Origin: an uncultured Bifidobacterium sp.
GTDB taxonomy: Bacteria; Bacteroidota; Bacteroidia; AKYH767-A; OLB10
NCBI GenBank assembly: GCA_964534995.1
Contig: CAZHSC010000002.1
Span: 16,213-80,212 of the forward strand
Direction: 5' to 3'
DNA: 64,000 bases
Shown: piece by piece, positions 1-64,000 of the stretch
How positions within the stretch are numbered: position 1 is the stretch's first letter
How the letters are laid out: every line of letters begins with the position of its first letter
Program-made: the position numbers and the translations under genes
The notes under the pieces: generated by a model
Database searches by the model: none
Told to the model about the DNA's origin: nothing
The model's input: the letters and a program-made list of their open reading frames with translations, nothing else

Positions 1-299
1 ATGAACTCTTTGAGCCGTGTATTCCGATCTTTCTTAAAGTCAAGGCTTAAGTAAATGAATTTAACTTTCTGATTTTTAAGATCTTTTTCCATCCTTATAA
101 AATCCGGTAACTCTTGGACGCAAGGCTGGCACCAGGTCGCCCAGAAATTCAAAACAAGAACTGAATCATCAACAATTCCGATTCTTTTCATGACATCCGG
201 AATCTTTACCATGTCAACTTCCTGCCCTAAAAGATTGTTAGAAAACAGCGACAATAAAACACATCCAAATTTAACAAGATCTGATCTCATCCTCATCAT
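1..299 (-). CDS. TlpA-like thioredoxin / disulfide reductase family protein (3' end runs off the window start; absent from ORF track)
   Basis: Manual translation of the minus strand from 299: MMRMRSDLVKFGCVLLSLFSNNLLGQEVDMVKIPDVMKRIGIVDDSVLVLNFWATWCQPCVQELPDF..., with the TlpA motif NFWATWCxPC. Confidence 0.85.
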   Translation of the reverse strand, partial: MMRMRSDLVKFGCVLLSLFSNNLLGQEVDMVKIPDVMKRIGIVDDSVLVLNFWATWCQPCVQELPDFIRMEKDLKNQKVKFIYLSLDFKKDRNTRLKEF

Positions 300-343
300 G
301 ACAAATAAAACAACAAAAACCCAAAAAGCGTATCTGCCTTAAT

Positions 344-372
344 AAAAAAGGCCGCCCAAAAGAGCGACCTCT
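344..372 (-). terminator. Intrinsic terminator after the 188-aa repeat protein gene
   Basis: Minus strand GGTCGCTC-TTTT-GGGCGGCC stem (with G-U pairs) followed by TTTTTT. Confidence 0.65.
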
Positions 373-405
373 AAATTAACACCATGATATAAAACTACTT
401 ATTAT

Positions 406-972
406 TCATACCGGCATAATATGACGGACCATTGCCAAGGTCTTTTCAACGATAAAATTCAGCAGAACATCAAAGGACTGACGCGCACTAATGGTAAACT
501 TCTCTCTTCCCTCTGCCGTTTGTGCAACAACTATCACCTCAGCATCTGATTTATCAGCAGGCAATGGAGCAGCCACAATTTGAACTTCCTTCAAATCAAT
601 GGCAGGAATCCATTCATTCTTATACTTAACCAGGTTCACTTTCTGACCAATATTTACAGGGACCCTTAGCCCTTCTTTTGGCAGATCGTCGGAATTATAA
701 ACACCTGTAGATTTGATCGTTACTTCATTCAATTGAATAGAAGGTATCCATGAATTCCGGTATTCAACCGCCGGAAAGACTTGTTGGATTTGTGCGCTGT
801 TATCTGCCCTTATCGTTACTTCATTAAGAGTAATACAGGGAATCCTTTCATTTTGATAAGTGACAGTTTCAACCATGGTTCCTGTACCAGCGAAGGCATG
901 GTTCACTTTTAAAAGAATAAATACAGCTACCAAACCGTTTAAAGCAGCATTAGAGAGGGTGATTGATTTCAT
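406..972 (-). CDS. Hypothetical secreted protein with three YxNxWIPxIxLxEVxI repeats
   Basis: 188-aa ORF with an N-terminal signal peptide (…VNHAFA|G), three internal repeats, an upstream -7 box and a downstream terminator. Confidence 0.75.
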   Translation of the reverse strand: MKSITLSNAALNGLVAVFILLKVNHAFAGTGTMVETVTYQNERIPCITLNEVTIRADNSAQIQQVFPAVEYRNSWIPSIQLNEVTIKSTGVYNSDDLPKEGLRVPVNIGQKVNLVKYKNEWIPAIDLKEVQIVAAPLPADKSDAEVIVVAQTAEGREKFTISARQSFDVLLNFIVEKTLAMVRHIMPV

Positions 973-997
973 GGCTTCTGTTTTTTAATTGACATTG

Positions 998-1005
998 CAA
1001 AGATA
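998..1005 (-). promoter_or_regulatory. Bacteroidota sigma70 -7 box (TATCTTTG)
   Basis: Exact TAnnTTTG on the minus strand 25 nt upstream of the ATG at 972. Confidence 0.65.
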
Positions 1006-1333
1006 TATCTATCGGATAGTACTTTGCAATACATAGTACCTTATTTTTTGTATTTAATTGATTTTTAATGGTATTATTTTATTTATTGGATATCAGAGAG
1101 TATTTTGAAAATAAGATGCATAAAGATCCCGAATTGTTACAGTCATTACTGTTATCGGGATGTTAATACCTGTTATGGTTGCGTTAAAATTTGAAAATCA
1201 ATTTTTTCAATTCATAAAAAGCTCTTTACCCGAACGTTGGCGAAAACACGTTGGATCTATTTACTTTTTCGCAAAAAATCAGAGAGGGGGAATAATTATA
1301 ATAATAAGAGCTTATCATTATGAATCAAGGACA

Positions 1334-2014
1334 TTATCTGCCTAACCAATGTAATTCGGCAGATTCATATACCTTTTGGTTATTAAGAGAATTGGAAATA
1401 CTGATCATTGCTTTGGCAACAGTAAAACCATGAACGGGTTTATATTTTTGGAGCCTGCCTATCATTAGGAAGGAAAATACATACATCAGCAACTGACCCA
1501 CTTTTTCAATAAAACGGAATTCCTGCCGGGGGCCTAACAATAGAGATGGCCGTAAAAAGGCAAGTTTTTTGAATTGAAATTTAATACTGATATCTCTTTC
1601 CATTTCTCCCTTTGTACGCAGATAAAAATTAGTACTTTCTGGATCAGCACCCAAGGAAGAAATCACAATATATTTCTTGATTCCGGCTTTCATGGCCATT
1701 TCAGCGAGATGAACAGGTATCCAATAATCAACATCCCTGAAAGCGGATTGGGATCCGGCCTTTTTCATGGTTGTTCCAACACAACAAAACAGGACATCCG
1801 CATGCTCCACTTTTCCGATCAATGGCAAAGGATTTGAAAAATCAACCACTTCAACCTGTACTTTATTGCAGGCAAATTCCATATTTCTGCGTGACAATAC
1901 CACTATTTTACTGATACTTACATCCTTGATTAATTGCTCCATTAAACTACTACCAATCAGGCCACTGGCACCTGCTACCACCACTGATTTTAATTGGTTA
2001 CTCTCCATCGGCAT
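1334..2014 (-). CDS. NAD(P)-binding Rossmann oxidoreductase, HTATIP2/TIP30 (YraR)-like
   Basis: GASGLIG nucleotide-binding motif; CCVGTTMKKAGSQSAFRDVDY, SSLGAD and YLRTKGEME motifs of TIP30-like SDRs. Confidence 0.85.
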   Translation of the reverse strand: MPMESNQLKSVVVAGASGLIGSSLMEQLIKDVSISKIVVLSRRNMEFACNKVQVEVVDFSNPLPLIGKVEHADVLFCCVGTTMKKAGSQSAFRDVDYWIPVHLAEMAMKAGIKKYIVISSLGADPESTNFYLRTKGEMERDISIKFQFKKLAFLRPSLLLGPRQEFRFIEKVGQLLMYVFSFLMIGRLQKYKPVHGFTVAKAMISISNSLNNQKVYESAELHWLGR

Positions 2015-2050
2015 TATTCCCTATTCTTTTGAAAAAATATGAATCAAAAG

Positions 2051-2058
2051 CAAAGTTA
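2051..2058 (-). promoter_or_regulatory. -7 box (TAACTTTG) for the oxidoreductase gene
   Basis: Exact TAnnTTTG on the minus strand upstream of 2014. Confidence 0.55.
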
Positions 2059-2125
2059 ATAACAGACAACTCAATATCCTGTTAAAAACCATGCATTAAT
2101 CCTGTTAAATCCCCCCCTAAATTCC

Positions 2126-2133
2126 TACCTTTG
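2126..2133 (+). promoter_or_regulatory. -7 box (TACCTTTG) for the TPR-comA operon
   Basis: Exact TAnnTTTG 16 nt before the ATG at 2150. Confidence 0.65.
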
Positions 2134-2149
2134 CTACAAGCAAAAATAT

Positions 2150-3577
2150 ATGGAGGAAGATGATGATGATATGGATCAACAGGATGAGAACAGTGAACTC
2201 ATCCAGAAATCCGTAGAGAAATATGAAGAGATGCGTGAACGCCAGGAGCGTTACTTTTTTGATGTGGATGCCCTGGTCAGGATCATTGATCATTTTATCG
2301 AAAGATTTGAGTATGAAAAATCTCTCGAAGTAACGAGATATGCGCACAGTCTACACCCACAATCCGTAAACTTTACTTTAAAAGAAGCGCATTTATATGC
2401 CCTTATGGGCCAGGAACAAAAAGCGCTGGCATTGCTTGAAAAGATAGAGCATGTAAACCCCTTTGATGTGGAAGTACATCTTATCAGGGGAAATATTTAT
2501 AATACGCTGGAGCAGTACCAACGTGCCATTGCCAGTTATCGAAAGGCCCTGGAGATGGCCGACGAGCAAAAGGACGATATTTATCTGAGTCTGGCGATCA
2601 CCTATCAGAATATGTCTGAATACTCGAAAGCGGTAGATTATTACAAGTTATGCCTGCTGGCCAATCCTTCCAATGAAATAGCCATGGAAGAGATGATAGT
2701 CAGCCTCGAGTTCAGCCATCGACTTGGAGAAGGGGTTGAGTTTTACAAACGCCTGATTGATGAGCATCCTTATGCGTATATGCTTTGGTATTACCTTGCC
2801 GATTTATATGGAAAGCAAAACCAGTATGATGAGGCTTTGATTGCGTATGACTATTGCCTTTTGATTAAAGAAGACTTTGCACCGGCACACCTAGATATGG
2901 CGCAGGCACTTGCCATGCTGGAAAAGTTCAGGGAAGCTATTGACCGCTACCAAATTGCTTTTGAATATTGTAAACCGGATGCTTTTACCTATTACAATAT
3001 CGGTGAATGCCATGAAAACCTTCAGGACATGGAGAAGGCCAGGGAACATTACAAAAAGGCGGTTAAGTTAAACCCGGAAATGTCACAGGCCTGGTATGGA
3101 ATCGGGGTTACTTACGAAGAAGAAGACCGTTGGTACGAAGCCATTCACTACATCAAAAAAGCGATAGAGATCGATGATCAGAACGGCGAATACTGGCTGG
3201 CTCTGGGTGACTGCGAATACAGGTTGAACAATTTTTCAGAAGCGGAAGAATGTTATAAAAAAGTGATTGATTATGACCCGGAAAATGAGGAAGGATGGAT
3301 CGCCTACTCTGAATTACTTTCGGTGTTGAACAGGTCCTATGAAGCTTCTGAACTTATCAATACCGCTTTGTTTTATCACCCCGATAATGCAGAAATCAGA
3401 TACAGACAGGTTTGTTACCTTTACCTGTCGGGTTACCAGCAGGAGGCCTATACCCGGCTTGCCGAAACTTTAGAAACTTTTCCAGATGGTTACGGAATCA
3501 TTTATGAACTGGTTCCCTCGCTTGAAAACGATTATCAGATACAATCAATCATTCAACATAAAGGAGGAAGCATATGA
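2150..3577 (+). CDS. Tetratricopeptide repeat protein
   Basis: Multiple TPR units (e.g. AYYNIGECHENLQDMEKAREHYKKAVKLNPEMSQAWYGIG); its stop overlaps the next start (ATGA). Confidence 0.9.
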   Translation: MEEDDDDMDQQDENSELIQKSVEKYEEMRERQERYFFDVDALVRIIDHFIERFEYEKSLEVTRYAHSLHPQSVNFTLKEAHLYALMGQEQKALALLEKIEHVNPFDVEVHLIRGNIYNTLEQYQRAIASYRKALEMADEQKDDIYLSLAITYQNMSEYSKAVDYYKLCLLANPSNEIAMEEMIVSLEFSHRLGEGVEFYKRLIDEHPYAYMLWYYLADLYGKQNQYDEALIAYDYCLLIKEDFAPAHLDMAQALAMLEKFREAIDRYQIAFEYCKPDAFTYYNIGECHENLQDMEKAREHYKKAVKLNPEMSQAWYGIGVTYEEEDRWYEAIHYIKKAIEIDDQNGEYWLALGDCEYRLNNFSEAEECYKKVIDYDPENEEGWIAYSELLSVLNRSYEASELINTALFYHPDNAEIRYRQVCYLYLSGYQQEAYTRLAETLETFPDGYGIIYELVPSLENDYQIQSIIQHKGGSI

Positions 3578-4398
3578 ACAGGAATTTTAACATGTCGCAT
3601 ATCCCATCGCGACCTGAAAAACCAAGGAAAACAGGTTTAACCATGGTGATGGATAAAGGCTTAAGCATCCGTGAATGTGAAAACATTGTGGAGGCATCGG
3701 GTACTTACATTGACATCATAAAACTTGGTTTTGGAAGTTCACTCATCACTCCCCTCTTAGACCGAAAACTGGCATTTTTTAAGGAAGCAGGTATCCCTGT
3801 ATATTTCGGAGGTACCTTATTGGAAGCGTTTATCATTCGTGGACAATTTGATGAATACCTGCGCATCCTGGACAGGTTTAAAATGGAATACGCCGAAGTT
3901 TCCGATGGTTCTATCACGATGCCCCACCAGGAAAAATGCCATTACATACACCGGCTCAGTAAAAGGGTTACGGTAATCAGTGAAGTAGGCTCGAAAGAAG
4001 AAGGCATCCTTATCCGTCCCAACAAATGGATAGAAATGATGAATACGGAAATTGAAGCCGGCGCGTGGAAAGTAATCGCTGAAGCCCGGGAAAGCGGAAC
4101 CGTTGGTATTTACAGACCTAACGGTAAAGCGCATGTAGTGCTGATCAATAAAATTGCAGCCAAAGTACCCGTTGATAAAATCATCTGGGAGACTCCACAG
4201 AAGTCGCAGCAAGTGTATTTTATCAAACATTTCGGAGCCAACGTAAATCTTGGCAACATCGCTCCGCATGAAGTAATAGCGCTGGAATCGCTTCGGCTCG
4301 GCTTACGCAGCGATACTTTCTTTCAATATCTTGACAAGACCCTGTACAACCCGGTTGCCGAAATCAATATTAAAGGTGAAAAAACCCATACTGTTTAA
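3574..4398 (+). CDS. comA: Phosphosulfolactate synthase (ComA family)
   Basis: GLTMVMDKGL, IDIIKLGFGS, YFGGTLLEAF, EVSDGSI, SEVGSK, VIAEARESG, ANVNLGNI and LESLRLGLRSDT motifs. Confidence 0.9.
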   Translation: MNRNFNMSHIPSRPEKPRKTGLTMVMDKGLSIRECENIVEASGTYIDIIKLGFGSSLITPLLDRKLAFFKEAGIPVYFGGTLLEAFIIRGQFDEYLRILDRFKMEYAEVSDGSITMPHQEKCHYIHRLSKRVTVISEVGSKEEGILIRPNKWIEMMNTEIEAGAWKVIAEARESGTVGIYRPNGKAHVVLINKIAAKVPVDKIIWETPQKSQQVYFIKHFGANVNLGNIAPHEVIALESLRLGLRSDTFFQYLDKTLYNPVAEINIKGEKTHTV

Positions 4399-4403
4399 AC
4401 CTT

Positions 4404-4721
4404 ATGAAAGAAAAGACAGTCAATGAACTGAAGGAATGGATGGACAAGGGTACCCCATTCCAGCTTATTGATGTGCGTGAACCGCATGAATACGAAATCT
4501 GTAATCTGGATGGCTTACTGATACCGCTGGGCAACCTGCTTGCTGAAGTGGATAAGATTCGTAAAGACATTCCCGTGATTGTTCATTGCAGGAGCGGCGC
4601 AAGAAGCGGTGCCGCAATCAACGAGCTTGAAAAACGCTTTGGATTTGACAACCTGTACAACCTGAAGGGAGGTATTATTTCCTATGCCAAAGAGATAGAC
4701 CCAAGCCTGGCAGTTTATTAA
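4404..4721 (+). CDS. Single-domain rhodanese-like sulfurtransferase
   Basis: LIDVREPHEY, active-site loop VHCRSGARS, NLKGGI. Confidence 0.9.
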   Translation: MKEKTVNELKEWMDKGTPFQLIDVREPHEYEICNLDGLLIPLGNLLAEVDKIRKDIPVIVHCRSGARSGAAINELEKRFGFDNLYNLKGGIISYAKEIDPSLAVY

Positions 4722-4725
4722 GTTT

Positions 4726-5376
4726 ATGCTTCATACATTTATTGATTTTATCCTTCATATTAATGAACACCTGGCCGGCATGGTTCAGGAATATGGGGTG
4801 CTTATTTACGGAATCTTATTCCTGATCATCTTTGTTGAAACCGGACTGGTGGTAATGCCTTTCTTGCCCGGCGACTCCCTACTTTTTGCCGCGGGAGCGC
4901 TTTGTGCCAATGAACAAAATGGACTGAATCTCGCCCTGCTGATAGGCTTGCTGACCCTAGCTGCCATCCTTGGTGATAACACCAACTATTTCATCGGAAA
5001 GTTTTTTGGATTAAAAGCGTCACAGTTCAGCATCAAAGGACGCAGGATCGTCAAACAAAAATATATTGATGACACCCATAAATTTTTTGAAAAACATGGA
5101 ACCAAGGCCATCATCATGGCACGATTTGTACCTATTGTCAGAACATTTACACCTTTTGTTGCCGGGTTGGGAAATATGAGCTATCGTACTAAATTTTTGC
5201 CATACGACATAGCGGGAGGGATATTATGGATCAGTTCCATGTCCATTTCAGGTTACCTTTTCGGACAAATCGAATGGGTAAAAGGACATTTCGAAGCGGT
5301 TGTATTATTGATTATTTTCTTGTCCATTTTACCCATGATTATTGAATTACTCCGGCAAAAACTAAAAAAGAACTAA
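4726..5376 (+). CDS. DedA/VTT family membrane protein
   Basis: ETGLVVMPFLPGDSLLFAAG, ARFVPIVRTF motifs. Confidence 0.9.
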   Translation: MLHTFIDFILHINEHLAGMVQEYGVLIYGILFLIIFVETGLVVMPFLPGDSLLFAAGALCANEQNGLNLALLIGLLTLAAILGDNTNYFIGKFFGLKASQFSIKGRRIVKQKYIDDTHKFFEKHGTKAIIMARFVPIVRTFTPFVAGLGNMSYRTKFLPYDIAGGILWISSMSISGYLFGQIEWVKGHFEAVVLLIIFLSILPMIIELLRQKLKKN

Positions 5377-6119
5377 TGCCCGTTTACGCCCTGGCAGGAA
5401 GAAAACTCGGACATTCTTTTTCAAAAGCCTGGTTTACCGCAAAATTTGAAAGGGAGGGTCTGGAAGACCATCATTACATCAACATTGAAACTGAAGAAGT
5501 TTCACAAATTCCTTCCCTCGTAATTGAAAAAGGACTGGCCGGATTCAATGTAACCCACCCTTATAAAACGGAAATAATTCCTTATTTACAGCAATTGGAC
5601 AGCGATGCCGCAAGGATTCATGCCGTTAACACTGTCAAAGTGTCAAAAGATGGCAAGCTAAAAGGTTTTAACACCGATCTGACCGGATTTAGGGAAAGTA
5701 TCAAGCCGCATCTCAAAGCCTGTCACAGCCATGCTTTATTATTCGGAACCGGTGGCGCATCGCGTGCGGTTGCATCCATTTTGCAGGAACTGGGTATTGA
5801 ATTTCTGTATGTTTCGAGAGGAAAGAAGGATGAAAACACCTTACTTTATCAAGAGCTAACCGCGTTGGATATACGGAATGCACCCTTGCTTATCAATTCC
5901 ACTCCCCTGGGTACCTTTCCGGATGTAAATACGGCACCCGATATTCCTTATGAGGGTATTGAAAAATACCATTTACTTTTTGACCTTGTTTACAATCCTT
6001 CTGAAACAAAATTTTTGAAAATGGGGCGTATACACGGGGCTGCCACCCTGAACGGTTATGATATGCTGGTAAGGCAGGCTCAGGAAAGCTGGAAAATATG
6101 GAATGATCCTTTACGCTGA
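5376..6119 (+). CDS. aroE: Shikimate dehydrogenase
   Basis: GRKLGHSFS, GFNVTHPYK, AVNT, GFNTD, GTGGAS, INSTPLG, DLVYNP, NGYDMLVRQA. Confidence 0.92.
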   Translation: MPVYALAGRKLGHSFSKAWFTAKFEREGLEDHHYINIETEEVSQIPSLVIEKGLAGFNVTHPYKTEIIPYLQQLDSDAARIHAVNTVKVSKDGKLKGFNTDLTGFRESIKPHLKACHSHALLFGTGGASRAVASILQELGIEFLYVSRGKKDENTLLYQELTALDIRNAPLLINSTPLGTFPDVNTAPDIPYEGIEKYHLLFDLVYNPSETKFLKMGRIHGAATLNGYDMLVRQAQESWKIWNDPLR

Positions 6120-6229
6120 GTTTATCCCAGACGCTCTTCGCCCGTCATTCAAAAATATGCGATATGGAATTGCTCTTCAGGGATGGACCTATTATTTAAA
6201 AAAGCATTTTCCGGATAAAATGTTAGTAG

Positions 6230-6237
6230 TATCTTCG
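6230..6237 (+). promoter_or_regulatory. Variant -7 box (TATCTTCG) upstream of the DUF6580 gene
   Basis: One mismatch from TAnnTTTG, 37 nt before the ATG at 6275. Confidence 0.4.
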
Positions 6238-6274
6238 CAACACCAATTCCAACCTTATGCAAGTAGACAGCCGA

Positions 6275-6784
6275 ATGAAACTGATCAGTTTATTTATCTT
6301 CCTGGGAGCTCTTTCAAGGCTAATTCCCCATCCTTTGAACTTCACCCCTCTGGCGGCAATGGCCTTATTCGGCGGTGCCTTCCTTAACGATAAGCGCTTA
6401 TCCTTTCTCATTCCGGTTTCAGCCATGTTTCTGAGCGACCTTCTTCTTGAATTCAAAGACGGTAGCGGATTTTACCCGGAAATGATCTGGGTATACGGAA
6501 GCATACTTCTGATCACCGGTCTTGGCTTCCTCCTTCGCGGAAGGGAACAACGACAAAATATTATGGTTGCATCCTTGCTTGGGTCTATCCTGTTTTTTAT
6601 ACTTACCAACTTCGGTACCTGGGTATCCGGATATTACGGATACACTTCACAAGGGCTTTCCGCCTGTTATGTGGCTGCCATACCCTTCTTTAAAGGCACT
6701 ATTCTGGGAGATTTATTTTATAATCTTCTTTTCTTTGGTGCCTTTGCCCTGGTTAAGAAAATTTCGCCTTCTCTGGTTAAGTAG
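6275..6784 (+). CDS. DUF6580-family putative transport protein (ECF S-component-like)
   Basis: Hydrophobic protein with RLIPHPLNFTPLAAMALFGG and CYVAAIPFFKGTILGDLFY; start moved to MKLISL (ORF track start 6257). Confidence 0.75.
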   Translation: MKLISLFIFLGALSRLIPHPLNFTPLAAMALFGGAFLNDKRLSFLIPVSAMFLSDLLLEFKDGSGFYPEMIWVYGSILLITGLGFLLRGREQRQNIMVASLLGSILFFILTNFGTWVSGYYGYTSQGLSACYVAAIPFFKGTILGDLFYNLLFFGAFALVKKISPSLVK

Positions 6785-6995
6785 TTTTTACCGTTTGGTC
6801 TTTTTGTGAAGCAGTAATGTATCCTGATATTGTTACAGAGCAAGCCTGTGTAGCCATAGCCGGTGTAAGCCTGGTTTTTCAATCCATCCAGGTTTATCCA
6901 TCCATTTCCGGATAATGCCAAAAGTTACATGCAGGCAGGGGTAATAATTTCAGATTATCATACAGGTACGGTATACAAAGCCCGGTCAATATCCT

Positions 6996-7003
6996 TAAAT
7001 TTG
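6996..7003 (+). promoter_or_regulatory. -7 box (TAAATTTG) for mrp-nifU
   Basis: Exact TAnnTTTG upstream of 7045. Confidence 0.6.
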
Positions 7004-7044
7004 CAACGGAAAAAGGGCTATCGCAATTCATAAAGATCAATATT

Positions 7045-8145
7045 ATGATTACAAAAGAACAGGTAATTGATGCATTGAGAAACGTGGACGATCCGGATTT
7101 AAAAAAGGACCTGGTTACACTTAACATGATAAAGGATGTGGAGACCGATGGTAAAAAAGTAAGTTTTACCGTTGTACTCACCACGCCCGCATGCCCATTA
7201 AAAGAACTTATTGCCAACGCCTGCCGGAATGCCATCCTTCATTATGTGGACAAGGAGGCAGAGGTGAGCATCAACATGACCGCGAATGTCAATTCCCAGC
7301 GACCGGCATCAGAAAACATTTTACCGGGTGTAAGAAATATCATTGCGGTAGCAAGTGGTAAAGGAGGAGTTGGCAAATCAACCGTTGCAGCCAATCTTGC
7401 TGTAGCCATGGCGCAAACTGGAGCGAAAGTTGGATTGATTGACGCTGATATTTTTGGCCCCTCACAGCCTATCATGTTTGGCGTAGAAAATGAAAGATTA
7501 TTCATCACTGAAAAAGAGGGAAGACAGTTGATGCAGCCGGTCGAGAAATACGGGGTGAAGGTCCTTTCCATTGGATTTCTGACCGATCCTTCCCAGGCCA
7601 TCGTTTGGAGAGGGCCCATGGCTTCCAAAGCGCTACGTCAGTTATTCAGCGATGCCGACTGGGGTGATCTGGATTATCTTTTTATCGATCTGCCTCCCGG
7701 AACCAGCGATATTCACCTGACACTGGTAGCCACCGTTCCGGTTACGGGAGCTGTTATTGTTTCTACACCACAACAAGTTGCACTGGCCGATGCCCGGAAA
7801 GGAATTTCCATGTTCGAAATGGATACTATCAAGGTTCCGGTGATAGGTATTGTAGAAAACATGGCTTATTTCACCCCCACCGAGTTACCTGATCATAAGT
7901 ATTATATTTTCGGAAAAGGCGGCTGCAGGAAACTGGCCGAAGAGTTACACATTCCCTTCCTCGGTGAAATCCCATTGGTACAATCCATACGGGAAGGTGG
8001 TGATGAAGGCATTCCTATGGCCATGCAGCATGACCATCCGGCCTCTCTCGCCTTTCTGACGGTTGCAGGGAATGTAGCACAGCAGGTTGCCATCAGAAAC
8101 GCCGGCCAGGCCGCTGTTCAAAGTCCAGTTCCCACGGGATATTAA
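7045..8145 (+). CDS. mrp: Mrp/NBP35 (ApbC) Fe-S cluster carrier ATPase
   Basis: N-terminal FeS_assembly_P domain (TTPACPLK), ASGKGGVGKST, DADIFGPS, WRGPMAS, DLPPGTSD. Confidence 0.92.
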   Translation: MITKEQVIDALRNVDDPDLKKDLVTLNMIKDVETDGKKVSFTVVLTTPACPLKELIANACRNAILHYVDKEAEVSINMTANVNSQRPASENILPGVRNIIAVASGKGGVGKSTVAANLAVAMAQTGAKVGLIDADIFGPSQPIMFGVENERLFITEKEGRQLMQPVEKYGVKVLSIGFLTDPSQAIVWRGPMASKALRQLFSDADWGDLDYLFIDLPPGTSDIHLTLVATVPVTGAVIVSTPQQVALADARKGISMFEMDTIKVPVIGIVENMAYFTPTELPDHKYYIFGKGGCRKLAEELHIPFLGEIPLVQSIREGGDEGIPMAMQHDHPASLAFLTVAGNVAQQVAIRNAGQAAVQSPVPTGY

Positions 8146-8153
8146 GCAAAGCC

Positions 8154-8396
8154 ATGGCAACGAACGAACAATTAGTTTCCCGCATTGAAGAAACCCTTTC
8201 TCAGCTCCGTCCGTACCTGGAAGCGGACAATGGCAACATCAGCTTTGTTGAACTCACCGACGACATGGTGGTTCGAGTAAGATTAGAGGGAGCATGCAGT
8301 TCTTGCTCCATGAGTATGATGACATTAAAAGCCGGTGTTGAACAGTCGCTGTTGAAAGCCATTCCGGGACTTAAAGCTGTAGAAGCGGTGCTTTAA
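8154..8396 (+). CDS. NifU-C/NfuA-like Fe-S carrier
   Basis: LRPYLEADNGNI and GACSSCSMSMMTLKAGVE (CxxC). Confidence 0.9.
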   Translation: MATNEQLVSRIEETLSQLRPYLEADNGNISFVELTDDMVVRVRLEGACSSCSMSMMTLKAGVEQSLLKAIPGLKAVEAVL

Positions 8397-8470
8397 AACG
8401 GATTACATTTTTCTCCACTCACTGCTAATTTTAATTCAGCGTATCATTCCTTGTTTCATGAATGAACCGG

Positions 8471-11400
8471 TTATGAACGCGGGAAGGTAATGATGACCTT
8501 CAGTCCCTCCTCTCCATTAACAGTTATTGCCCCTTTCATCATACTCACAAGGCCTTTCACCAAGGAGAAGCCCATCGTATTTGATGCTTCCCAGTTAAAT
8601 GTTATTGGCAAGCCTCTTCCGTCGTCTATGACTTCTATGACATGGTAATCGCCCTGCATTTGCAGGGTAACGGAAATGTTGCCCTGTTCACGGCCTTTAA
8701 ATCCGTGGCGACAACTGTTGGAAATAATTTCATTGATGATCAACGCACAGGCCATCCTCTCTGCACGGCCCAAATTAAAGCCGTCGCCTTTAAGATGGTA
8801 CTTCATCATTATCCCCTTTTCAGCAAATTCCCTGCTGTATTTTTCACAGATGGCCATAATCACCGTCTTGAAACCGTTTCCATCATCGGTAAACAGGTTG
8901 CCATTCAGCAATGACAAAACTTCCACTCTGTTACAGGAGTCCATGAGCACTTCATTTGCCCTCTCCTCAACAACAAACTGCCTTTGCAAATTCAACAAAT
9001 GCGCCGATAGTTGAATTTCACTATTTAAGGAATTTTCCAGTAATTTATTAGCGGTCATGAGTTCCCGGTTTGTGCTTTCTTCTCTGTTCAATTGTTCAAT
9101 ATCACGGGTTCTGTCCCTGAAGGTCATCAGCATTTTAACAGGAGAGCCTTCCTGTGAATCATGAAAAGGCAGCGTGGTAAACATCAACCATTTCATATGG
9201 CCGGAAGGTAGCTTCACCCCCATCAACGAAGGATTCATCCTTTGATGATTCTCAACTGAAAGGAACAGGGAATTGCGTTCACGGGGAACCACTTCCCCAT
9301 TTTCATTCATCATTTGAAAGTCAAAAATTTCAGACATGGTTTTTCCAGGCAGGGCTGAAGAGGAGGAGAGGATATCCATGGCAGCATCGTTACAGAATTC
9401 CAGCTTGCTCATCGGATCAAATACCATCAGGCCATCCGGATGGTGAGTAAGAGCGGTGCGGTAAAGCCTCACTCTGTCAGAGAGAGAGGTATGGAGTTCC
9501 TTCTTTTCGAGGGCGGAGCCAATAAGATCTGCGACAGACCTCAGCAACTGAACATCATTAGTTAACCACTGACGCTCCTTTTCGCAGGAGTCAAAGCCCA
9601 GAAAGCCCCACCAGTTTTCATCCACAAAAACCGGAACAACAAGCAAAGATTTAATATCCTGCTCTTCCAGCACTTTCCTTTCATCCGCAGGAAATTCTTT
9701 AATATTTCCCAGTAATGCTTCGCCAGCCGAAAGTACATCAACCCATCTTTTAAAACCATTTTCATGGAGATTAAATCTCTTTAACTCTTCATTATCGATT
9801 TGCGGAGATACAATACCGTCAGTCCACTCCAAAATCTGGCTGGTAATAATGTCACCGGTGTCAGCAAGTACTGTATTTTTAAAAAGATAAATACGGCTCA
9901 CATCATAAGATTCCCCGATTTTATTCAACAGGAGTTGCAATGACTGATCCAATTCCGAATCCGTTATCATCTTCATGGAAATTGCGGAAACGAATTCAAG
10001 CAAGGCATTTTTCCTTTTTATTTCCGACTCCGCAACCTTACTTTTCGTAATATCGATTACAATTCCACGGAAAGTTAAAGCATTGTTTGGTGGATCCTGC
10101 ACCACCTTCACAATGGCCCTTACCCATACATAATGTCCATATACATGACGAAGCCGGTGTTCCGAATCATAACCTGAATTATTCTTTACCGCCTCCGATA
10201 TCAGGTGTTTCATATATGCCAGATCATCGGGATGAAGGATAGACAAAAAATACCTGAATAATTCCTTTCCGCTCTTCTCTGATGAAAGTCCGACTATATC
10301 GTACAACTGATCCGACCAGATGACCGATTGCCCGGCCACATCAAATTCAAATGAACCGAAGGCACCATATGTACTGGCCTCAGCCAATATCGCATTCAGT
10401 TTTTCATTGGCAAATTGTAAATTTCTTTCCCTGGTTATATTTTTAATGCTTACCAGGATCAGTTCAGTATCTGTAACTTTGATCAGCCTGGCTTTATAAA
10501 AACCAAGGGCGTTCTTTAACTTCAGGTCATAATAGAAATCCGCTGAATAATCCCGTAAATCCAGTTCCTTTCTCGCTTTTTGATATACTGAAATAACATT
10601 TTCAGGCATTACATCCTCCACTTTCTTACCAATAAAATCGGAGCGGTCAGCAAACAACCTGACATCATCGCGGGCATATATATCTATAAAAACATCCTCT
10701 TCATTTACGAGCAGGACTATATCATCCATGCACTTTAACAACGCCTCCATTTCAACCTGTTTCTTTAAAATGCTGGTTTCCGTTTCCTTTTGCCGGGTAA
10801 TGTCAAAAACGGATCCATAGGTAATTACTGTGCCATCCTCATTAAACTTATGTAAGGCGTGCAAGAGGAAACAGTGGTTTTCAGGTTTCAACTCAGGTGA
10901 CAACCGGAACTCCAGTTCCATTGTTGTCCGGTTCGCAATTGAAGTTGAAAGGGCAGAAAAGAACTTTTCCCTGTCTTCCTGTCGTAAAGAAGCAACAATA
11001 TTATCATAGGATTCAAATGCCATTTCCCTGGTTAAATTCAGATACTGTTCCACCCCATCGCTTATAAATAAAAACTTTCTGACACCCGACGGGTCCATTT
11101 TCACAATATAAATAACACCGGGAACCGATGCGCTGATATCCTTCAACTGATCGCTATGGAAATGTACTTCGGTGAGGAGATTATTTCTTTCCATCAACAA
11201 GCCAACCACGTTGGCTGCCCGGAGGAGTAAACTCATTTCATAATCGGTAAATTCATGCACTTCCGTGAAATATGCCCCGAGGGTACCTAATACGAGTCCA
11301 TCGCTGCTGATGAGCGGGAATGCGCTGCAGGCATAAAAACCATTCAACAGGGTGATATCCCTGTAATTTTCCCAACATGCGTGTTCCCTGATATCACTGA

Positions 11401-12451
11401 TCAATACAGGCTCCATCATTAATGCCGAAAGGCCAAAGGAACCGCTATTGGAATCAATAGGGATTTCACCAATATAATCGCAATAGGAACCAGGAATACC
11501 CGGGTTGCTCAGCCAATTTAAAGCCAGGGCGTCTTTTTTTTTCTGCATTACAAAGCATTTCATGCCGGGAACCATGGCTTCAATTCCTTCCAGAAAAGTA
11601 TCAATCACTGCATTCATATCCTTGCTCTCAAAAGCTTTTTCAAAAACGGCAGACTCCAGTGCATCCAGTCGCATCATACGCCATTTAGCAGTAATATCCC
11701 TGATAAAAAAGGATACGCTTTCCACTACCTCATTGATAAAGATGGGATTTACTGATATTTCGATATGGTAAATATCATCCAGCTTCACATCGAGTTCCCG
11801 CATCTGCTTTTCGCCGGCGCAAGCAGCGGATAAAAGAGGATACCATTGCTCATACAACATTTCAGGAATCAACTTGAGAATATTGGCCCCTTCAGCAATG
11901 GAAACATTAAAATAAGAGGATAATACATCACTGAACTTCTGGTTAAAGGTAATCAGTTCGCCATCGCATTTGACAATAAAAATATAATCATCGGCATTTT
12001 CGATGACCGATTTCAACGAAGACATGCTTTCATTTTCATGGGGCACATAGTGCTTAAGATCTGTAATATTCTGGCCCTGACCCCGGATAATTCCGGGCCG
12101 GATTTGCCAGCCATTCACCAGAAAGAAGTGCACTTCATTCACAGCAGACCTCAATCTTAACTCAAAGCGGCAGGATGCATCACTGTGTTCATTAAGGTCC
12201 GTGGGGAGCCTGCTTCGTTCCTTTAACATCTCAATATCTTCATTCCAGACGAAACGTTCTGCATACTCCAGGATCGACAGGGATTCAGGAACATTTTCAT
12301 GGCCCAGGGCCATCAGCACCTCCCGGTGCGGGCTGTCCAAATGGAGTATCAGATCAGTTGTTTCCAGTTCCCAACCGGCAACCTTCCGTAATATCTCATC
12401 CGCCAACCGGCTTCCCTTTACTGCATCGTCCTGTAACTTATTGCTGTTCAT
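8471..12451 (-). CDS. Multi-PAS/GAF sensor with HisKA_2/HATPase module, phospho-His apparently missing
   Basis: PAS/PAC and GAF segments (CWENYRDITLLNGFYACSAFPL; WWGFLGFD); HATPase N box NEIISNSCRHGF and G1 DDGRG; degenerate H-box. Confidence 0.85.
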   Translation of the reverse strand: MNSNKLQDDAVKGSRLADEILRKVAGWELETTDLILHLDSPHREVLMALGHENVPESLSILEYAERFVWNEDIEMLKERSRLPTDLNEHSDASCRFELRLRSAVNEVHFFLVNGWQIRPGIIRGQGQNITDLKHYVPHENESMSSLKSVIENADDYIFIVKCDGELITFNQKFSDVLSSYFNVSIAEGANILKLIPEMLYEQWYPLLSAACAGEKQMRELDVKLDDIYHIEISVNPIFINEVVESVSFFIRDITAKWRMMRLDALESAVFEKAFESKDMNAVIDTFLEGIEAMVPGMKCFVMQKKKDALALNWLSNPGIPGSYCDYIGEIPIDSNSGSFGLSALMMEPVLISDIREHACWENYRDITLLNGFYACSAFPLISSDGLVLGTLGAYFTEVHEFTDYEMSLLLRAANVVGLLMERNNLLTEVHFHSDQLKDISASVPGVIYIVKMDPSGVRKFLFISDGVEQYLNLTREMAFESYDNIVASLRQEDREKFFSALSTSIANRTTMELEFRLSPELKPENHCFLLHALHKFNEDGTVITYGSVFDITRQKETETSILKKQVEMEALLKCMDDIVLLVNEEDVFIDIYARDDVRLFADRSDFIGKKVEDVMPENVISVYQKARKELDLRDYSADFYYDLKLKNALGFYKARLIKVTDTELILVSIKNITRERNLQFANEKLNAILAEASTYGAFGSFEFDVAGQSVIWSDQLYDIVGLSSEKSGKELFRYFLSILHPDDLAYMKHLISEAVKNNSGYDSEHRLRHVYGHYVWVRAIVKVVQDPPNNALTFRGIVIDITKSKVAESEIKRKNALLEFVSAISMKMITDSELDQSLQLLLNKIGESYDVSRIYLFKNTVLADTGDIITSQILEWTDGIVSPQIDNEELKRFNLHENGFKRWVDVLSAGEALLGNIKEFPADERKVLEEQDIKSLLVVPVFVDENWWGFLGFDSCEKERQWLTNDVQLLRSVADLIGSALEKKELHTSLSDRVRLYRTALTHHPDGLMVFDPMSKLEFCNDAAMDILSSSSALPGKTMSEIFDFQMMNENGEVVPRERNSLFLSVENHQRMNPSLMGVKLPSGHMKWLMFTTLPFHDSQEGSPVKMLMTFRDRTRDIEQLNREESTNRELMTANKLLENSLNSEIQLSAHLLNLQRQFVVEERANEVLMDSCNRVEVLSLLNGNLFTDDGNGFKTVIMAICEKYSREFAEKGIMMKYHLKGDGFNLGRAERMACALIINEIISNSCRHGFKGREQGNISVTLQMQGDYHVIEVIDDGRGLPITFNWEASNTMGFSLVKGLVSMMKGAITVNGEEGLKVIITFPRS

Positions 12452-12542
12452 CTACGCTTTTTTTGTTTTATTATTCAGCTAAGAAATTTAAAACAAAAAG
12501 CGCCCTTACCGGACGCCAATCACATTTTTTTTCAACAATGAT

Positions 12543-13256
12543 TCAGGGTTTTTTCTGCAGCACCCCAGCCCTGTACACTTCGTTTTTGGAAATAGCGCCG
12601 GTTTTGTCATATTCGATCCAGGAGCCTTCTTTTAACCCGGCTCGGTAATTACCGCTTTCACGGATAGCACCATCTCCATAATAAATTTTTACGGGGCCAT
12701 TCTCCTTGTCCGTCTTATAAAACATTTCAAAAATCAACTTCCCGTTTTCATTATACTGACGGTATGCCCCTTCCCGTTTCCCTTTAAGATAATTTTTCTC
12801 CTCTGCCAAAATACCGGTTTCATAAAATACCTTCCATGTACCGCTGGGGACTCCTTTTATATAAAATTCTATTGCTTTAACGGAATCATTCTCTCCATAA
12901 AAAGTCCATAAACTGTCCTTTTTCAAGTCATAATACCTTCCCCTGGCCATCACTTTCCCGTTTTCATAAAAAGAAACCGCATTTGATCTTTTACCATCCT
13001 TATCAAAAACAACTTCCGCCTTTAATTTCCCACTTTCATACCAGGTACGGGAAATGCCTACCGGTACATCATTTTTAAAAACTGTTTCCGAACACAAGGT
13101 ATCGGTCCGAAAATATTTACGCCAGATTCCCTGCTTCAAGCCTGCTGCATCTTTGCGGTTAATGGTATCCCCTTTAAAAACCTGAAAAGAAGGTTTTTGT
13201 GCGGTAACCGGACATCCGGCGGCAATGAGCAGAAGAACCAAGACAGCCATTCGCAT
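12543..13256 (-). CDS. MORN-variant repeat protein (YwqK-like), secreted
   Basis: Repeats such as G.W..YYE.G.L..E..Y..G...G; signal peptide from MRMAVLVLLL (ORF track start 13313). Confidence 0.8.
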   Translation of the reverse strand: MRMAVLVLLLIAAGCPVTAQKPSFQVFKGDTINRKDAAGLKQGIWRKYFRTDTLCSETVFKNDVPVGISRTWYESGKLKAEVVFDKDGKRSNAVSFYENGKVMARGRYYDLKKDSLWTFYGENDSVKAIEFYIKGVPSGTWKVFYETGILAEEKNYLKGKREGAYRQYNENGKLIFEMFYKTDKENGPVKIYYGDGAIRESGNYRAGLKEGSWIEYDKTGAISKNEVYRAGVLQKKP

Positions 13257-13324
13257 GTTGCAAAAATGCGAATTCCAAATAACAAATAAAACCCTGAGCA
13301 TACTTCCCATCATTTCAAAAGCTA

Positions 13325-13332
13325 TACCTTGA
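13325..13332 (+). promoter_or_regulatory. -7 box (TACCTTTG) for the TonB-dependent receptor
   Basis: Exact TAnnTTTG in the divergent intergenic region. Confidence 0.5.
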
Positions 13333-13409
13333 TTACCATATTCATTAACGTAAAATAATTTATCTTATTTTTGTTTAGTGAGCACTTAATTATCCCTACT
13401 GCCCCCCCT

Positions 13410-16175
13410 ATGCGACCTACCGTTCTGCTTATCATGTTTCTGCTTCTAAACCTGAACAACTATGCCCAAGTGCTCAAAGGCAATGTGAAAGATGCCAAAA
13501 GCAAGGAGGGTCTGATTGGCGCCAGTATTGCGCTAAAAGGAACCTCCATGGGAACCACCACCGATATGGAAGGTGATTTCAGCCTGGAAACACCGGACAA
13601 TAAAGAAATTACGATCATCGTATCCTACATAGGTTTCCAGACAAAGGAAATCAATATCAGCAAGACCGGTACCTTTTTACAGGTGTACCTCAACCCTGGC
13701 GAGAAGACCTTGAAAGAAGTAAGTGTGGTGGAATCGCGCTTAACCGAAAAGCAACGGGAATCGGCATTAACTGTTGAAGCCATGGACATCATCGCCATCA
13801 AGCAAACCCCGGCAGCGAATTTCTATGATGGTCTTGGTGCGTTGAAAGGGGTAGATGTTACTGCAGCCAGCCTTGGCTTTAAAGTAGTCAATACGCGAGG
13901 ATTCAATAGCACTTCACCGGTCCGCTCGCTGCAAACCATTGATGGCATCGACAACCAGGCACCCGGATTAAACTTTTCGCTGGGCAACTTCCTGGGATGT
14001 TCCGAGCTGGATATATTAAAAGTTGACCTCGTAGCGGGGGCAAGTTCGGCATTTTACGGGCCCAACGCCTTTAATGGCGTTATCGCCATGAACACGAGAA
14101 GTCCGTTTTTCAAACCGGGCCTGGAAGTGAGCGTAAAGACCGGCACTCGCGATTTGCTGGAGACAGCTATACGGTATGCCTTCGTAAAGAAAAATAAAGA
14201 AGGAGTTGAAAAACTCGGTATGAAATTCAACGCATTCTATCTTACTGCCAATGATTGGGAGGCCGACAACAGGGATGCCACCCCACAATCGAAAAGCAAC
14301 AAGGATAATCCGGGTGGATATGATGCAGTCAATGTGTATGGCGATGAATATTATTCCGGAGGGGATTTCAGTCTCGTACCTGCGCTGAGGCCCGGGATTG
14401 GCATTATTTACAGAAGTGGTTACGCGGAAAAAGACATCGTTGACTATAATACCAGGAATCTGAAATTAAATACGGCCTTGCACTATAAAGTAACAAAGGA
14501 AACCGAACTGATAGCCAGTTCGAATTTTGGCTATGGTACAACGGTTTATCAGGGCGACAACCGATACAGCCTGAAAGACATACTTTTTTTTCAGAACCGG
14601 ATTGAAATCCGCAAGCCGGACAAATTCTTTTTAAGAGGATACATCACCAATGAAAATGCCGGCAATTCCTACGACGCCTTCTTTACGGCACTGCTGCTTC
14701 AAAACGCAGTAAAGGATGATGCGGACTATGTTAAAGACTATGTCTATTTTTTCAACAGCAACAATTACTTTCAGAAAATCAGGAATTTCCCGGGATTTCC
14801 ACAACCATCACAATATCCGGAATACATACAGTATCTGGCTGCCATTAATCCCTTCCTGTTGAATAATTATTATGACTCCCTGCAACTGTATCATGCAGGT
14901 GCCGCCGCCTACGCCAACAGTGCCGGACAAAGCATTCTGAATAATCAGGCATTTTTTCAACCCGGAACTGCCGCTTTTGACTCAGCATTCCAAAGCATCA
15001 CATCCCGCGAAACCTACGCCGGCGGCGGATCAAAGTTTTATGACAAGTCAGCACTTTACCATATTCATGGTGAGTATAAATTCAGTATTGACAGTTTTTT
15101 CTTTACCACCGGTGCCAACTTCAGAAAATATCTTCCCGATTCGAGGGGCACCATCTTCAGCGATACCTCGTCACGTGTAATTGAAAACGAGGAATACGGA
15201 ATCTATGCCGGAATAGACAAAAGAATTTTTAATGACAAAGTAAAAATCAACACATCCCTGAGGCTTGATAAAAATCAAAATTTCGACTACCTGTTTTCAC
15301 CGGCAGCTTCTGTTGTTTATAATCCTGACCAGCGGCAATCCTTCCGCCTTTCCTTCAGCTCAGCCATCCGTAACCCCACGCTGGCTGACCAGTATTTATA
15401 TTACCAGGTAGGAAGGGCTATCCTGATCGGGAATCTGAATGGCTATGATTCACTGGTAACGATAGAATCCTTATACAACGGATTCAATTATCAGAACATT
15501 GACACGCTTGATTATTTTAACGTTGACCCGGTACAACCTGAAGAAGTTAAAACCATAGAAGCCGGATACCGGGTAACGCTCTTCAGAAGATTATTTGTGG
15601 ATATGAATGGCTATTACAGCATTTACAAAAATTTTATAGGATACAAATTAGGCGCCGATGTCACTGTATCGCCAGGCTCCCCATTGCCCATATTTTTCAA
15701 CAATGCGCTGAGGGTCGCCACCAATTCGGATGACATCGTCACTACCCAGGGTTTCACCATTGGATTTAATTATTATTTCAATAAATTTTATACGTTCTCG
15801 GGCAACTGGTCGTGGAACCAGCTTGACAGGCAGGGTTCCGACGACCCTTTGATTCCGGCTTTTAACACTCCGAAAAACAAATTCAATGTAGGCATCGGTG
15901 GTATGGATATTGACAACAAAATCGGCAGCAACTGGGGTTTCAATATCAATTACAAATGGGTACAGGGATTTTTATTTGAAGGTTCTCCTCAGTTTACAGG
16001 TTCCATTGATGATTACGGCATTGTTGACGCGCAGATCAATAAACGTTTCCCCGAAACAAAAACGACATTGAAGTTTGGTTGTTCAAATGTGCTGGAAAAC
16101 CTTCACTATGAAGTATACGGAGGTCCGCTGATTGGCCGGTTGCTCTACCTGCAGTTACTGGTGGAACTCAACTAA
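13410..16175 (+). CDS. TonB-dependent outer membrane receptor with N-terminal carboxypeptidase-regulatory-like domain
   Basis: LKGNVKDAKSKEGLIGASI N-domain, LKEVSVV TonB box region, plug NTRGFNS…GASSAFYGPNAFNGVI, beta-barrel C-terminus; no adjacent susD. Confidence 0.9.
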   Translation: MRPTVLLIMFLLLNLNNYAQVLKGNVKDAKSKEGLIGASIALKGTSMGTTTDMEGDFSLETPDNKEITIIVSYIGFQTKEINISKTGTFLQVYLNPGEKTLKEVSVVESRLTEKQRESALTVEAMDIIAIKQTPAANFYDGLGALKGVDVTAASLGFKVVNTRGFNSTSPVRSLQTIDGIDNQAPGLNFSLGNFLGCSELDILKVDLVAGASSAFYGPNAFNGVIAMNTRSPFFKPGLEVSVKTGTRDLLETAIRYAFVKKNKEGVEKLGMKFNAFYLTANDWEADNRDATPQSKSNKDNPGGYDAVNVYGDEYYSGGDFSLVPALRPGIGIIYRSGYAEKDIVDYNTRNLKLNTALHYKVTKETELIASSNFGYGTTVYQGDNRYSLKDILFFQNRIEIRKPDKFFLRGYITNENAGNSYDAFFTALLLQNAVKDDADYVKDYVYFFNSNNYFQKIRNFPGFPQPSQYPEYIQYLAAINPFLLNNYYDSLQLYHAGAAAYANSAGQSILNNQAFFQPGTAAFDSAFQSITSRETYAGGGSKFYDKSALYHIHGEYKFSIDSFFFTTGANFRKYLPDSRGTIFSDTSSRVIENEEYGIYAGIDKRIFNDKVKINTSLRLDKNQNFDYLFSPAASVVYNPDQRQSFRLSFSSAIRNPTLADQYLYYQVGRAILIGNLNGYDSLVTIESLYNGFNYQNIDTLDYFNVDPVQPEEVKTIEAGYRVTLFRRLFVDMNGYYSIYKNFIGYKLGADVTVSPGSPLPIFFNNALRVATNSDDIVTTQGFTIGFNYYFNKFYTFSGNWSWNQLDRQGSDDPLIPAFNTPKNKFNVGIGGMDIDNKIGSNWGFNINYKWVQGFLFEGSPQFTGSIDDYGIVDAQINKRFPETKTTLKFGCSNVLENLHYEVYGGPLIGRLLYLQLLVELN

Positions 16176-16179
16176 TTAT

Positions 16180-18660
16180 TTACAGCGGGTCAACATCAAC
16201 CTGAATGATCAGTTGACGGTTCTCCGGTTTTTTCCTGAACTCGTCCAGCGCTTTCGTGAGCTTTACTTTAACTTCCTTTATGACCAGTGATTTTTCGAGT
16301 TTAACCATCAGATGGCGCAGATAAAAGTTACGTATCCTGTTAACGCCCGGTGTGGTAGGGCCCAATATTCGTTTACCAAAAACCGATTTCAATTCAGCTG
16401 TTAAGTCGGCTGACATGCGGTCCAGCTGTTTTTCATCACGGTGCTTGAGGCGAATTTCTATCAAACGAAAATAAGGAGGATAGGAAAACTTATGTCTTTC
16501 ATTGAGTTCATGCATATAAAATCCTTTATAGTCATGATTCACCACAAAGGACAGCACGGGATTTTTAACGTCATAGGACTGAATAATTACTTTTCCATGT
16601 TTTCTTCTTCCTGCCCGTCCGCTCACCTGAGCCAGCAACTGGAAGCCGCGTTCATGCGCCCTGAATTCAGGGTAGTGAAGGATAGCATCGGCATTTAAAA
16701 TTCCTACCAGCTGAACCTTATCAAAATCGAGGCCTTTGGTTACCATTTGTGTACCTACGAGGATGTCCACTTCCCCTTCTTCGAAGGAAGTTATTATCCG
16801 GTGGTAGGATGATTTTGAACGGGTAGTATCGTAATCAAGCCGGGCAATGCGCGCCTCAGGAAAAATCAGCTGCAGGTCTTCTTCAATACGCTCTGTACCG
16901 AATCCTTTCATGCGCAAATCCCTGTCGCCACAGGCAGCACATTGCGAAGGCAATGATTGCACATATCCGCAATAGTGACATTGCAGCACATTCTTTTTCT
17001 TATGATAAGTCAACGACACATCACAATTGACACAAAGCGGCGTCCATGAACAGATATTACATTCAATAAAGGGTGCAAAGCCCCTTCGGTTTTGAAAAAG
17101 AATCGTTTGTTCACCACCAGCCAGCACAAAGCCCATTTCATCGATGAGCGCCTTTGAAAAATGACCTTTTACCTGCTTTCTTTTTCTGGCATCCCTCATA
17201 TCCACCATGCTCACTTCCGGCATTTCAAGTTCTGCATGCCTTCTGTCGAGGGTTACCAGTGCGTACTTTCCGGAAAGGGCGTTAAAATAAGATTCCAGAC
17301 TGGGTGTTGCGGTTCCCAGTACAATTTTAGCATCCTGTAGTCCTGCCATCACCACTGCCACATCCCTGGCATTATAACGGGGCGCGGGATCCACTTGTTT
17401 ATAGGAATGGTCATGCTCTTCGTCAACAATCACAAGGCCCAGTTTTGCGAAAGGCAGAAAGACTGCCGAACGGGCGCCAATCACTAATTTGCCCTGTGAG
17501 GATTCGAGTTGGTTATCTTCCAGAATTTTATTCCATACTTCCACCCGCTCCTGTTCATTAAACCGGGAATGATACACCAGCAATCTGTCACCAAAATGTT
17601 TCTGAAGGCGACCAATCAACTGGGTGGTCAAAGCAATCTCCGGCAGCAGGTAAAGCACCTGTTTACCGGCAGCAAGTTGCTCCATAATGAGGTGGATGTA
17701 CAATTCAGTTTTACCTGAGGAAGTAACGCCGTGTAGCAGAGACACCTTCCCTTCGGCATCAGCATGCTTTAACTCCTTGAGCGCCTGCACCTGGAAGGTA
17801 TTCAACTCAAATGGAGCAGATAATGGTCCTGTATACAATCCCACCCTGTCCTCTCTTTTTGAACTGATAACAAGTACACCCTTTTTTACGAGCGATTGCA
17901 AGGCAGCAGAAGAATTACCCGCCTTTTTCAGCAGCAGGCTTTTATACACATTTTTTTGCCCGGTATCCTTTGTGATTTGCAAAAAGGCCAGTAGCATATC
18001 CAGTTGCCTGGGCGCCTTTTTTTCGAGTGCGTTCATCAACCCGGCCAGGCTTTCCTCAGTATAGACCTCTTCATTTATCGAAACCAGGTCTACCATTTTC
18101 GCCTTGTAACGTTCCCCCACTTCCTCCCTGACAATGACCGCTTTTTTATTAATCATACTCCGTACCAGGGGCATCACAAACTTTAAAGAAAGTATCTTAC
18201 CGATTTCAACCAGCGACAATTCCGGCTGCAGTTCCAGTGCTTCATACACCATATATTCCTTATCGGTAAGGACAGAAGCATCGCCGTCAAAATCCTCATT
18301 TTTAACAATCACGGATTCACTTTGCAGACGCAAGGCGGAAGGCAAAGCGGCCGCCATGATATCTCCGGGAGTACAGAGGTAATAATCTGCAATCCATTTC
18401 CATAATTTCATTTGAAAACCGGTAATCACAGGGCGCTCGTCCAGCACATCCAGCAATGCCTTTACCTCATAGCCCGGTGGCGCGTTTCTGTGCCTATTGA
18501 CCACCAGGGCCGAATAAACCTTTTGTCTGCCAAACTGAACAACCACACGGATTCCTGGTATTATTTTGTCCACCATCGCTTCCGGTACCGCATAGGTAAA
18601 TGTTTCCGGCAGAGGCAGCGGGAGAACAACTTCCACAAAAAAGCCGGATTTAACTTCCAT
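16180..18660 (-). CDS. priA: Primosomal protein N'
   Basis: VVLPLPL, LHGVTSSGKTE, VDEEHD, CxxC zinc motifs (CNIC, CVNC, CHYC, CAAC), QVSGRAGR. Confidence 0.95.
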   Translation of the reverse strand: MEVKSGFFVEVVLPLPLPETFTYAVPEAMVDKIIPGIRVVVQFGRQKVYSALVVNRHRNAPPGYEVKALLDVLDERPVITGFQMKLWKWIADYYLCTPGDIMAAALPSALRLQSESVIVKNEDFDGDASVLTDKEYMVYEALELQPELSLVEIGKILSLKFVMPLVRSMINKKAVIVREEVGERYKAKMVDLVSINEEVYTEESLAGLMNALEKKAPRQLDMLLAFLQITKDTGQKNVYKSLLLKKAGNSSAALQSLVKKGVLVISSKREDRVGLYTGPLSAPFELNTFQVQALKELKHADAEGKVSLLHGVTSSGKTELYIHLIMEQLAAGKQVLYLLPEIALTTQLIGRLQKHFGDRLLVYHSRFNEQERVEVWNKILEDNQLESSQGKLVIGARSAVFLPFAKLGLVIVDEEHDHSYKQVDPAPRYNARDVAVVMAGLQDAKIVLGTATPSLESYFNALSGKYALVTLDRRHAELEMPEVSMVDMRDARKRKQVKGHFSKALIDEMGFVLAGGEQTILFQNRRGFAPFIECNICSWTPLCVNCDVSLTYHKKKNVLQCHYCGYVQSLPSQCAACGDRDLRMKGFGTERIEEDLQLIFPEARIARLDYDTTRSKSSYHRIITSFEEGEVDILVGTQMVTKGLDFDKVQLVGILNADAILHYPEFRAHERGFQLLAQVSGRAGRRKHGKVIIQSYDVKNPVLSFVVNHDYKGFYMHELNERHKFSYPPYFRLIEIRLKHRDEKQLDRMSADLTAELKSVFGKRILGPTTPGVNRIRNFYLRHLMVKLEKSLVIKEVKVKLTKALDEFRKKPENRQLIIQVDVDPL

Positions 18661-18665
18661 CCTGA

Positions 18666-19805
18666 TCAACTTTTACCCAACCAACCTTTACGCCAGAAAA
18701 AAAACAACTGCACCAATACCAGCAATAACATAAACGACATCACACCGATATAGCCATAGGGATGATACAATTCCGGCATATTCCACCTTAACTGTTCTCC
18801 GCTTACCGGGTCGGTATAGCCGAAATTCATACCGTACACCCCCACGATAAATGTCAGTGGAATGAATATGGTAGAAATAATTGTCAACACTTTCATTACC
18901 TGGTTGAGGCGGTTATTTACACTCGAAAGATAAATATCCATCAGGGATGCGGTAATTTCCTTATAACTTTCCACGAGGTCCATCACCTGGATGGTATGGT
19001 CATAGGTATCCCGGAAAAACAACTTCGTTTGATCGCCAATAAATTCGGAGGAAGTACGCAAGAGATCATTGACCTTATCCCTCTCGGCAAAAACCGTTCT
19101 TCTTAACACGATAAGTTCGCGTTTAATCACCTGAATTTTATGGAGTGAACTACGTGAAGGACTTACAAACAATTCGTCTTCGAGTTCATCCAGCCTTTCT
19201 CCAAAATGCTCCAGTAAAGGAAAGTAGGTGTCAACAATGGCATCCAGCAAGGCGTAGGTAAGGTAATCTGCCGTTGATGAACGGATATGGCCTTTGCCGG
19301 TCCGGATCCTGCTGCGGACAGTTTCAAAATGTTCATCATAATTTTCCTGTATGGTAATTACAATTTTGTCAATAAGGAAGAGTGCCAGTTGGTCATTACG
19401 CAGGCTGGAGCCCTCATTCATCTTCAGAAGGCGGGATACAACAAACAAATGGTCATCATATTCCTCCAACTTGGGACGCTGGTACGTATTGATGACGTCT
19501 TCCATTTCCAGCCGGTGTATCCCGAATTCATGGCAAAAATTTTCAAGGAGCGCCCTGTTACCAAAACCACGCAATTCCACCCAATGGATTAATCCCGGAC
19601 TGGCCTTAATCCTGTCTTTAATAACATCCAGAGAATCTGCAGGAACTTCCTGCAACACCTCGGTGTTAAAAGAAGTAATATACAATCTGGGACTCACGGC
19701 ATCCTCCGAAATAGAAATCATGCCCGGAGCAGCACCCGGTTGCGTGCGCTTATGCTTCCACATCCTGAGTTTTCCGGGAACGTTTTGAAGAGCGGCCCTT
19801 TTCAT
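18666..19805 (-). CDS. corA: Magnesium/cobalt transporter CorA
   Basis: YQRPKLEEY, DHTIQV, IFIPLTFIVGVYGMNF (GMN signature); start at MKRAAL. Confidence 0.93.
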   Translation of the reverse strand: MKRAALQNVPGKLRMWKHKRTQPGAAPGMISISEDAVSPRLYITSFNTEVLQEVPADSLDVIKDRIKASPGLIHWVELRGFGNRALLENFCHEFGIHRLEMEDVINTYQRPKLEEYDDHLFVVSRLLKMNEGSSLRNDQLALFLIDKIVITIQENYDEHFETVRSRIRTGKGHIRSSTADYLTYALLDAIVDTYFPLLEHFGERLDELEDELFVSPSRSSLHKIQVIKRELIVLRRTVFAERDKVNDLLRTSSEFIGDQTKLFFRDTYDHTIQVMDLVESYKEITASLMDIYLSSVNNRLNQVMKVLTIISTIFIPLTFIVGVYGMNFGYTDPVSGEQLRWNMPELYHPYGYIGVMSFMLLLVLVQLFFFWRKGWLGKS

Positions 19806-20103
19806 TAAAGGCAAAATTAGTCTGAATACTGTATGATCAGAAAAAGCGAGCCATCTATTACAAGAAAGAAATAAAAATGCGGGTTTCCTGACCATTAAAT
19901 CGGTAATATTGAGGCTTCGGGAAGCCCCCTTTAATAATTTTGCATTAAACTGAGATTAAAGCGATTGACACGAAAACAATGTACCTGCCCTTGCAAAAGA
20001 TCCTGATAACAATAACAGTTAAAAAATCATCCGGGACCCTCCTGATTCAAAATGATTTAATTATAAAGCCATTTACCCATTATTCAATCCCTGTATCAGC
20101 CAT

Positions 20104-20841
20104 ATGTCAATAAAAACAACCTGGTTTGAAGAATGGTTTGATTCGCCCTATTACCATTTACTTTACAAGGACAGGGATATCCATGAAGCCAGTCGTTTTT
20201 TAGATATGCTTTTACAAAGAGTACATATACCGGCAGGTAGCCGTGTGTCGGATCTTGCCTGTGGAAAAGGCAGGCACTCCACTTATCTCTTTCAGCAGGG
20301 TTATGATGTTACGGGTATTGATTTAAGCGCAGAAAACATCCATTACTGCCTACAATTTGAAAATAAATCACTGAGATTCTACCAGCATGATATGCGCCAT
20401 ATTTTCAGGGTGAATTATTTTGATGCCGTTTTCAATTTATTTACCAGCTTCGGTTATTTTGATAGTGACCATGAAAATGAAAAAGTAGTCAGGGCTGCTG
20501 CTTCGAGTCTTACCAAAGGCGGCTACTTCATACTTGATTTTCTAAATATTCACTTCGCGTTAAAAGAGCTTGTGCCCTATGAAAAGAAAATCATAGATGG
20601 TATTTGCTTTGAAATAAGCAAAAAAGTTGAAAATGGAAAACTAATTAAAAATATTGCCATACATGCTCCTGAAGGATTATTAAACTTCAGGGAAGAAGTA
20701 CGTATTCTGTACGCTGAAGATTTTCACAGGTTTTTTGCACATTCCGGACTAACGGTTCTTGAAACCTACGGTAATTACAAGCTATCAGCTTTCCATCCGG
20801 AATCATCACAACGGCTTATATTTGTAACCAGGAAACTCTGA
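20104..20841 (+). CDS. Class I SAM-dependent methyltransferase
   Basis: WFDSPYYHLLY, DLACGKGRHS motif I, GIDLS, NLFTSFGYF. Confidence 0.88.
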   Translation: MSIKTTWFEEWFDSPYYHLLYKDRDIHEASRFLDMLLQRVHIPAGSRVSDLACGKGRHSTYLFQQGYDVTGIDLSAENIHYCLQFENKSLRFYQHDMRHIFRVNYFDAVFNLFTSFGYFDSDHENEKVVRAAASSLTKGGYFILDFLNIHFALKELVPYEKKIIDGICFEISKKVENGKLIKNIAIHAPEGLLNFREEVRILYAEDFHRFFAHSGLTVLETYGNYKLSAFHPESSQRLIFVTRKL

Positions 20842-20845
20842 TCAT

Positions 20846-21577
20846 ATGCCTTCCATCGACCTGATTCTTCTTTTTGGTACTGTCATTTTAAGTGGCGGCA
20901 TTTTCTTTTTTATCGGGAAGACTTCGCACCGCTTTTTAAAACTGCTTTTATCATTTTCGGGTGCCTTCCTGTTTGCCATCAGTGTATTGCATCTTATGCC
21001 GGAAGTATACAGCAACAGTGGCGCCTCTATTGGTGTGTGGATCATGGTAGGATTTTTAATCCAGATCCTGCTTGAACTTTTTTCGGAGGGTATTGAGCAC
21101 GGACACATACATATTCATAAAAGAGCTAAAAATTCTTTTCCTGCCACCATGATGATCAGTCTTTCACTGCACAGTTTTTTAGAAGGGATACCTCTTAGCT
21201 TTGTGATCAGTGAAGACCATAATCACAGTCACTCCCACTCCCTGTTATATGGAATTATCATGCACCATATACCGGTTGCTTTCGCGCTCATGAGTATGTT
21301 AACCTCATCCGGAATAAGCAAAAAAGCATCCTTCCTGTTTCTTATCCTTTTTGCTGCCATGGCTCCAATGGGAGCCTTTACCGGCATTTTTTTACATGAT
21401 AGTTCAATAAGCGAAATAGCTGCTACCTATGATAAAATCATGGCCATTGTTATTGGAATATTTCTTCATATAAGCACTACCATTTTGTTTGAGTCGGGCG
21501 CGGACCACCGCTTTAATATATACAAGCTGATTGCCATTGTAACAGGAGGGATCATCGGATTCCTCAGTTTCCTCTGA
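20846..21577 (+). CDS. ZIP family metal transporter
   Basis: His-rich loop EHGHIHIH; LHSFLEG and HHIPV metal-binding helices. Confidence 0.88.
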   Translation: MPSIDLILLFGTVILSGGIFFFIGKTSHRFLKLLLSFSGAFLFAISVLHLMPEVYSNSGASIGVWIMVGFLIQILLELFSEGIEHGHIHIHKRAKNSFPATMMISLSLHSFLEGIPLSFVISEDHNHSHSHSLLYGIIMHHIPVAFALMSMLTSSGISKKASFLFLILFAAMAPMGAFTGIFLHDSSISEIAATYDKIMAIVIGIFLHISTTILFESGADHRFNIYKLIAIVTGGIIGFLSFL

Positions 21578-21745
21578 AGGAAAGCGTCTTCTCGTTAATC
21601 TACTGGCTTTCAGTTTTATACTGTATGAATTATTCTCATTTCAAAAAATCCGTTTACCGGAAAAGGCCCTTACAATTATACAAAGCGACAAATTCGAACA
21701 TAATTACTATTTTAGACAAATCTGCGAAACCAAACCTTATTTAAC

Positions 21746-23587
21746 ATGAAAAAAATTATACACCTATTCATCTGTGTCACGGCTTCAATAAGCATGCAGG
21801 CACAAACATCAGGAGGACCTGATTTATATGGAAATATCTGGAAAGACAGCAACGACCCCAACGGTCCGGTATTCAATTGGATTGACGTCACCAATTCGGC
21901 CAATTCGGTAGAGGTATCAGGCCTTTCAGATGACAACACGGTAGGCCCCTTCTTTTTACCTGCGCCCTTTCAGTATTATTGGTATACGGTTGACCGCTTC
22001 TGGATCGGCTCCAATGGTTATATCATTTTCCAAAACGCGTCATTTGCGCATCCCTTCCCAATAATTCCAACACCGGATCCCACAAAAAATAATTTTCTGG
22101 CGCCTATGATGACCGATCTGAATTTAGATAAAACAGGAACGGCCACCGGCAATCCGGCCAGTTGTTATTATTGGACCAGCACCAACCAGGATTCGGTGAT
22201 TGTTGCCTGGGACAGTGTTCCCTTCTGGACTTCGGGTAATCCGAGTTATTCCGGAGAAAATACTTTCCAGATTATTTTAAGTTATGCGGACAGTACCATT
22301 ACCTTTCAATACCTCACCCAACTCGGTTCCAGTGTATCCACCACTTCTTTTTGTACCGTTGGAATTGAAAACGTTTCAGGAAATGACGGACTGATGTGGA
22401 ACCAGAATCTTTATCCTCCTACTCAATACGCTATTAAATTCTACCCGCCCGCATCCACTACACAGCAGATCAATGATGTGGGTACTTCCTACGCAGGAAA
22501 TTCAGAATCAGCGGCATTATTTCTATCTAAAAACCTGACAGGCTCCTATTATCTGAACTCCGAAGTTGTCAATACCGGCAATACGGTTGCTGTGCCCTTT
22601 AATGTGAGCGGTGTGGTACGCGCTTCACCAAGCAATGCCCTACAGGTTACCAATACTGTACTTACCGATACCTTACAACCCGGACAAACGCAGGCCTTAA
22701 ATATGCCAAATCCCTTCATACCGGTAAGCGCGGGCACCTTCCGTTTTATCAATACCACCACCTTACCCGGAGATGCAGCCGCCAGCAATAACATTAAAAC
22801 GCAGGAATTACAAGTGGTGGATACCACTTTAAACGAAATCGTTCTTTCGTATGACAACGGTGTTGCTGCAGCCACCGGTATTTCATGGAACGGAGGTGAC
22901 GGTGGATGTATGAATTATTTCATTCCGCCATTTTACCCTTGTGATATCAGTAAGGTAGCCGCCTACATTGTAACAGATCCAAACGGCTTTGGTTATACCA
23001 TGAAAGTATTAGATGACGATGGTCCCAACGGCACGCCGGGTTCACTCCTGGATTCGCTTTTTATCGCGCCCGGAACTTTCACAGCTGGAACTTATGTTAC
23101 TTCGGTACTCAATCAGTTGATTCGTATTGACAGTGGCGGTTTCTATGTATTATGGGGTATGGGTGGCGATGGTGTCGCGTTGGGTCAGGACCAGGTAGCC
23201 CCCTTCAGCAACCGCACATTTGAAGTATTAGGCGGTGTACCTTCTGAATACCGATACAGGGATATTGAAGATTTAATGATCCGTGCAGTTATCACACGCG
23301 TAGGAGCTGGCATAGATGAGGAACTGACTTCAGAAGGTATCGGACAATTTTACCCCAATCCGGCAACAGATGTGGCAAGTATCAATATTGACGCAAGTAT
23401 CATTCGCGCAGATCAGTTGCTTGTACAACTCTTTGATATTACCGGAAAGTTGGTGAGAAGCGAACGTGCAGGCATCACGAATGGCCGGATGGATATTTCC
23501 GTTCATAAACTTGAAGGCGGAATATACACTGCCCGGTTCATTGCGAACAACAAAGAATACAGCAGAAAACTGAATGTAATCCGATAA
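21746..23587 (+). CDS. T9SS type-A CTD secreted protein of unknown function
   Basis: Signal peptide, GGPDLYGNIWKDSNDPNGPVFNWID N-terminal module, C-terminal FYPNPA…RKLNVIR. Confidence 0.85.
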   Translation: MKKIIHLFICVTASISMQAQTSGGPDLYGNIWKDSNDPNGPVFNWIDVTNSANSVEVSGLSDDNTVGPFFLPAPFQYYWYTVDRFWIGSNGYIIFQNASFAHPFPIIPTPDPTKNNFLAPMMTDLNLDKTGTATGNPASCYYWTSTNQDSVIVAWDSVPFWTSGNPSYSGENTFQIILSYADSTITFQYLTQLGSSVSTTSFCTVGIENVSGNDGLMWNQNLYPPTQYAIKFYPPASTTQQINDVGTSYAGNSESAALFLSKNLTGSYYLNSEVVNTGNTVAVPFNVSGVVRASPSNALQVTNTVLTDTLQPGQTQALNMPNPFIPVSAGTFRFINTTTLPGDAAASNNIKTQELQVVDTTLNEIVLSYDNGVAAATGISWNGGDGGCMNYFIPPFYPCDISKVAAYIVTDPNGFGYTMKVLDDDGPNGTPGSLLDSLFIAPGTFTAGTYVTSVLNQLIRIDSGGFYVLWGMGGDGVALGQDQVAPFSNRTFEVLGGVPSEYRYRDIEDLMIRAVITRVGAGIDEELTSEGIGQFYPNPATDVASINIDASIIRADQLLVQLFDITGKLVRSERAGITNGRMDISVHKLEGGIYTARFIANNKEYSRKLNVIR

Positions 23588-23602
23588 GCCAATCAGGCTA
23601 AA

Positions 23603-23640
23603 GAGAGGCTGGCGGTATTCAACCACCAGCCTCTTTTATT
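23603..23640 (+). terminator. Intrinsic terminator (possibly bidirectional)
   Basis: GAGGCTGGCGGT-ATTCA-ACCACCAGCCTC followed by TTTTATT, between convergent genes. Confidence 0.8.
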
Positions 23641-23723
23641 ATCCCCTTTATAACGAAGGATAACATTATTAAAGAACAGGGCCGGACCGCGCAGGTGCCC
23701 GGAAAAGTCTCCATTCTCCTCCT

Positions 23724-25550
23724 TTATTGATTCAAGGACCTGTACAGCACATCTACCTGCAGAGATGAAATGGATTTAAGTTCCTTTTCTGAGGTAAGGC
23801 TGCCGTAAACAGATCTGAATATCAACTTACATTCAAAATTCTCATTCCCCGCTTTCAACATCATTTTTTCAGCTGGTACATTAAAAATTTCAAGAGCGTA
23901 ATCATTCGCTATACTTCTGATCATTTCCCTCAAGGGTATCCTTAGTTCGCTGCCATCTTTGTTCTTAAGCATCAGTGCATTATCCTCTTCTATAAAATCC
24001 ATCAACACAAAAGCACTTGTATCAAATGCCACCTTCCGTTCACTGTTATCCCCTTTGCCATAGAAATCAAACTTGAAAAGTACATCATAACCCTTAATAT
24101 CCAGGGCGGTACCGTACACCTCATTGGCGAACTGGAAATTCCCTGTATCCCCTGGTGACTGAAAGCGGACATCCACATACTCCAGGTTAAGATGTTCCAT
24201 CAATTTCATAACTACCATATAACGGCCTTGTTTTTCACTGATTGAATCCAGGTCTATATCCACATATGGCTGTAAACTTCCCACTCCATGTACAGAGATC
24301 AGATAGTCAACCAATGCACTCATCTTCATTTGTTCGACGGTAGTGACCATTTTGTTATCCTTAACCGCTACCATTTTTTCGTTTCGGATCATATCATTGT
24401 CAAGCAGCAATGCATGCAGGCGATGCCACTGATCGGACTTACTGACTGTAAAAGCATTCCAGGGGCTATAACCAGAGAAAAGAGCCGCAAAGAAAAGAGA
24501 CATGGGAATTACTTTAATATTCTTTATTCTGCTCAGCAGAAAATACACCGTATTCCCCAACAACCAAATTGCGAGAACTATTATGAAATAGCGGTTTTCT
24601 GTAATGCCGTACTCCCTGACACGAATATAAATTGAAAAAAAGAACAGTAAAATCAAAGGAAACAAAGCGATAAAGAAACCTTTCGTATATACTTTTATCC
24701 ATGTAAATTTACTGTCATTCCTCAGTGGCCATATCAATAAAAGCGCAAGAATACCGGCAGTAGAGAACCCAATAATCAGATAGGACACCCAGCCCCTTGG
24801 CCAATCCATCGTAATCAGAATTTTAAATCCATAAATGTATAGGATCAGGAGGTAAACGGTTACAAGCGGCAGCAAAACAAACTGCGTAAATTTCCTCAGT
24901 CCGCCCGGATAATCCAGTCTTTCTTCCAGCGTATGTATATCAACGGGTACTCCCGAAAGAAAAAACCAGGTATTAAAAACCGTAGCGATAAAAATAAACA
25001 AGCGGGGGTAGGTCTTATCATGAACCGACACCTCGAAAAGATTGTCTATTGCAAGAATCGCGAGCGCAAGCCCCGCAAAGAGAACAGCCGAATACAAAAC
25101 AGCAGTAAGCATCTGCAGGAAAAGGGACTTATTATATTGCCAGAAACCCTGTACTTCAGGATTCACCAGGTAAGGCAGGAAAGATACAGCCAGGTGCACA
25201 CTGAGGAATAAGAGGCAAAACCTGGCAATATCAATCTGTGTGAATGCAGCCGGTAAATACTTAAAATAAGCAGAAAAAGCTATAATAAAAAAGATATTCA
25301 GTAACCAAACGGAGCGAGTTTTGATATAATATCTTTCACAAAAAACAACCAGTCCTGTAAACAAAGGCAAGGCCAGCGAACAGGTAAGCACAAAATGCAG
25401 GCTGGTAATAAAACCTTCCTCCTTTTCATTCATGTCTACCATGTTGATGAGTACCAGACCTGCCGCGAAAGCGCAAAGCAGCGGGAGGGGAAAACGCCTG
25501 AGTGTGTCACCGGCTTTCACACCGATTTGAGTAAGGGAGTTGAATTTCAT
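23724..25550 (-). CDS. DUF4153-domain membrane protein
   Basis: Starts RRFPLPLL; FWQYNKSLF, VLLPLVTVYLLILYIY, RVREYGITENRY motifs; about 10 TM helices. Confidence 0.8.
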   Translation of the reverse strand: MKFNSLTQIGVKAGDTLRRFPLPLLCAFAAGLVLINMVDMNEKEEGFITSLHFVLTCSLALPLFTGLVVFCERYYIKTRSVWLLNIFFIIAFSAYFKYLPAAFTQIDIARFCLLFLSVHLAVSFLPYLVNPEVQGFWQYNKSLFLQMLTAVLYSAVLFAGLALAILAIDNLFEVSVHDKTYPRLFIFIATVFNTWFFLSGVPVDIHTLEERLDYPGGLRKFTQFVLLPLVTVYLLILYIYGFKILITMDWPRGWVSYLIIGFSTAGILALLLIWPLRNDSKFTWIKVYTKGFFIALFPLILLFFFSIYIRVREYGITENRYFIIVLAIWLLGNTVYFLLSRIKNIKVIPMSLFFAALFSGYSPWNAFTVSKSDQWHRLHALLLDNDMIRNEKMVAVKDNKMVTTVEQMKMSALVDYLISVHGVGSLQPYVDIDLDSISEKQGRYMVVMKLMEHLNLEYVDVRFQSPGDTGNFQFANEVYGTALDIKGYDVLFKFDFYGKGDNSERKVAFDTSAFVLMDFIEEDNALMLKNKDGSELRIPLREMIRSIANDYALEIFNVPAEKMMLKAGNENFECKLIFRSVYGSLTSEKELKSISSLQVDVLYRSLNQ

Positions 25551-25609
25551 AGGTATCTGTTCATTTGAGAAATAAAGCCAGGAGCAGTATTGTATCTGTA
25601 AACATAACG

Positions 25610-25617
25610 TAAATTTG
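25610..25617 (+). promoter_or_regulatory. -7 box (TAAATTTG) immediately before the hslR start
   Basis: Exact TAnnTTTG ending 1 nt before the ATG at 25619. Confidence 0.55.
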
Positions 25618-25618
25618 C

Positions 25619-26014
25619 ATGGTGACAGTATCTATCCACAAAGTAAGAATTGACAAATTTCTGTGGGCCATCAGGCTTTTTAAAACCCGCCAGCTGGCAG
25701 CCGAAGCCTGTGAAAAGGGCCGGGTGAAGATAGCTGATGTGGCTGTAAAAGCAAGCCGGCCCGTCAAGCCGGATGAGAAAATTATCATTCACCGCGGTCC
25801 CTGGTATCAACATGTAAAAGTAAATAGCATCACTGAAAGAAGAATGTCGGCTAGCCTCGTTAAAGATTATTATGACGACGTCACACCAGCGGAAGAACTG
25901 GAAAGGTTAAGACTCCACCAGGCAGCACTCGCGGCCTGGGATATCAAAAGAGGAACCGGCAGACCTACCAAAAAGGACAGAAGGCAAATGGAAGATTTTT
26001 TAGGAGACTGGTAA
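25619..26014 (+). CDS. hslR: Ribosome-associated heat shock protein Hsp15 (S4 domain)
   Basis: RIDKFLWAIRLFKTRQLAAEAC and GRPTKKDRR. Confidence 0.9.
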   Translation: MVTVSIHKVRIDKFLWAIRLFKTRQLAAEACEKGRVKIADVAVKASRPVKPDEKIIIHRGPWYQHVKVNSITERRMSASLVKDYYDDVTPAEELERLRLHQAALAAWDIKRGTGRPTKKDRRQMEDFLGDW

Positions 26015-26101
26015 AACACGCAGCCCCCCTTTTTATACTTACCCCGGCAAATTACTTTCAGGTTAAACAATGAATATATTAAATATCCGGTTCTCTTTTA
26101 C

Positions 26102-27103
26102 ATGACACCCGCTGTAAGTATTCTGCTGCCTTTTTGCAATGAAGGTATTTGGCTGGATGAAGCCATTAGCAGTATACGTCAACAAACGTTCAAGGACTGG
26201 GAGTTATTGCTTATAAGCAATAAATTTCACAGGGAAAGCTATGCCATTGCAGAAAAACACAAATACAATGACCGCAGGATTGTTTTGTTTGAAGAACGGG
26301 AAGCAGGAATCGCGCATGCCCTCAATGCAGGACTTTGCATAGCGAAAGGTAAATACATTGCCAGGATGGATGCCGATGACCGGAGCCACCCCACGCGTAT
26401 CGAAAAACAATATACTTACCTCGAAAGCCATCCCGCAGCAGACGTAGTAAGCACCCGTACTCAATTACATCCCGGCGGTGAGCAGGGCGAAGGATTCAGA
26501 TATTACATCAACTGGCAAAATTCAGTGATCAGCCCTGACGAACATGCACGCGTACGATTTATTGAATCCCCCCTGGCCCACCCCACGGTGATGTTCAGGA
26601 AATCACTTGTTGACGCTTTTGGCAATTACGATACGGGAGAAATTCCTGAAGATTACGATTTATGGTTGCGCTGGATGGAACATGGGGTCCCCTTTTATAA
26701 AATCCCGGAGTATCTGCATTACTGGCGGGACCATACCAACCGGCTCAGCAGAACATCCTCCCATTATACTTCTGAAAAATTCAACCAGGTTAAGTCAGCC
26801 TCTCTGAGCCGCTACATCCTGAAACATGCCGGGGGGCGAAAGATCGTTATATGCGGTGCCGGACGTCAGGTCAGGAAAAAGGCGCAAATGCTACTTGAGC
26901 ACTCCGTTGAAATTTTCGCTTATACCGATGTAAAAAAAAGAAATCTACAAGGGCTGCATTTTATTCCCGCGCTTGAAAATGAATTGTCAGCCGGTTACTT
27001 TTATGTCAGTTTTATTTCAGGCAGAGGGAAAAGTGATGAACTCCGTAATTTTCTTGGTTCAGGAAACTTAAAAGAGGGAACAGATTTTATCATCGCCGGC
27101 TAA
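26102..27103 (+). CDS. GT2 glycosyltransferase with C-terminal Rossmann-like domain (QTGAL/B3GNTL1-like)
   Basis: VSILLPFCNE, MDADD (DxD), AHPTVMFR, PEDYDLWLR; C-terminal IVICGAGRQ…AYTDV…LKEGTDF. Confidence 0.85.
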   Translation: MTPAVSILLPFCNEGIWLDEAISSIRQQTFKDWELLLISNKFHRESYAIAEKHKYNDRRIVLFEEREAGIAHALNAGLCIAKGKYIARMDADDRSHPTRIEKQYTYLESHPAADVVSTRTQLHPGGEQGEGFRYYINWQNSVISPDEHARVRFIESPLAHPTVMFRKSLVDAFGNYDTGEIPEDYDLWLRWMEHGVPFYKIPEYLHYWRDHTNRLSRTSSHYTSEKFNQVKSASLSRYILKHAGGRKIVICGAGRQVRKKAQMLLEHSVEIFAYTDVKKRNLQGLHFIPALENELSAGYFYVSFISGRGKSDELRNFLGSGNLKEGTDFIIAG

Positions 27104-27169
27104 AAGTAATTAAACATACCATGTGCAAAAGACCCGCATTGCGGTTCGTTTTCCACTAAAATTACCCTA

Positions 27170-27177
27170 TAGCTTTG
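27170..27177 (+). promoter_or_regulatory. -7 box (TAGCTTTG) for the porin-family gene
   Basis: Exact TAnnTTTG 25 nt before the ATG at 27203. Confidence 0.55.
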
Positions 27178-27202
27178 ATCCCTGGCGGAAGGGTCAGCTA
27201 CT

Positions 27203-27898
27203 ATGAAACGAATCGGCATTTTATTACTTTTTTGCAGTATCATGACGAATGCTCCTGCCCAGAAAAACACGGTACAATACGGTTTTCTGACTGGAGTTAG
27301 TTTTGTGAATCTGTATGGCAATCCATTCATTGAAACATTTCTCGAACCGGAAGCCAGGTTTACCGGAGGCCCTGCTATTTACTATCCATTCAGCAAGCAT
27401 TTCAGTGTAAGAAGCCATTTGTTTTTTGAATCCAAAGGTGCAGGTGGAATATTTCCCTTGTTTGATGAAGCCGGTGACCTGCTGGGTTTTTACAATGCGG
27501 ATATCAGCTATAAATATCTTACGGTACCTTGTCTGATTGATTATTTTTTCGGCAGGAGGTTAAAAGCCCACCTCACCGCAGGGCCTTTTATCGGAACTAT
27601 GCTGAGCCAGCGGACTACTTTTACCGAGCCGGTGAGTGGTGAAACCCTGAGTGAAAGGGGCACCTCCGATTATATTCCATGGGATGGTGGGCTCATTGTG
27701 GGTGGCGGTGCGAGATACGCGATCAATAAAAGAATCAACATCAGTTTAGAAGGCAGATTCAACATTGGAATGACCAATATTGTTTCTCGACCGGTATTAG
27801 GCAGCCTGACTATTTACACGCTTGCCACCCAGATACTGGCAGGCGTATATTATACACCGGGATACTATGCGGGAAAAGTCAGAGGAATTAATCCTTAA
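27203..27898 (+). CDS. Outer membrane beta-barrel (porin family, OMP_b-brl_2/PorT-like)
   Basis: Signal peptide; YLTVPCLI, GPFIGTML, EGRFNIGMTNI strands typical of Bacteroidota 8-strand barrels. Confidence 0.8.
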   Translation: MKRIGILLLFCSIMTNAPAQKNTVQYGFLTGVSFVNLYGNPFIETFLEPEARFTGGPAIYYPFSKHFSVRSHLFFESKGAGGIFPLFDEAGDLLGFYNADISYKYLTVPCLIDYFFGRRLKAHLTAGPFIGTMLSQRTTFTEPVSGETLSERGTSDYIPWDGGLIVGGGARYAINKRINISLEGRFNIGMTNIVSRPVLGSLTIYTLATQILAGVYYTPGYYAGKVRGINP

Positions 27899-27926
27899 AA
27901 AGTTTACATTCAAAAACAATATTTAC

Positions 27927-29222
27927 TTATTCCCAATGATCTTTTTTAAAAAATAAACAGGCATCTCCATAGCTTAAAAACCTGTATTCATTTTGTAACG
28001 CATACTTGTAAATTTTCTTCCAGTCATCGCCCACCATTGCAGCCACCAATAATAACAGCGTACTGTTTGGCTGGTGAAAATTAGTAAGCAAAGCCTCCAC
28101 CAACTGCCAATTATAACCGGGAGTAATGATAAGGTGGGTGCGGCCTGTCAGTTCAGTGATACCCAGACGTTCCATGTAACGGATCACTGCCTGCAAGGCG
28201 GTTTTACAATCGGGAAGTTCACCGGCCGAATATTGATACGGCAACCACTGATCAATAATTATATCACCAATCCGGTCTTTTTGCATGATCAGGGTTACAC
28301 CCACCCAGTATAAACTTTCCAGGGTCCTGGCCGAGGTAGTACCCACTGCTACCAGGGTATGTAATCCTTTGGCAACAGCAAGGCGACGGATAAGCTCCAA
28401 CTGAACAACAAAACGTTCGCCATGCATGGAATGCCCTTCCATAGTTTCGCTTGTAACCTGCCGGAAGGTACCAGCACCCACATGCAGGGTAAGCCGTTCC
28501 AGCATGAAACCTTTTTGCCGCAATTCCATCAGCATTTCTTCAGTGAAATGTAAACCCGCCGTTGGGGCTGCCACAGAACCTTCCTGGTCCGCATAAACGG
28601 TATTATAGGTGCTGATATCTTCCAGGGTGCTCTTCCTTTTCAAATATGGAGGAATCGGCAGTTCCCCTAACAACTCCAGTAAAGCCGAAAAAGTGTAAGC
28701 CGGATGATCCCATGAAATACGAATGATAAAATCCCTTTCCTGCTGATCCAGTTTTGTAAACGTTACCACAACGTCCCCAAGCGGGCCAATGATGGATCTA
28801 CTCAATGATTTTTTCTTCCACCTGCGCGCATTGCCAATCATACATTTCCAATCGACCGGACCGGTAGCATTAAAAACATCATATATGGACAATTTTCCGG
28901 CCGGTTCAAGGCAAAAGCACTCCAGTTCACTACCTGACTCTGTATGCAGCTTAATCCGGGCTTTGATTACCCTGGTGTCGTTAAAAACCAGGAGGGAAGA
29001 AGCCGGAAGAAAAGAAGCTATATTCCTGAAAAAACTTCCCTGTATTACGGGTGCTTTATACACCAGCAGCCGTGAAGCGGACCTGTCGGCAAGCGGAAAG
29101 ACGGCTATTCGGTCCTCCGGAAGAGTATAACTGTAGTCTTTAATTTGTAATGCCTGTGGGTTTTTCAATGTTTCCATTTGCGGCACAGCCATCTTTTCGG
29201 AATTGCCCTTGTTCTGTGACAT
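27927..29222 (-). CDS. queA: S-adenosylmethionine:tRNA ribosyltransferase-isomerase
   Basis: SRLLV, VFNDTRVIKAR, LPIPPY, GSVAAPTAGLHFT, TLHVGAGTF, AVGTTSARTLES, TNFHQPNSTL, YRFLSYGD. Confidence 0.93.
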   Translation of the reverse strand: MSQNKGNSEKMAVPQMETLKNPQALQIKDYSYTLPEDRIAVFPLADRSASRLLVYKAPVIQGSFFRNIASFLPASSLLVFNDTRVIKARIKLHTESGSELECFCLEPAGKLSIYDVFNATGPVDWKCMIGNARRWKKKSLSRSIIGPLGDVVVTFTKLDQQERDFIIRISWDHPAYTFSALLELLGELPIPPYLKRKSTLEDISTYNTVYADQEGSVAAPTAGLHFTEEMLMELRQKGFMLERLTLHVGAGTFRQVTSETMEGHSMHGERFVVQLELIRRLAVAKGLHTLVAVGTTSARTLESLYWVGVTLIMQKDRIGDIIIDQWLPYQYSAGELPDCKTALQAVIRYMERLGITELTGRTHLIITPGYNWQLVEALLTNFHQPNSTLLLLVAAMVGDDWKKIYKYALQNEYRFLSYGDACLFFKKDHWE

Positions 29223-29358
29223 TTGATTCAGAGGGCATAGTTACCAAAAAGCCCGATATGAAAATGAAAACTGACCAACAATTCATAATTTTACATAGCC
29301 TGAGCAATGTTACGAAAGGCCCGTGAATTTTTCACTTATTATTGTAAAAATGAAAATG

Positions 29359-29366
29359 TATTTTTG
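29359..29366 (+). promoter_or_regulatory. -7 box (TATTTTTG)
   Basis: Exact TAnnTTTG 19 nt before the ATG at 29386. Confidence 0.55.
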
Positions 29367-29385
29367 ACCTTAAGAAATATATGGC

Positions 29386-30168
29386 ATGACATCTGACTTA
29401 AAGAAAATCATTTACCTGTTTATCTTCCTGGTTGCCGGTATAAAACCGATCCATGCTCAATTAGGATTTGTGGAACTCAGGAAAGAAATAAGCTGCTTTG
29501 ACAATACCCGATGTGTCAGCCAGGAATTCACCATCAGCCTGCCCTATTTTGACATCCCCGAAAAAGGGGGAGCCATCCCGCTCATCAATGACAGTGTGTA
29601 CCGGATTGCCTCCTCCATACTGAATGACATGAACCATCAGGTGCAATTCCAACATACTTCGTGGACTGAGGATAAAGCTGGAATTGATGCCTGTGAAAGC
29701 GGGATTAACTCCTCCGAATCCAGAGAATTATATTATTCCATTCTATACAATGAAAATAACATCCTCAGTTTTATCCTTCGTAATGACTGGATCGTTGAAA
29801 AACAGATGATCCTGAAAAGTGACTTTGTTACCGCCGAACAACAAAATATTTATTGTTTCAGCGTTGATCTCAGTACGGATAAAGTCATTGACGTAAACTC
29901 ACTGTTCAAATCTGAAGACCGTTCAAAAATCATCGACATGATCCGGGCCGAATATGAACTTGAATATGAAGAAGAAATGACAAAAGCGGGTGACCGTTTA
30001 AGGTATTGCGGATTATTACTTACGCCCATGAAGATGATTGCGGCGTATACCATCCTGCTTCCGGATGATCAGTCGGAAGTAAGGACGGTTGAACTTCAAT
30101 TGAATGAGGTTTACGATTATATGCAAGTCCAATACCAACCTATGCTGAATCCATATGGTAAAGAATAA
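29386..30168 (+). CDS. Hypothetical secreted protein (possible RsiV/DUF3298-like fold)
   Basis: Signal peptide; ISLPYF, YNENNILSFIL, FSVDLSTDKVIDVNSLF resemble DUF4163/DUF3298 proteins. Confidence 0.55.
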   Translation: MTSDLKKIIYLFIFLVAGIKPIHAQLGFVELRKEISCFDNTRCVSQEFTISLPYFDIPEKGGAIPLINDSVYRIASSILNDMNHQVQFQHTSWTEDKAGIDACESGINSSESRELYYSILYNENNILSFILRNDWIVEKQMILKSDFVTAEQQNIYCFSVDLSTDKVIDVNSLFKSEDRSKIIDMIRAEYELEYEEEMTKAGDRLRYCGLLLTPMKMIAAYTILLPDDQSEVRTVELQLNEVYDYMQVQYQPMLNPYGKE

Positions 30169-30877
30169 ACCGGGTATTTTTGATCTTTTCTCATGGACAT
30201 TTCTGTTGTTGCTTATTAATATATCATCCTCCGTAAAAGGCCAATACTGCATTACAACGCTACAATGTGACAGCATGCTTATGCAATGCGACACCATTAG
30301 CAGGGAGTATTTCAATGCTTCAAATAAGACCCTGAAAAAACTGAAGTTCGGTCAGCCCGGATCCTCCGTGGAATACCTGTACAATGAGCGGGGACACCTG
30401 AACCGGAAAGTCCACCGTAATCATGTGGGCGAAATTCAGAAAACAAATTATATATATTCCGACAGCAGCGGAAGCTGGTATTGTGACAGCCTGATCGATA
30501 AAAGCGGCATCCTGCTCTTTGTCTTTCGCCGCACTCCTGCAAAAACAGAAAACACATACCAGATTGAATGGTTTTACAAAAAAGATACCGTGGCGAGTTC
30601 ACGGCAATTATTGCATTATGATTCCAACGGAAATGAATTGAGCAATTCAACCTGTTACAGCGCCGATAATTGCATCAGCTACCGTTTCTTCTATTCAGGA
30701 AACAGAAAGCTGTCATCCGAATTGTGGGTACTGACCGAAAATGGAAGCAACCCGGTACTCAGGGAAACCGAGGAATATTATTACAGCGATGAAGATGATT
30801 TACCGGAAGGTTCCATTCGTTTTTCGGAGCCCGGGCACCGCCGTATTGGCAGTTACCGGTACCTGGTGAGCAAGTGA
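30155..30877 (+). CDS. Hypothetical secreted beta-hairpin repeat (YD/MORN-like) protein
   Basis: Signal peptide; EYLYNERGHL, HYDSNGNEL, YYYSDE repeats; overlaps the upstream gene. Confidence 0.6.
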   Translation: MVKNKPGIFDLFSWTFLLLLINISSSVKGQYCITTLQCDSMLMQCDTISREYFNASNKTLKKLKFGQPGSSVEYLYNERGHLNRKVHRNHVGEIQKTNYIYSDSSGSWYCDSLIDKSGILLFVFRRTPAKTENTYQIEWFYKKDTVASSRQLLHYDSNGNELSNSTCYSADNCISYRFFYSGNRKLSSELWVLTENGSNPVLRETEEYYYSDEDDLPEGSIRFSEPGHRRIGSYRYLVSK

Positions 30878-31012
30878 GTATTTTTACGCTGACGCAGAGG
30901 TAAAAAATGCGCTTTTTTTATCCGAAGTTTTTATAAAATAACCCTGATTTTTATACTGTTTACCCATTTTAAAAGGTAAAGCCGTTCGATCAGTACTACC
31001 TTTCACAAAAAA

Positions 31013-33094
31013 ATGACGATGAAAAAAATCTTACTGCTCATAGCAATTGAATATTCCCAGGTATGTTTTTCACAAATTTCCATTACTTCCGGTGATATGC
31101 CATCGGCAGGAGATACTGCCAGAAGGACACAGGCTCCCCTTACACTTGGATTAAACTACCAGGCAAGCGGGGCAAACCACACCTGGAATTTCAGTAATTT
31201 AAGATATCAGTCGCAACAGGTGGATACTTTCTATTCCGTTTCCTCCACCAATTTCCTGTACGCCCTCTTTTTTTCGAATTTACCCTTTAATCCCAACCGC
31301 GCGAATGTTGCTACCACGGGACAGGCATTTCCAAGTAACCCTTTTATCACCATCACCGATCCCTACAATTTTTATTACAGGTCATCAGCGGCCTATGAGC
31401 AAGTAGGACTGGGTGCCAGTTTTCAGGGAATACCTTTACCTGTCGCCTTCACGCAAAAAGATAAAATTTATCAGTTCCCGCTCAGTTTTGGGGATGTTGA
31501 TACTTCGTATTCTTCCTGGAATGCCAGTTTACCCGGTATGATATATTACGGTTCGAGTCTCACGAGAATCAATCAGGTGGACGGATGGGGCACCCTCAAT
31601 ACGCCATACGGCACCTATCAGGCGCTTCGGGTAAAGAGCACCTTACTGGCATCAGACACCCTTTATCTCGACTCCCTGTCCATTGGTATGCAGATCAACA
31701 GGCCCGTTACCCATGAATATAAATGGCTGGTAAACGGTGAAATTGTACCGGCCCTGCAAATTACCACTACCGAGGTATTCGGTATTGAAATCATCAGCTC
31801 CATATTATTCAGGGATGTTGTTCCGGCAATAACCACCGCTGCATTGCCTGTTGCCATTTGCGCAGGCAGCAGTTTCCAGGTTCCATTTACTGAATTTGGT
31901 ACCTTCAACAGCGGGACTTTGTTCAGCCCGGGTAATGTATTCACTGCGCAACTTTCCGACGCCAACGGTGATTTCAGCAATGCCATTACCATAGGCGACA
32001 GTACCACCAACCAATCAGGGAATTTCGGAGTGAATATTCCGGCAGGAACACCGGCGGGTAACGGCTACCGCATACGCATTATTTCGTCCAACCCTGCCGT
32101 TATCGGATCTGACAATGGTACGGATATACGTATTGACAACGGGCTTCCGGCAGCAAGTATTATCGCTGCTGGCAGTCAGGGTCCCTTTTGCTGGGGTGAC
32201 AGCACGGAGCTTAATGGAAGCCAGGTTAACGATGTAAGCTACCAGTGGATGCTCAACGCGGTCGCACTGAGCGGTGCAAACGCTTTGAGTCATTTCGCGA
32301 ATCAACCCGGTGATTATACCCTCAACACCATTAATGCATGTGGAGTAAGCAGCTCAAACACCATCAGCATCGTATTTGACAGCCTTCCACAGAACGCTGT
32401 GATCGCCTCCACCGGAAACACCACTTTCTGTGAAGGAGATTCTGTTCTGCTCAATGCCGGTATGTTCAGCGGTGTGACCTACCAATGGCAGCAAAACGGG
32501 GTGGATATTCCGGGCGCCCTGAGCACTGCCTTATCGGTGAGTCAGACAGGGACATATACCTTAAACACTATTAACCATTGCGGCACCAGCTCCTCCAATT
32601 CCATACAGGTCAATGCTCATCCACTCCCCCCTTTACCTGTTATCAGTGCATCCAATGATACCCTGTTTACCACAGGCGGCTTTTCCTACATCTGGTACCT
32701 GAACGGAAATGTAATACCCGGAGCGGTGGATTCCTTTCTGGTGGTAAATACGTCCGGACAATATGAAGTAGGTATCACCAACATCGATTCCTGCAGCAGT
32801 CTTTCCAATCCTTACAATTATATAAGTACGGGTATGAACGGCGGCATCGGTGGAAGCGGCATCCGCCTATTTCCAAACCCGGTTCGTGATTTATTAAGTT
32901 TACAACTTGCAGAAAGAGGCGAATATGTAATTGAAATACTCAGCGCCGAAGGAAAAAAGGTAAGCGGACCACATTTGTTTAGCGGTTCAGGCATACAAAT
33001 CATGCTTCCCGCATCCCTGGAAAGCGGAATATATTTCATCAGAATACAAAATGAGTTTACAAGCCTGACGCAACGTTTTGTTCTCAGCCGTTAA
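31013..33094 (+). CDS. T9SS type-A CTD secreted protein with Ig-like repeats
   Basis: QISITSGDMPSAGDT N-module, VDGWGTLNTPYG, tandem FC.GDS..L…YQW…GDYTL…CG repeats, LFPNPV CTD. Confidence 0.85.
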   Translation: MTMKKILLLIAIEYSQVCFSQISITSGDMPSAGDTARRTQAPLTLGLNYQASGANHTWNFSNLRYQSQQVDTFYSVSSTNFLYALFFSNLPFNPNRANVATTGQAFPSNPFITITDPYNFYYRSSAAYEQVGLGASFQGIPLPVAFTQKDKIYQFPLSFGDVDTSYSSWNASLPGMIYYGSSLTRINQVDGWGTLNTPYGTYQALRVKSTLLASDTLYLDSLSIGMQINRPVTHEYKWLVNGEIVPALQITTTEVFGIEIISSILFRDVVPAITTAALPVAICAGSSFQVPFTEFGTFNSGTLFSPGNVFTAQLSDANGDFSNAITIGDSTTNQSGNFGVNIPAGTPAGNGYRIRIISSNPAVIGSDNGTDIRIDNGLPAASIIAAGSQGPFCWGDSTELNGSQVNDVSYQWMLNAVALSGANALSHFANQPGDYTLNTINACGVSSSNTISIVFDSLPQNAVIASTGNTTFCEGDSVLLNAGMFSGVTYQWQQNGVDIPGALSTALSVSQTGTYTLNTINHCGTSSSNSIQVNAHPLPPLPVISASNDTLFTTGGFSYIWYLNGNVIPGAVDSFLVVNTSGQYEVGITNIDSCSSLSNPYNYISTGMNGGIGGSGIRLFPNPVRDLLSLQLAERGEYVIEILSAEGKKVSGPHLFSGSGIQIMLPASLESGIYFIRIQNEFTSLTQRFVLSR
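32159..32820 (+). repeat. Two full plus one partial ~80-aa Ig/PKD-like repeats
   Basis: PFCWGDSTEL…YQWMLN…GDYTLNTINACG vs TFCEGDSVLL…YQWQQN…GTYTLNTINHCG. Confidence 0.7.
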
Positions 33095-33100
33095 CCGTAT

Positions 33101-33706
33101 TCAGAACAATGACAATTGCAATTCCTTTAGTTGAAACGAGCGGCGGTGGTGAGGAGAATACCCAAAGGTACGGATAGCCTGTACATGGGTATCGGTCCCA
33201 TACGCTTTATTCCTGTCCCAGGCATATTGCGGAAATTCCTGGTGCAGGATTTTCATATAGGCATCCCTGTGTGTCTTTGCCAGAATGGAAGCCGCTGCCA
33301 CCGATAAATAAGTAGCATCCCCTTTCACCATGCATTTATGGGGGATGCCCGCATATCCCGGAAAGCGGTTACCGTCAATCAGAATAAATTCAGGTTCGGG
33401 TGACAGTTTACCTATGGCTTCCTTCATCGCTTTAAAAGTAGCGTTTAGAATATTTATCCTGTCAATCTCTTCGGGCAGCACCAGTGATACCGACCAGGCA
33501 AGCGCTTCCTTTTCAATCAGCCTCCTCAGGTTATCCCGCATACTTTCCGGTAATTTCTTTGAATCATTCAACACTTCATACCAATCATAGGTAATGCCGG
33601 GAGGGAGGATCACCGCGGCGGCAAAAACCGGACCTGCCAGAGAACCCCTTCCGGCTTCATCTACTCCTGCTTCGAGGACCTCCTGGTTGTATGACATTTC
33701 AAGCAT
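33101..33706 (-). CDS. rnhB: Ribonuclease HII
   Basis: GVDEAGRGSLAGPV, LNDSKKL, IDGN, KGD, AAASILAK, PHHRRSF. Confidence 0.95.
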   Translation of the reverse strand: MLEMSYNQEVLEAGVDEAGRGSLAGPVFAAAVILPPGITYDWYEVLNDSKKLPESMRDNLRRLIEKEALAWSVSLVLPEEIDRINILNATFKAMKEAIGKLSPEPEFILIDGNRFPGYAGIPHKCMVKGDATYLSVAAASILAKTHRDAYMKILHQEFPQYAWDRNKAYGTDTHVQAIRTFGYSPHHRRSFQLKELQLSLF

Positions 33707-33741
33707 CAGAAATAAAATTCATCCGGCCCTCTAAATTGCTT

Positions 33742-33749
33742 TAAATTTG
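33742..33749 (+). promoter_or_regulatory. -7 box (TAAATTTG) for the flippase
   Basis: Exact TAnnTTTG; the ORF-track TTG start lies inside it, so the real ATG is probably 33765. Confidence 0.6.
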
Positions 33750-33764
33750 CCAGCCTGTCAAGCC

Positions 33765-35210
33765 ATGCAAAAAAAATTTGTCACCAACCTGGCATTTCTT
33801 CTGTTCCTGAACCTGTTGATCAAGCCGTTCTGGATTCTGGGCATTGACCGTGCCGTCCAGAATACCGTAGGAGCTTCATCATACGGACTTTACGCGGCAC
33901 TATTTAACTTTTCCTTCCTTTTTAACATCCTGCTCGATATCGGGATTACCAATTTCAACAACCGGAATATTTCACAACATAATCACTTGTTGCAAAAGCA
34001 TTTTTCGGGCATCCTGGCGCTGAGGCTGCTGCTGGCTTTTGCCTACTTCCTCTTCAGTCTTGGGGTGGCATGGCTGTTGGGCTACCGTGAGGAACAGCTG
34101 TGGATACTGCTGGTGCTGCTGCTCAACCAGGCGCTCATATCCTTTATCCTCTACCTGCGATCCAACCTGGCCGGGCTCCAACTTTTCCGTATCGACAGCA
34201 TGATATCCATCCTGGACCGGTTCATCATGATAGTACTTTGTGGTATTTTGCTTTGGGGTGGTATTACGGACATTCCCTTCCAAATCGAATGGTTTGTATG
34301 GGCACAAACCATCGCCTATGCCATCACCGCCATATTCACTTTTCTCATCCTGGCATCCCGGGTAAAAAATATCTCTCTGAAATGGGACCCAAAATTTTTC
34401 ATGATCATCCTTAAACAAAGCTATCCCTTTGCCATTCTCATCCTGTTAATGACATTTTACAACCGTATCGACTCGGTGATGCTCGAAAGGATGCTGCCTG
34501 ATGGTGCAGAGCAGGCTGGTATTTATGCCCAGGCCTATCGCCTGCTGGATGCTGCCAATATGATTGCCTACCTGTTTTCAGGTTTGTTGCTGCCGATGTT
34601 CTCACACATGCTAAAGCATAAGAAACCCATCGAAGAGTTGGTTGAACTGTCTTTTTCCTTTATTGCCATACCTGCCATCATGGTGATGGCCTGCGGCGTT
34701 TTTTACAGTGAAGAAATTATGGGTTTGCTGTATCATGCACACGTCAAGGAATCAGGTGATGTTTTTATATTAATCATTAACTGTTTCCTTGCCATTAGTT
34801 CCGTTTACATTTTTGGCACCCTGCTCACCGCCAATGGAAACCTTACGCATCTCAATATGATTGCAACCGGTGGTATGTTGCTAAACATTTTGATCAACTT
34901 TATACTGATACCCCGCTATCAGGCTACCGGAGCGGCGGTTGCAAGTGTGGTCACCCAGTTTTTATCAGCGGGTGCACAAATACTGCTTGCACATCATATA
35001 TTCAGGTTCCGGATGAGGTGGAGACTGGCGGTCCGTTACAGCCTGTTCACCGGTATCGCATTTCTACTCTTTTGGTTTACCAGTCAGTTTTCATCCTTCT
35101 TCCTTTGGAGGGCGGGATTCGGGGTATTTTCCTGTTTCATGATCGCCTTATTATTGAAGCTCATCCGGCCCTTTGAATTATTCAGACTCATCAAATACGG
35201 TGACAATTAG
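33765..35210 (+). CDS. Wzx-type oligosaccharide flippase
   Basis: About 12-14 TM; LLDIGITNFNNR, RIDSVML, GIYAQAYRL, NFILIPRYQATGAA. Confidence 0.88.
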   Translation: MQKKFVTNLAFLLFLNLLIKPFWILGIDRAVQNTVGASSYGLYAALFNFSFLFNILLDIGITNFNNRNISQHNHLLQKHFSGILALRLLLAFAYFLFSLGVAWLLGYREEQLWILLVLLLNQALISFILYLRSNLAGLQLFRIDSMISILDRFIMIVLCGILLWGGITDIPFQIEWFVWAQTIAYAITAIFTFLILASRVKNISLKWDPKFFMIILKQSYPFAILILLMTFYNRIDSVMLERMLPDGAEQAGIYAQAYRLLDAANMIAYLFSGLLLPMFSHMLKHKKPIEELVELSFSFIAIPAIMVMACGVFYSEEIMGLLYHAHVKESGDVFILIINCFLAISSVYIFGTLLTANGNLTHLNMIATGGMLLNILINFILIPRYQATGAAVASVVTQFLSAGAQILLAHHIFRFRMRWRLAVRYSLFTGIAFLLFWFTSQFSSFFLWRAGFGVFSCFMIALLLKLIRPFELFRLIKYGDN

Positions 35211-35239
35211 AATGTTAACTGCTATTTGACAGATTAAGT

Positions 35240-35247
35240 TATTTTTG
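35240..35247 (+). promoter_or_regulatory. -7 box (TATTTTTG) for wzz
   Basis: Exact TAnnTTTG 21 nt before the ATG at 35269. Confidence 0.5.
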
Positions 35248-35268
35248 CCATCCCAAATCGGTGATCGC

Positions 35269-36258
35269 ATGAACCCAAAGCCAGAAGCATCAGAAAAGCT
35301 GGATGCTATACGCCTCTTAAAATTTATCCTTAAGTGGAAAAAACAGTTGATTATCACAGGTATTTCAGCCATCATAGTATCCTTCCTGTTTACGCTTCCC
35401 CAGATCATGACACCCATGTACAAAGCTACCACCGTCATATATCCGGTAAATATTCAAACGTATTCAAAGGAGACTTCTACCGAACAGATGGTGCAGCTGT
35501 TGAATTCAGAAGATGTGAAGGAAAATCTTATCAAAGCATTTAACCTTTACCGGCATTATGATATTGACAGTACCGGAAAATACCCGCGCTTTGAAATCAT
35601 GAAGCGCCTTGAGGAGAATATTTCCATTTCAAAAACTGAATTTGAATCCATCGAAATCAACATTCTGGATGAAGATCCTGTTCTTGCCGCGAGTATGTGC
35701 GATTCCCTGCTGCATTATGTAGACCGGAAAGCCATCAGTCTGGTGCGTATAAGGGCAAAAGAAGTGCTGGTGATTGCCTACAACCAGATGATGGAGAAAA
35801 AGCAGGAACTGGACTCTATGGAAAACGCCATTAAAAACATCCGGGTGCAATACGGCATCAGTGATTTCGAGAATATGGTAGAAGGCTTTTCCAGGGAATA
35901 CTATCGTTCGCTGAGCAGCGGGGGAGCTAACCAAAAGATGGAGACTACGCGTAAAAACCTGGAAGAAAAGGGAGGAGAATATGTTTTTCTGAAGGAAATG
36001 CTCTGGAAAGTAAGGGGGCAGTACTCCGATTACAAACTCCGCTATGAACAAGCCCTCACCGACATGAAAAAGGAACTGGAATTTCATAACACCATTACCA
36101 AAGCGATTCCGCCCGAGCGGAAAGATTCCCCCAAGCGGACCCTCATCATGTTAATTTTCACAGCGAGTGTGATGTTCGTAGCCTTGCTCATCATCATTTA
36201 CCAGGAGCATTACAAATCCCGCTTTGAAAAGGAAATTACAGGAACCATTAATTCCTGA
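35269..36258 (+). CDS. Wzz-like chain-length determinant
   Basis: N-terminal TM, PMYKATTVIYP, coiled-coil periplasmic region, AIPPERKDSPKR before the C-terminal TM. Confidence 0.85.
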   Translation: MNPKPEASEKLDAIRLLKFILKWKKQLIITGISAIIVSFLFTLPQIMTPMYKATTVIYPVNIQTYSKETSTEQMVQLLNSEDVKENLIKAFNLYRHYDIDSTGKYPRFEIMKRLEENISISKTEFESIEINILDEDPVLAASMCDSLLHYVDRKAISLVRIRAKEVLVIAYNQMMEKKQELDSMENAIKNIRVQYGISDFENMVEGFSREYYRSLSSGGANQKMETTRKNLEEKGGEYVFLKEMLWKVRGQYSDYKLRYEQALTDMKKELEFHNTITKAIPPERKDSPKRTLIMLIFTASVMFVALLIIIYQEHYKSRFEKEITGTINS

Positions 36259-36262
36259 TACC

Positions 36263-37732
36263 TTGAACGACCTGATTCGCATAGCCCCCGGAAGAGAGCA
36301 GGTTCGTCTTTTTTACCTGCTCACCGCTTTATTCGGTGTGCTGCTTATTTGGGGTTTTTTAAAGGGTATGGTATTTCTTGCCGGATTGCCGGTACTCTTT
36401 TTAGTATTGCTGTTAATAATATTCAGGCTTGACCTTGCCGCTTTTTTAGCTATTTTTATTACTCCCTTTTCCATTAACCTTGCCCATACCTCCTTAGGCA
36501 TAGGGGTTAGTTTACCTTCCGAACCATTGTTGTTTGCCTTGTTCCTGATCTTCTGGCTCAAGGTATTCCTGGACGGTGGCCTTGACCACAGGATTATAAA
36601 GCACCCGGTAAGCATCTTAATTTTTATACACCTGGCCTGGTATCTCGTCACCACAGTAAGCAGTTCAATGCCCCTTGTTTCCCTGAAATCAACGCTGGCC
36701 CGTTTTTGTTACGTGAGCGTTGGTTACTTTATGATGCTGTATCTTTTTTCAAAAAAGGAAAACATGAAGAAGTTCATCTGGATGTATCTTGTTCCCCTGC
36801 TGGCAGTAGTAGCTTATACCATTGCCATACATTCCAGTGAGGGTTTCAGCGAGGAAGCTGCGCATACGGCCATGGTACCATTTTATAATGACCATACGGC
36901 TTATGCCGCTGTGTTAAGTTATTTTATCCCGGTAGTACTGGGTTTCGCCATCGATAAGGAGAGCGGTAAAAAAGCCCGTAATATCGCCTGGCTTGTTTTA
37001 GTAGTACTTATTACTGCCACTGTGTTATCCTACACCAGGGCAGCCTGGGTAGGCCTGGTAGCCGCTCTGGGTTGTTCACTGGTATTCCTCCTGCGCATCA
37101 AAGCGGCGCTGGTATATGCCGCATTCGCGATGCTGATTGTAGTGGCTTTTCTTTTCAGGACACAGATCACCATGCAACTGGAAAGCAATGAAGAGGTTTC
37201 TTCTGACGATTATGCCTCGCATGTGCAGTCCATAGGTAACATATCCAGTGATGACTCAAACATTGAACGCCTGAACCGCTGGGCCTGTGCTTTAAGGATG
37301 TTCCAGGACCGGCCCCTGCTTGGCTTTGGCCCGGGTACTTACATGTTCAAGTACGGAGCCTATCAGAAATACAGTGAAAGATCGGGTATCAGCACCAATT
37401 TCGCGGAAGGGGGCGGCTCGCACAGTGAATACCTGGGCCCCTTGTCGGAACAGGGATTTATAGCCCCCTTGATTTTTTTGCTCCTCATCGCGGTAACGGT
37501 ACAAACCAGCGCCACCTATATTAAAAACTGCAGGAACAGTTCGAACAGAATTCTGGCTAGAAGTGTATTACTGGGACTGGTTACCTATTGGGTACACGGT
37601 GTATTAAATTATTTTCTGGATACGGAAAAAGCATCCATTCCTTTCTGGGGTTACATTGCCATTCTCGTGGCCTTGCAATTGTTTCACAGGGATGAAAAGC
37701 CGTCAGTGTTTCACACGCCGGATGCTAAGTAA
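36263..37732 (+). CDS. O-antigen ligase/polymerase (Wzy_C) family protein
   Basis: Multi-TM; LSYTRAAWVG, SNIERLNRW, DRPLLGFGPG, HSEYL; TTG start at 36263 or 36224. Confidence 0.85.
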   Translation: MNDLIRIAPGREQVRLFYLLTALFGVLLIWGFLKGMVFLAGLPVLFLVLLLIIFRLDLAAFLAIFITPFSINLAHTSLGIGVSLPSEPLLFALFLIFWLKVFLDGGLDHRIIKHPVSILIFIHLAWYLVTTVSSSMPLVSLKSTLARFCYVSVGYFMMLYLFSKKENMKKFIWMYLVPLLAVVAYTIAIHSSEGFSEEAAHTAMVPFYNDHTAYAAVLSYFIPVVLGFAIDKESGKKARNIAWLVLVVLITATVLSYTRAAWVGLVAALGCSLVFLLRIKAALVYAAFAMLIVVAFLFRTQITMQLESNEEVSSDDYASHVQSIGNISSDDSNIERLNRWACALRMFQDRPLLGFGPGTYMFKYGAYQKYSERSGISTNFAEGGGSHSEYLGPLSEQGFIAPLIFLLLIAVTVQTSATYIKNCRNSSNRILARSVLLGLVTYWVHGVLNYFLDTEKASIPFWGYIAILVALQLFHRDEKPSVFHTPDAK

Positions 37733-38941
37733 GGTAACATCATCAATGGCATCCATGTTCTTTCTGAAATCATTGTAGGCATCCAGCACCCTGAAGTGCA
37801 TATCTTTCATCGTAAACACGTCGGCATTGGATTTTATCATTTCCATCAGCAATTCCATGCCAAAAGCATCCCCTCCTTCATTTTCCTGCTCTACAATACC
37901 ATCGGTATAACAAAACAGAATGGCTCCGGGTGGCAGATAGGCCATTCCCTCCTGCATAAAGGGCAGGGCTTCAAACATACCCAGTCCCGTAGTGCCTTTG
38001 TTGAGTAAATCAAATGATCCTTCGCTGAAAATAAAAGGAGGATTCTGACCGGCATTCACATACTTCAGCGCATGTGTCTTTGTATTCAGCACGGCGAAGA
38101 AGGCGGTGATGAACTTTTCGCCTTTTGCGCTTTTGTTGACACAATCGTTCAGGTCAAGAACCAGGTCCTTCAATGATGAATAGTAAGGAGCCTTGGCGTT
38201 AAGGTTGGCCTGGAAGTTTGACATCAGCAGGGCCGCTGAAATCCCCTTCCCGGAAACATCGGCGAGGCAGATGAGAAGTTCGTCCTCATTGATCTGAATA
38301 TAATCATAGTAATCACCGCCTATTTGCTGATGCGGCAGATAGGTGGCAGCGAGGTCCAGCCTGCGGTCATGGGGAAGATGCGCGGGGAACAACATGGATT
38401 GCATCCTCGCTGCCAGCTCCAGTTCCTTTTGCAGCTGCGCCTGGCTGATGGTATCACGGGTCAGCCGCTTGTTTTCAATGGCCACCACAATGATATTGGT
38501 GATGGTATGGATAAAGGGCAATACCTCCTTCAGGTTTTCAATTTCATCGTGCTGCAGGTTGCCGATAAAAGCATAGGCGAGTGCACGTTCATTGTGATAT
38601 ACGGGAATAATACTATCAAAGCCCTGTACCCAGTCGGGCATTTTTACATTATTAAACTGCAACTGATTCAGTTCACCAAAGCGTTCTTCCATATTCTCCA
38701 TCACAAAATTCTCAGGGACGCCATAGGTCAGGATCTGCTTCCATTCATTTTCATGAATAAAGAGTGTCAGCTTCTTTACCTTCAGCTGATTCAACATCAC
38801 ATTCTCAAAAATTTCAAAAAGCTGCTCAGCAGGCATATTGTAATTTATCGCCTTGGTGATTTGCAGGAGCCAGTGCAACTGAAGTTTCTTTATGTGCAAC
38901 TCCGCGTCATTCCTTTTCGCATCTGGCAGCATATTTTGCAT
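37703..38941 (-). CDS. PP2C/SpoIIE (RsbU-like) Ser/Thr phosphatase with N-terminal GAF-like region
   Basis: IGGDYYD, ADVSGKGISAALLM, YVNAGQNPP, YTDGIVE, DDVTLL. Confidence 0.9.
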   Translation of the reverse strand: MQNMLPDAKRNDAELHIKKLQLHWLLQITKAINYNMPAEQLFEIFENVMLNQLKVKKLTLFIHENEWKQILTYGVPENFVMENMEERFGELNQLQFNNVKMPDWVQGFDSIIPVYHNERALAYAFIGNLQHDEIENLKEVLPFIHTITNIIVVAIENKRLTRDTISQAQLQKELELAARMQSMLFPAHLPHDRRLDLAATYLPHQQIGGDYYDYIQINEDELLICLADVSGKGISAALLMSNFQANLNAKAPYYSSLKDLVLDLNDCVNKSAKGEKFITAFFAVLNTKTHALKYVNAGQNPPFIFSEGSFDLLNKGTTGLGMFEALPFMQEGMAYLPPGAILFCYTDGIVEQENEGGDAFGMELLMEMIKSNADVFTMKDMHFRVLDAYNDFRKNMDAIDDVTLLSIRRVKH

Positions 38942-38947
38942 CTGGCT

Positions 38948-39883
38948 TCAGGACTGTTTTATTTTTTCAAACACCTCCGGAAGCCTTGATACCAATGCCA
39001 TTTCCTTCATCTTATCCCTTGCTTCCTTTGCCGGGCTGCCGAAATAGACGACCCCGCCTTTCAAGGATTTCGAAATTCCGGACTGGGCATAGACAATGGC
39101 TCCTGCCCCGATGGTCACATCCTTCTGACAGCCTACCTGGCCCCAGAAAATCACATTATCCTCAATGTTTACACAGCCGGCAATGCCCACATGGGCGGCA
39201 AAAAGACAATTCTTTCCGATCACTGTATCATGACCGACATGCACATGGTTATCGAGTTTGGTCCCCTTCCCAATAATGGTATCTGAAGAAACGCCACGGT
39301 CTATGGTACAGCAGGCGCCAATTTCCACATAATCGTGAAGTACAACCCTGCCGCAGGAATGCATCTTCTCATAGTAATCCGGTCGGCGCTTGTAATAAAA
39401 TGCATCCGCCCCGATAACGGTATTGGCATGCAGAATGACGTTATCACCAATTACGCAATGGCTGTAAATGACTACCCCACTGTGAATAATACAGTTTTTT
39501 CCGATTTTCACTTCCGGACCAATGGATACATTGGGTTGAATAACGGTTCCTTTCCCTATTTCCGCTGTAGGATCAATGTCCTGTGCGGAGGGAACAAAAG
39601 GCATAAAGCGTTTGGTAAGGTACACATAGTCCCGGAAAGGATCATCACTAAAAATCAAACCCTTTCCAGGCGGCACCTCCACTTCCTTATTGATGATAAT
39701 AAAACTGGCTTCCGAGTAAAGCGCTTTATCATAGTACTTTGGGTGATCCACAAAAGTGAGGTCACCGGGCTCTACACGGTGAATTTCATTGATACCGGTT
39801 ACCATCAAGGCAGGGTCGCCGATGACTTTACCATGGATCATTTCATTTAACTCTGCGAGCGTTCGCCCCGGTGATATTTTCAT
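38948..39883 (-). CDS. lpxD: UDP-3-O-acyl-glucosamine N-acyltransferase, Bacteroidota LpxD-type paralog
   Basis: TGINEIHRVEPGDLTFVDHPKYY, hexapeptide repeats, IDRG, KLDNHVHVGHD (catalytic His position retained). Confidence 0.85.
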   Translation of the reverse strand: MKISPGRTLAELNEMIHGKVIGDPALMVTGINEIHRVEPGDLTFVDHPKYYDKALYSEASFIIINKEVEVPPGKGLIFSDDPFRDYVYLTKRFMPFVPSAQDIDPTAEIGKGTVIQPNVSIGPEVKIGKNCIIHSGVVIYSHCVIGDNVILHANTVIGADAFYYKRRPDYYEKMHSCGRVVLHDYVEIGACCTIDRGVSSDTIIGKGTKLDNHVHVGHDTVIGKNCLFAAHVGIAGCVNIEDNVIFWGQVGCQKDVTIGAGAIVYAQSGISKSLKGGVVYFGSPAKEARDKMKEMALVSRLPEVFEKIKQS

Positions 39884-39895
39884 AGCTTGATGTGG

Positions 39896-39903
39896 CAAAA
39901 GTA
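39896..39903 (-). promoter_or_regulatory. -7 box (TACTTTTG) for lpxD-phosphatase
   Basis: Exact TAnnTTTG on the minus strand, 12 nt before the ATG at 39883. Confidence 0.6.
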
Positions 39904-40072
39904 AGTATTCTTTATCTGAAAAGATAATGGTGAGCTACGTATTCGGTAATTAAAAATTCACACAAAACCGGATCATCAATTCCTGCATATTACGCAACAG
40001 TGGCAGTAGCTTTCCCTGTGATATAACTGAATGCTTGCTGTATATCTGTTTATGATGAAGAAATTAAATTGC

Positions 40073-40109
40073 AAAAAAAAGCCGGAACTGCGGGATAAGC
40101 AATTCCGGC
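40073..40109 (-). terminator. Intrinsic terminator after the DUF4397 gene
   Basis: GCCGGAA-TTGC…GCAG-TTCCGGC stem followed by T8 on the minus strand. Confidence 0.8.
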
Positions 40110-40129
40110 ACTATGAAACCGGTAAATTA

Positions 40130-40834
40130 TCAGTTATTCACAATAATCTGTGCATTCAAGGCCTGGTCACCGCTGCCGCCCACAAATCCTTTGGCATATA
40201 CGGTATAAATTTTACCGGCGGTTAAACTGATTCCAGGAAGCGGTAACACTACGTTCGCAGTACCGGCCAACCTGACTTCGAGGTTATAAGTACCTGCATC
40301 CAGTGGTGTAAAATCTGTATAGTCCTTGAAACTTATTTTGCCGAAAACAACGCCACCACCCGTCAGGGCAACATCCACTGCAGGGGCATCCGGAGAGAGG
40401 TGAATAAAACGTACATGCGCCTTACCGGAAGCCGGTGCAGTAAGATTGTCTTCAATGAAGAGGGCATTCAGCTTACTGACGCTGTCCACAGCGAACAAAG
40501 TGTAATTTTTATTTTTAGTAAAGCCAAGGTTGGCGGCAAGGGCCGTAGTGGTAGTTCCGGCCACATTCACTTTAATATTACGGGTTCCTTCAGTTACAGT
40601 CAGATAAGCCGTATTGTCGAGAAATTCAACCGGAGATGTGTTTACCTTGCTGTTGTCCAGCAGGAGGTCAACTGCCGGTGCATCCGGAGAAGCATGAACA
40701 ATCATCAGCCGGGCGTTGCCGGCAGGCGTTGCATCATCATCATCATCACTGCATGAACTTACAGAGAACATTGTAAGTAATGCAATACTCAGCATAGAAA
40801 GAAATTTCAAAGAATACATGGTGTTTTTTTTCAT
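40130..40834 (-). CDS. DUF4397-domain lipoprotein
   Basis: Lipobox VSS-C followed by SDDDDD; two copies of [VI]HxSPDAPAVD. Confidence 0.88.
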   Translation of the reverse strand: MKKNTMYSLKFLSMLSIALLTMFSVSSCSDDDDDATPAGNARLMIVHASPDAPAVDLLLDNSKVNTSPVEFLDNTAYLTVTEGTRNIKVNVAGTTTTALAANLGFTKNKNYTLFAVDSVSKLNALFIEDNLTAPASGKAHVRFIHLSPDAPAVDVALTGGGVVFGKISFKDYTDFTPLDAGTYNLEVRLAGTANVVLPLPGISLTAGKIYTVYAKGFVGGSGDQALNAQIIVNN

Positions 40835-40963
40835 TGTCTTGTTGTTTTATGTGTTTGGAAGGAAAAACAGAAGAAATGAAAAATTGTTAATCCGTATGAG
40901 GCCCTTTTCTCAAATTTTTATCAGAAGTTCTTTAAAAAGTACAATTGCCACGCTTAAAAAGCC

Positions 40964-40971
40964 TATCTTTG
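40964..40971 (+). promoter_or_regulatory. -7 box (TATCTTTG) for typA
   Basis: Exact TAnnTTTG 47 nt before the ATG at 41019. Confidence 0.65.
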
Positions 40972-41018
40972 CGGGCGCTAAAAACACCTCTCTCTGGCGG
41001 AGAGACATTAAATATAAA

Positions 41019-42830
41019 ATGCAGAATATCAGGAACATAGCAATTATTGCTCACGTTGACCACGGTAAAACCACCCTTGTTGACAAGATTTTACATCAAA
41101 CCGAGCTCTTCAGGGAAAATGAAAAAACCGGGGATTTAATACTCGACAACAATGACCTTGAAAGGGAAAGGGGAATCACCATTGTCGCTAAAAACGTATC
41201 AGTTCAGTATAAAGGTACCAAAATTAACATCATCGACACCCCGGGTCACGCTGATTTTGGAGGTGAAGTGGAAAGGGTCATGAATATGGCCGATGGGGTA
41301 TTGTTGCTGGTGGATGCTTTTGAAGGCCCCATGCCGCAAACCAGGTTTGTGCTATCCAAAGCGCTCGAGATGGGTAAAAAAGCCATCCTCGTTATTAATA
41401 AAGTGGACAAAGAGAATTGCAGGCCCGACGAAGTACACGAAAAAGTTTTCGATCTTTTCTTTCACCTGGACGCTACCGAAGAGCAGCTGAACTTCCCGAC
41501 CGTTTATGGTTCCTCCAAGCAGGGCTGGATGAGCCGTGACCTGAAAATACCCAGTGATAACATTACGCCTTTGCTGGATACTATCATTGATTACTTTCCG
41601 GCACCGGAATATGTGGAAGGCAGCCCGCAGGTATTGATTACCTCCCTTGACTTTTCCACCTATGTTGGACGGATTGCCATCGGAAGGATCAGCCGTGGAT
41701 CGCTCAAAGAAAACCAACCGGTATCGCTCATGAAAAAAGATGGCAGCATCAGGAAAATGAGGGTGAAAGAAACTTTTGTTTTTGAAGGCCTTGGCAGGAA
41801 AAAGGTAGGGGAAGTATTTTGCGGAGATATCTGTGCCATTACCGGCATTGAGGATTTTGATATCGGCGACACCATTGCCGATTTTGAAAACCCCGAGGCG
41901 CTGAAGCCCATATCGGTTGATGAACCTACCATGTGCATGCTGTTCACCATCAACAACTCACCCTTTTTCGGTAAAGAAGGCCGCTTTGTAACGTCAAGGC
42001 ATATCCGCGATCGCCTGTACAAGGAACTTGAGAAAAACCTCGCCATGCGTATCCAGGAAACGGATTCTCCCGACAGCTATCTCGTGTATGGCCGGGGAGT
42101 ATTGCACCTTTCCATTCTGGTGGAAACCATGAGGAGGGAAGGTTATGAACTGCAGGTTGGCCAGCCCCAGGTAATCATCAAGGAAATTGACGGTGTTAAA
42201 CATGAACCTGTCGAACACCTTACCGTTGATGCGCCCGAGGAAGTTGCAGGAAAAGTGATTGAACTGGTTACCCAGAAAAAGGGAGAGCTCAAAGTGATGG
42301 AGCCGAAGGGAGATTTACAACACCTCGAATTTGAAATACCCGCCCGGGGACTTATCGGCTTGCGCAGTAATGTGCTTACTGCCACCGCGGGACGTGCCAT
42401 CATGGCCCACCGCTTTGCGAAATTTGAACCCTGGAAAGGCCCCATTCAGGGAAGGATATCCGGCGTATTGCTTGCCAAGGAAACCGGCACCGCTACCCCC
42501 TACTCCATTGACCGCATGCAGGACAGGGGTATTTTCTTTATCGATCCGGGTGAGCAGGTATATGCAGGACAGGTGATCGGGCAACATATCCGTCCTGACG
42601 ACCTGGTCATAAACTTATGTGAAGCCAAAAAACTGACAAACATGCGTGCCTCAGGCAGTGATGACAATGTAAGGATAGCTCCTAAAATCAATTTCTCGCT
42701 GGAAGAGTCGATGGAATACATCGAGAAAGATGAATACCTGGAAATCACACCCAAGTCATTACGCATGCGGAAAATTTACCTGGATGAGAATGAACGTAAA
42801 CGCAATGCCAAGAAAATGGCAGAAGCCTGA
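41019..42830 (+). CDS. typA: Translational GTPase TypA/BipA
   Basis: MQNIRNIAIIAHVDHGKTTLVD, ERERGITI, DTPGHADFGGEVER, NKVD; real start 41019, not 40716. Confidence 0.96.
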   Translation: MQNIRNIAIIAHVDHGKTTLVDKILHQTELFRENEKTGDLILDNNDLERERGITIVAKNVSVQYKGTKINIIDTPGHADFGGEVERVMNMADGVLLLVDAFEGPMPQTRFVLSKALEMGKKAILVINKVDKENCRPDEVHEKVFDLFFHLDATEEQLNFPTVYGSSKQGWMSRDLKIPSDNITPLLDTIIDYFPAPEYVEGSPQVLITSLDFSTYVGRIAIGRISRGSLKENQPVSLMKKDGSIRKMRVKETFVFEGLGRKKVGEVFCGDICAITGIEDFDIGDTIADFENPEALKPISVDEPTMCMLFTINNSPFFGKEGRFVTSRHIRDRLYKELEKNLAMRIQETDSPDSYLVYGRGVLHLSILVETMRREGYELQVGQPQVIIKEIDGVKHEPVEHLTVDAPEEVAGKVIELVTQKKGELKVMEPKGDLQHLEFEIPARGLIGLRSNVLTATAGRAIMAHRFAKFEPWKGPIQGRISGVLLAKETGTATPYSIDRMQDRGIFFIDPGEQVYAGQVIGQHIRPDDLVINLCEAKKLTNMRASGSDDNVRIAPKINFSLEESMEYIEKDEYLEITPKSLRMRKIYLDENERKRNAKKMAEA

Positions 42831-42848
42831 TTGTAACTGACACCAGCA

Positions 42849-42884
42849 GCGCCGGTTTTCCTGAGGAAATCCGGCGTTTCTTAT
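42849..42884 (+). terminator. Intrinsic terminator after typA
   Basis: GCGCCGG-TTTTCC-TGA-GGAAAT-CCGGCGT then TTCTTATT. Confidence 0.7.
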
Positions 42885-43001
42885 TATTGGTCGTTTCCGG
42901 CAGCCTCTTCAGCTAAATGTTTAAAACAAGCTGCGGACGATTGATTATATTTGAGATGGCTGCAAAAGTTATTACACGGCCGTGCCTATACGCTACCATT
43001 A

Positions 43002-44069
43002 ATGATCGACAGAGTCATCCGGAAATTTTATAATAAAATGCCCGATAAAAAAATGCAGAGTATTATTCTGCATTCACTTTTCTGGCTGGTATGGCTTACC
43101 CGTTCCTTTTACGACACCTATGGTATATGGGGAGTTAAATGGGGTTTCGCCTACATCGCCATCGTATTCATCAGCCAGGTGCCTTTGGTATACATCCACC
43201 TTTACCTGCTCGTCCCCCGATTGCTTAACCGGAAAAAATACCTGCAGTACCTGTTCCTCACCGGTCTCTGCGTATATGGATATTCTTTATTAAACTACTC
43301 ACTGCTTACCGCTTTGCCCAGGGAAAATATGCCCGAGAGGATGACACGGTTCCTGGCCAATATCACTCCGAATTTTGATTTGCTGGAAGGGCTCATTGTG
43401 GTGATACTCACCTATGCGTTAAAATACACCCTGATCGCTTTCATTACACAAAACGAATTGCTGAAGCTGCAAAAAGAAAAACTCCAGCTGGAGCTGAATG
43501 CCCTCAAAGCACAGATACACCCGCACTTCCTCTTCAACACCCTCAACAACCTGTATTCACTTACCCTTAAGAACTCGGATAAATCCTCGGAGGTGGTACT
43601 TAAACTTTCGGACATTATGCGATATGTCCTGTATCAGGCCAACGAAGAAAAAGTTGCATTATCCAGGGAACTCGAGTTTATCAGAAACTACGTGGAGCTT
43701 CAGCGTATCCGCTACCATGACCGCTATGATATCAGCTTCCGGGTAAGCGGTGAAGTGAAAGATCAAAAGGTAGCGCCGCTGCTCTTTATTGACTTTGTGG
43801 AAAATGCCTTTAAACATGGTATCGACAAAAGATTTACCGATGGTTTCGTCCACATCCATTTTCATATAAATGGCGGGCGCCTGTGCTTTTCAGCCGAAAA
43901 CAGTATCGGAAATAATGAACAGGCTGGAATCATCAGGCAGGATACAGGCATCGGCCTTGCCAATGTTAAGAAAAGGCTATCGATATTATATCCACAGCAA
44001 CATGAACTCCTCATAAAGCGCCATGATGAGGTCTATTCCGTAACACTTAACATTGAATGTCATGAATAA
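43002..44069 (+). CDS. LytS/YehU-family sensor histidine kinase
   Basis: Four TM helices, ELNALKAQIHPHFLFNTLNNLY, LSDIMRYVLY, FVENAFKHG, GIGLANVKKRL; start uncertain (43002/43038/43053). Confidence 0.9.
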   Translation: MIDRVIRKFYNKMPDKKMQSIILHSLFWLVWLTRSFYDTYGIWGVKWGFAYIAIVFISQVPLVYIHLYLLVPRLLNRKKYLQYLFLTGLCVYGYSLLNYSLLTALPRENMPERMTRFLANITPNFDLLEGLIVVILTYALKYTLIAFITQNELLKLQKEKLQLELNALKAQIHPHFLFNTLNNLYSLTLKNSDKSSEVVLKLSDIMRYVLYQANEEKVALSRELEFIRNYVELQRIRYHDRYDISFRVSGEVKDQKVAPLLFIDFVENAFKHGIDKRFTDGFVHIHFHINGGRLCFSAENSIGNNEQAGIIRQDTGIGLANVKKRLSILYPQQHELLIKRHDEVYSVTLNIECHE

Positions 44070-44763
44070 AATAAAATGCATTATCGTGGACGATGAGCCA
44101 CTGGCACAGGAAGTACTGGAACGTTTTCTTGGTAACATCCGTGAACTCGAATTGGTGGCAAAATGCAACAATGCACTTGAGGCCTTCGAGGTGCTGAACA
44201 ATGAAGTGGTAGATCTGATGTTTCTGGATATTTCCATGCCCGTAATATCAGGTATTGATTTTTTACGTTCCCTGAGGAAAGCCCCTGCCGTTATCATCAC
44301 CACCGCTCATCCCGACTTCGCCCTTCAGGGCTATGAACTGGATGTGGTGGATTACCTGGTGAAACCCGTTTCGCTCGAACGCTTCATGAAAGCTGTGAAT
44401 AAAGCCATCGACAGGATACGTTTACAGACCCATGTTGAAAAGAGCATTAAAGCGGATTTTATGTTTGTCAAAAGCGACCAGAAACTGATCCGCATTAATT
44501 TTTCCGACATCAGTTATATTGAAGGCATGAAGGATTATGTGAAAATATTCACCAAAGAAAAGATGATTGTAACTTTACATACCATGAAGTTTTTCGAAAG
44601 CAGCCTTCCCTCCGATCAATTTGCCCGCGTTCATAAAAGCTATATTGTCAATACGGCATCCATTAAATCCATATACGGAAATGAACTTGAACTGCAGCAA
44701 ACGCGTATTCCGATAGGAAGCAGCTATAAGGATCAGCTCATGCGGTCCATTCATTCCTCCTGA
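44053..44763 (+). CDS. LytTR-family response regulator
   Basis: IVDDEPLA, FLDISMP, DYLVKP, FARVHKSYIVN. Confidence 0.93.
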   Translation: MNVMNKIKCIIVDDEPLAQEVLERFLGNIRELELVAKCNNALEAFEVLNNEVVDLMFLDISMPVISGIDFLRSLRKAPAVIITTAHPDFALQGYELDVVDYLVKPVSLERFMKAVNKAIDRIRLQTHVEKSIKADFMFVKSDQKLIRINFSDISYIEGMKDYVKIFTKEKMIVTLHTMKFFESSLPSDQFARVHKSYIVNTASIKSIYGNELELQQTRIPIGSSYKDQLMRSIHSS

Positions 44764-44862
44764 ATTTGATTAAGGTGCATCCATTTCCCCCTTCCCACTT
44801 TGATTTGATGAATAGCCCCTTGTATTATTTGAAGAAACAGCTGATTTATTTGAAATAAATTA

Positions 44863-44870
44863 TATTTTTG
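44863..44870 (+). promoter_or_regulatory. -7 box (TATTTTTG)
   Basis: Exact TAnnTTTG 22 nt before the ATG at 44893. Confidence 0.55.
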
Positions 44871-44892
44871 AATTAACAATCACCAAAACATA

Positions 44893-47253
44893 ATGAAAAA
44901 CCTGTTACTGCTTATCGGCGGTGTCCTGCTTTCCTTTACCGGACATGCGCAACTGAACGTTACTTTCAAGTCCAACCTCATTTACCCCAATGACGCCCTC
45001 TCCAATATTGGGGGCTATGTGGATTCCCTTGGCAATGAATACGCCCTGGTAGGGTATGAATCCGGTTTGTCCATCGTCAATGTTTCTGACCCGGCAAATC
45101 CGGTCATAGCATTTTCCGTTCCGGGCACACAATCTACCTGGAGGGAAGTGAAAACATGGCAGAATTACGCCTATGTTACTACCGAAGGATGCTGCAACGG
45201 ATTGCAGATTATCAACCTGGGTTACCTGCCCGACTCCATCAGCGTAAAGCAATGGAAAGGTAACGGAAGTATCGCCGGCCAGTTAGAAACTATTCACGCC
45301 TTGCACATTGAAGATGCGCATGTGTATCTTTTTGGAAGTAATCTCTTTAATGGTTCTGCCCTCATCGCCGATCTTGCGGATCCATGGAATCCGGATTATA
45401 AGGGCCACACCCCCGGCACCTATATACATGATGGCTATGTCCGGGCCGACGTATTGTATTCGGCGCACATTTATGACGGATATTTTTCAGTCTTTGATGT
45501 AAGCAACAAGAGCAACCCAATACTCCTCGCCACGCAATCTACTCCTACCCAGTTTACCCATAACACCTGGCTCAATGACGCAGGGAATGTATTGTTTACA
45601 ACAGATGAAAACTCCAATTCTTACCTGGGTGCTTACGACATCAGTAACCTCAACAACATCATTGAACTGGACAGGGTACAACTGACTCCCGGTTCTGGAT
45701 CGATCATTCACAATACCCATAATTTAAACGACTATGAGATCGTATCCTGGTATAAAGACGGTATCGCCATTGTGGATGTAAGCCGTCCGGAAAACATGAT
45801 TGTTACCGGGCATTACGACACCTATCCGCAGGGATCAGGCAACGGTTTTAGCGGAGCCTGGGGTGTTTACCCTTATCTGCCCTCCGGAAACCTGGTGGTT
45901 TCGGATATAAATAATGGACTTTTTGTGCTTACGCCCACCTATGTACGTGGCTGCTACCTTGAAGGAACAGTTACAGACAGTGTCACCGGCCTTCCGTTGA
46001 ACAATGTTACAGTGACCATCACCGGCCCTGCCATCACCAGCACCAGTAAGATCACCGGTGAGTACAAAACCGGACTCGCCACAGCAGGAAATTATACCGT
46101 AGAGTTTTCCAAGCCCGGATATCTCACAAAAACTTTTAACAATGTCAGTTTGCAAAACGGTGTACTTACCCTACTGGATGTACAACTCAATACCATTGTT
46201 CCCACTGTAACTATAACGGGTACAGTAACCGAAGCCGGCAGCGGCCTCCCCATTGCCAATGCCACTGTATTTTTCTTCAACTCACAATTCGACAATACCG
46301 TAAGCAGCGATGTAAACGGACAATTCAGCATCCCCGGCTTCTTCCCCGGCACCTACGACCTGCTTGTAGGGCACTGGGGGCATATTACTTATTGCAGCGG
46401 CGGTCAAAATATAACAGGAGGAAATTCCTATACCATAGTGCTGGACAAAGGCTATTACGATGACTTTTCGCTCGATTTCGGCTGGACCGTAAGCGGCCCT
46501 TCCGGCAATGTCTGGGAAAGAGCGGTACCTGTTGGCACTACCAATAACAATCAATTGGCCAATCCGGGCGCGGATGTAAACAATGACTGCGGAACGATGG
46601 CCTATGTAACGGATAATGGCGGCGGTGGCCCGTGGGACAATGACGTGGACCAGGGTAATACCATACTTACTTCACCGGTTTTTGACGCTCTTCAATACAC
46701 CAACCCTTATGTGAAGTATCAGCGATGGTTTTATAATGGTGGAAATAACAATGGCGCACCGGATGATTCGATGTTAATTTATCTGAGCAATGGTACGAAT
46801 ACCGTGCTGCTGGAAGCATATGGCCCCTCCGGATCTTCATCTTCCTGGCAAGCGTCCAACTTCAAGATTTCAGATTTCATTACACCCAGTTCCACCATGC
46901 AATTAATCGTACGCGTTGGTGACCCCGGTCCTGTATTTAATATTGTGGAAGGCGGCCTGGATAAATTTGAAATTGCAGAAGTGACCTCACTGGGAGAACT
47001 TGCTGAATCGCACCTATTGAGTATATATCCAAATCCCTTTCAGAAGGATGTAACCCTTACTTTCAATCAAAGGAATAAAAACGGAGTTTCTTTAAGGGTA
47101 TTTGATGCAGGAGGCAGAATCATTGAAGAACGTAGGATATCACAGGCAATAAACAGTATCAGCATCGGTCAAACCTGGGAAAACGGACTCTATTTCGTTC
47201 AGATTATAGATGAAAACGGAAATATAAAAACGCAACGACTGGTAAAACTTTAA
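44893..47253 (+). CDS. Choice-of-anchor B family protein (LVIVD repeats) with T9SS CTD
   Basis: GNEYALVG, WREVKTW, YIHDGYV, FTHNTWL, GAWGVYPYLPSG, two carboxypeptidase-regulatory-like domains, IYPNPF CTD. Confidence 0.85.
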   Translation: MKNLLLLIGGVLLSFTGHAQLNVTFKSNLIYPNDALSNIGGYVDSLGNEYALVGYESGLSIVNVSDPANPVIAFSVPGTQSTWREVKTWQNYAYVTTEGCCNGLQIINLGYLPDSISVKQWKGNGSIAGQLETIHALHIEDAHVYLFGSNLFNGSALIADLADPWNPDYKGHTPGTYIHDGYVRADVLYSAHIYDGYFSVFDVSNKSNPILLATQSTPTQFTHNTWLNDAGNVLFTTDENSNSYLGAYDISNLNNIIELDRVQLTPGSGSIIHNTHNLNDYEIVSWYKDGIAIVDVSRPENMIVTGHYDTYPQGSGNGFSGAWGVYPYLPSGNLVVSDINNGLFVLTPTYVRGCYLEGTVTDSVTGLPLNNVTVTITGPAITSTSKITGEYKTGLATAGNYTVEFSKPGYLTKTFNNVSLQNGVLTLLDVQLNTIVPTVTITGTVTEAGSGLPIANATVFFFNSQFDNTVSSDVNGQFSIPGFFPGTYDLLVGHWGHITYCSGGQNITGGNSYTIVLDKGYYDDFSLDFGWTVSGPSGNVWERAVPVGTTNNNQLANPGADVNNDCGTMAYVTDNGGGGPWDNDVDQGNTILTSPVFDALQYTNPYVKYQRWFYNGGNNNGAPDDSMLIYLSNGTNTVLLEAYGPSGSSSSWQASNFKISDFITPSSTMQLIVRVGDPGPVFNIVEGGLDKFEIAEVTSLGELAESHLLSIYPNPFQKDVTLTFNQRNKNGVSLRVFDAGGRIIEERRISQAINSISIGQTWENGLYFVQIIDENGNIKTQRLVKL

Positions 47254-47270
47254 GAAAATGCGCTCTTTGA

Positions 47271-47303
47271 AAAAGCTGTCTCCATATTGGAGGCAGCTTT
47301 TTT
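47271..47303 (+). terminator. Intrinsic terminator
   Basis: AAAAGCTGTCTCC-ATATT-GGAGGCAGCTTTTTT. Confidence 0.85.
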
Positions 47304-47464
47304 ACTTCCTCCCTCCTCTTTCATTTCATGTACTTATTTTACATTGATTATCAATCATGTTGAATCTGACTCAACTCGCCTTTTAACACATCTCCTTGTT
47401 AGCATCACCTTATTTAAGAAGAAAAAAGAAGACAAAATCACATCATATTTGCAGAAGTTTTACG

Positions 47465-49399
47465 TTGAGAAGAAAGTTGAAAACAAGAACGCACTGGCTA
47501 ATCATTTTTCTTTTTTCTGCGCAGACACTCCATGCACAGCAAAAATCATTGTGCCCACCCGCGACCTCCAAAAAAGCCGAGCGGTATTATGAAGATGCCA
47601 GGGATGCCCGTAAAAACAAAAAACCATTTTCCGAATTAAAAGAATATTGTGAGAAAGCGCTCGCTGAAGACTCTGTTTATGCCGATGCCTTAAAACTACT
47701 TGGTGATGCTGCCTGGCAGGCGAGACAGGACAAAGTGATGGCGGCAGCGTATGAAAGACTGATCCGGCATTGCCCGGATGCTTCTGCTGAAGCACATTAC
47801 CGGATTGCGGATTATCTGTACGGACAAAAAGAATTTGCGCAAGCCATCGTATACTTTCAAAGCTATCTTGACTTTAATAAAGTGAAGGAAGAAAACGCGC
47901 GGGATGCCGGACAAAAAATTACACGGGCGCGGCTGATGATGAAACCGGTACCCTTTCAGCCGGTTCCTCTTAAAAATGTTTCCAGCGGAGATCCGGAATA
48001 CCTTGCCATCATTTCTCCGGATCAGGATTTTTGCTTTTACACCCGGAGGTTTGAAGAACAAAAGCGGGGAGCCTTATTTCCTGCCAGCGTTGAAAAGTTC
48101 ATGGTGAGTAAGAAGGTCAACGGGGTGTACGATAAAGGCGAAACCATGCCTCCTCCTTTCAACAAATCAGGATCCAATAATGAAGGGGGGGCCAGCATAA
48201 GCATTGATAACAAGCACTTATTCTTTACAGTGAATAAAAACGGTAATTTTGATATCTATACCAGTGATGAGCACATGGGAGTATGGTCGGAACCCCGGAG
48301 TGTAGGCGCGGGCATCAACCACCCTGAGCGTTGGGAAAGCCAGCCCAGCATTTCACCGGATGGCAAAACCCTTTATTTTGTAAGCATCAGGGACTCTCTC
48401 AACCCCACCAGCGATATCTATTTCAGCAAGAAAGGAGCCGACGGCAATTGGAGCATGATGCAAAACATGGGCACGCTTATCAACACGCCCGGCAACGAAA
48501 AAACACCATTTATCCATCCCGACAACAAAACTTTTTATTTCAGCAGTGACACCCATGAAGGTATGGGGGGCTATGATATTTTCCTGTGCCGGTTGAGTGA
48601 AGACGGCAAATGGTCGAGCCCTGTGAATCTCGGTTACCCGATCAATACAGAGGCTGACGAATTGGGCTTCTTTGTGAGTACCGATGGTAAAAAAGGATAT
48701 TTTGCCAGCAATAACCTCAAAGGGGTTGGAGGTTATGATATATATGAATTCGAGCTGTATAAAGAGATAAAACCTGACCGTGTATTGTTCATCAAGGGGG
48801 AGTTGAAAGATGAAAATGATGAAGCACCTTCCAAAGCCAGTATCGAATTAAAAAATGTGTCGACCCGGCAAAATGCGGAGGTGGCGTACGACAGTACCAC
48901 CGGTAAATACGCTTCGGTAGTACTTTTTGATGAGGATTACATCCTTACGGTGAAAAAACAAGGATACGCATACAACTCGGCCTATTTCTCGGCCGCCGAC
49001 AGTTCACATCCCGAACCTAAAAAAGTTGATCTTACACTCAGCAGGACGGAGGTAGGATCCGCCTACCGTTTGAACAATATCCTCTTCGATACAGAATCAT
49101 CAACACTTACACGACAGGATTTACATATCATTGCTGATTTTGCGGAATACCTGAAAGAAAACCCGGGCGTTAAAGTAGCCTTACACGGTCACACTGACAA
49201 TGCAGGTGACCCATTAAAAAACCTCCTGCTCTCGGAACAAAGAGCTAAATCAGTTTACAATCAACTGGTAACTTTGGGAATTGATAGAGGTCGCCTGAGT
49301 TTTAAAGGCTTTGGAGAAACAAAACCCATTGCCGATAACAACCAAAGCGAAGGAAGGACGCAAAACCGGAGAACGGAATTTGTTATTACCGCTAAATAA
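47465..49399 (+). CDS. TPR + PD40 (WD40-like) + OmpA_C protein (PorE-like architecture)
   Basis: TPR helices, QPSISPDGKTLYF, TPFIHPDNKTFYFSS, OmpA_C GHTDNAG…LSEQRA…NRRTEF; TTG start inferred at 47465. Confidence 0.88.
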   Translation: MRRKLKTRTHWLIIFLFSAQTLHAQQKSLCPPATSKKAERYYEDARDARKNKKPFSELKEYCEKALAEDSVYADALKLLGDAAWQARQDKVMAAAYERLIRHCPDASAEAHYRIADYLYGQKEFAQAIVYFQSYLDFNKVKEENARDAGQKITRARLMMKPVPFQPVPLKNVSSGDPEYLAIISPDQDFCFYTRRFEEQKRGALFPASVEKFMVSKKVNGVYDKGETMPPPFNKSGSNNEGGASISIDNKHLFFTVNKNGNFDIYTSDEHMGVWSEPRSVGAGINHPERWESQPSISPDGKTLYFVSIRDSLNPTSDIYFSKKGADGNWSMMQNMGTLINTPGNEKTPFIHPDNKTFYFSSDTHEGMGGYDIFLCRLSEDGKWSSPVNLGYPINTEADELGFFVSTDGKKGYFASNNLKGVGGYDIYEFELYKEIKPDRVLFIKGELKDENDEAPSKASIELKNVSTRQNAEVAYDSTTGKYASVVLFDEDYILTVKKQGYAYNSAYFSAADSSHPEPKKVDLTLSRTEVGSAYRLNNILFDTESSTLTRQDLHIIADFAEYLKENPGVKVALHGHTDNAGDPLKNLLLSEQRAKSVYNQLVTLGIDRGRLSFKGFGETKPIADNNQSEGRTQNRRTEFVITAK

Positions 49400-49452
49400 T
49401 AAGGGGTTGATGTTCTTTTATCACTTGAAAAATTCCGGTGCAACAAGGGCGA

Positions 49453-51246
49453 TTACAATTTTAGCCACCTGGCATAGTGTGATTTTTGAGATGCTGTTGG
49501 ATTCTCCGTTTTCTCTAATACATATTTTACCGCGCCGGATTTTTTAAGGGTGAGCAACACATCCATCAGGATCCCATTTCGTGCGATAGTAAAGCGGGCT
49601 TCGTCACCCGGCTTCTTCATGGACAACATTTTAGAGAGATCGTCTCCGCTCCGGTAATTATCAATGGCAATAATTTCATCATTCACATTTAATCCCGCGG
49701 TCCATGCCGGAGAGTTTCGTTCAACAGAGGTCACAGTCAGTTTACCACCGGCAAAGTTGGTACCTGCGCCTGTCCATGCCGTTTTACCGGAGGCATTCAA
49801 ATCCTTCAATTCAAGGCCAACTGCGGAAATTTTTTCAAAAAGCGGCAGCGACACGGTATCATGTACATACTTTATAAAAAAATCATCCATTGGTTTCCCG
49901 GTGACCTTATTTACCACAGCGATAAACTCCTTCTCAGTAAATGGCCTGTTCAGTTTTTTAAAGTACAATGCATACATTTCCCGCATCACATCGTCCAGCG
50001 ACTTTTTTCCCTCAGTGCTACTGATAATTTCCAGATCGAGCAGAGCTGCCACCACACTTCCTTTGGTGTAATAGGAAACGGTAGTATTGGACGAGTTCTC
50101 ATTGGGGCGGTAAAATTTAATCCATGCATCGAGGCTGGACTCCGACAGTGGCTGAACAGCCGCTCCTTTCACATTTGAGCAATAGGACATACTCCCCGCG
50201 ATCCTTTGCAGATAGTCGGTATCCGAAATAAATCCACAGCGCCGTAACATCAGGTCATCATAATAGGCGGTAAATCCTTCGGCCAGCCAAAGTAATTCCG
50301 TATAGTTTTCATTGCTATAGTCGAAAGGGCCCAGGGGAACCGGACGCAGGCGTTTAACATTCCAGAGATGAAAATATTCATGCGCTACCAGACTTAGAAA
50401 GTCAGCGTAGCTGCTTTCCGATCCATAGGACCAGCGATGGGTTTGCAATGTGGTAGAATTTGCGTGCTCAAGCCCGCCTCCCCCACTGCTGAGGTTATGA
50501 ATGATGAACACATAGCGTTTACAGGGATGTTCCCCGAATACGGCAGTACATTCCTCCACAATCTTTGTAAAATCTGCTTTTATACGGGCTGTATTATAAT
50601 TGCCAGCACCAAACATGGCTACTTCATGAGGAACACCCATTGCGATGAATGAAAAGCTTACATGGTTTCCTATTTCAAAAGGCGCATCCACCAGTTCATC
50701 ATAATTTGCGGCCTTAAAATGCCAGGCCCTGGCATCTTCAACCTGCTCCAGTGCTACCGAAATTTTTTTCCAATCTTTAAACGGAAAAATTTTTAAAGAC
50801 ACCGGTTCCTGCATGAGTTTGTCGCAATACATAAAAATGCTGGTACCATTGAGGTAGGCATGTTCAGCGTCGATAAAGCTGGTACGAACGGACAGCTCAA
50901 AAGCATATACTCTGTAGGAAATCTGAAAACTCCGGTGATTCCCGGATGTCACCCTCCACGTGTTTTTATTGATCTTACGGCTGCTGATACTTTTACCATT
51001 GGCTCCTGTACAAGAAAAGGATTCCACATGCTTCGGGAACTCCCTGACCAGATAGGAGCCGGGAGCCCATACCGGCATTTTTACATCGAGGTCGCCGGTA
51101 CCCCAATCCTCAATAATCATTTTCACTTCCGCATAATGTGTATGAGGCTCCGGAAATGACAATTCATATTTTACAAGGCCTGCTATTCCACTTAAGGGGA
51201 GGAACAGGACTGCGTACAGGGACACGATGGTTTTTATCATTCTCAT
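49453..51246 (-). CDS. M61 family glycyl aminopeptidase with PDZ domain
   Basis: MPVWAPGSYLVREF, GGGLEH, AHEYFHLWN (HExxH), WLAEGFTAYY, YTKG, C-terminal PDZ. Confidence 0.92.
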   Translation of the reverse strand: MRMIKTIVSLYAVLFLPLSGIAGLVKYELSFPEPHTHYAEVKMIIEDWGTGDLDVKMPVWAPGSYLVREFPKHVESFSCTGANGKSISSRKINKNTWRVTSGNHRSFQISYRVYAFELSVRTSFIDAEHAYLNGTSIFMYCDKLMQEPVSLKIFPFKDWKKISVALEQVEDARAWHFKAANYDELVDAPFEIGNHVSFSFIAMGVPHEVAMFGAGNYNTARIKADFTKIVEECTAVFGEHPCKRYVFIIHNLSSGGGGLEHANSTTLQTHRWSYGSESSYADFLSLVAHEYFHLWNVKRLRPVPLGPFDYSNENYTELLWLAEGFTAYYDDLMLRRCGFISDTDYLQRIAGSMSYCSNVKGAAVQPLSESSLDAWIKFYRPNENSSNTTVSYYTKGSVVAALLDLEIISSTEGKKSLDDVMREMYALYFKKLNRPFTEKEFIAVVNKVTGKPMDDFFIKYVHDTVSLPLFEKISAVGLELKDLNASGKTAWTGAGTNFAGGKLTVTSVERNSPAWTAGLNVNDEIIAIDNYRSGDDLSKMLSMKKPGDEARFTIARNGILMDVLLTLKKSGAVKYVLEKTENPTASQKSHYARWLKL

Positions 51247-51261
51247 TAATAATCTGAAAGG

Positions 51262-51269
51262 CGAATATA
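51262..51269 (-). promoter_or_regulatory. Variant -7 box (TATATTCG) for the M61 peptidase
   Basis: One mismatch from TAnnTTTG, 15 nt before the ATG at 51246. Confidence 0.4.
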
Positions 51270-51483
51270 CAAAGTATGGTGTTAAAACAGTGCTAACCTT
51301 ATGTGACAGACGTTAATCTGTCCGTCTGTATTCGCATACTCAAATTTTGATACAACATGGAATTCCAGAGCGACTGATACCCGTTCATCTGCACACAAAG
51401 AATCAGGCGTGGCAACCCAAATAATGAAGCGCTTTCTTATTTATAATAGCTTAAAAAGCCCTGTCAAATGGGAGTAAAACAAA

Positions 51484-51846
51484 TTAAAATTTTGGCCTTC
51501 TTTTACCATCTGTAAAAAACACTTTACGCAAGTGCCTTTCCGTCATCACATAAATGATGAATACTGAAATTAAGAGAGAATAAAAAAGTGTGGAAAGCAG
51601 CAAATTCAGGTTCCTGTATGCAAAAAATTCTATCAGCAGCAATAAAATCATAATCATGCTGGAAAGCAGCATCAGCCATTTGCCTGCAAACTTATTCCCC
51701 TCATACCAGGTATCCTCATTTAGCAAGGACAATTTTGACCTGTAAGCAAGCAGAGATGACCCAAATTCAGGTCCGTTATTCAGCTTAAGTCCAAGTGAGA
51801 AAAAGCTCAACACGCCGATCATACTCAATAAAAAATACGCATTCAT
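51484..51846 (-). CDS. SdpI/YhfL family small membrane protein
   Basis: Three TM; AYRSKLSLLNEDTWYEGNKFAG matches the SdpI GyRt….W..an..ag pattern. Confidence 0.7.
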   Translation of the reverse strand: MNAYFLLSMIGVLSFFSLGLKLNNGPEFGSSLLAYRSKLSLLNEDTWYEGNKFAGKWLMLLSSMIMILLLLIEFFAYRNLNLLLSTLFYSLLISVFIIYVMTERHLRKVFFTDGKRRPKF

Positions 51847-51897
51847 GTGAAAGAGATGTAAAAAATAAATTAAATTAAATATCTAATAAAAACTTAC

Positions 51898-52548
51898 TTA
51901 ACGGACACCACCCAAAGACTTCATCATTTCTTCCTGGGTCATCACCTTATATCCTGCAGGAATCACAAACTGCTGATCGTTTACCTTGTCCAGCTTCACT
52001 TCCTTCGCGATCATCCGGGCTTCCAGTTCCGGGGTTTTAAGCGAAAATTCGAGTGGAAAACCATTAATGCCCTCCATGTTATAATACCATGAACCTTTAG
52101 ATCTTAACTGATCTGTATACCAGATCACCATATCAGGTTCACCGTCGGCGGCCATGATCGCTTTTTTACAGGAATACCCCGCTATATCCTTGACTTCGCC
52201 GGTTTCGTTTTTCAACTTAAAACGTTTGGACTTTTTGGGATCCCCCTGCATTTCATTCTTATTGGTTTTAATGGCCATACGGTTACCCATCAGATCCAGC
52301 AAAAGATGAACCTCATCATTGTTTACGAGGACAGATGACTGCAGGCCCATGCCCATGGGCAGGAGCATTTTCATCTTGTCACCTTTAAACCATAATTCCG
52401 ATTCGGTGGGCATCGCGGCAAGTTCCTCCTTGCTGAAACCGGATTCGGCATATTGCATCGAAAACCGTATGTAGCCTTCATTTCCCTGAGATACACAAAC
52501 CAGGTTTTGGAGAAACAGTACTAAAAAAGTAAATAGGTATTTCATCAT
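51898..52548 (-). CDS. DUF4412/GLPGLI-like secreted protein
   Basis: TGEVKDIAGYSCKKA, IWYT, INGFPLEF, FVIPAGYK. Confidence 0.75.
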   Translation of the reverse strand: MMKYLFTFLVLFLQNLVCVSQGNEGYIRFSMQYAESGFSKEELAAMPTESELWFKGDKMKMLLPMGMGLQSSVLVNNDEVHLLLDLMGNRMAIKTNKNEMQGDPKKSKRFKLKNETGEVKDIAGYSCKKAIMAADGEPDMVIWYTDQLRSKGSWYYNMEGINGFPLEFSLKTPELEARMIAKEVKLDKVNDQQFVIPAGYKVMTQEEMMKSLGGVR

Positions 52549-52643
52549 TCATGTTTTGGAAATGCTAATTTAAAATAAGTTTTTATACAACCATCAAAAA
52601 AAACCGGAATTTTGTAGGTTTGACAAGAAATCGATATAAAATT

Positions 52644-54842
52644 ATGAAAACAGGGTGTAAAAATGCCGTTTACTTTATGTTTACCTTTATCATCTGTCTT
52701 TTTTTTACGGATAATCTTATTGCTCAGGATAAGTCGTTAAAACTTGAAGATATCTGGGGTAGTCCGGCACTTTATGTCAGAACAGCAAAGGGGTTTAATG
52801 CCATGCCTGACGGAGAGCATTATGCCAATGTTGAACAGAAGGAAGATGGACAGTATCTTATTCAGTATTCTTTCAAAAGCGGCCATGCGACGGACACCCT
52901 CCTGCGGCCTTCGCAGCTGATCAGCAAGCAGGATACGGTTGACTTTACCGATTATACTTTCAGTGAGGACGGATCCCTCGTTTTGCTGCCTGTCAATCCC
53001 GAAGCGATTTACAGGCACTCGGTAAAAGCAGATTACTATGTATTCAACAGGAATGAAAACCGGTTGCAGCGCATCACCCTGAGTGGGAAAGCCATGTATG
53101 GCACCTTTTCGCCCGATGGGAAGCGACTTGCCTATGTGCGGGACAATAACCTTTTTGTATTCAGTTTCAGTACCATGAAGGAAACAGCGATTACGGTTGA
53201 TGGCTTAAAAAATCAAATTATTAACGGGGCAACGGACTGGGTATACGAGGAAGAATTCGGCATGGATGTGGCCTTTGCCTGGTCTCCTGATGGTCAGAAA
53301 ATCGCCTATTACCGCTTTGATGAAAGCCGTGTAAAAGAATTTAACCTCACCTATTACGGAGATTTATATCCCAGGGAAGAACGCTACAAATACCCCAAGG
53401 CCGGAGAAGAAAATTCAACAGTGGAAATCCGGGTACATGATTTGAATACGGGGAAAAACTCTTCAGTAATGACCACTGACAAAACCTGGGAATACATACC
53501 CAGGATATCCTGGACCAAGGACCCCGACGTACTGAGTTTGCAAAGAACCAACCGGCATCAGAACCTTTTGGAATTGGTTTTTTATTCGGTAACAAAAAAC
53601 GCGTTGCATGTAGTACTGAAAGAAGAAAATTCCTCTTTTATTGAAATAACCGACGACCTGACCTTTCTCAATGACAAAAAAAGGTTTATCTGGACTTCCA
53701 GCCGTGATGGTTTCAATCATATTTATTTGTTTGGTACCGATGGCAAGTTAATCCGTCAAATTACGAAAGGTCCGTTTGATGTGAGCAAATACTATGGATT
53801 TGACGAAAAATCCGGTACCTTTTATTATCAGAGCACGGAGAAGAGTCCGCTGGAGCGTCATCTTTATGCCATCGATCTTAAAGGAAACAAGAAAACATTA
53901 AATCCTGCGCCAGGTACGCATACGATTGAATTTACCAGGCGTTTGAATTATTATGTTGATACCTATTCGTCCTTTGGCCAACCCTATACCTGCACCCTTT
54001 ATGACAACAGTGGAAGGAAATTGAGGACGCTGGAGGACAATGCAAACGTCAAGCGGGCTTTAACGGATTACAAACTCGGCAAAACGGATACGCTTAGCTT
54101 CCGTACCGAAGAGGGTGTTTTGCTTTACGGTTGGATCATCTACCCTCCCGGCTTTAATCCCTCTGTAAAATACCCGGTACTGATGCATGTATACGGAGGG
54201 CCCGGTGTGCAGACGGTAACGGATGACTGGGACGGCCCCAATTACCTCTGGCACCAGATGCTCGCACAACGGGGATACATAATCGTTAGTTTTGACAACC
54301 GCGGAACGCCCGGTCGCGGGCTGGAATTCGCCAACTGCATTTACAAAAACATGGGACATCTGGAAGTTAAAGACCAGCTGAGTGCAGTGGATTATCTCAA
54401 AAAACAATCATTCGTGGATGCAGGCCGGATCGGTGTTTGGGGATGGAGTTTTGGCGGCTATATGACCTCCCTGCTCCTGACCAAAGGAGGAGGTATATTT
54501 AAAATGGGGATGGCGGTAGCACCGGTAACTACCTGGAGGTATTACGACAGTATCTATACCGAAAGATACCTGCAAACACCTGAGGAAAATCCGAAGGGAT
54601 ATGACGACAACTCACCCATACATTTCGCCAGGGACCTGCAGGGAAAATTCCTTCTTGTACATGGCTCAACTGATGACAATGTTCATATGCAGAATACCAT
54701 GGATTTTGTATCTGCACTGGTCAACGCCAATAAACAGTTTGATTTATTTATTTACCCTAACAAAAACCATGCGATCAGGGGAGGCAACACCCGGCTCCAT
54801 CTGTACTCGAAAATGACCAGTTTTGTAAGCGATAATTTATAA
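52644..54842 (+). CDS. Dipeptidyl peptidase IV (S9B)
   Basis: NGATDWVYEEEF, YPKAG, GWSFGG (Ser), DDNVH (Asp), NKNH (His). Confidence 0.93.
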   Translation: MKTGCKNAVYFMFTFIICLFFTDNLIAQDKSLKLEDIWGSPALYVRTAKGFNAMPDGEHYANVEQKEDGQYLIQYSFKSGHATDTLLRPSQLISKQDTVDFTDYTFSEDGSLVLLPVNPEAIYRHSVKADYYVFNRNENRLQRITLSGKAMYGTFSPDGKRLAYVRDNNLFVFSFSTMKETAITVDGLKNQIINGATDWVYEEEFGMDVAFAWSPDGQKIAYYRFDESRVKEFNLTYYGDLYPREERYKYPKAGEENSTVEIRVHDLNTGKNSSVMTTDKTWEYIPRISWTKDPDVLSLQRTNRHQNLLELVFYSVTKNALHVVLKEENSSFIEITDDLTFLNDKKRFIWTSSRDGFNHIYLFGTDGKLIRQITKGPFDVSKYYGFDEKSGTFYYQSTEKSPLERHLYAIDLKGNKKTLNPAPGTHTIEFTRRLNYYVDTYSSFGQPYTCTLYDNSGRKLRTLEDNANVKRALTDYKLGKTDTLSFRTEEGVLLYGWIIYPPGFNPSVKYPVLMHVYGGPGVQTVTDDWDGPNYLWHQMLAQRGYIIVSFDNRGTPGRGLEFANCIYKNMGHLEVKDQLSAVDYLKKQSFVDAGRIGVWGWSFGGYMTSLLLTKGGGIFKMGMAVAPVTTWRYYDSIYTERYLQTPEENPKGYDDNSPIHFARDLQGKFLLVHGSTDDNVHMQNTMDFVSALVNANKQFDLFIYPNKNHAIRGGNTRLHLYSKMTSFVSDNL

Positions 54843-54967
54843 AAGATACAAAGTATTTTCATACACAAAGTATCCATAAACTGTCTGCATCACCTGGCCA
54901 TATACTGCTGAAGCCCGGAGGCTGCGGACAGACGGTATCAGCGGATTTTGGTAAAATAGCGAAGAGG

Positions 54968-55612
54968 CTATTCTTCTTCTTTCACCCAGAGCGGTCGGGG
55001 AAGCTTAAGACCGAAATAAACGGACAGCAGGCGCAGGATGATGATGGTGGCGGTGCCCGAAATAAAACCCCAGAAGGGTGCATTAAAAAAGTAGATCAGC
55101 ACAATACATATCCAGCAGCCAATAAAAGAAGCCACCGCGTACAGGCCACCGGTATATCTGAAAATGACAGGAATTTCATTGGTCACGATATCCCTGAATA
55201 CCCCGCCTGCCACCCCGGTAATGACTCCCATCAGGGAAGCTGAAAACAAGGGCATGTTCAGCGTCAGCGCCGCAAAGAGCCCAGCGATACTGAACAAACC
55301 CAGGCCAGTTGCATCCACTGTATTGCTGCGCGTGTGTAAAAACTTTGCGAGTTTATGTACCCCGGGGATATAGACAAAAGCAATCGCGATCAGCAGCACG
55401 ACAAACAAATAAATTTCATTTTCCACCCAGAAAAACGGCCGCCTGTCAAGCAGTAAATCGCGTAAAGTACCCCCACCAAAAGAAACCAGAAGTGCAATGC
55501 TGTAGGCGCCTACCAGATCCATTTTCTTTTCGGCAGCTTTAATCATGCCGGATACGCTGCTCACAATCACCGCAGCCACCTCAATAAACATATACAAGCC
55601 CGGACTTTCCAT
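54968..55612 (-). CDS. Trimeric intracellular cation channel family (UPF0126/YadS-like) protein
   Basis: Duplicated FGGGTLRDLLL / VAGGVFRDIV motifs; start 55612 or 55591. Confidence 0.88.
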   Translation of the reverse strand: MESPGLYMFIEVAAVIVSSVSGMIKAAEKKMDLVGAYSIALLVSFGGGTLRDLLLDRRPFFWVENEIYLFVVLLIAIAFVYIPGVHKLAKFLHTRSNTVDATGLGLFSIAGLFAALTLNMPLFSASLMGVITGVAGGVFRDIVTNEIPVIFRYTGGLYAVASFIGCWICIVLIYFFNAPFWGFISGTATIIILRLLSVYFGLKLPRPLWVKEEE

Positions 55613-55633
55613 ATCTTTGAGTAAACGAAATTA
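55612..55633. promoter_or_regulatory. Overlapping divergent -7 boxes (TATCTTTG on +, TAATTTCG on -)
   Basis: + box at 55612-55619, - box at 55633-55626, within a 25-bp gap between divergent ORFs. Confidence 0.5.
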
Positions 55634-55637
55634 CTAA

Positions 55638-56120
55638 ATGAGCAATAACCCCGGACCCGGCCTGGCCCTCCTACTGCTTCTTCTCAGTTCAACCGTAGTT
55701 TTCGGTCAGGAAGAATTGTCAAAATTTGAAAAGTGGACCGGACACTGGAAAACCGTAAAAAACGGTAACAGCATCCATGAAACCTGGAAAAGGCTGCCGG
55801 ACGGGAGTTTTGAAGGAGAATCCTGGACCCTCACCTCCCGCGGAGACTCGGTACACAATGAATTTATCCGCCTGCATATGCTGAATGACAATATTTATTA
55901 TGAACCCCGTCATAGTTCCGGCGGCAAGGAAAAACCTGTTGCCTTCCGCCTCATCATTTCTTCCGGAAAGGAATGGATTTTCAGCAATCCCGACAATGAT
56001 TTTCCAAAATACATTCAATACAGATGGCTCGATGAGCATCACCTGCAGGCTACCATCAGCAATTCGGACAGCGACTCGCAGGAGGCTGTTATTTTCAACT
56101 ATGAAAAAACCAAGCCTTAA
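55638..56120 (+). CDS. DUF6265-family secreted protein
   Basis: KWTGHWK, ETW, FSNPDNDFPKYIQY. Confidence 0.75.
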   Translation: MSNNPGPGLALLLLLLSSTVVFGQEELSKFEKWTGHWKTVKNGNSIHETWKRLPDGSFEGESWTLTSRGDSVHNEFIRLHMLNDNIYYEPRHSSGGKEKPVAFRLIISSGKEWIFSNPDNDFPKYIQYRWLDEHHLQATISNSDSDSQEAVIFNYEKTKP

Positions 56121-56209
56121 AACATCCTGAGCGTATCACCACCTTTTACAATGGTGTTTCTTATTCAGTCATCGAATGGGCTGCAATCAAGGGATACCGC
56201 ATTAAGATA

Positions 56210-58549
56210 TCACTGAACAATCCTGAACTCCACTCTTCTGTTCTGCGACCTGCCTTCCGGTGTTTTGTTGGTAGCAACAGGCTTCGTTAATCCATAACCG
56301 GTAGCGGTGATCCTCGAGCCATCCACTCCTTTGGCCACCAGGTAATCTTTGGCGGCTTTGGCCCTTTTCCGGCTGAGTGAAAGATTCATGGCAGCGGAAC
56401 CCACATTGTCGGTATGCCCTTCTATAAGCAGTAAAAACGCAGGTTTACGGATCAGCAACTGCGCCAGTGCATCCATGGAGGTAAAAGACACAGGTTTGAT
56501 AATCGCTTTTCCGGTTTCGAACTGCAGGTTTTTAAACACGGTATTCACAATTTCCTGCTCTTCGGCAGTCAATGCCACCGGTGCAGGGGCTTTGGGTTCA
56601 ATGGGTACCGCTTTAACTTCCTCAGGACATCCATTCAGCAACCTGGTTCCAGGTACCAGCGGACAACGGTCAATGGGGTCCGGAATGCTGTCATAGTCTG
56701 TATCGGGACAACCGTTGAATTGCGGAAGGCCTGCCTGGTCGGGACATTCATCCTTTGGATCAATAATTTTATCACCATCACGGTCAGGGCATCCGTTAAA
56801 ATCAGGTATACCGGGCAGGTCAGGACATGAGTCACGCAGATCAATGATTTTATCCCCATCCCTGTCAGGACAACCGGTAAATTCGACCGATCCGGAGTCA
56901 TCAGGACAAGCATCGATCAGATCCTGAATGCCGTCATTATCACGGTCGGGACATCCGTTGAAAGCGGCCAGGCCGGGTGTGTCCGGACAGGAATCCCTTT
57001 TATCTTCCACATCGTCACCATCACGGTCAGGGCATCCCGCGAATTTGAATAATCCGGGTGCGTCTATGCATTTATCCTGTTTATCGGAAACTTTGTCTTT
57101 ATCCCTGTCACGGGGATTCGCCCATGGAATACTGTATTTAAATGAAACGTAAATATCCGCTCCGTATAAATCCGAAAGTCCGATCAGGGATCCTATTTTA
57201 TCGCTACCAATCCAGAATGCGCCCAGGTAAAGTGCCAGGCCGGCGCGCAGTGTTTTAGCTTCATAGTCGATGAAAGATATAGGAGCGGCCACTTCAAACC
57301 ACATGGTTTCAAACCGTGGAGTAATTGAATATACACTCGGCCTGTCAACACCCCTCGTCTTGTTCCTGAGGCTCTGAATCAGTGTTGTATTTATAAAAAA
57401 TTTATCATTCAGTCTGAAGTCAGCCTGGAGGCTTATGGCACCCGGAAGTTTCATTTTGAAATGATCCTCTTTTAAACTTTCCTCTTTATTGCCATAAAAT
57501 ATCTGAGACATGGTATGATCAAAATCCCAGTTACTCTCAAACTCATCCACATTCCAGTCAGGATAAAAAGCACTGTCTGATTCCAGGTGAAAGGTATTGG
57601 CATTCCGGTTAAAAAGAATACTACCGATATCAAGAACAGAAGCCCCCAGTTTCACGTCATATTTATTCTTCTCCATGTCCACATGTTTCGCGTTGTCCAT
57701 GAAATAGGTGGTAAATTCCGGATCACGTCTCCACTCATAAGTCACGCCAAGGTCCCAGGAAAAGCCATATCCGTTTACCAGGTCGGTGAAGCCATTGACA
57801 TTTTCGAAGGTATTATAATTGGTACGGCCGTAATCCAGACTCATAGGACTAAACAACATATCCTGATCGTTGAGAACATTGAAGTCGCCCCTGACATTTT
57901 CGACAAAGCCGGCGCCAATGCCCTGCAACAATTTCAATGATATCCCGGCTTTCAGGGCATTCTTTTCGGTTTCATGCAACAAGGCAGCGTAACTCAGGCC
58001 GTACTCTATCCAGGCCATGGCATTAAATTCAACGCCTGACACATCATACATTTCGAAGGTATTCACAAAATGGAGCGGGTCGTAGCCGAATTCTTCAAAG
58101 CCATATTTGGCACCCTCAGGAGCAAGTCCGTTGCAACTGATGGCTGCCCTGAACTGATTGGTAACCGCGATAGAATGTTTACGGTTAACAGGGAACATCA
58201 CGGAAGGTCCCATGACAGAAGTAGAAAAAAACAAATTATTGTCCGTGCGGTCGAAATCATCCAGCATGGCATCATTTTCAATTTGCTTAACAATATTTTT
58301 GATGCCGAAGAAATTCAGGTTCTTCTTTGGAATAAACAGGTAATCATTTTCAATGCTGACGCCGGCGGTGATCACATTGATATCCCATTTCAGACGTGAG
58401 TCGATCATAGAGGATGGATTGATTCCCAATCCCTGCAAACCGGCAAAATTTGAACTGCGCAGTCCGAGCATTTCCTGGGCGAAAGATGCATTCACACAGA
58501 AGAAAAACGGGAGGCTGAGCAGAATAAACTTTAATGGTAAAATTTTCAT
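56210..58549 (-). CDS. DUF5723 beta-barrel + thrombospondin type-3 repeats + OmpA_C protein
   Basis: SNFAGLQGLGINPS N-terminus, DLGVTYEW, six DxDxDG..D..D.CP repeats, FETGKA…EGHTDNVG…NRRVEF. Confidence 0.88.
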   Translation of the reverse strand: MKILPLKFILLSLPFFFCVNASFAQEMLGLRSSNFAGLQGLGINPSSMIDSRLKWDINVITAGVSIENDYLFIPKKNLNFFGIKNIVKQIENDAMLDDFDRTDNNLFFSTSVMGPSVMFPVNRKHSIAVTNQFRAAISCNGLAPEGAKYGFEEFGYDPLHFVNTFEMYDVSGVEFNAMAWIEYGLSYAALLHETEKNALKAGISLKLLQGIGAGFVENVRGDFNVLNDQDMLFSPMSLDYGRTNYNTFENVNGFTDLVNGYGFSWDLGVTYEWRRDPEFTTYFMDNAKHVDMEKNKYDVKLGASVLDIGSILFNRNANTFHLESDSAFYPDWNVDEFESNWDFDHTMSQIFYGNKEESLKEDHFKMKLPGAISLQADFRLNDKFFINTTLIQSLRNKTRGVDRPSVYSITPRFETMWFEVAAPISFIDYEAKTLRAGLALYLGAFWIGSDKIGSLIGLSDLYGADIYVSFKYSIPWANPRDRDKDKVSDKQDKCIDAPGLFKFAGCPDRDGDDVEDKRDSCPDTPGLAAFNGCPDRDNDGIQDLIDACPDDSGSVEFTGCPDRDGDKIIDLRDSCPDLPGIPDFNGCPDRDGDKIIDPKDECPDQAGLPQFNGCPDTDYDSIPDPIDRCPLVPGTRLLNGCPEEVKAVPIEPKAPAPVALTAEEQEIVNTVFKNLQFETGKAIIKPVSFTSMDALAQLLIRKPAFLLLIEGHTDNVGSAAMNLSLSRKRAKAAKDYLVAKGVDGSRITATGYGLTKPVATNKTPEGRSQNRRVEFRIVQ
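56624..57109 (-). repeat. Six tandem 27-aa (81-bp) TSP3-like Ca-binding repeats
   Basis: 486 nt = 6 x 81; unit DRDGD.I.D..D.CPD.PG...FNGCP. Confidence 0.85.
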
Positions 58550-58731
58550 ACAACAGGAGGGTTAAACTGCCGTTAAAATTAATAATAATCATATGTGACC
58601 ATTCACAAAAGAAAAAAATAATCCGGGGTGCTCACTGATTTTTATCATGGAGCCAAAACAATGAAAGACTGTGCAGCCAATGAATATCAAACAATCCTCC
58701 ATTTTTTGACCGCGGCTATTAAAACACCATT

Positions 58732-58739
58732 TATCTTTG
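58732..58739 (+). promoter_or_regulatory. -7 box (TATCTTTG) 4 nt before the folK ATG
   Basis: TATCTTTG-TTAA-ATG. Confidence 0.6.
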
Positions 58740-58743
58740 TTAA

Positions 58744-59238
58744 ATGGATCACCTGGCGGTAGTTTTATTGGGAAGCAATCTCGGAGACCGGTATAAAAAC
58801 CTTGATGATGCTGCTTCTTTTCTTCAAGGTATCGCCATGCAAATAGAACACACTTCATCCACTTATGACAGCAGCGCATGGGGTAAGACAGATCAACCCG
58901 ATTTTCTCAACAGGGTCATTAGCATAAAAACGGACCTGATACCAACCGACTTACTGGGCAGACTTTTGGATATAGAGAATAAAATGAAACGGGAGCGGAG
59001 CGAGAAATGGGGTCCCCGCACCATTGATCTGGACATACTGTTTTATGATGACCTTGTGTATGCTGATGAAGAATTACACATTCCACATCCCGGCATTGCT
59101 ACCCGCCGCTTTACATTAATTCCGCTTTGCGAATTATACCCTGATTTCATACATCCCGTATATCAGGTAAGTTTGCTGCATCTTCTGGATAAATGTGAAG
59201 ACAGGGGCCGCGTACAACTTTACAGTAAACCCAACTGA
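58744..59238 (+). CDS. folK: 2-amino-4-hydroxy-6-hydroxymethyldihydropteridine diphosphokinase
   Basis: LGSNLGD, FLN, WGPRTIDLDIL, IPHP, RRF. Confidence 0.95.
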   Translation: MDHLAVVLLGSNLGDRYKNLDDAASFLQGIAMQIEHTSSTYDSSAWGKTDQPDFLNRVISIKTDLIPTDLLGRLLDIENKMKRERSEKWGPRTIDLDILFYDDLVYADEELHIPHPGIATRRFTLIPLCELYPDFIHPVYQVSLLHLLDKCEDRGRVQLYSKPN

Positions 59239-59882
59239 TGAAACAGCTCAGCCCTGCCGCCTACATTGTAATTGAAGGAAACATAGGTGCCGGTAAAACG
59301 TCCCTCGCAAAAATCCTTGCCAACAAATTCAATTCCGACCTCGTACTTGAACAATTTGCCGACAACACTTTCCTTCCACAGTTTTATGAACAGCCGGAGC
59401 GCTTTGCATTCCCCCTTGAAATGTCATTCCTTGCCGAGAGGTTTCAGCAGATAAAACAACATCAGGACGAAGCCATTAAAAAGAAGCGTCCGCTGATCAG
59501 TGACTATCTTTTTGAAAAAAGCCTGCTTTTTGCCAAGGTAACACTGAGTGGACCGGAATTGGATCTTTTTACCACCTTTTATAAACTGATCAACCCGACC
59601 CTAAGAAAACCCGATCTGATCGTTTACCTACACAGAAGCATCGAAAACCTGCTTGATAATATTCAGAAGAGAGGACGGGATTTTGAAAAAGAAATACCGG
59701 CAGCCTATCTGGAAAGGGTAAGCAAGGAATACATAAATCACCTTCAATCACTTGAAAATCAGAGAGTATTGTTCATACATTCTGATGATCTGGACTTTGT
59801 AAATAACCCCGTGCATCTCCGTTTTATCCTGGCATCATTGTCAGCCGAACTCCCGGAAAAATATCAGGAAATCAGTTTTTAG
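59238..59882 (+). CDS. Deoxynucleoside kinase
   Basis: IEGNIGAGKTS P-loop, FPLEMSFLAERFQQ, IQKRGRDFE; translationally coupled to folK. Confidence 0.9.
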   Translation: MKQLSPAAYIVIEGNIGAGKTSLAKILANKFNSDLVLEQFADNTFLPQFYEQPERFAFPLEMSFLAERFQQIKQHQDEAIKKKRPLISDYLFEKSLLFAKVTLSGPELDLFTTFYKLINPTLRKPDLIVYLHRSIENLLDNIQKRGRDFEKEIPAAYLERVSKEYINHLQSLENQRVLFIHSDDLDFVNNPVHLRFILASLSAELPEKYQEISF

Positions 59883-59973
59883 AAATGTGAATTTGAATTT
59901 ATTACAGCCCGCATATTAGGGACATTAATATACTTTCTTTAATATTGCAGCAGAATCTAAAAAAGCAGCTTGA

Positions 59974-61512
59974 ATGAAGATCAAAAGCTCACTTCTTATT
60001 ACTTTGTTTGCATTTATCACGGTTTTAAATGCGCAAGCTCAATCCGATGGCGGCAACACTTCCTCCGCCAGTAACTATGGATTGCCTAAAAAGCAAGACT
60101 ATGATCGTTGGTCAGCAGGCATTACGTTTGGCGTAAGTCATTTGCTGGGTGACCTGCTAAAAGGTGACCAGAACAATAATCGTTTTCTTAACCAGGGTTT
60201 TGTCAATCCTGCCATTGGTCTGCAGGTGCATCACCAGGTAACACATTCAATTGGCCTGCGGGCAAGGGGAATGGTTTCAAAGTTTTCCGGTAATGATATT
60301 GAATACCTTGATTCCATTACCTACCAACCTATTCAATTTCCGGGCAGCGGCGGCCCCGGCACAAAAGAATGGGCGGTAAAATATGAGAGTCCACTGATGC
60401 AGGGTAGCCTTGACATGACCTACAATTTCGGTAATATTTCATTCCTGAACAGAAACAAGGATTTCCATATGGTAGCTACCCTGGGTATCGGATTTTTCAA
60501 CTTTGACGCTGAAGTTTCCTCCGATTCCTCCAAATCAATCCTGTTGCGGAAATCAGGTAACATCACTGAACTCATGATACCTGTCAGTTTAGGGTTCAAA
60601 TACAAGATTAATAAATTTGATGTAGGCCTGGCATTTGAATACTACAAAACTTTCACCGATAAAATCGATGCTACCGTAAAGACCTATTCTGAATTTGACA
60701 ATTATATCATGTTAAATGCAGCGGTCAACTACACCTTCGGAAAGAAAAACAAACCTATGGAGTGGGTGAATCCGATGGAAGTTGTTTACAATGACCTTGC
60801 CGACATGAAAGAGAAGATAGATATTCTGTCAGGTGATAAGGACAAAGATGGTGTTTCGGATTTATTCGATAAAGATAACAGTACTGTGGAAGGCAGTAAA
60901 GTATACGGTGACGGTACAGCGGTTGATACTGACGGGGATGGTGTTCCTGACATCAAAGACACGGATCCATTCACAGCCAAAGGGGCAAAGGTGGATGAAA
61001 ACGGGGCTGAATCTGATACCGATGGTGACGGAGTACCCGACAGCCGTGATCTGGAACCCGGAACCGGGCAAGGATCGCTTGTGAATTTCCAGGGTATTAC
61101 TCTTGCCAATGCGGGCGAATTCGGTAAAGACAGTTTGGGAAGACCCATGGGACTGAATGGTGCTGACGGAAGAAGCGGCAAGAATGGTACTGGTTTCTTA
61201 CCCTCTGTGTTCTTCGACCTTGGTTCAGCCATCATTAAGTCAAATTATCATGACAGAATCCTCGTCATCGCCAAAGTACTTAAGGCGAATCCGGATCTCA
61301 AAATCAAGATAACCGGAAACTGTGATATCCGCGGAAATGAAAATGAAAATATGCGTCTTGGACAACGTCGCGCCGATAATGTGCGTGATCATCTGATCAA
61401 ACAATACGGCATTGACGGGGCCAGAATCAGTACTGAATCAAAAGGCGAAAAGGATCCAATGGCCACTTCCCTGAATCCGATGAACCGCAGGGTTGATTTC
61501 TCTGTTGAATAA
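59974..61512 (+). CDS. OmpA-family outer membrane protein (N-terminal barrel, TSP3 repeats, OmpA_C)
   Basis: Signal peptide, barrel strands, DKDKDGVSD / DTDGDGVPD repeats, ITGNCD…LGQRRA…NRRVDF. Confidence 0.9.
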   Translation: MKIKSSLLITLFAFITVLNAQAQSDGGNTSSASNYGLPKKQDYDRWSAGITFGVSHLLGDLLKGDQNNNRFLNQGFVNPAIGLQVHHQVTHSIGLRARGMVSKFSGNDIEYLDSITYQPIQFPGSGGPGTKEWAVKYESPLMQGSLDMTYNFGNISFLNRNKDFHMVATLGIGFFNFDAEVSSDSSKSILLRKSGNITELMIPVSLGFKYKINKFDVGLAFEYYKTFTDKIDATVKTYSEFDNYIMLNAAVNYTFGKKNKPMEWVNPMEVVYNDLADMKEKIDILSGDKDKDGVSDLFDKDNSTVEGSKVYGDGTAVDTDGDGVPDIKDTDPFTAKGAKVDENGAESDTDGDGVPDSRDLEPGTGQGSLVNFQGITLANAGEFGKDSLGRPMGLNGADGRSGKNGTGFLPSVFFDLGSAIIKSNYHDRILVIAKVLKANPDLKIKITGNCDIRGNENENMRLGQRRADNVRDHLIKQYGIDGARISTESKGEKDPMATSLNPMNRRVDFSVE

Positions 61513-61528
61513 ACTCAATTAAAAAATG

Positions 61529-61564
61529 AAAAAGCTGCTTTCAGACCCGGAAGCAGCTTTTTTT
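61529..61564 (+). terminator. Intrinsic terminator
   Basis: AAAAAGCTGCTT-TCAGACCCGG-AAGCAGCTTTTTTT. Confidence 0.85.
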
Positions 61565-61700
61565 ATGCTCAGTTTTTTTCAATGAAGGAACTGCCTCCTG
61601 CAGAATATAAAATTGACTGCCGGAAATTAAAATTGATGGGGTCTGTCTGATTTGAAAAAATCAAGACATAACAGAAAAAAACTACCTGGATATCTCCGGT

Positions 61701-62009
61701 TCAGGAATGTTCAAATAACTTATATAAAGTATTGATCAGTTTATTTTCTTCCTTCGCTTCATACCCATCCGCGCTCAACCAGGTTCTCTTAGACCTGGAA
61801 ATGATATCCAGGTTGGTCTGATTCTCCGCTATCTTACTTAATTTTATTTCAACCGTCACTTCAGGCTTTAAGATACCTTTCCTTGATTTTGCTTTGATCA
61901 AGCCCTCCTGCTCATCAAAACTGATGATCTTATAGTCCCTCCTCTTCAACGCCTTCAGGCTGGTTAAATACACGACATCTGCATTATAAAAGAAGGATAA
62001 TTTGCTCAT
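61701..62009 (-). CDS. Small hypothetical protein
   Basis: 102-aa ORF filling the gap between convergent ompA and DUF3352 genes; alternating alpha/beta pattern. Confidence 0.65.
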   Translation of the reverse strand: MSKLSFFYNADVVYLTSLKALKRRDYKIISFDEQEGLIKAKSRKGILKPEVTVEIKLSKIAENQTNLDIISRSKRTWLSADGYEAKEENKLINTLYKLFEHS

Positions 62010-62094
62010 ACGGCTATCTTAGATACGTATGAAAAGCATAACGAAATCAAATATAGTTAAAAAAATTACTATTTGATGAAAATGGTCCGGTAAA

Positions 62095-64000
62095 TTATTT
62101 GCCCGGGATCAGATACAGGCTGATATTATCCGGCCCCTCCTTCAACAGCAGATAATCTTCTTTACCAGACCCCGGTGCGAATTTTGGCAAATCAACACCC
62201 TGAAATGGAAATCCTTCGGCAATGGTTCCATCCCTGTAAAAAAGATACAACCTGCCTTCTCCAAGGGCTGATACCGCCATTTTTGATCCTGATGAAATGA
62301 CGGATACCTTATCAAACACTTCTCCACTGTTATATTTGAAAAGGCTTATCCCATCTTTGGTCTTCGCACTAAGTCCATTGTTACCGGCAACTATCCAGTC
62401 GGTTTCCGCATCACCGTTTAAATCCGCAGCGGAAGCTGAGCATACCGAATCGTTCTGAATGCTTACTATCTGTCTTTGCTCCCCGTTCAAATTTATCGCC
62501 ATTAACTTAGCTTCATTTGATACATAGCTCAGCAGATCATCTTTATCTTCCACTTTGATGAATCCGCAATACTCTCTCAACATGACTTTCTCTTTCACGG
62601 TAAACAAGCGGCGGCCGTTCCAATCTGTCACAAAACATAAGCCCGATGCCCCGAGAAAAACCATTTTTTGCTGATCGCTGTTATAAAAAACCGGTTGAAT
62701 GATCAGTTCCGGAAGTTTTACAGGGCTAAATCCAGCCAGAGGTTTACCGGTGATAGCATAGGCATAAAGGCGCAGGTTTTTACATGGAATGAAAAATTTA
62801 TCATTTTCAGGATTATCAGCAGTTACCAGTGTCAGGCCTGCAGAGGCTTCAGCCGGCAAGCGGTAAGGATAATTACCGGTATTATTACCCATCGAATCCA
62901 GTAAATAAACAAATGAATGCGAATTAAAGAGATACTGGTGTCCGCCATTCCTGTAGTAATCGATAGCTGTTATATCACTCATCAGCGGAGTGTCGAGTTT
63001 CTTCTTCCACTTCAAATCACCCGAAATATCAAATGCATACAATTGCCCATTAACATCGCTTGCCAGGATCAATCCATGAATACCGGCCGGAAAAAACGGA
63101 CCTGCCGCAAGGGTAGTATCCAGCTTCGCATTCCAGCTTAATTGCGGTCCGCGGGCAGTAGTATTGAAGTAACCAAGGCAACCCGAACTTTGGTAGAGTC
63201 CGTTTGAATGGGAAAGGGAGAACACCAGTCCATTCCAGTTATTTAATGCGCCGGCATTGGCGGATAGCCACCGGAGCCAGGCAGGAGATGCAACATCAGC
63301 AAACACTTTTACCGACTGCGGTATGCTGGCATAAAAAAAGATATTTCCCCGCGAAGGAATATGCGTAGAGAGGGAACGGTATCTCTCCTCCTCTTTCAGC
63401 ATGTTGCCGGTTTTTACATCGTTGATGTATGCACGCAATACGGAAGCCTGGTTGCCGATAACAATATGGTGGTTTATAGCAGTATAATAGAAGCGGTTCA
63501 CCCGCTGAAAGAGCGATCCGAACAATCCTTTCAGCAAGGCCTTTTCCTCGATATAACGTAAGGTATACCCGTTATAATATTCTATCGCATCCCCTGACAA
63601 CTTCTCCAGCGACCTGCTGCATTTCAGGGAGTCCTTAACACTGATCATGGCCAGAAAATTATTATCGGTCAGGCTTAGCGCAGGCTGCGTGATGATCAAT
63701 GCAAGTTCTTCCCCCATCCATTCACTAAAACTATTTTCATGCGGGCTGCGGGATGAGGTGCTTCCTTTACCTTCTGTTTCATGCAGAGATTCAAAAAACC
63801 GGACAGGATCACTGATACCCCATATCAGCGCTGCCGCTGTTTTTGCAGGAAGCCAGTCAGCTAACTTTCTTTCAACGGGTTGTTGCCTGTTAAAAATACT
63901 GATGAAAGACGAAGAGTCGCCGGTAAGGGTTTCCCCGCTGTACGCGATGAGGTTGGAATGAATATCGAGCTGGAGGACGGACCAGTCGCCGAAATGACTG
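62095..64000 (-). CDS. DUF3352-like protein with C-terminal beta-propeller/FG-GAP-like region (5' end beyond window)
   Basis: Frame stays open from 63999 (…FGDWSVLQLDIHSNLIAYSGETL…LADWLPAKTA…EWMGEELALI) through 62095; DLNGDAETD repeat near the C-terminus. Confidence 0.75.
   Translation of the reverse strand, partial: SHFGDWSVLQLDIHSNLIAYSGETLTGDSSSFISIFNRQQPVERKLADWLPAKTAAALIWGISDPVRFFESLHETEGKGSTSSRSPHENSFSEWMGEELALIITQPALSLTDNNFLAMISVKDSLKCSRSLEKLSGDAIEYYNGYTLRYIEEKALLKGLFGSLFQRVNRFYYTAINHHIVIGNQASVLRAYINDVKTGNMLKEEERYRSLSTHIPSRGNIFFYASIPQSVKVFADVASPAWLRWLSANAGALNNWNGLVFSLSHSNGLYQSSGCLGYFNTTARGPQLSWNAKLDTTLAAGPFFPAGIHGLILASDVNGQLYAFDISGDLKWKKKLDTPLMSDITAIDYYRNGGHQYLFNSHSFVYLLDSMGNNTGNYPYRLPAEASAGLTLVTADNPENDKFFIPCKNLRLYAYAITGKPLAGFSPVKLPELIIQPVFYNSDQQKMVFLGASGLCFVTDWNGRRLFTVKEKVMLREYCGFIKVEDKDDLLSYVSNEAKLMAINLNGEQRQIVSIQNDSVCSASAADLNGDAETDWIVAGNNGLSAKTKDGISLFKYNSGEVFDKVSVISSGSKMAVSALGEGRLYLFYRDGTIAEGFPFQGVDLPKFAPGSGKEDYLLLKEGPDNISLYLIPGK

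Follow-up and report, generated by a model that had tools for sequence, protein, structure and literature searches.

The gene at positions 26102..27103 of the window, the 64,000-nucleotide stretch of DNA analyzed here, raises the question of which acceptor a soluble bacterial GT2 with an unusual C-terminal domain would glycosylate. From the sequence, the original prediction took the product for a counterpart of eukaryotic QTGAL (B3GNTL1) that may glycosylate queuosine (Q) in tRNA. In tRNA-Tyr, QTGAL uses UDP-Gal to galactosylate the cyclopentene of Q34 at its 2-OH; it was reportedly identified by Zhao et al. (Cell) in 2023. The enzymes that write galQ and manQ were identified only in that year, and the purpose of these modifications is still debated. 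To our knowledge, the sugar-modified queuosines are regarded as animal-specific, with none reported in bacteria, and the bacterial Q-type modifications listed today are only Q, oQ, and gluQ. Bacterial tRNA-Tyr belongs to class II, whereas the eukaryotic substrate does not. QTGAL is the only characterized protein with the two-domain architecture discussed below, and galQ is a beta-galactoside, the product that an inverting GT2 would be expected to make (PMC12518689). A compendium from 2026 that covers RNA modifications in bacteria gives, for position 34, Q and gluQ alone (PMC13602947), and in Caenorhabditis elegans the QTGAL gene is present, yet galQ was not seen on pre-tRNA-Tyr (PMC12313893).

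The gene and its neighbors are arranged as follows:
25610..25617, + strand: TAAATTTG, a -7-box-like motif before hslR (motif scan, consensus match only)
25619-26014, + strand: S4-domain Hsp15/HslR-like gene (S4 domain; NCBIfam PRK10348, 60 bits, below cutoff)
26102..27103, + strand: QTGAL-like GT2 gene (open reading frame with ATG start, 333 aa, soluble, two domains)
27170-27177, ahead of the OMP_b-brl_2 gene: TAGCTTTG, a -7-box match that fits the Bacteroidetes TAnnTTTG
27203-27898, downstream of the GT gene: OMP_b-brl_2 gene, a small outer-membrane beta-barrel (domain match)
27927-29222, - strand: queA (PF02547, E 5e-93), convergent with the GT gene; context only

This layout agrees with the original prediction, which had placed the GT gene behind hslR on the same strand, queA 823 bp away (GT stop at 27103, queA stop at 27927), and a -7 box at 27170; all three peptides quoted for the 333-aa protein occur in the reading frame. 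The intervening gene had been called a porin; a barrel gene does lie there, and the domain match supports a small beta-barrel but not porin identity. The Hsp15/HslR-like gene is probably the operon partner of the GT gene: the 87-bp gap between them lacks a TAnnTTTG motif in our scan, and in the relatives L082-L085 the hslR stop overlaps the GT start. TAAATTTG is a candidate promoter for both genes. The presence of queA shows that the host makes queuosine-tRNA, so the substrate base is available. The nearness of queA had also been read as a functional hint, a reading that we reject as lineage synteny, since the adjacency is limited to the window's own lineage, where it is part of a syntenic 15-kb block, and occurs in 0 of 80 loci of other species.

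Within the protein, the following features are relevant to function:
26102..26767, + strand: GT-A catalytic domain, residues 1-222 (Pfam PF00535, Foldseek, hhalign)
26369..26380, + strand: D90-A-D92-D93 metal/nucleotide-sugar motif (DxD), invariant in 37 family members
26513..26521, + strand: W138-Q-N140 motif, common to QTGAL only
26648..26653, + strand: E183-D184, the GT2 ED motif within P-E-D, invariant in the family
26771..26827, + strand: linker helix, residues 224-242 (DSSP of the AF2 model)
26837..27100, + strand: C-terminal basic Rossmann-like domain, residues 246-333 (signature, hhalign, AF2)

Pfam PF00535 (Glycos_transf_2) spans residues 6-169 (E 9e-24), the AF2 model of the full protein is confident (pLDDT 93, pTM 0.90), and no hydrophobic or transmembrane segment is present (maximum KD19 1.07). 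No Pfam or NCBIfam model matches residues ~235-333. Modeled in isolation, this region folds confidently (pLDDT 91) with the topology beta-alpha-beta-beta-beta-alpha-beta, and it carries the signature I-(W/C)-G-A-G-R-x-x-R, then A-(F/Y)-x-D-V, then E-G-x-D-F. The best explanation of these features is a cytosolic inverting GT-A (GT2) enzyme fused to a small basic Rossmann-like domain, representing a widespread uncharacterized bacterial family. We find the family in at least 593 GTDB species from more than 10 phyla, including Bacteroidota, Verrucomicrobiota, Desulfobacterota, Chloroflexota, and Acidobacteriota, and its members are always ~335 aa, soluble, and single-copy. Isolates that carry a homolog include Nitratidesulfovibrio oxamicus NCIMB 9442, N. 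liaohensis XJ01, and Kiritimatiellaeota strain B1221, whereas Escherichia coli, which has Q-tRNA, is not known to encode a member.

Sequence comparisons firmly support homology of this protein to QTGAL/B3GNTL1 over its full length, with both domains colinear. As the human reference we used P0121, a 361-aa database protein that is 97% identical to UniRef/NCBI proteins named B3GNTL1 or queuosine-tRNA galactosyltransferase; all six strings that the original prediction gave for B3GNTL1 are present in it and align in the register given. BLASTP matches the two proteins essentially end to end (E 3e-17, residues 1-330 against 16-358), and the best matches extend through the C-terminal domain, as had been claimed. 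The window protein is 23-25% identical to QTGAL, and other family members reach 27-34% identity to eukaryotic representatives (E ~1e-35, >90% of the length). In profile comparisons by hhalign, the GT domain matched that of eukaryotic QTGAL with E 2.9e-46, and the C-domain alone matched the QTGAL C-terminus with a probability of 98.6% (E 1.1e-15, 82 columns, same register). The aligned positions include D90/D92/D93 with human D113/D115/D116, E183/D184 with the conserved E204/D205, and W138/N140 with W156/N158. The two families also share the C-domain signature columns, namely the G-A-G-(R/K)-x-x-(R/K) loop, D-V, and E-G-x-D-(F/Y), and both are soluble proteins in which GT-A directly precedes a basic Rossmann-like domain (~90-100 aa). 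They differ in that an invariant R-L-S-R-T...Y segment and R308-G309 are peculiar to the bacterial family, QTGAL carries a ~15-aa insertion in the C-domain, and Q is made de novo in the window's host, a bacterium. When human QTGAL was searched against a library of 1.84 billion proteins, in the expectation of reaching the bacterial family, the best 150 matches were nearly all QTGAL-like (E down to 1e-51), and from them we built a diverse eukaryotic profile instead; these proteins carry no organism label, and their eukaryotic origin is deduced from two inspected contigs that look eukaryotic. One match, P0380, is a multi-GT2 repeat protein. Metagenomic QTGAL-like proteins 42-47% identical to the human enzyme were considered as bacterial bridges between the families and rejected, as their contigs look eukaryotic. 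Among 3369 open reading frames of 80 loci, the eukaryotic C-domain HMM scored strongly (to 52.8 bits) in family members only, the few other matches lying close to the noise level (8.7 bits and E 0.65 at best), and it had zero matches among the open reading frames of 49 viral loci.

Which of these characters are specific to QTGAL depends on the domain. The DxD motif, with conservation of at least 97% in all three GT2 sets (phage, bacterial, and eukaryotic), is a general GT2 feature. With the eukaryotic GT-domain HMM, unrelated phage GT2s scored 90-115 bits against a family median of 111, and since they score equally, the GT domain alone is not diagnostic of QTGAL. W138 and N140, by comparison, are present in 100% of the bacterial family and in 93% and 90%, respectively, of eukaryotic QTGAL sequences, and in related phage GT2s the motif is absent or gapped (W at 11%); W-x-N as a defining feature of the QTGAL family comes from the present analysis and not from the literature. 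The C-domain has a median pI of 9.7 in bacteria and 9.2 in eukaryotes, next to a GT domain that is acidic in both. The specific characters shared with QTGAL are the C-terminal domain, which related phage GT2s lack, its conserved basic charge, and the W-x-N motif. Viral contigs were also scanned for two-domain members, in case of a connection with 7-deazaguanine DNA modification, and yielded only relatives that consist of the GT domain alone.

The strongest alternative, which we nevertheless consider unlikely, is that the enzyme is an envelope or storage-glycan GT2 with a lipid-linked or polyanionic polymer as its acceptor, comparable to TarP and RmlT with their teichoic acids; binding of the polymer or oligomerization would then fall to the basic C-domain, and eukaryotic QTGAL would be a later repurposing of the scaffold. 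The closest characterized neighbors of the GT domain are indeed EpsE, TuaG, SpsA, TarP, RmlT, and chondroitin/heparosan synthases. For residues 1-225, NCBIfam, PDB, and Foldseek all matched SpsA/EpsE/TuaG-type GT2s best, the PDB sequence search returned only generic GT2s and no solved QTGAL, and Foldseek with the full model retrieved GT-A folds only, led by TarP, SpsA, and RmlT (E ~1e-14). The GT domain is also nearer to generic GT2s than to QTGAL. Bacterial GT domains are 28.6% identical to phage GT2s versus 24.8% to QTGAL, and the closest outsider was a phage GT2 for 35/35 bacterial sequences; the closest non-eukaryotic sequence was bacterial for 26/30 eukaryotic sequences. A neighbor-joining tree of the GT domain supported monophyly of the eukaryotic sequences in 98/100 bootstraps and of the bacterial ones in 70/100, and it joined the bacterial family with QTGAL to the exclusion of phage GT2s in 5/100. 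Against an envelope role, SpsA/EpsE/TuaG-type enzymes share the GT-A fold and its nucleotide-sugar-binding half but not the C-terminal domain or W-x-N, and they usually lie in glycan operons. Every NCBIfam match to an envelope GT2 falls far below its curated equivalog cutoff (EpsE, 104 versus 450 bits; TuaG, 73 versus 400; WcaA, 35-36 versus 382-496). TarP and RmlT, whose acceptor is the anionic polymer wall teichoic acid, likewise carry an additional domain C-terminal to GT-A, but they align poorly outside the GT-A core (rmsd 8-10 Å), and the isolated C-domain, which differs from theirs, does not retrieve them.

The genomic surroundings bear on the same alternative. In its favor, the window has a Wzx/Wzy_C pair 6.6 kb downstream, with unrelated genes in between, and 2/71 downstream neighbors are sugar-nucleotide epimerases or dehydratases. 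However, GT, Wzx, and Wzy genes are not enriched among the nearest neighbors (74 + 71 loci) and do not rank among the most frequent neighbor families, six annotated contexts contain none of them, and a conserved glycan-cluster context is absent in more than 85 loci. The GT gene lies outside any envelope-glycan cluster here and in more than 80 other genomes. Envelope-glycan GT2s usually vary between strains; this family is strictly conserved in architecture and single-copy across phyla, and its members are soluble proteins without a membrane anchor.

A second alternative, also unlikely, is that QTGAL and the bacterial family have only the scaffold in common and that the latter acts on another phosphate-bearing cytosolic acceptor, such as an RNA or DNA nucleoside, a nucleotide-like metabolite, a cofactor, or a protein. 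The bacteria-specific invariant residues R190, D210, R214, R217, and R308, which QTGAL does not keep, are consistent with this idea. R214-L-S-R217...Y222 is invariant in bacteria only and precedes the linker helix; R214 and R217, 97-100% conserved in bacteria, are not conserved in eukaryotes, suggesting that acceptor recognition may differ. The C-domain also weakly resembles nucleotide-binding Rossmann-like modules, among them PRTases, Rex, and the VioB/PglD N-domain (TM 0.45-0.57), although against the PDB it found nothing better than generic Rossmann-like halves at E 0.016, so that structure could not name the domain. Linkage to Q genes is absent as well: neighbor clustering over 80 GTDB loci and Pfam scans of nearest neighbors showed no Q-pathway gene recurring near homologs and no conserved partner. 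The phyla of the 80 best loci generally have Q, in what is a biased sample. Nothing, however, points to any specific alternative acceptor, and Q-tRNA is the only functional precedent for the architecture (PMC12518689). Chance or convergent C-terminal similarity, which would leave a generic GT2 with an unrelated tail, is highly improbable: BLASTP of the tail alone, as a single sequence, against human QTGAL is weak (E 0.034), but the profile-profile match over 82 columns, the common signature columns, the same order of secondary-structure elements in a colinear position, and reciprocal HMM searches, in which 3 matches each way keep E values under 0.001 even when the database size is set to 1.8e9, all speak against it.

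Glycosylation of Q-tRNA by this family is the leading hypothesis, which we hold tentatively and rate somewhat short of even. Counted against it are the 23-25% identity, the phage GT2 scores, the closer identity of bacterial GT domains to phage GT2s than to QTGAL, the 5/100 bootstraps, the lack of R214/R217 conservation in QTGAL, the lack of a recurrent Q-gene neighbor, the listing of Q and gluQ alone in the 2026 compendium, the C. elegans result, and the class II nature of bacterial tRNA-Tyr. What we infer for donor, acceptor, and the role of the C-domain in the bacterial enzyme is as follows. The GT-A domain would bind a UDP-hexose through D90-x-D92-D93 and a divalent metal, and D184 would act as the base in catalysis, a role that we assume for the E183-D184 motif from general knowledge of GT2s. 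The Gly-rich loop and two conserved Arg/Lys residues of the basic C-domain would hold a phosphate-rich acceptor, for which the anticodon arm of a queuosine-containing tRNA is the best candidate, and the hexose would be moved onto a hydroxyl of the Q cyclopentenediol. That the C-domain may bind tRNA is suggested by a single property, its conserved basic charge. Other enzymes act on the Q34 cyclopentenediol with unrelated folds and chemistry, namely QTMAN/GTDC1, a GT-B mannosyltransferase, and GluQRS, an aminoacyl-tRNA-synthetase paralog (PMC12518689). Our searches detected no similarity of either to the window protein. The wider proposition, that many bacterial phyla sugar-modify their own tRNA queuosine with this enzyme and that eukaryotic QTGAL descends from the bacterial family, is slightly more doubtful than the leading hypothesis itself.

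If the acceptor differs, the family would still represent a housekeeping-type GT2 that is widespread and carries an undescribed domain for binding anions. If it is Q-tRNA, the known hypermodifications of bacterial tRNA would grow by one, and the enzyme would provide a genetically tractable system in which to study what Q glycosylation does. Several thousand proteins annotated only as "glycosyltransferase" would gain a working name and a hypothesis. The source of the eukaryotic enzyme would be indicated as well; were QTGAL to descend from the bacterial family, both the Q base and the sugar-adding enzyme of eukaryotes would have a bacterial origin.

The gene at 26102-27103 (+) encodes a glycosyltransferase (GT) that almost certainly belongs to a large bacterial family whose members are homologous, in each of their two domains, to QTGAL (B3GNTL1), the eukaryotic galactosyltransferase of queuosine (Q) in tRNA. 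The open reading frame begins with ATG, specifies 333 amino acids and contains all the peptides quoted in the original prediction, which proposed that a GT next to queA may glycosylate Q-tRNA, with the C-terminal domain binding tRNA. Residues ~235-333 match no Pfam or NCBIfam model. The recognizable domain and the neighboring genes are as follows.

GT residues 6-169: Glycos_transf_2 domain (PF00535; Pfam, E 9e-24)
25619-26014, co-oriented with and upstream of GT: S4-domain gene hslR (Hsp15-like; the Hsp15 model match is weak)
27203-27898, downstream of GT: OMP_b-brl_2 beta-barrel gene
27927-29222 (-), convergent with GT: queA (PF02547, E 5e-93)

The 823-bp spacing between GT and queA and the -7 box TAGCTTTG at 27170 were both as predicted. 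A scan for the TAnnTTTG motif found one further same-strand copy in the region, at 25610 directly before hslR, and none in the 87-bp gap between hslR and GT. Because that gap is free of the motif and, in relatives, hslR and GT overlap at the stop of the one and the start of the other, the two genes are likely co-transcribed. The supposed porin between GT and queA can be assigned only as an OMP_b-brl_2 beta-barrel gene. The proximity to queA could not be upheld as a functional link: it recurs solely in the window's own lineage (GT proteins 49-55% identical), in which the entire block of PriA, CorA, methyltransferase, Zip, T9SS protein, (DUF4153), S4, GT, OMP, queA and RNase HII is syntenic, and thus reflects conserved gene order. 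ORF clustering of 80 GTDB loci found no neighbor conserved in more than 14, the commonest being hybrid histidine kinase, LpxD, UvrC, aldehyde dehydrogenase, GpsA and M28 peptidase. The most frequent Pfam families among the nearest 74 upstream and 71 downstream genes include no Q-pathway family; nor do they include glycosyltransferase, Wzx or Wzy families, and six annotated contexts are in line with this.

Several other features of the window deserve mention. QueA has 431 residues against ~345 in the models; its residues 28-423 align to 322 Pfam model positions, and it scores 317.5 against the NCBIfam equivalog NF001140, slightly below the cutoff of 324 and split into two stretches, indicating an extension or insertion of ~75-85 residues that is kept in relatives (428 aa in L081, 412 aa in L084). 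A 608-aa DUF4153 membrane protein (23724-25550, (-)) is divergent from hslR, a position kept in two of three related contexts (L081 and L082/L083, not L084/L085). An envelope-glycan module at 33747-37732 (+), 6.6 kb downstream of GT, comprises a Wzx-like flippase (Polysacc_synt), a 337-aa unannotated ORF and a Wzy_C/O-antigen-ligase-like protein; queA, secreted-protein genes and RNase HII lie between. Large secreted proteins at 21746-23587 and 44893-47253 carry type IX secretion C-terminal sorting domains (Por_Secre_tail; also on relatives), that at 31013-33094 looks alike, and such proteins are consistent with the host being one of the Bacteroidota; among annotated relative contigs, the closest (GCA_016788185.1) is labelled "Bacteroidia bacterium." A ComA-type (2R)-phospho-3-sulfolactate synthase (3574-4398 (+), E 5e-88) adjoins a TPR protein gene in this Bacteroidota-like genome and may have a bearing on the metabolism of sulfonates or sulfonolipids. 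The mechanical TTG-start ORF of BipA/TypA (40716-42830 (+)) overlaps a DUF4397 gene (40130-40834 (-)) by ~120 bp; since its GTPase domain starts at residue 104, the true start probably lies further downstream.

The proposed full-length match to human B3GNTL1 held up: GT residues 1-330 align with residues 16-358 of P0121 at 23% identity (BLASTP, E 3e-17), and all the motif pairs put forward earlier fall inside this alignment. P0121 is a 361-aa database protein that we take to be human B3GNTL1, being 100% identical to the human B3GNTL1 sequence that served only as bait for QTGAL retrieval; the bait also retrieved >100 mammalian proteins named "B3GNTL1-like" or "queuosine-tRNA galactosyltransferase" (NCBI, UniRef). 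As the GT tail alone matched P0121 at merely E 0.034 in a single-sequence comparison, profiles were built for hhalign from 90 bacterial and ~51 eukaryotic sequences; a scan of GTDB genomes supplied 80 bacterial loci, and an exhaustive search with P0121 supplied 150 diverse QTGAL-like representatives. The GT domains of the two families matched at E 2.9e-46 and the C-terminal domains alone at 98.6% probability (E 1.1e-15, 82 columns). Family members outside Bacteroidota reach 27-34% identity with eukaryotic representatives (E ~1e-35), and best HSPs span >90% of own length in 44 of the 90 bacterial members. One of the 150, P0380, is no QTGAL relative but a multi-GT2 repeat protein. Two high-identity representatives, P0272 and P0306 (44-47% identical to the human protein), are encoded by QTGAL-like genes without introns on 37-41-kb metagenome contigs (L138-L140) with low coding density and sparse, fragmentary gene calls; these protist-like, not bacterial, contigs are probably protist DNA and show that QTGAL is widespread beyond animals.

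GT has 3392 matches at E <=1e-5 in a 90%-clustered protein database, the top 120 being 330-360 aa except one of 429 aa and named just "glycosyltransferase," and at least 593 stretches from GTDB species representatives encode relatives. The best 80 GTDB loci, nearly all matching GT residues ~1-333, come from Bacteroidota, Verrucomicrobiota/Opitutaceae, Kiritimatiellota, Desulfobacterota, Gammaproteobacteria, Acidobacteriota, Chloroflexota, Planctomycetota, Gemmatimonadota, Nitrospinota, Cyanobacteria-related and other lineages. The family proteins are soluble and contain no hydrophobic segment.

The specificity of this relationship was calibrated with a viral-contig scan, which found IMG/VR GT2s that share the "ARMDADD" motif of GT, match GT residues 5-240 at 25-33% identity and have no C-terminal domain. 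(These proteins, from phage or giant-virus contigs L089-L137, include multidomain forms of 766-849 aa and one from a GVMAG contig.) Because they score 90-115 bits against a eukaryotic QTGAL GT-domain HMM, equal to the bacterial family (median 111), and because a neighbor-joining tree of GT domains supports eukaryotes (98/100) and bacteria (70/100) and not a clade of both (5/100), the GT domain by itself does not appear to tie GT to QTGAL. Judged by sequence, the tie is the C-terminal domain, a W-x-N motif, signature columns and a charge pattern. Among 3369 locus ORFs, a eukaryotic C-domain HMM gave strong scores (up to 52.8 bits) only in family members, many of which score low (median 13 bits); six matches outside the family were close to noise level (best 8.7 bits, E 0.65), and viral ORFs gave none. 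Both families conserve the W-x-N motif (GT W138/N140, human W156/N158) at 90% or more, and the comparator GT2s, including the viral ones, lack it. Shared C-domain columns are I-W-G-A-G-(R/K)-x-x-(R/K), L264, A-(F/Y)-x-D-V and E-G-x-D-(F/Y), and median pI is 9.7 in bacterial and 9.2 in eukaryotic C-terminal domains, against 5.7 and 6.1 in the GT domains. Some residues that are invariant in the bacterial family (R190, D210, R214, R217 and R308) are not conserved in QTGAL, so acceptor recognition may differ in detail.

AlphaFold2 with the family alignment gave a confident two-domain model (pLDDT 93, pTM 0.90) for which Foldseek returned GT-A enzymes only (TarP, SpsA, RmlT, heparosan synthase; E ~1e-14); no QTGAL structure was found in the PDB. 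Modelled alone (pLDDT 91), the C-terminal domain is a beta-alpha-beta-beta-beta-alpha-beta Rossmann-like unit whose best PDB matches are weak (E >=0.016, TM <=0.57): NAD(P)-binding halves, phosphoribosyltransferases, Rex and the VioB N-domain. Its beta1-alphaA loop, Gly-rich and followed by two conserved basic residues, occupies the phosphate-binding position of Rossmann-like folds, which suggests that its ligand carries phosphate, as an RNA backbone or a nucleotide would.

An inverting GT2 using a UDP-alpha-sugar produces a beta linkage. In galactosyl-Q (galQ), the homoallylic 2-OH of Q bears a beta-galactose, and QTGAL knockout abolishes galQ (PMC12518689). Reviews assign galQ and mannosyl-Q (manQ) to animals, and for position 34 a 2026 compendium of RNA modifications in bacteria lists Q and gluQ only (PMC13602947). 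No report of bacterial glycosylated queuosine or a bacterial QTGAL homologue was found in the texts and abstracts examined from the QTGAL/B3GNTL1, galQ/manQ and Bacteroidetes-queuosine literature. Possession of a homologue need not entail the modification: C. elegans has a QTGAL gene, and galQ was not seen on its pre-tRNA-Tyr (PMC12313893).

Tentatively, the most likely function of GT is to glycosylate Q34 or an RNA-borne acceptor closely related to it, because the sole characterized relative with the same architecture acts on Q-tRNA; the conserved basic C-terminal domain, the housekeeping-like distribution, the absence of a glycan context and the fact that the host has Q also support it. A role as an envelope or polymer GT2 and action on some other cytosolic anionic acceptor are somewhat less likely, and about equally so. 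Under the preferred reading of a Q34-type acceptor, the family would be the bacterial version of an enzyme type already known, the RNA glycosyltransferase QTGAL; we found no description of this bacterial version in the searchable literature. With thousands of candidate genes at hand, the question of whether bacteria glycosylate queuosine becomes directly testable.
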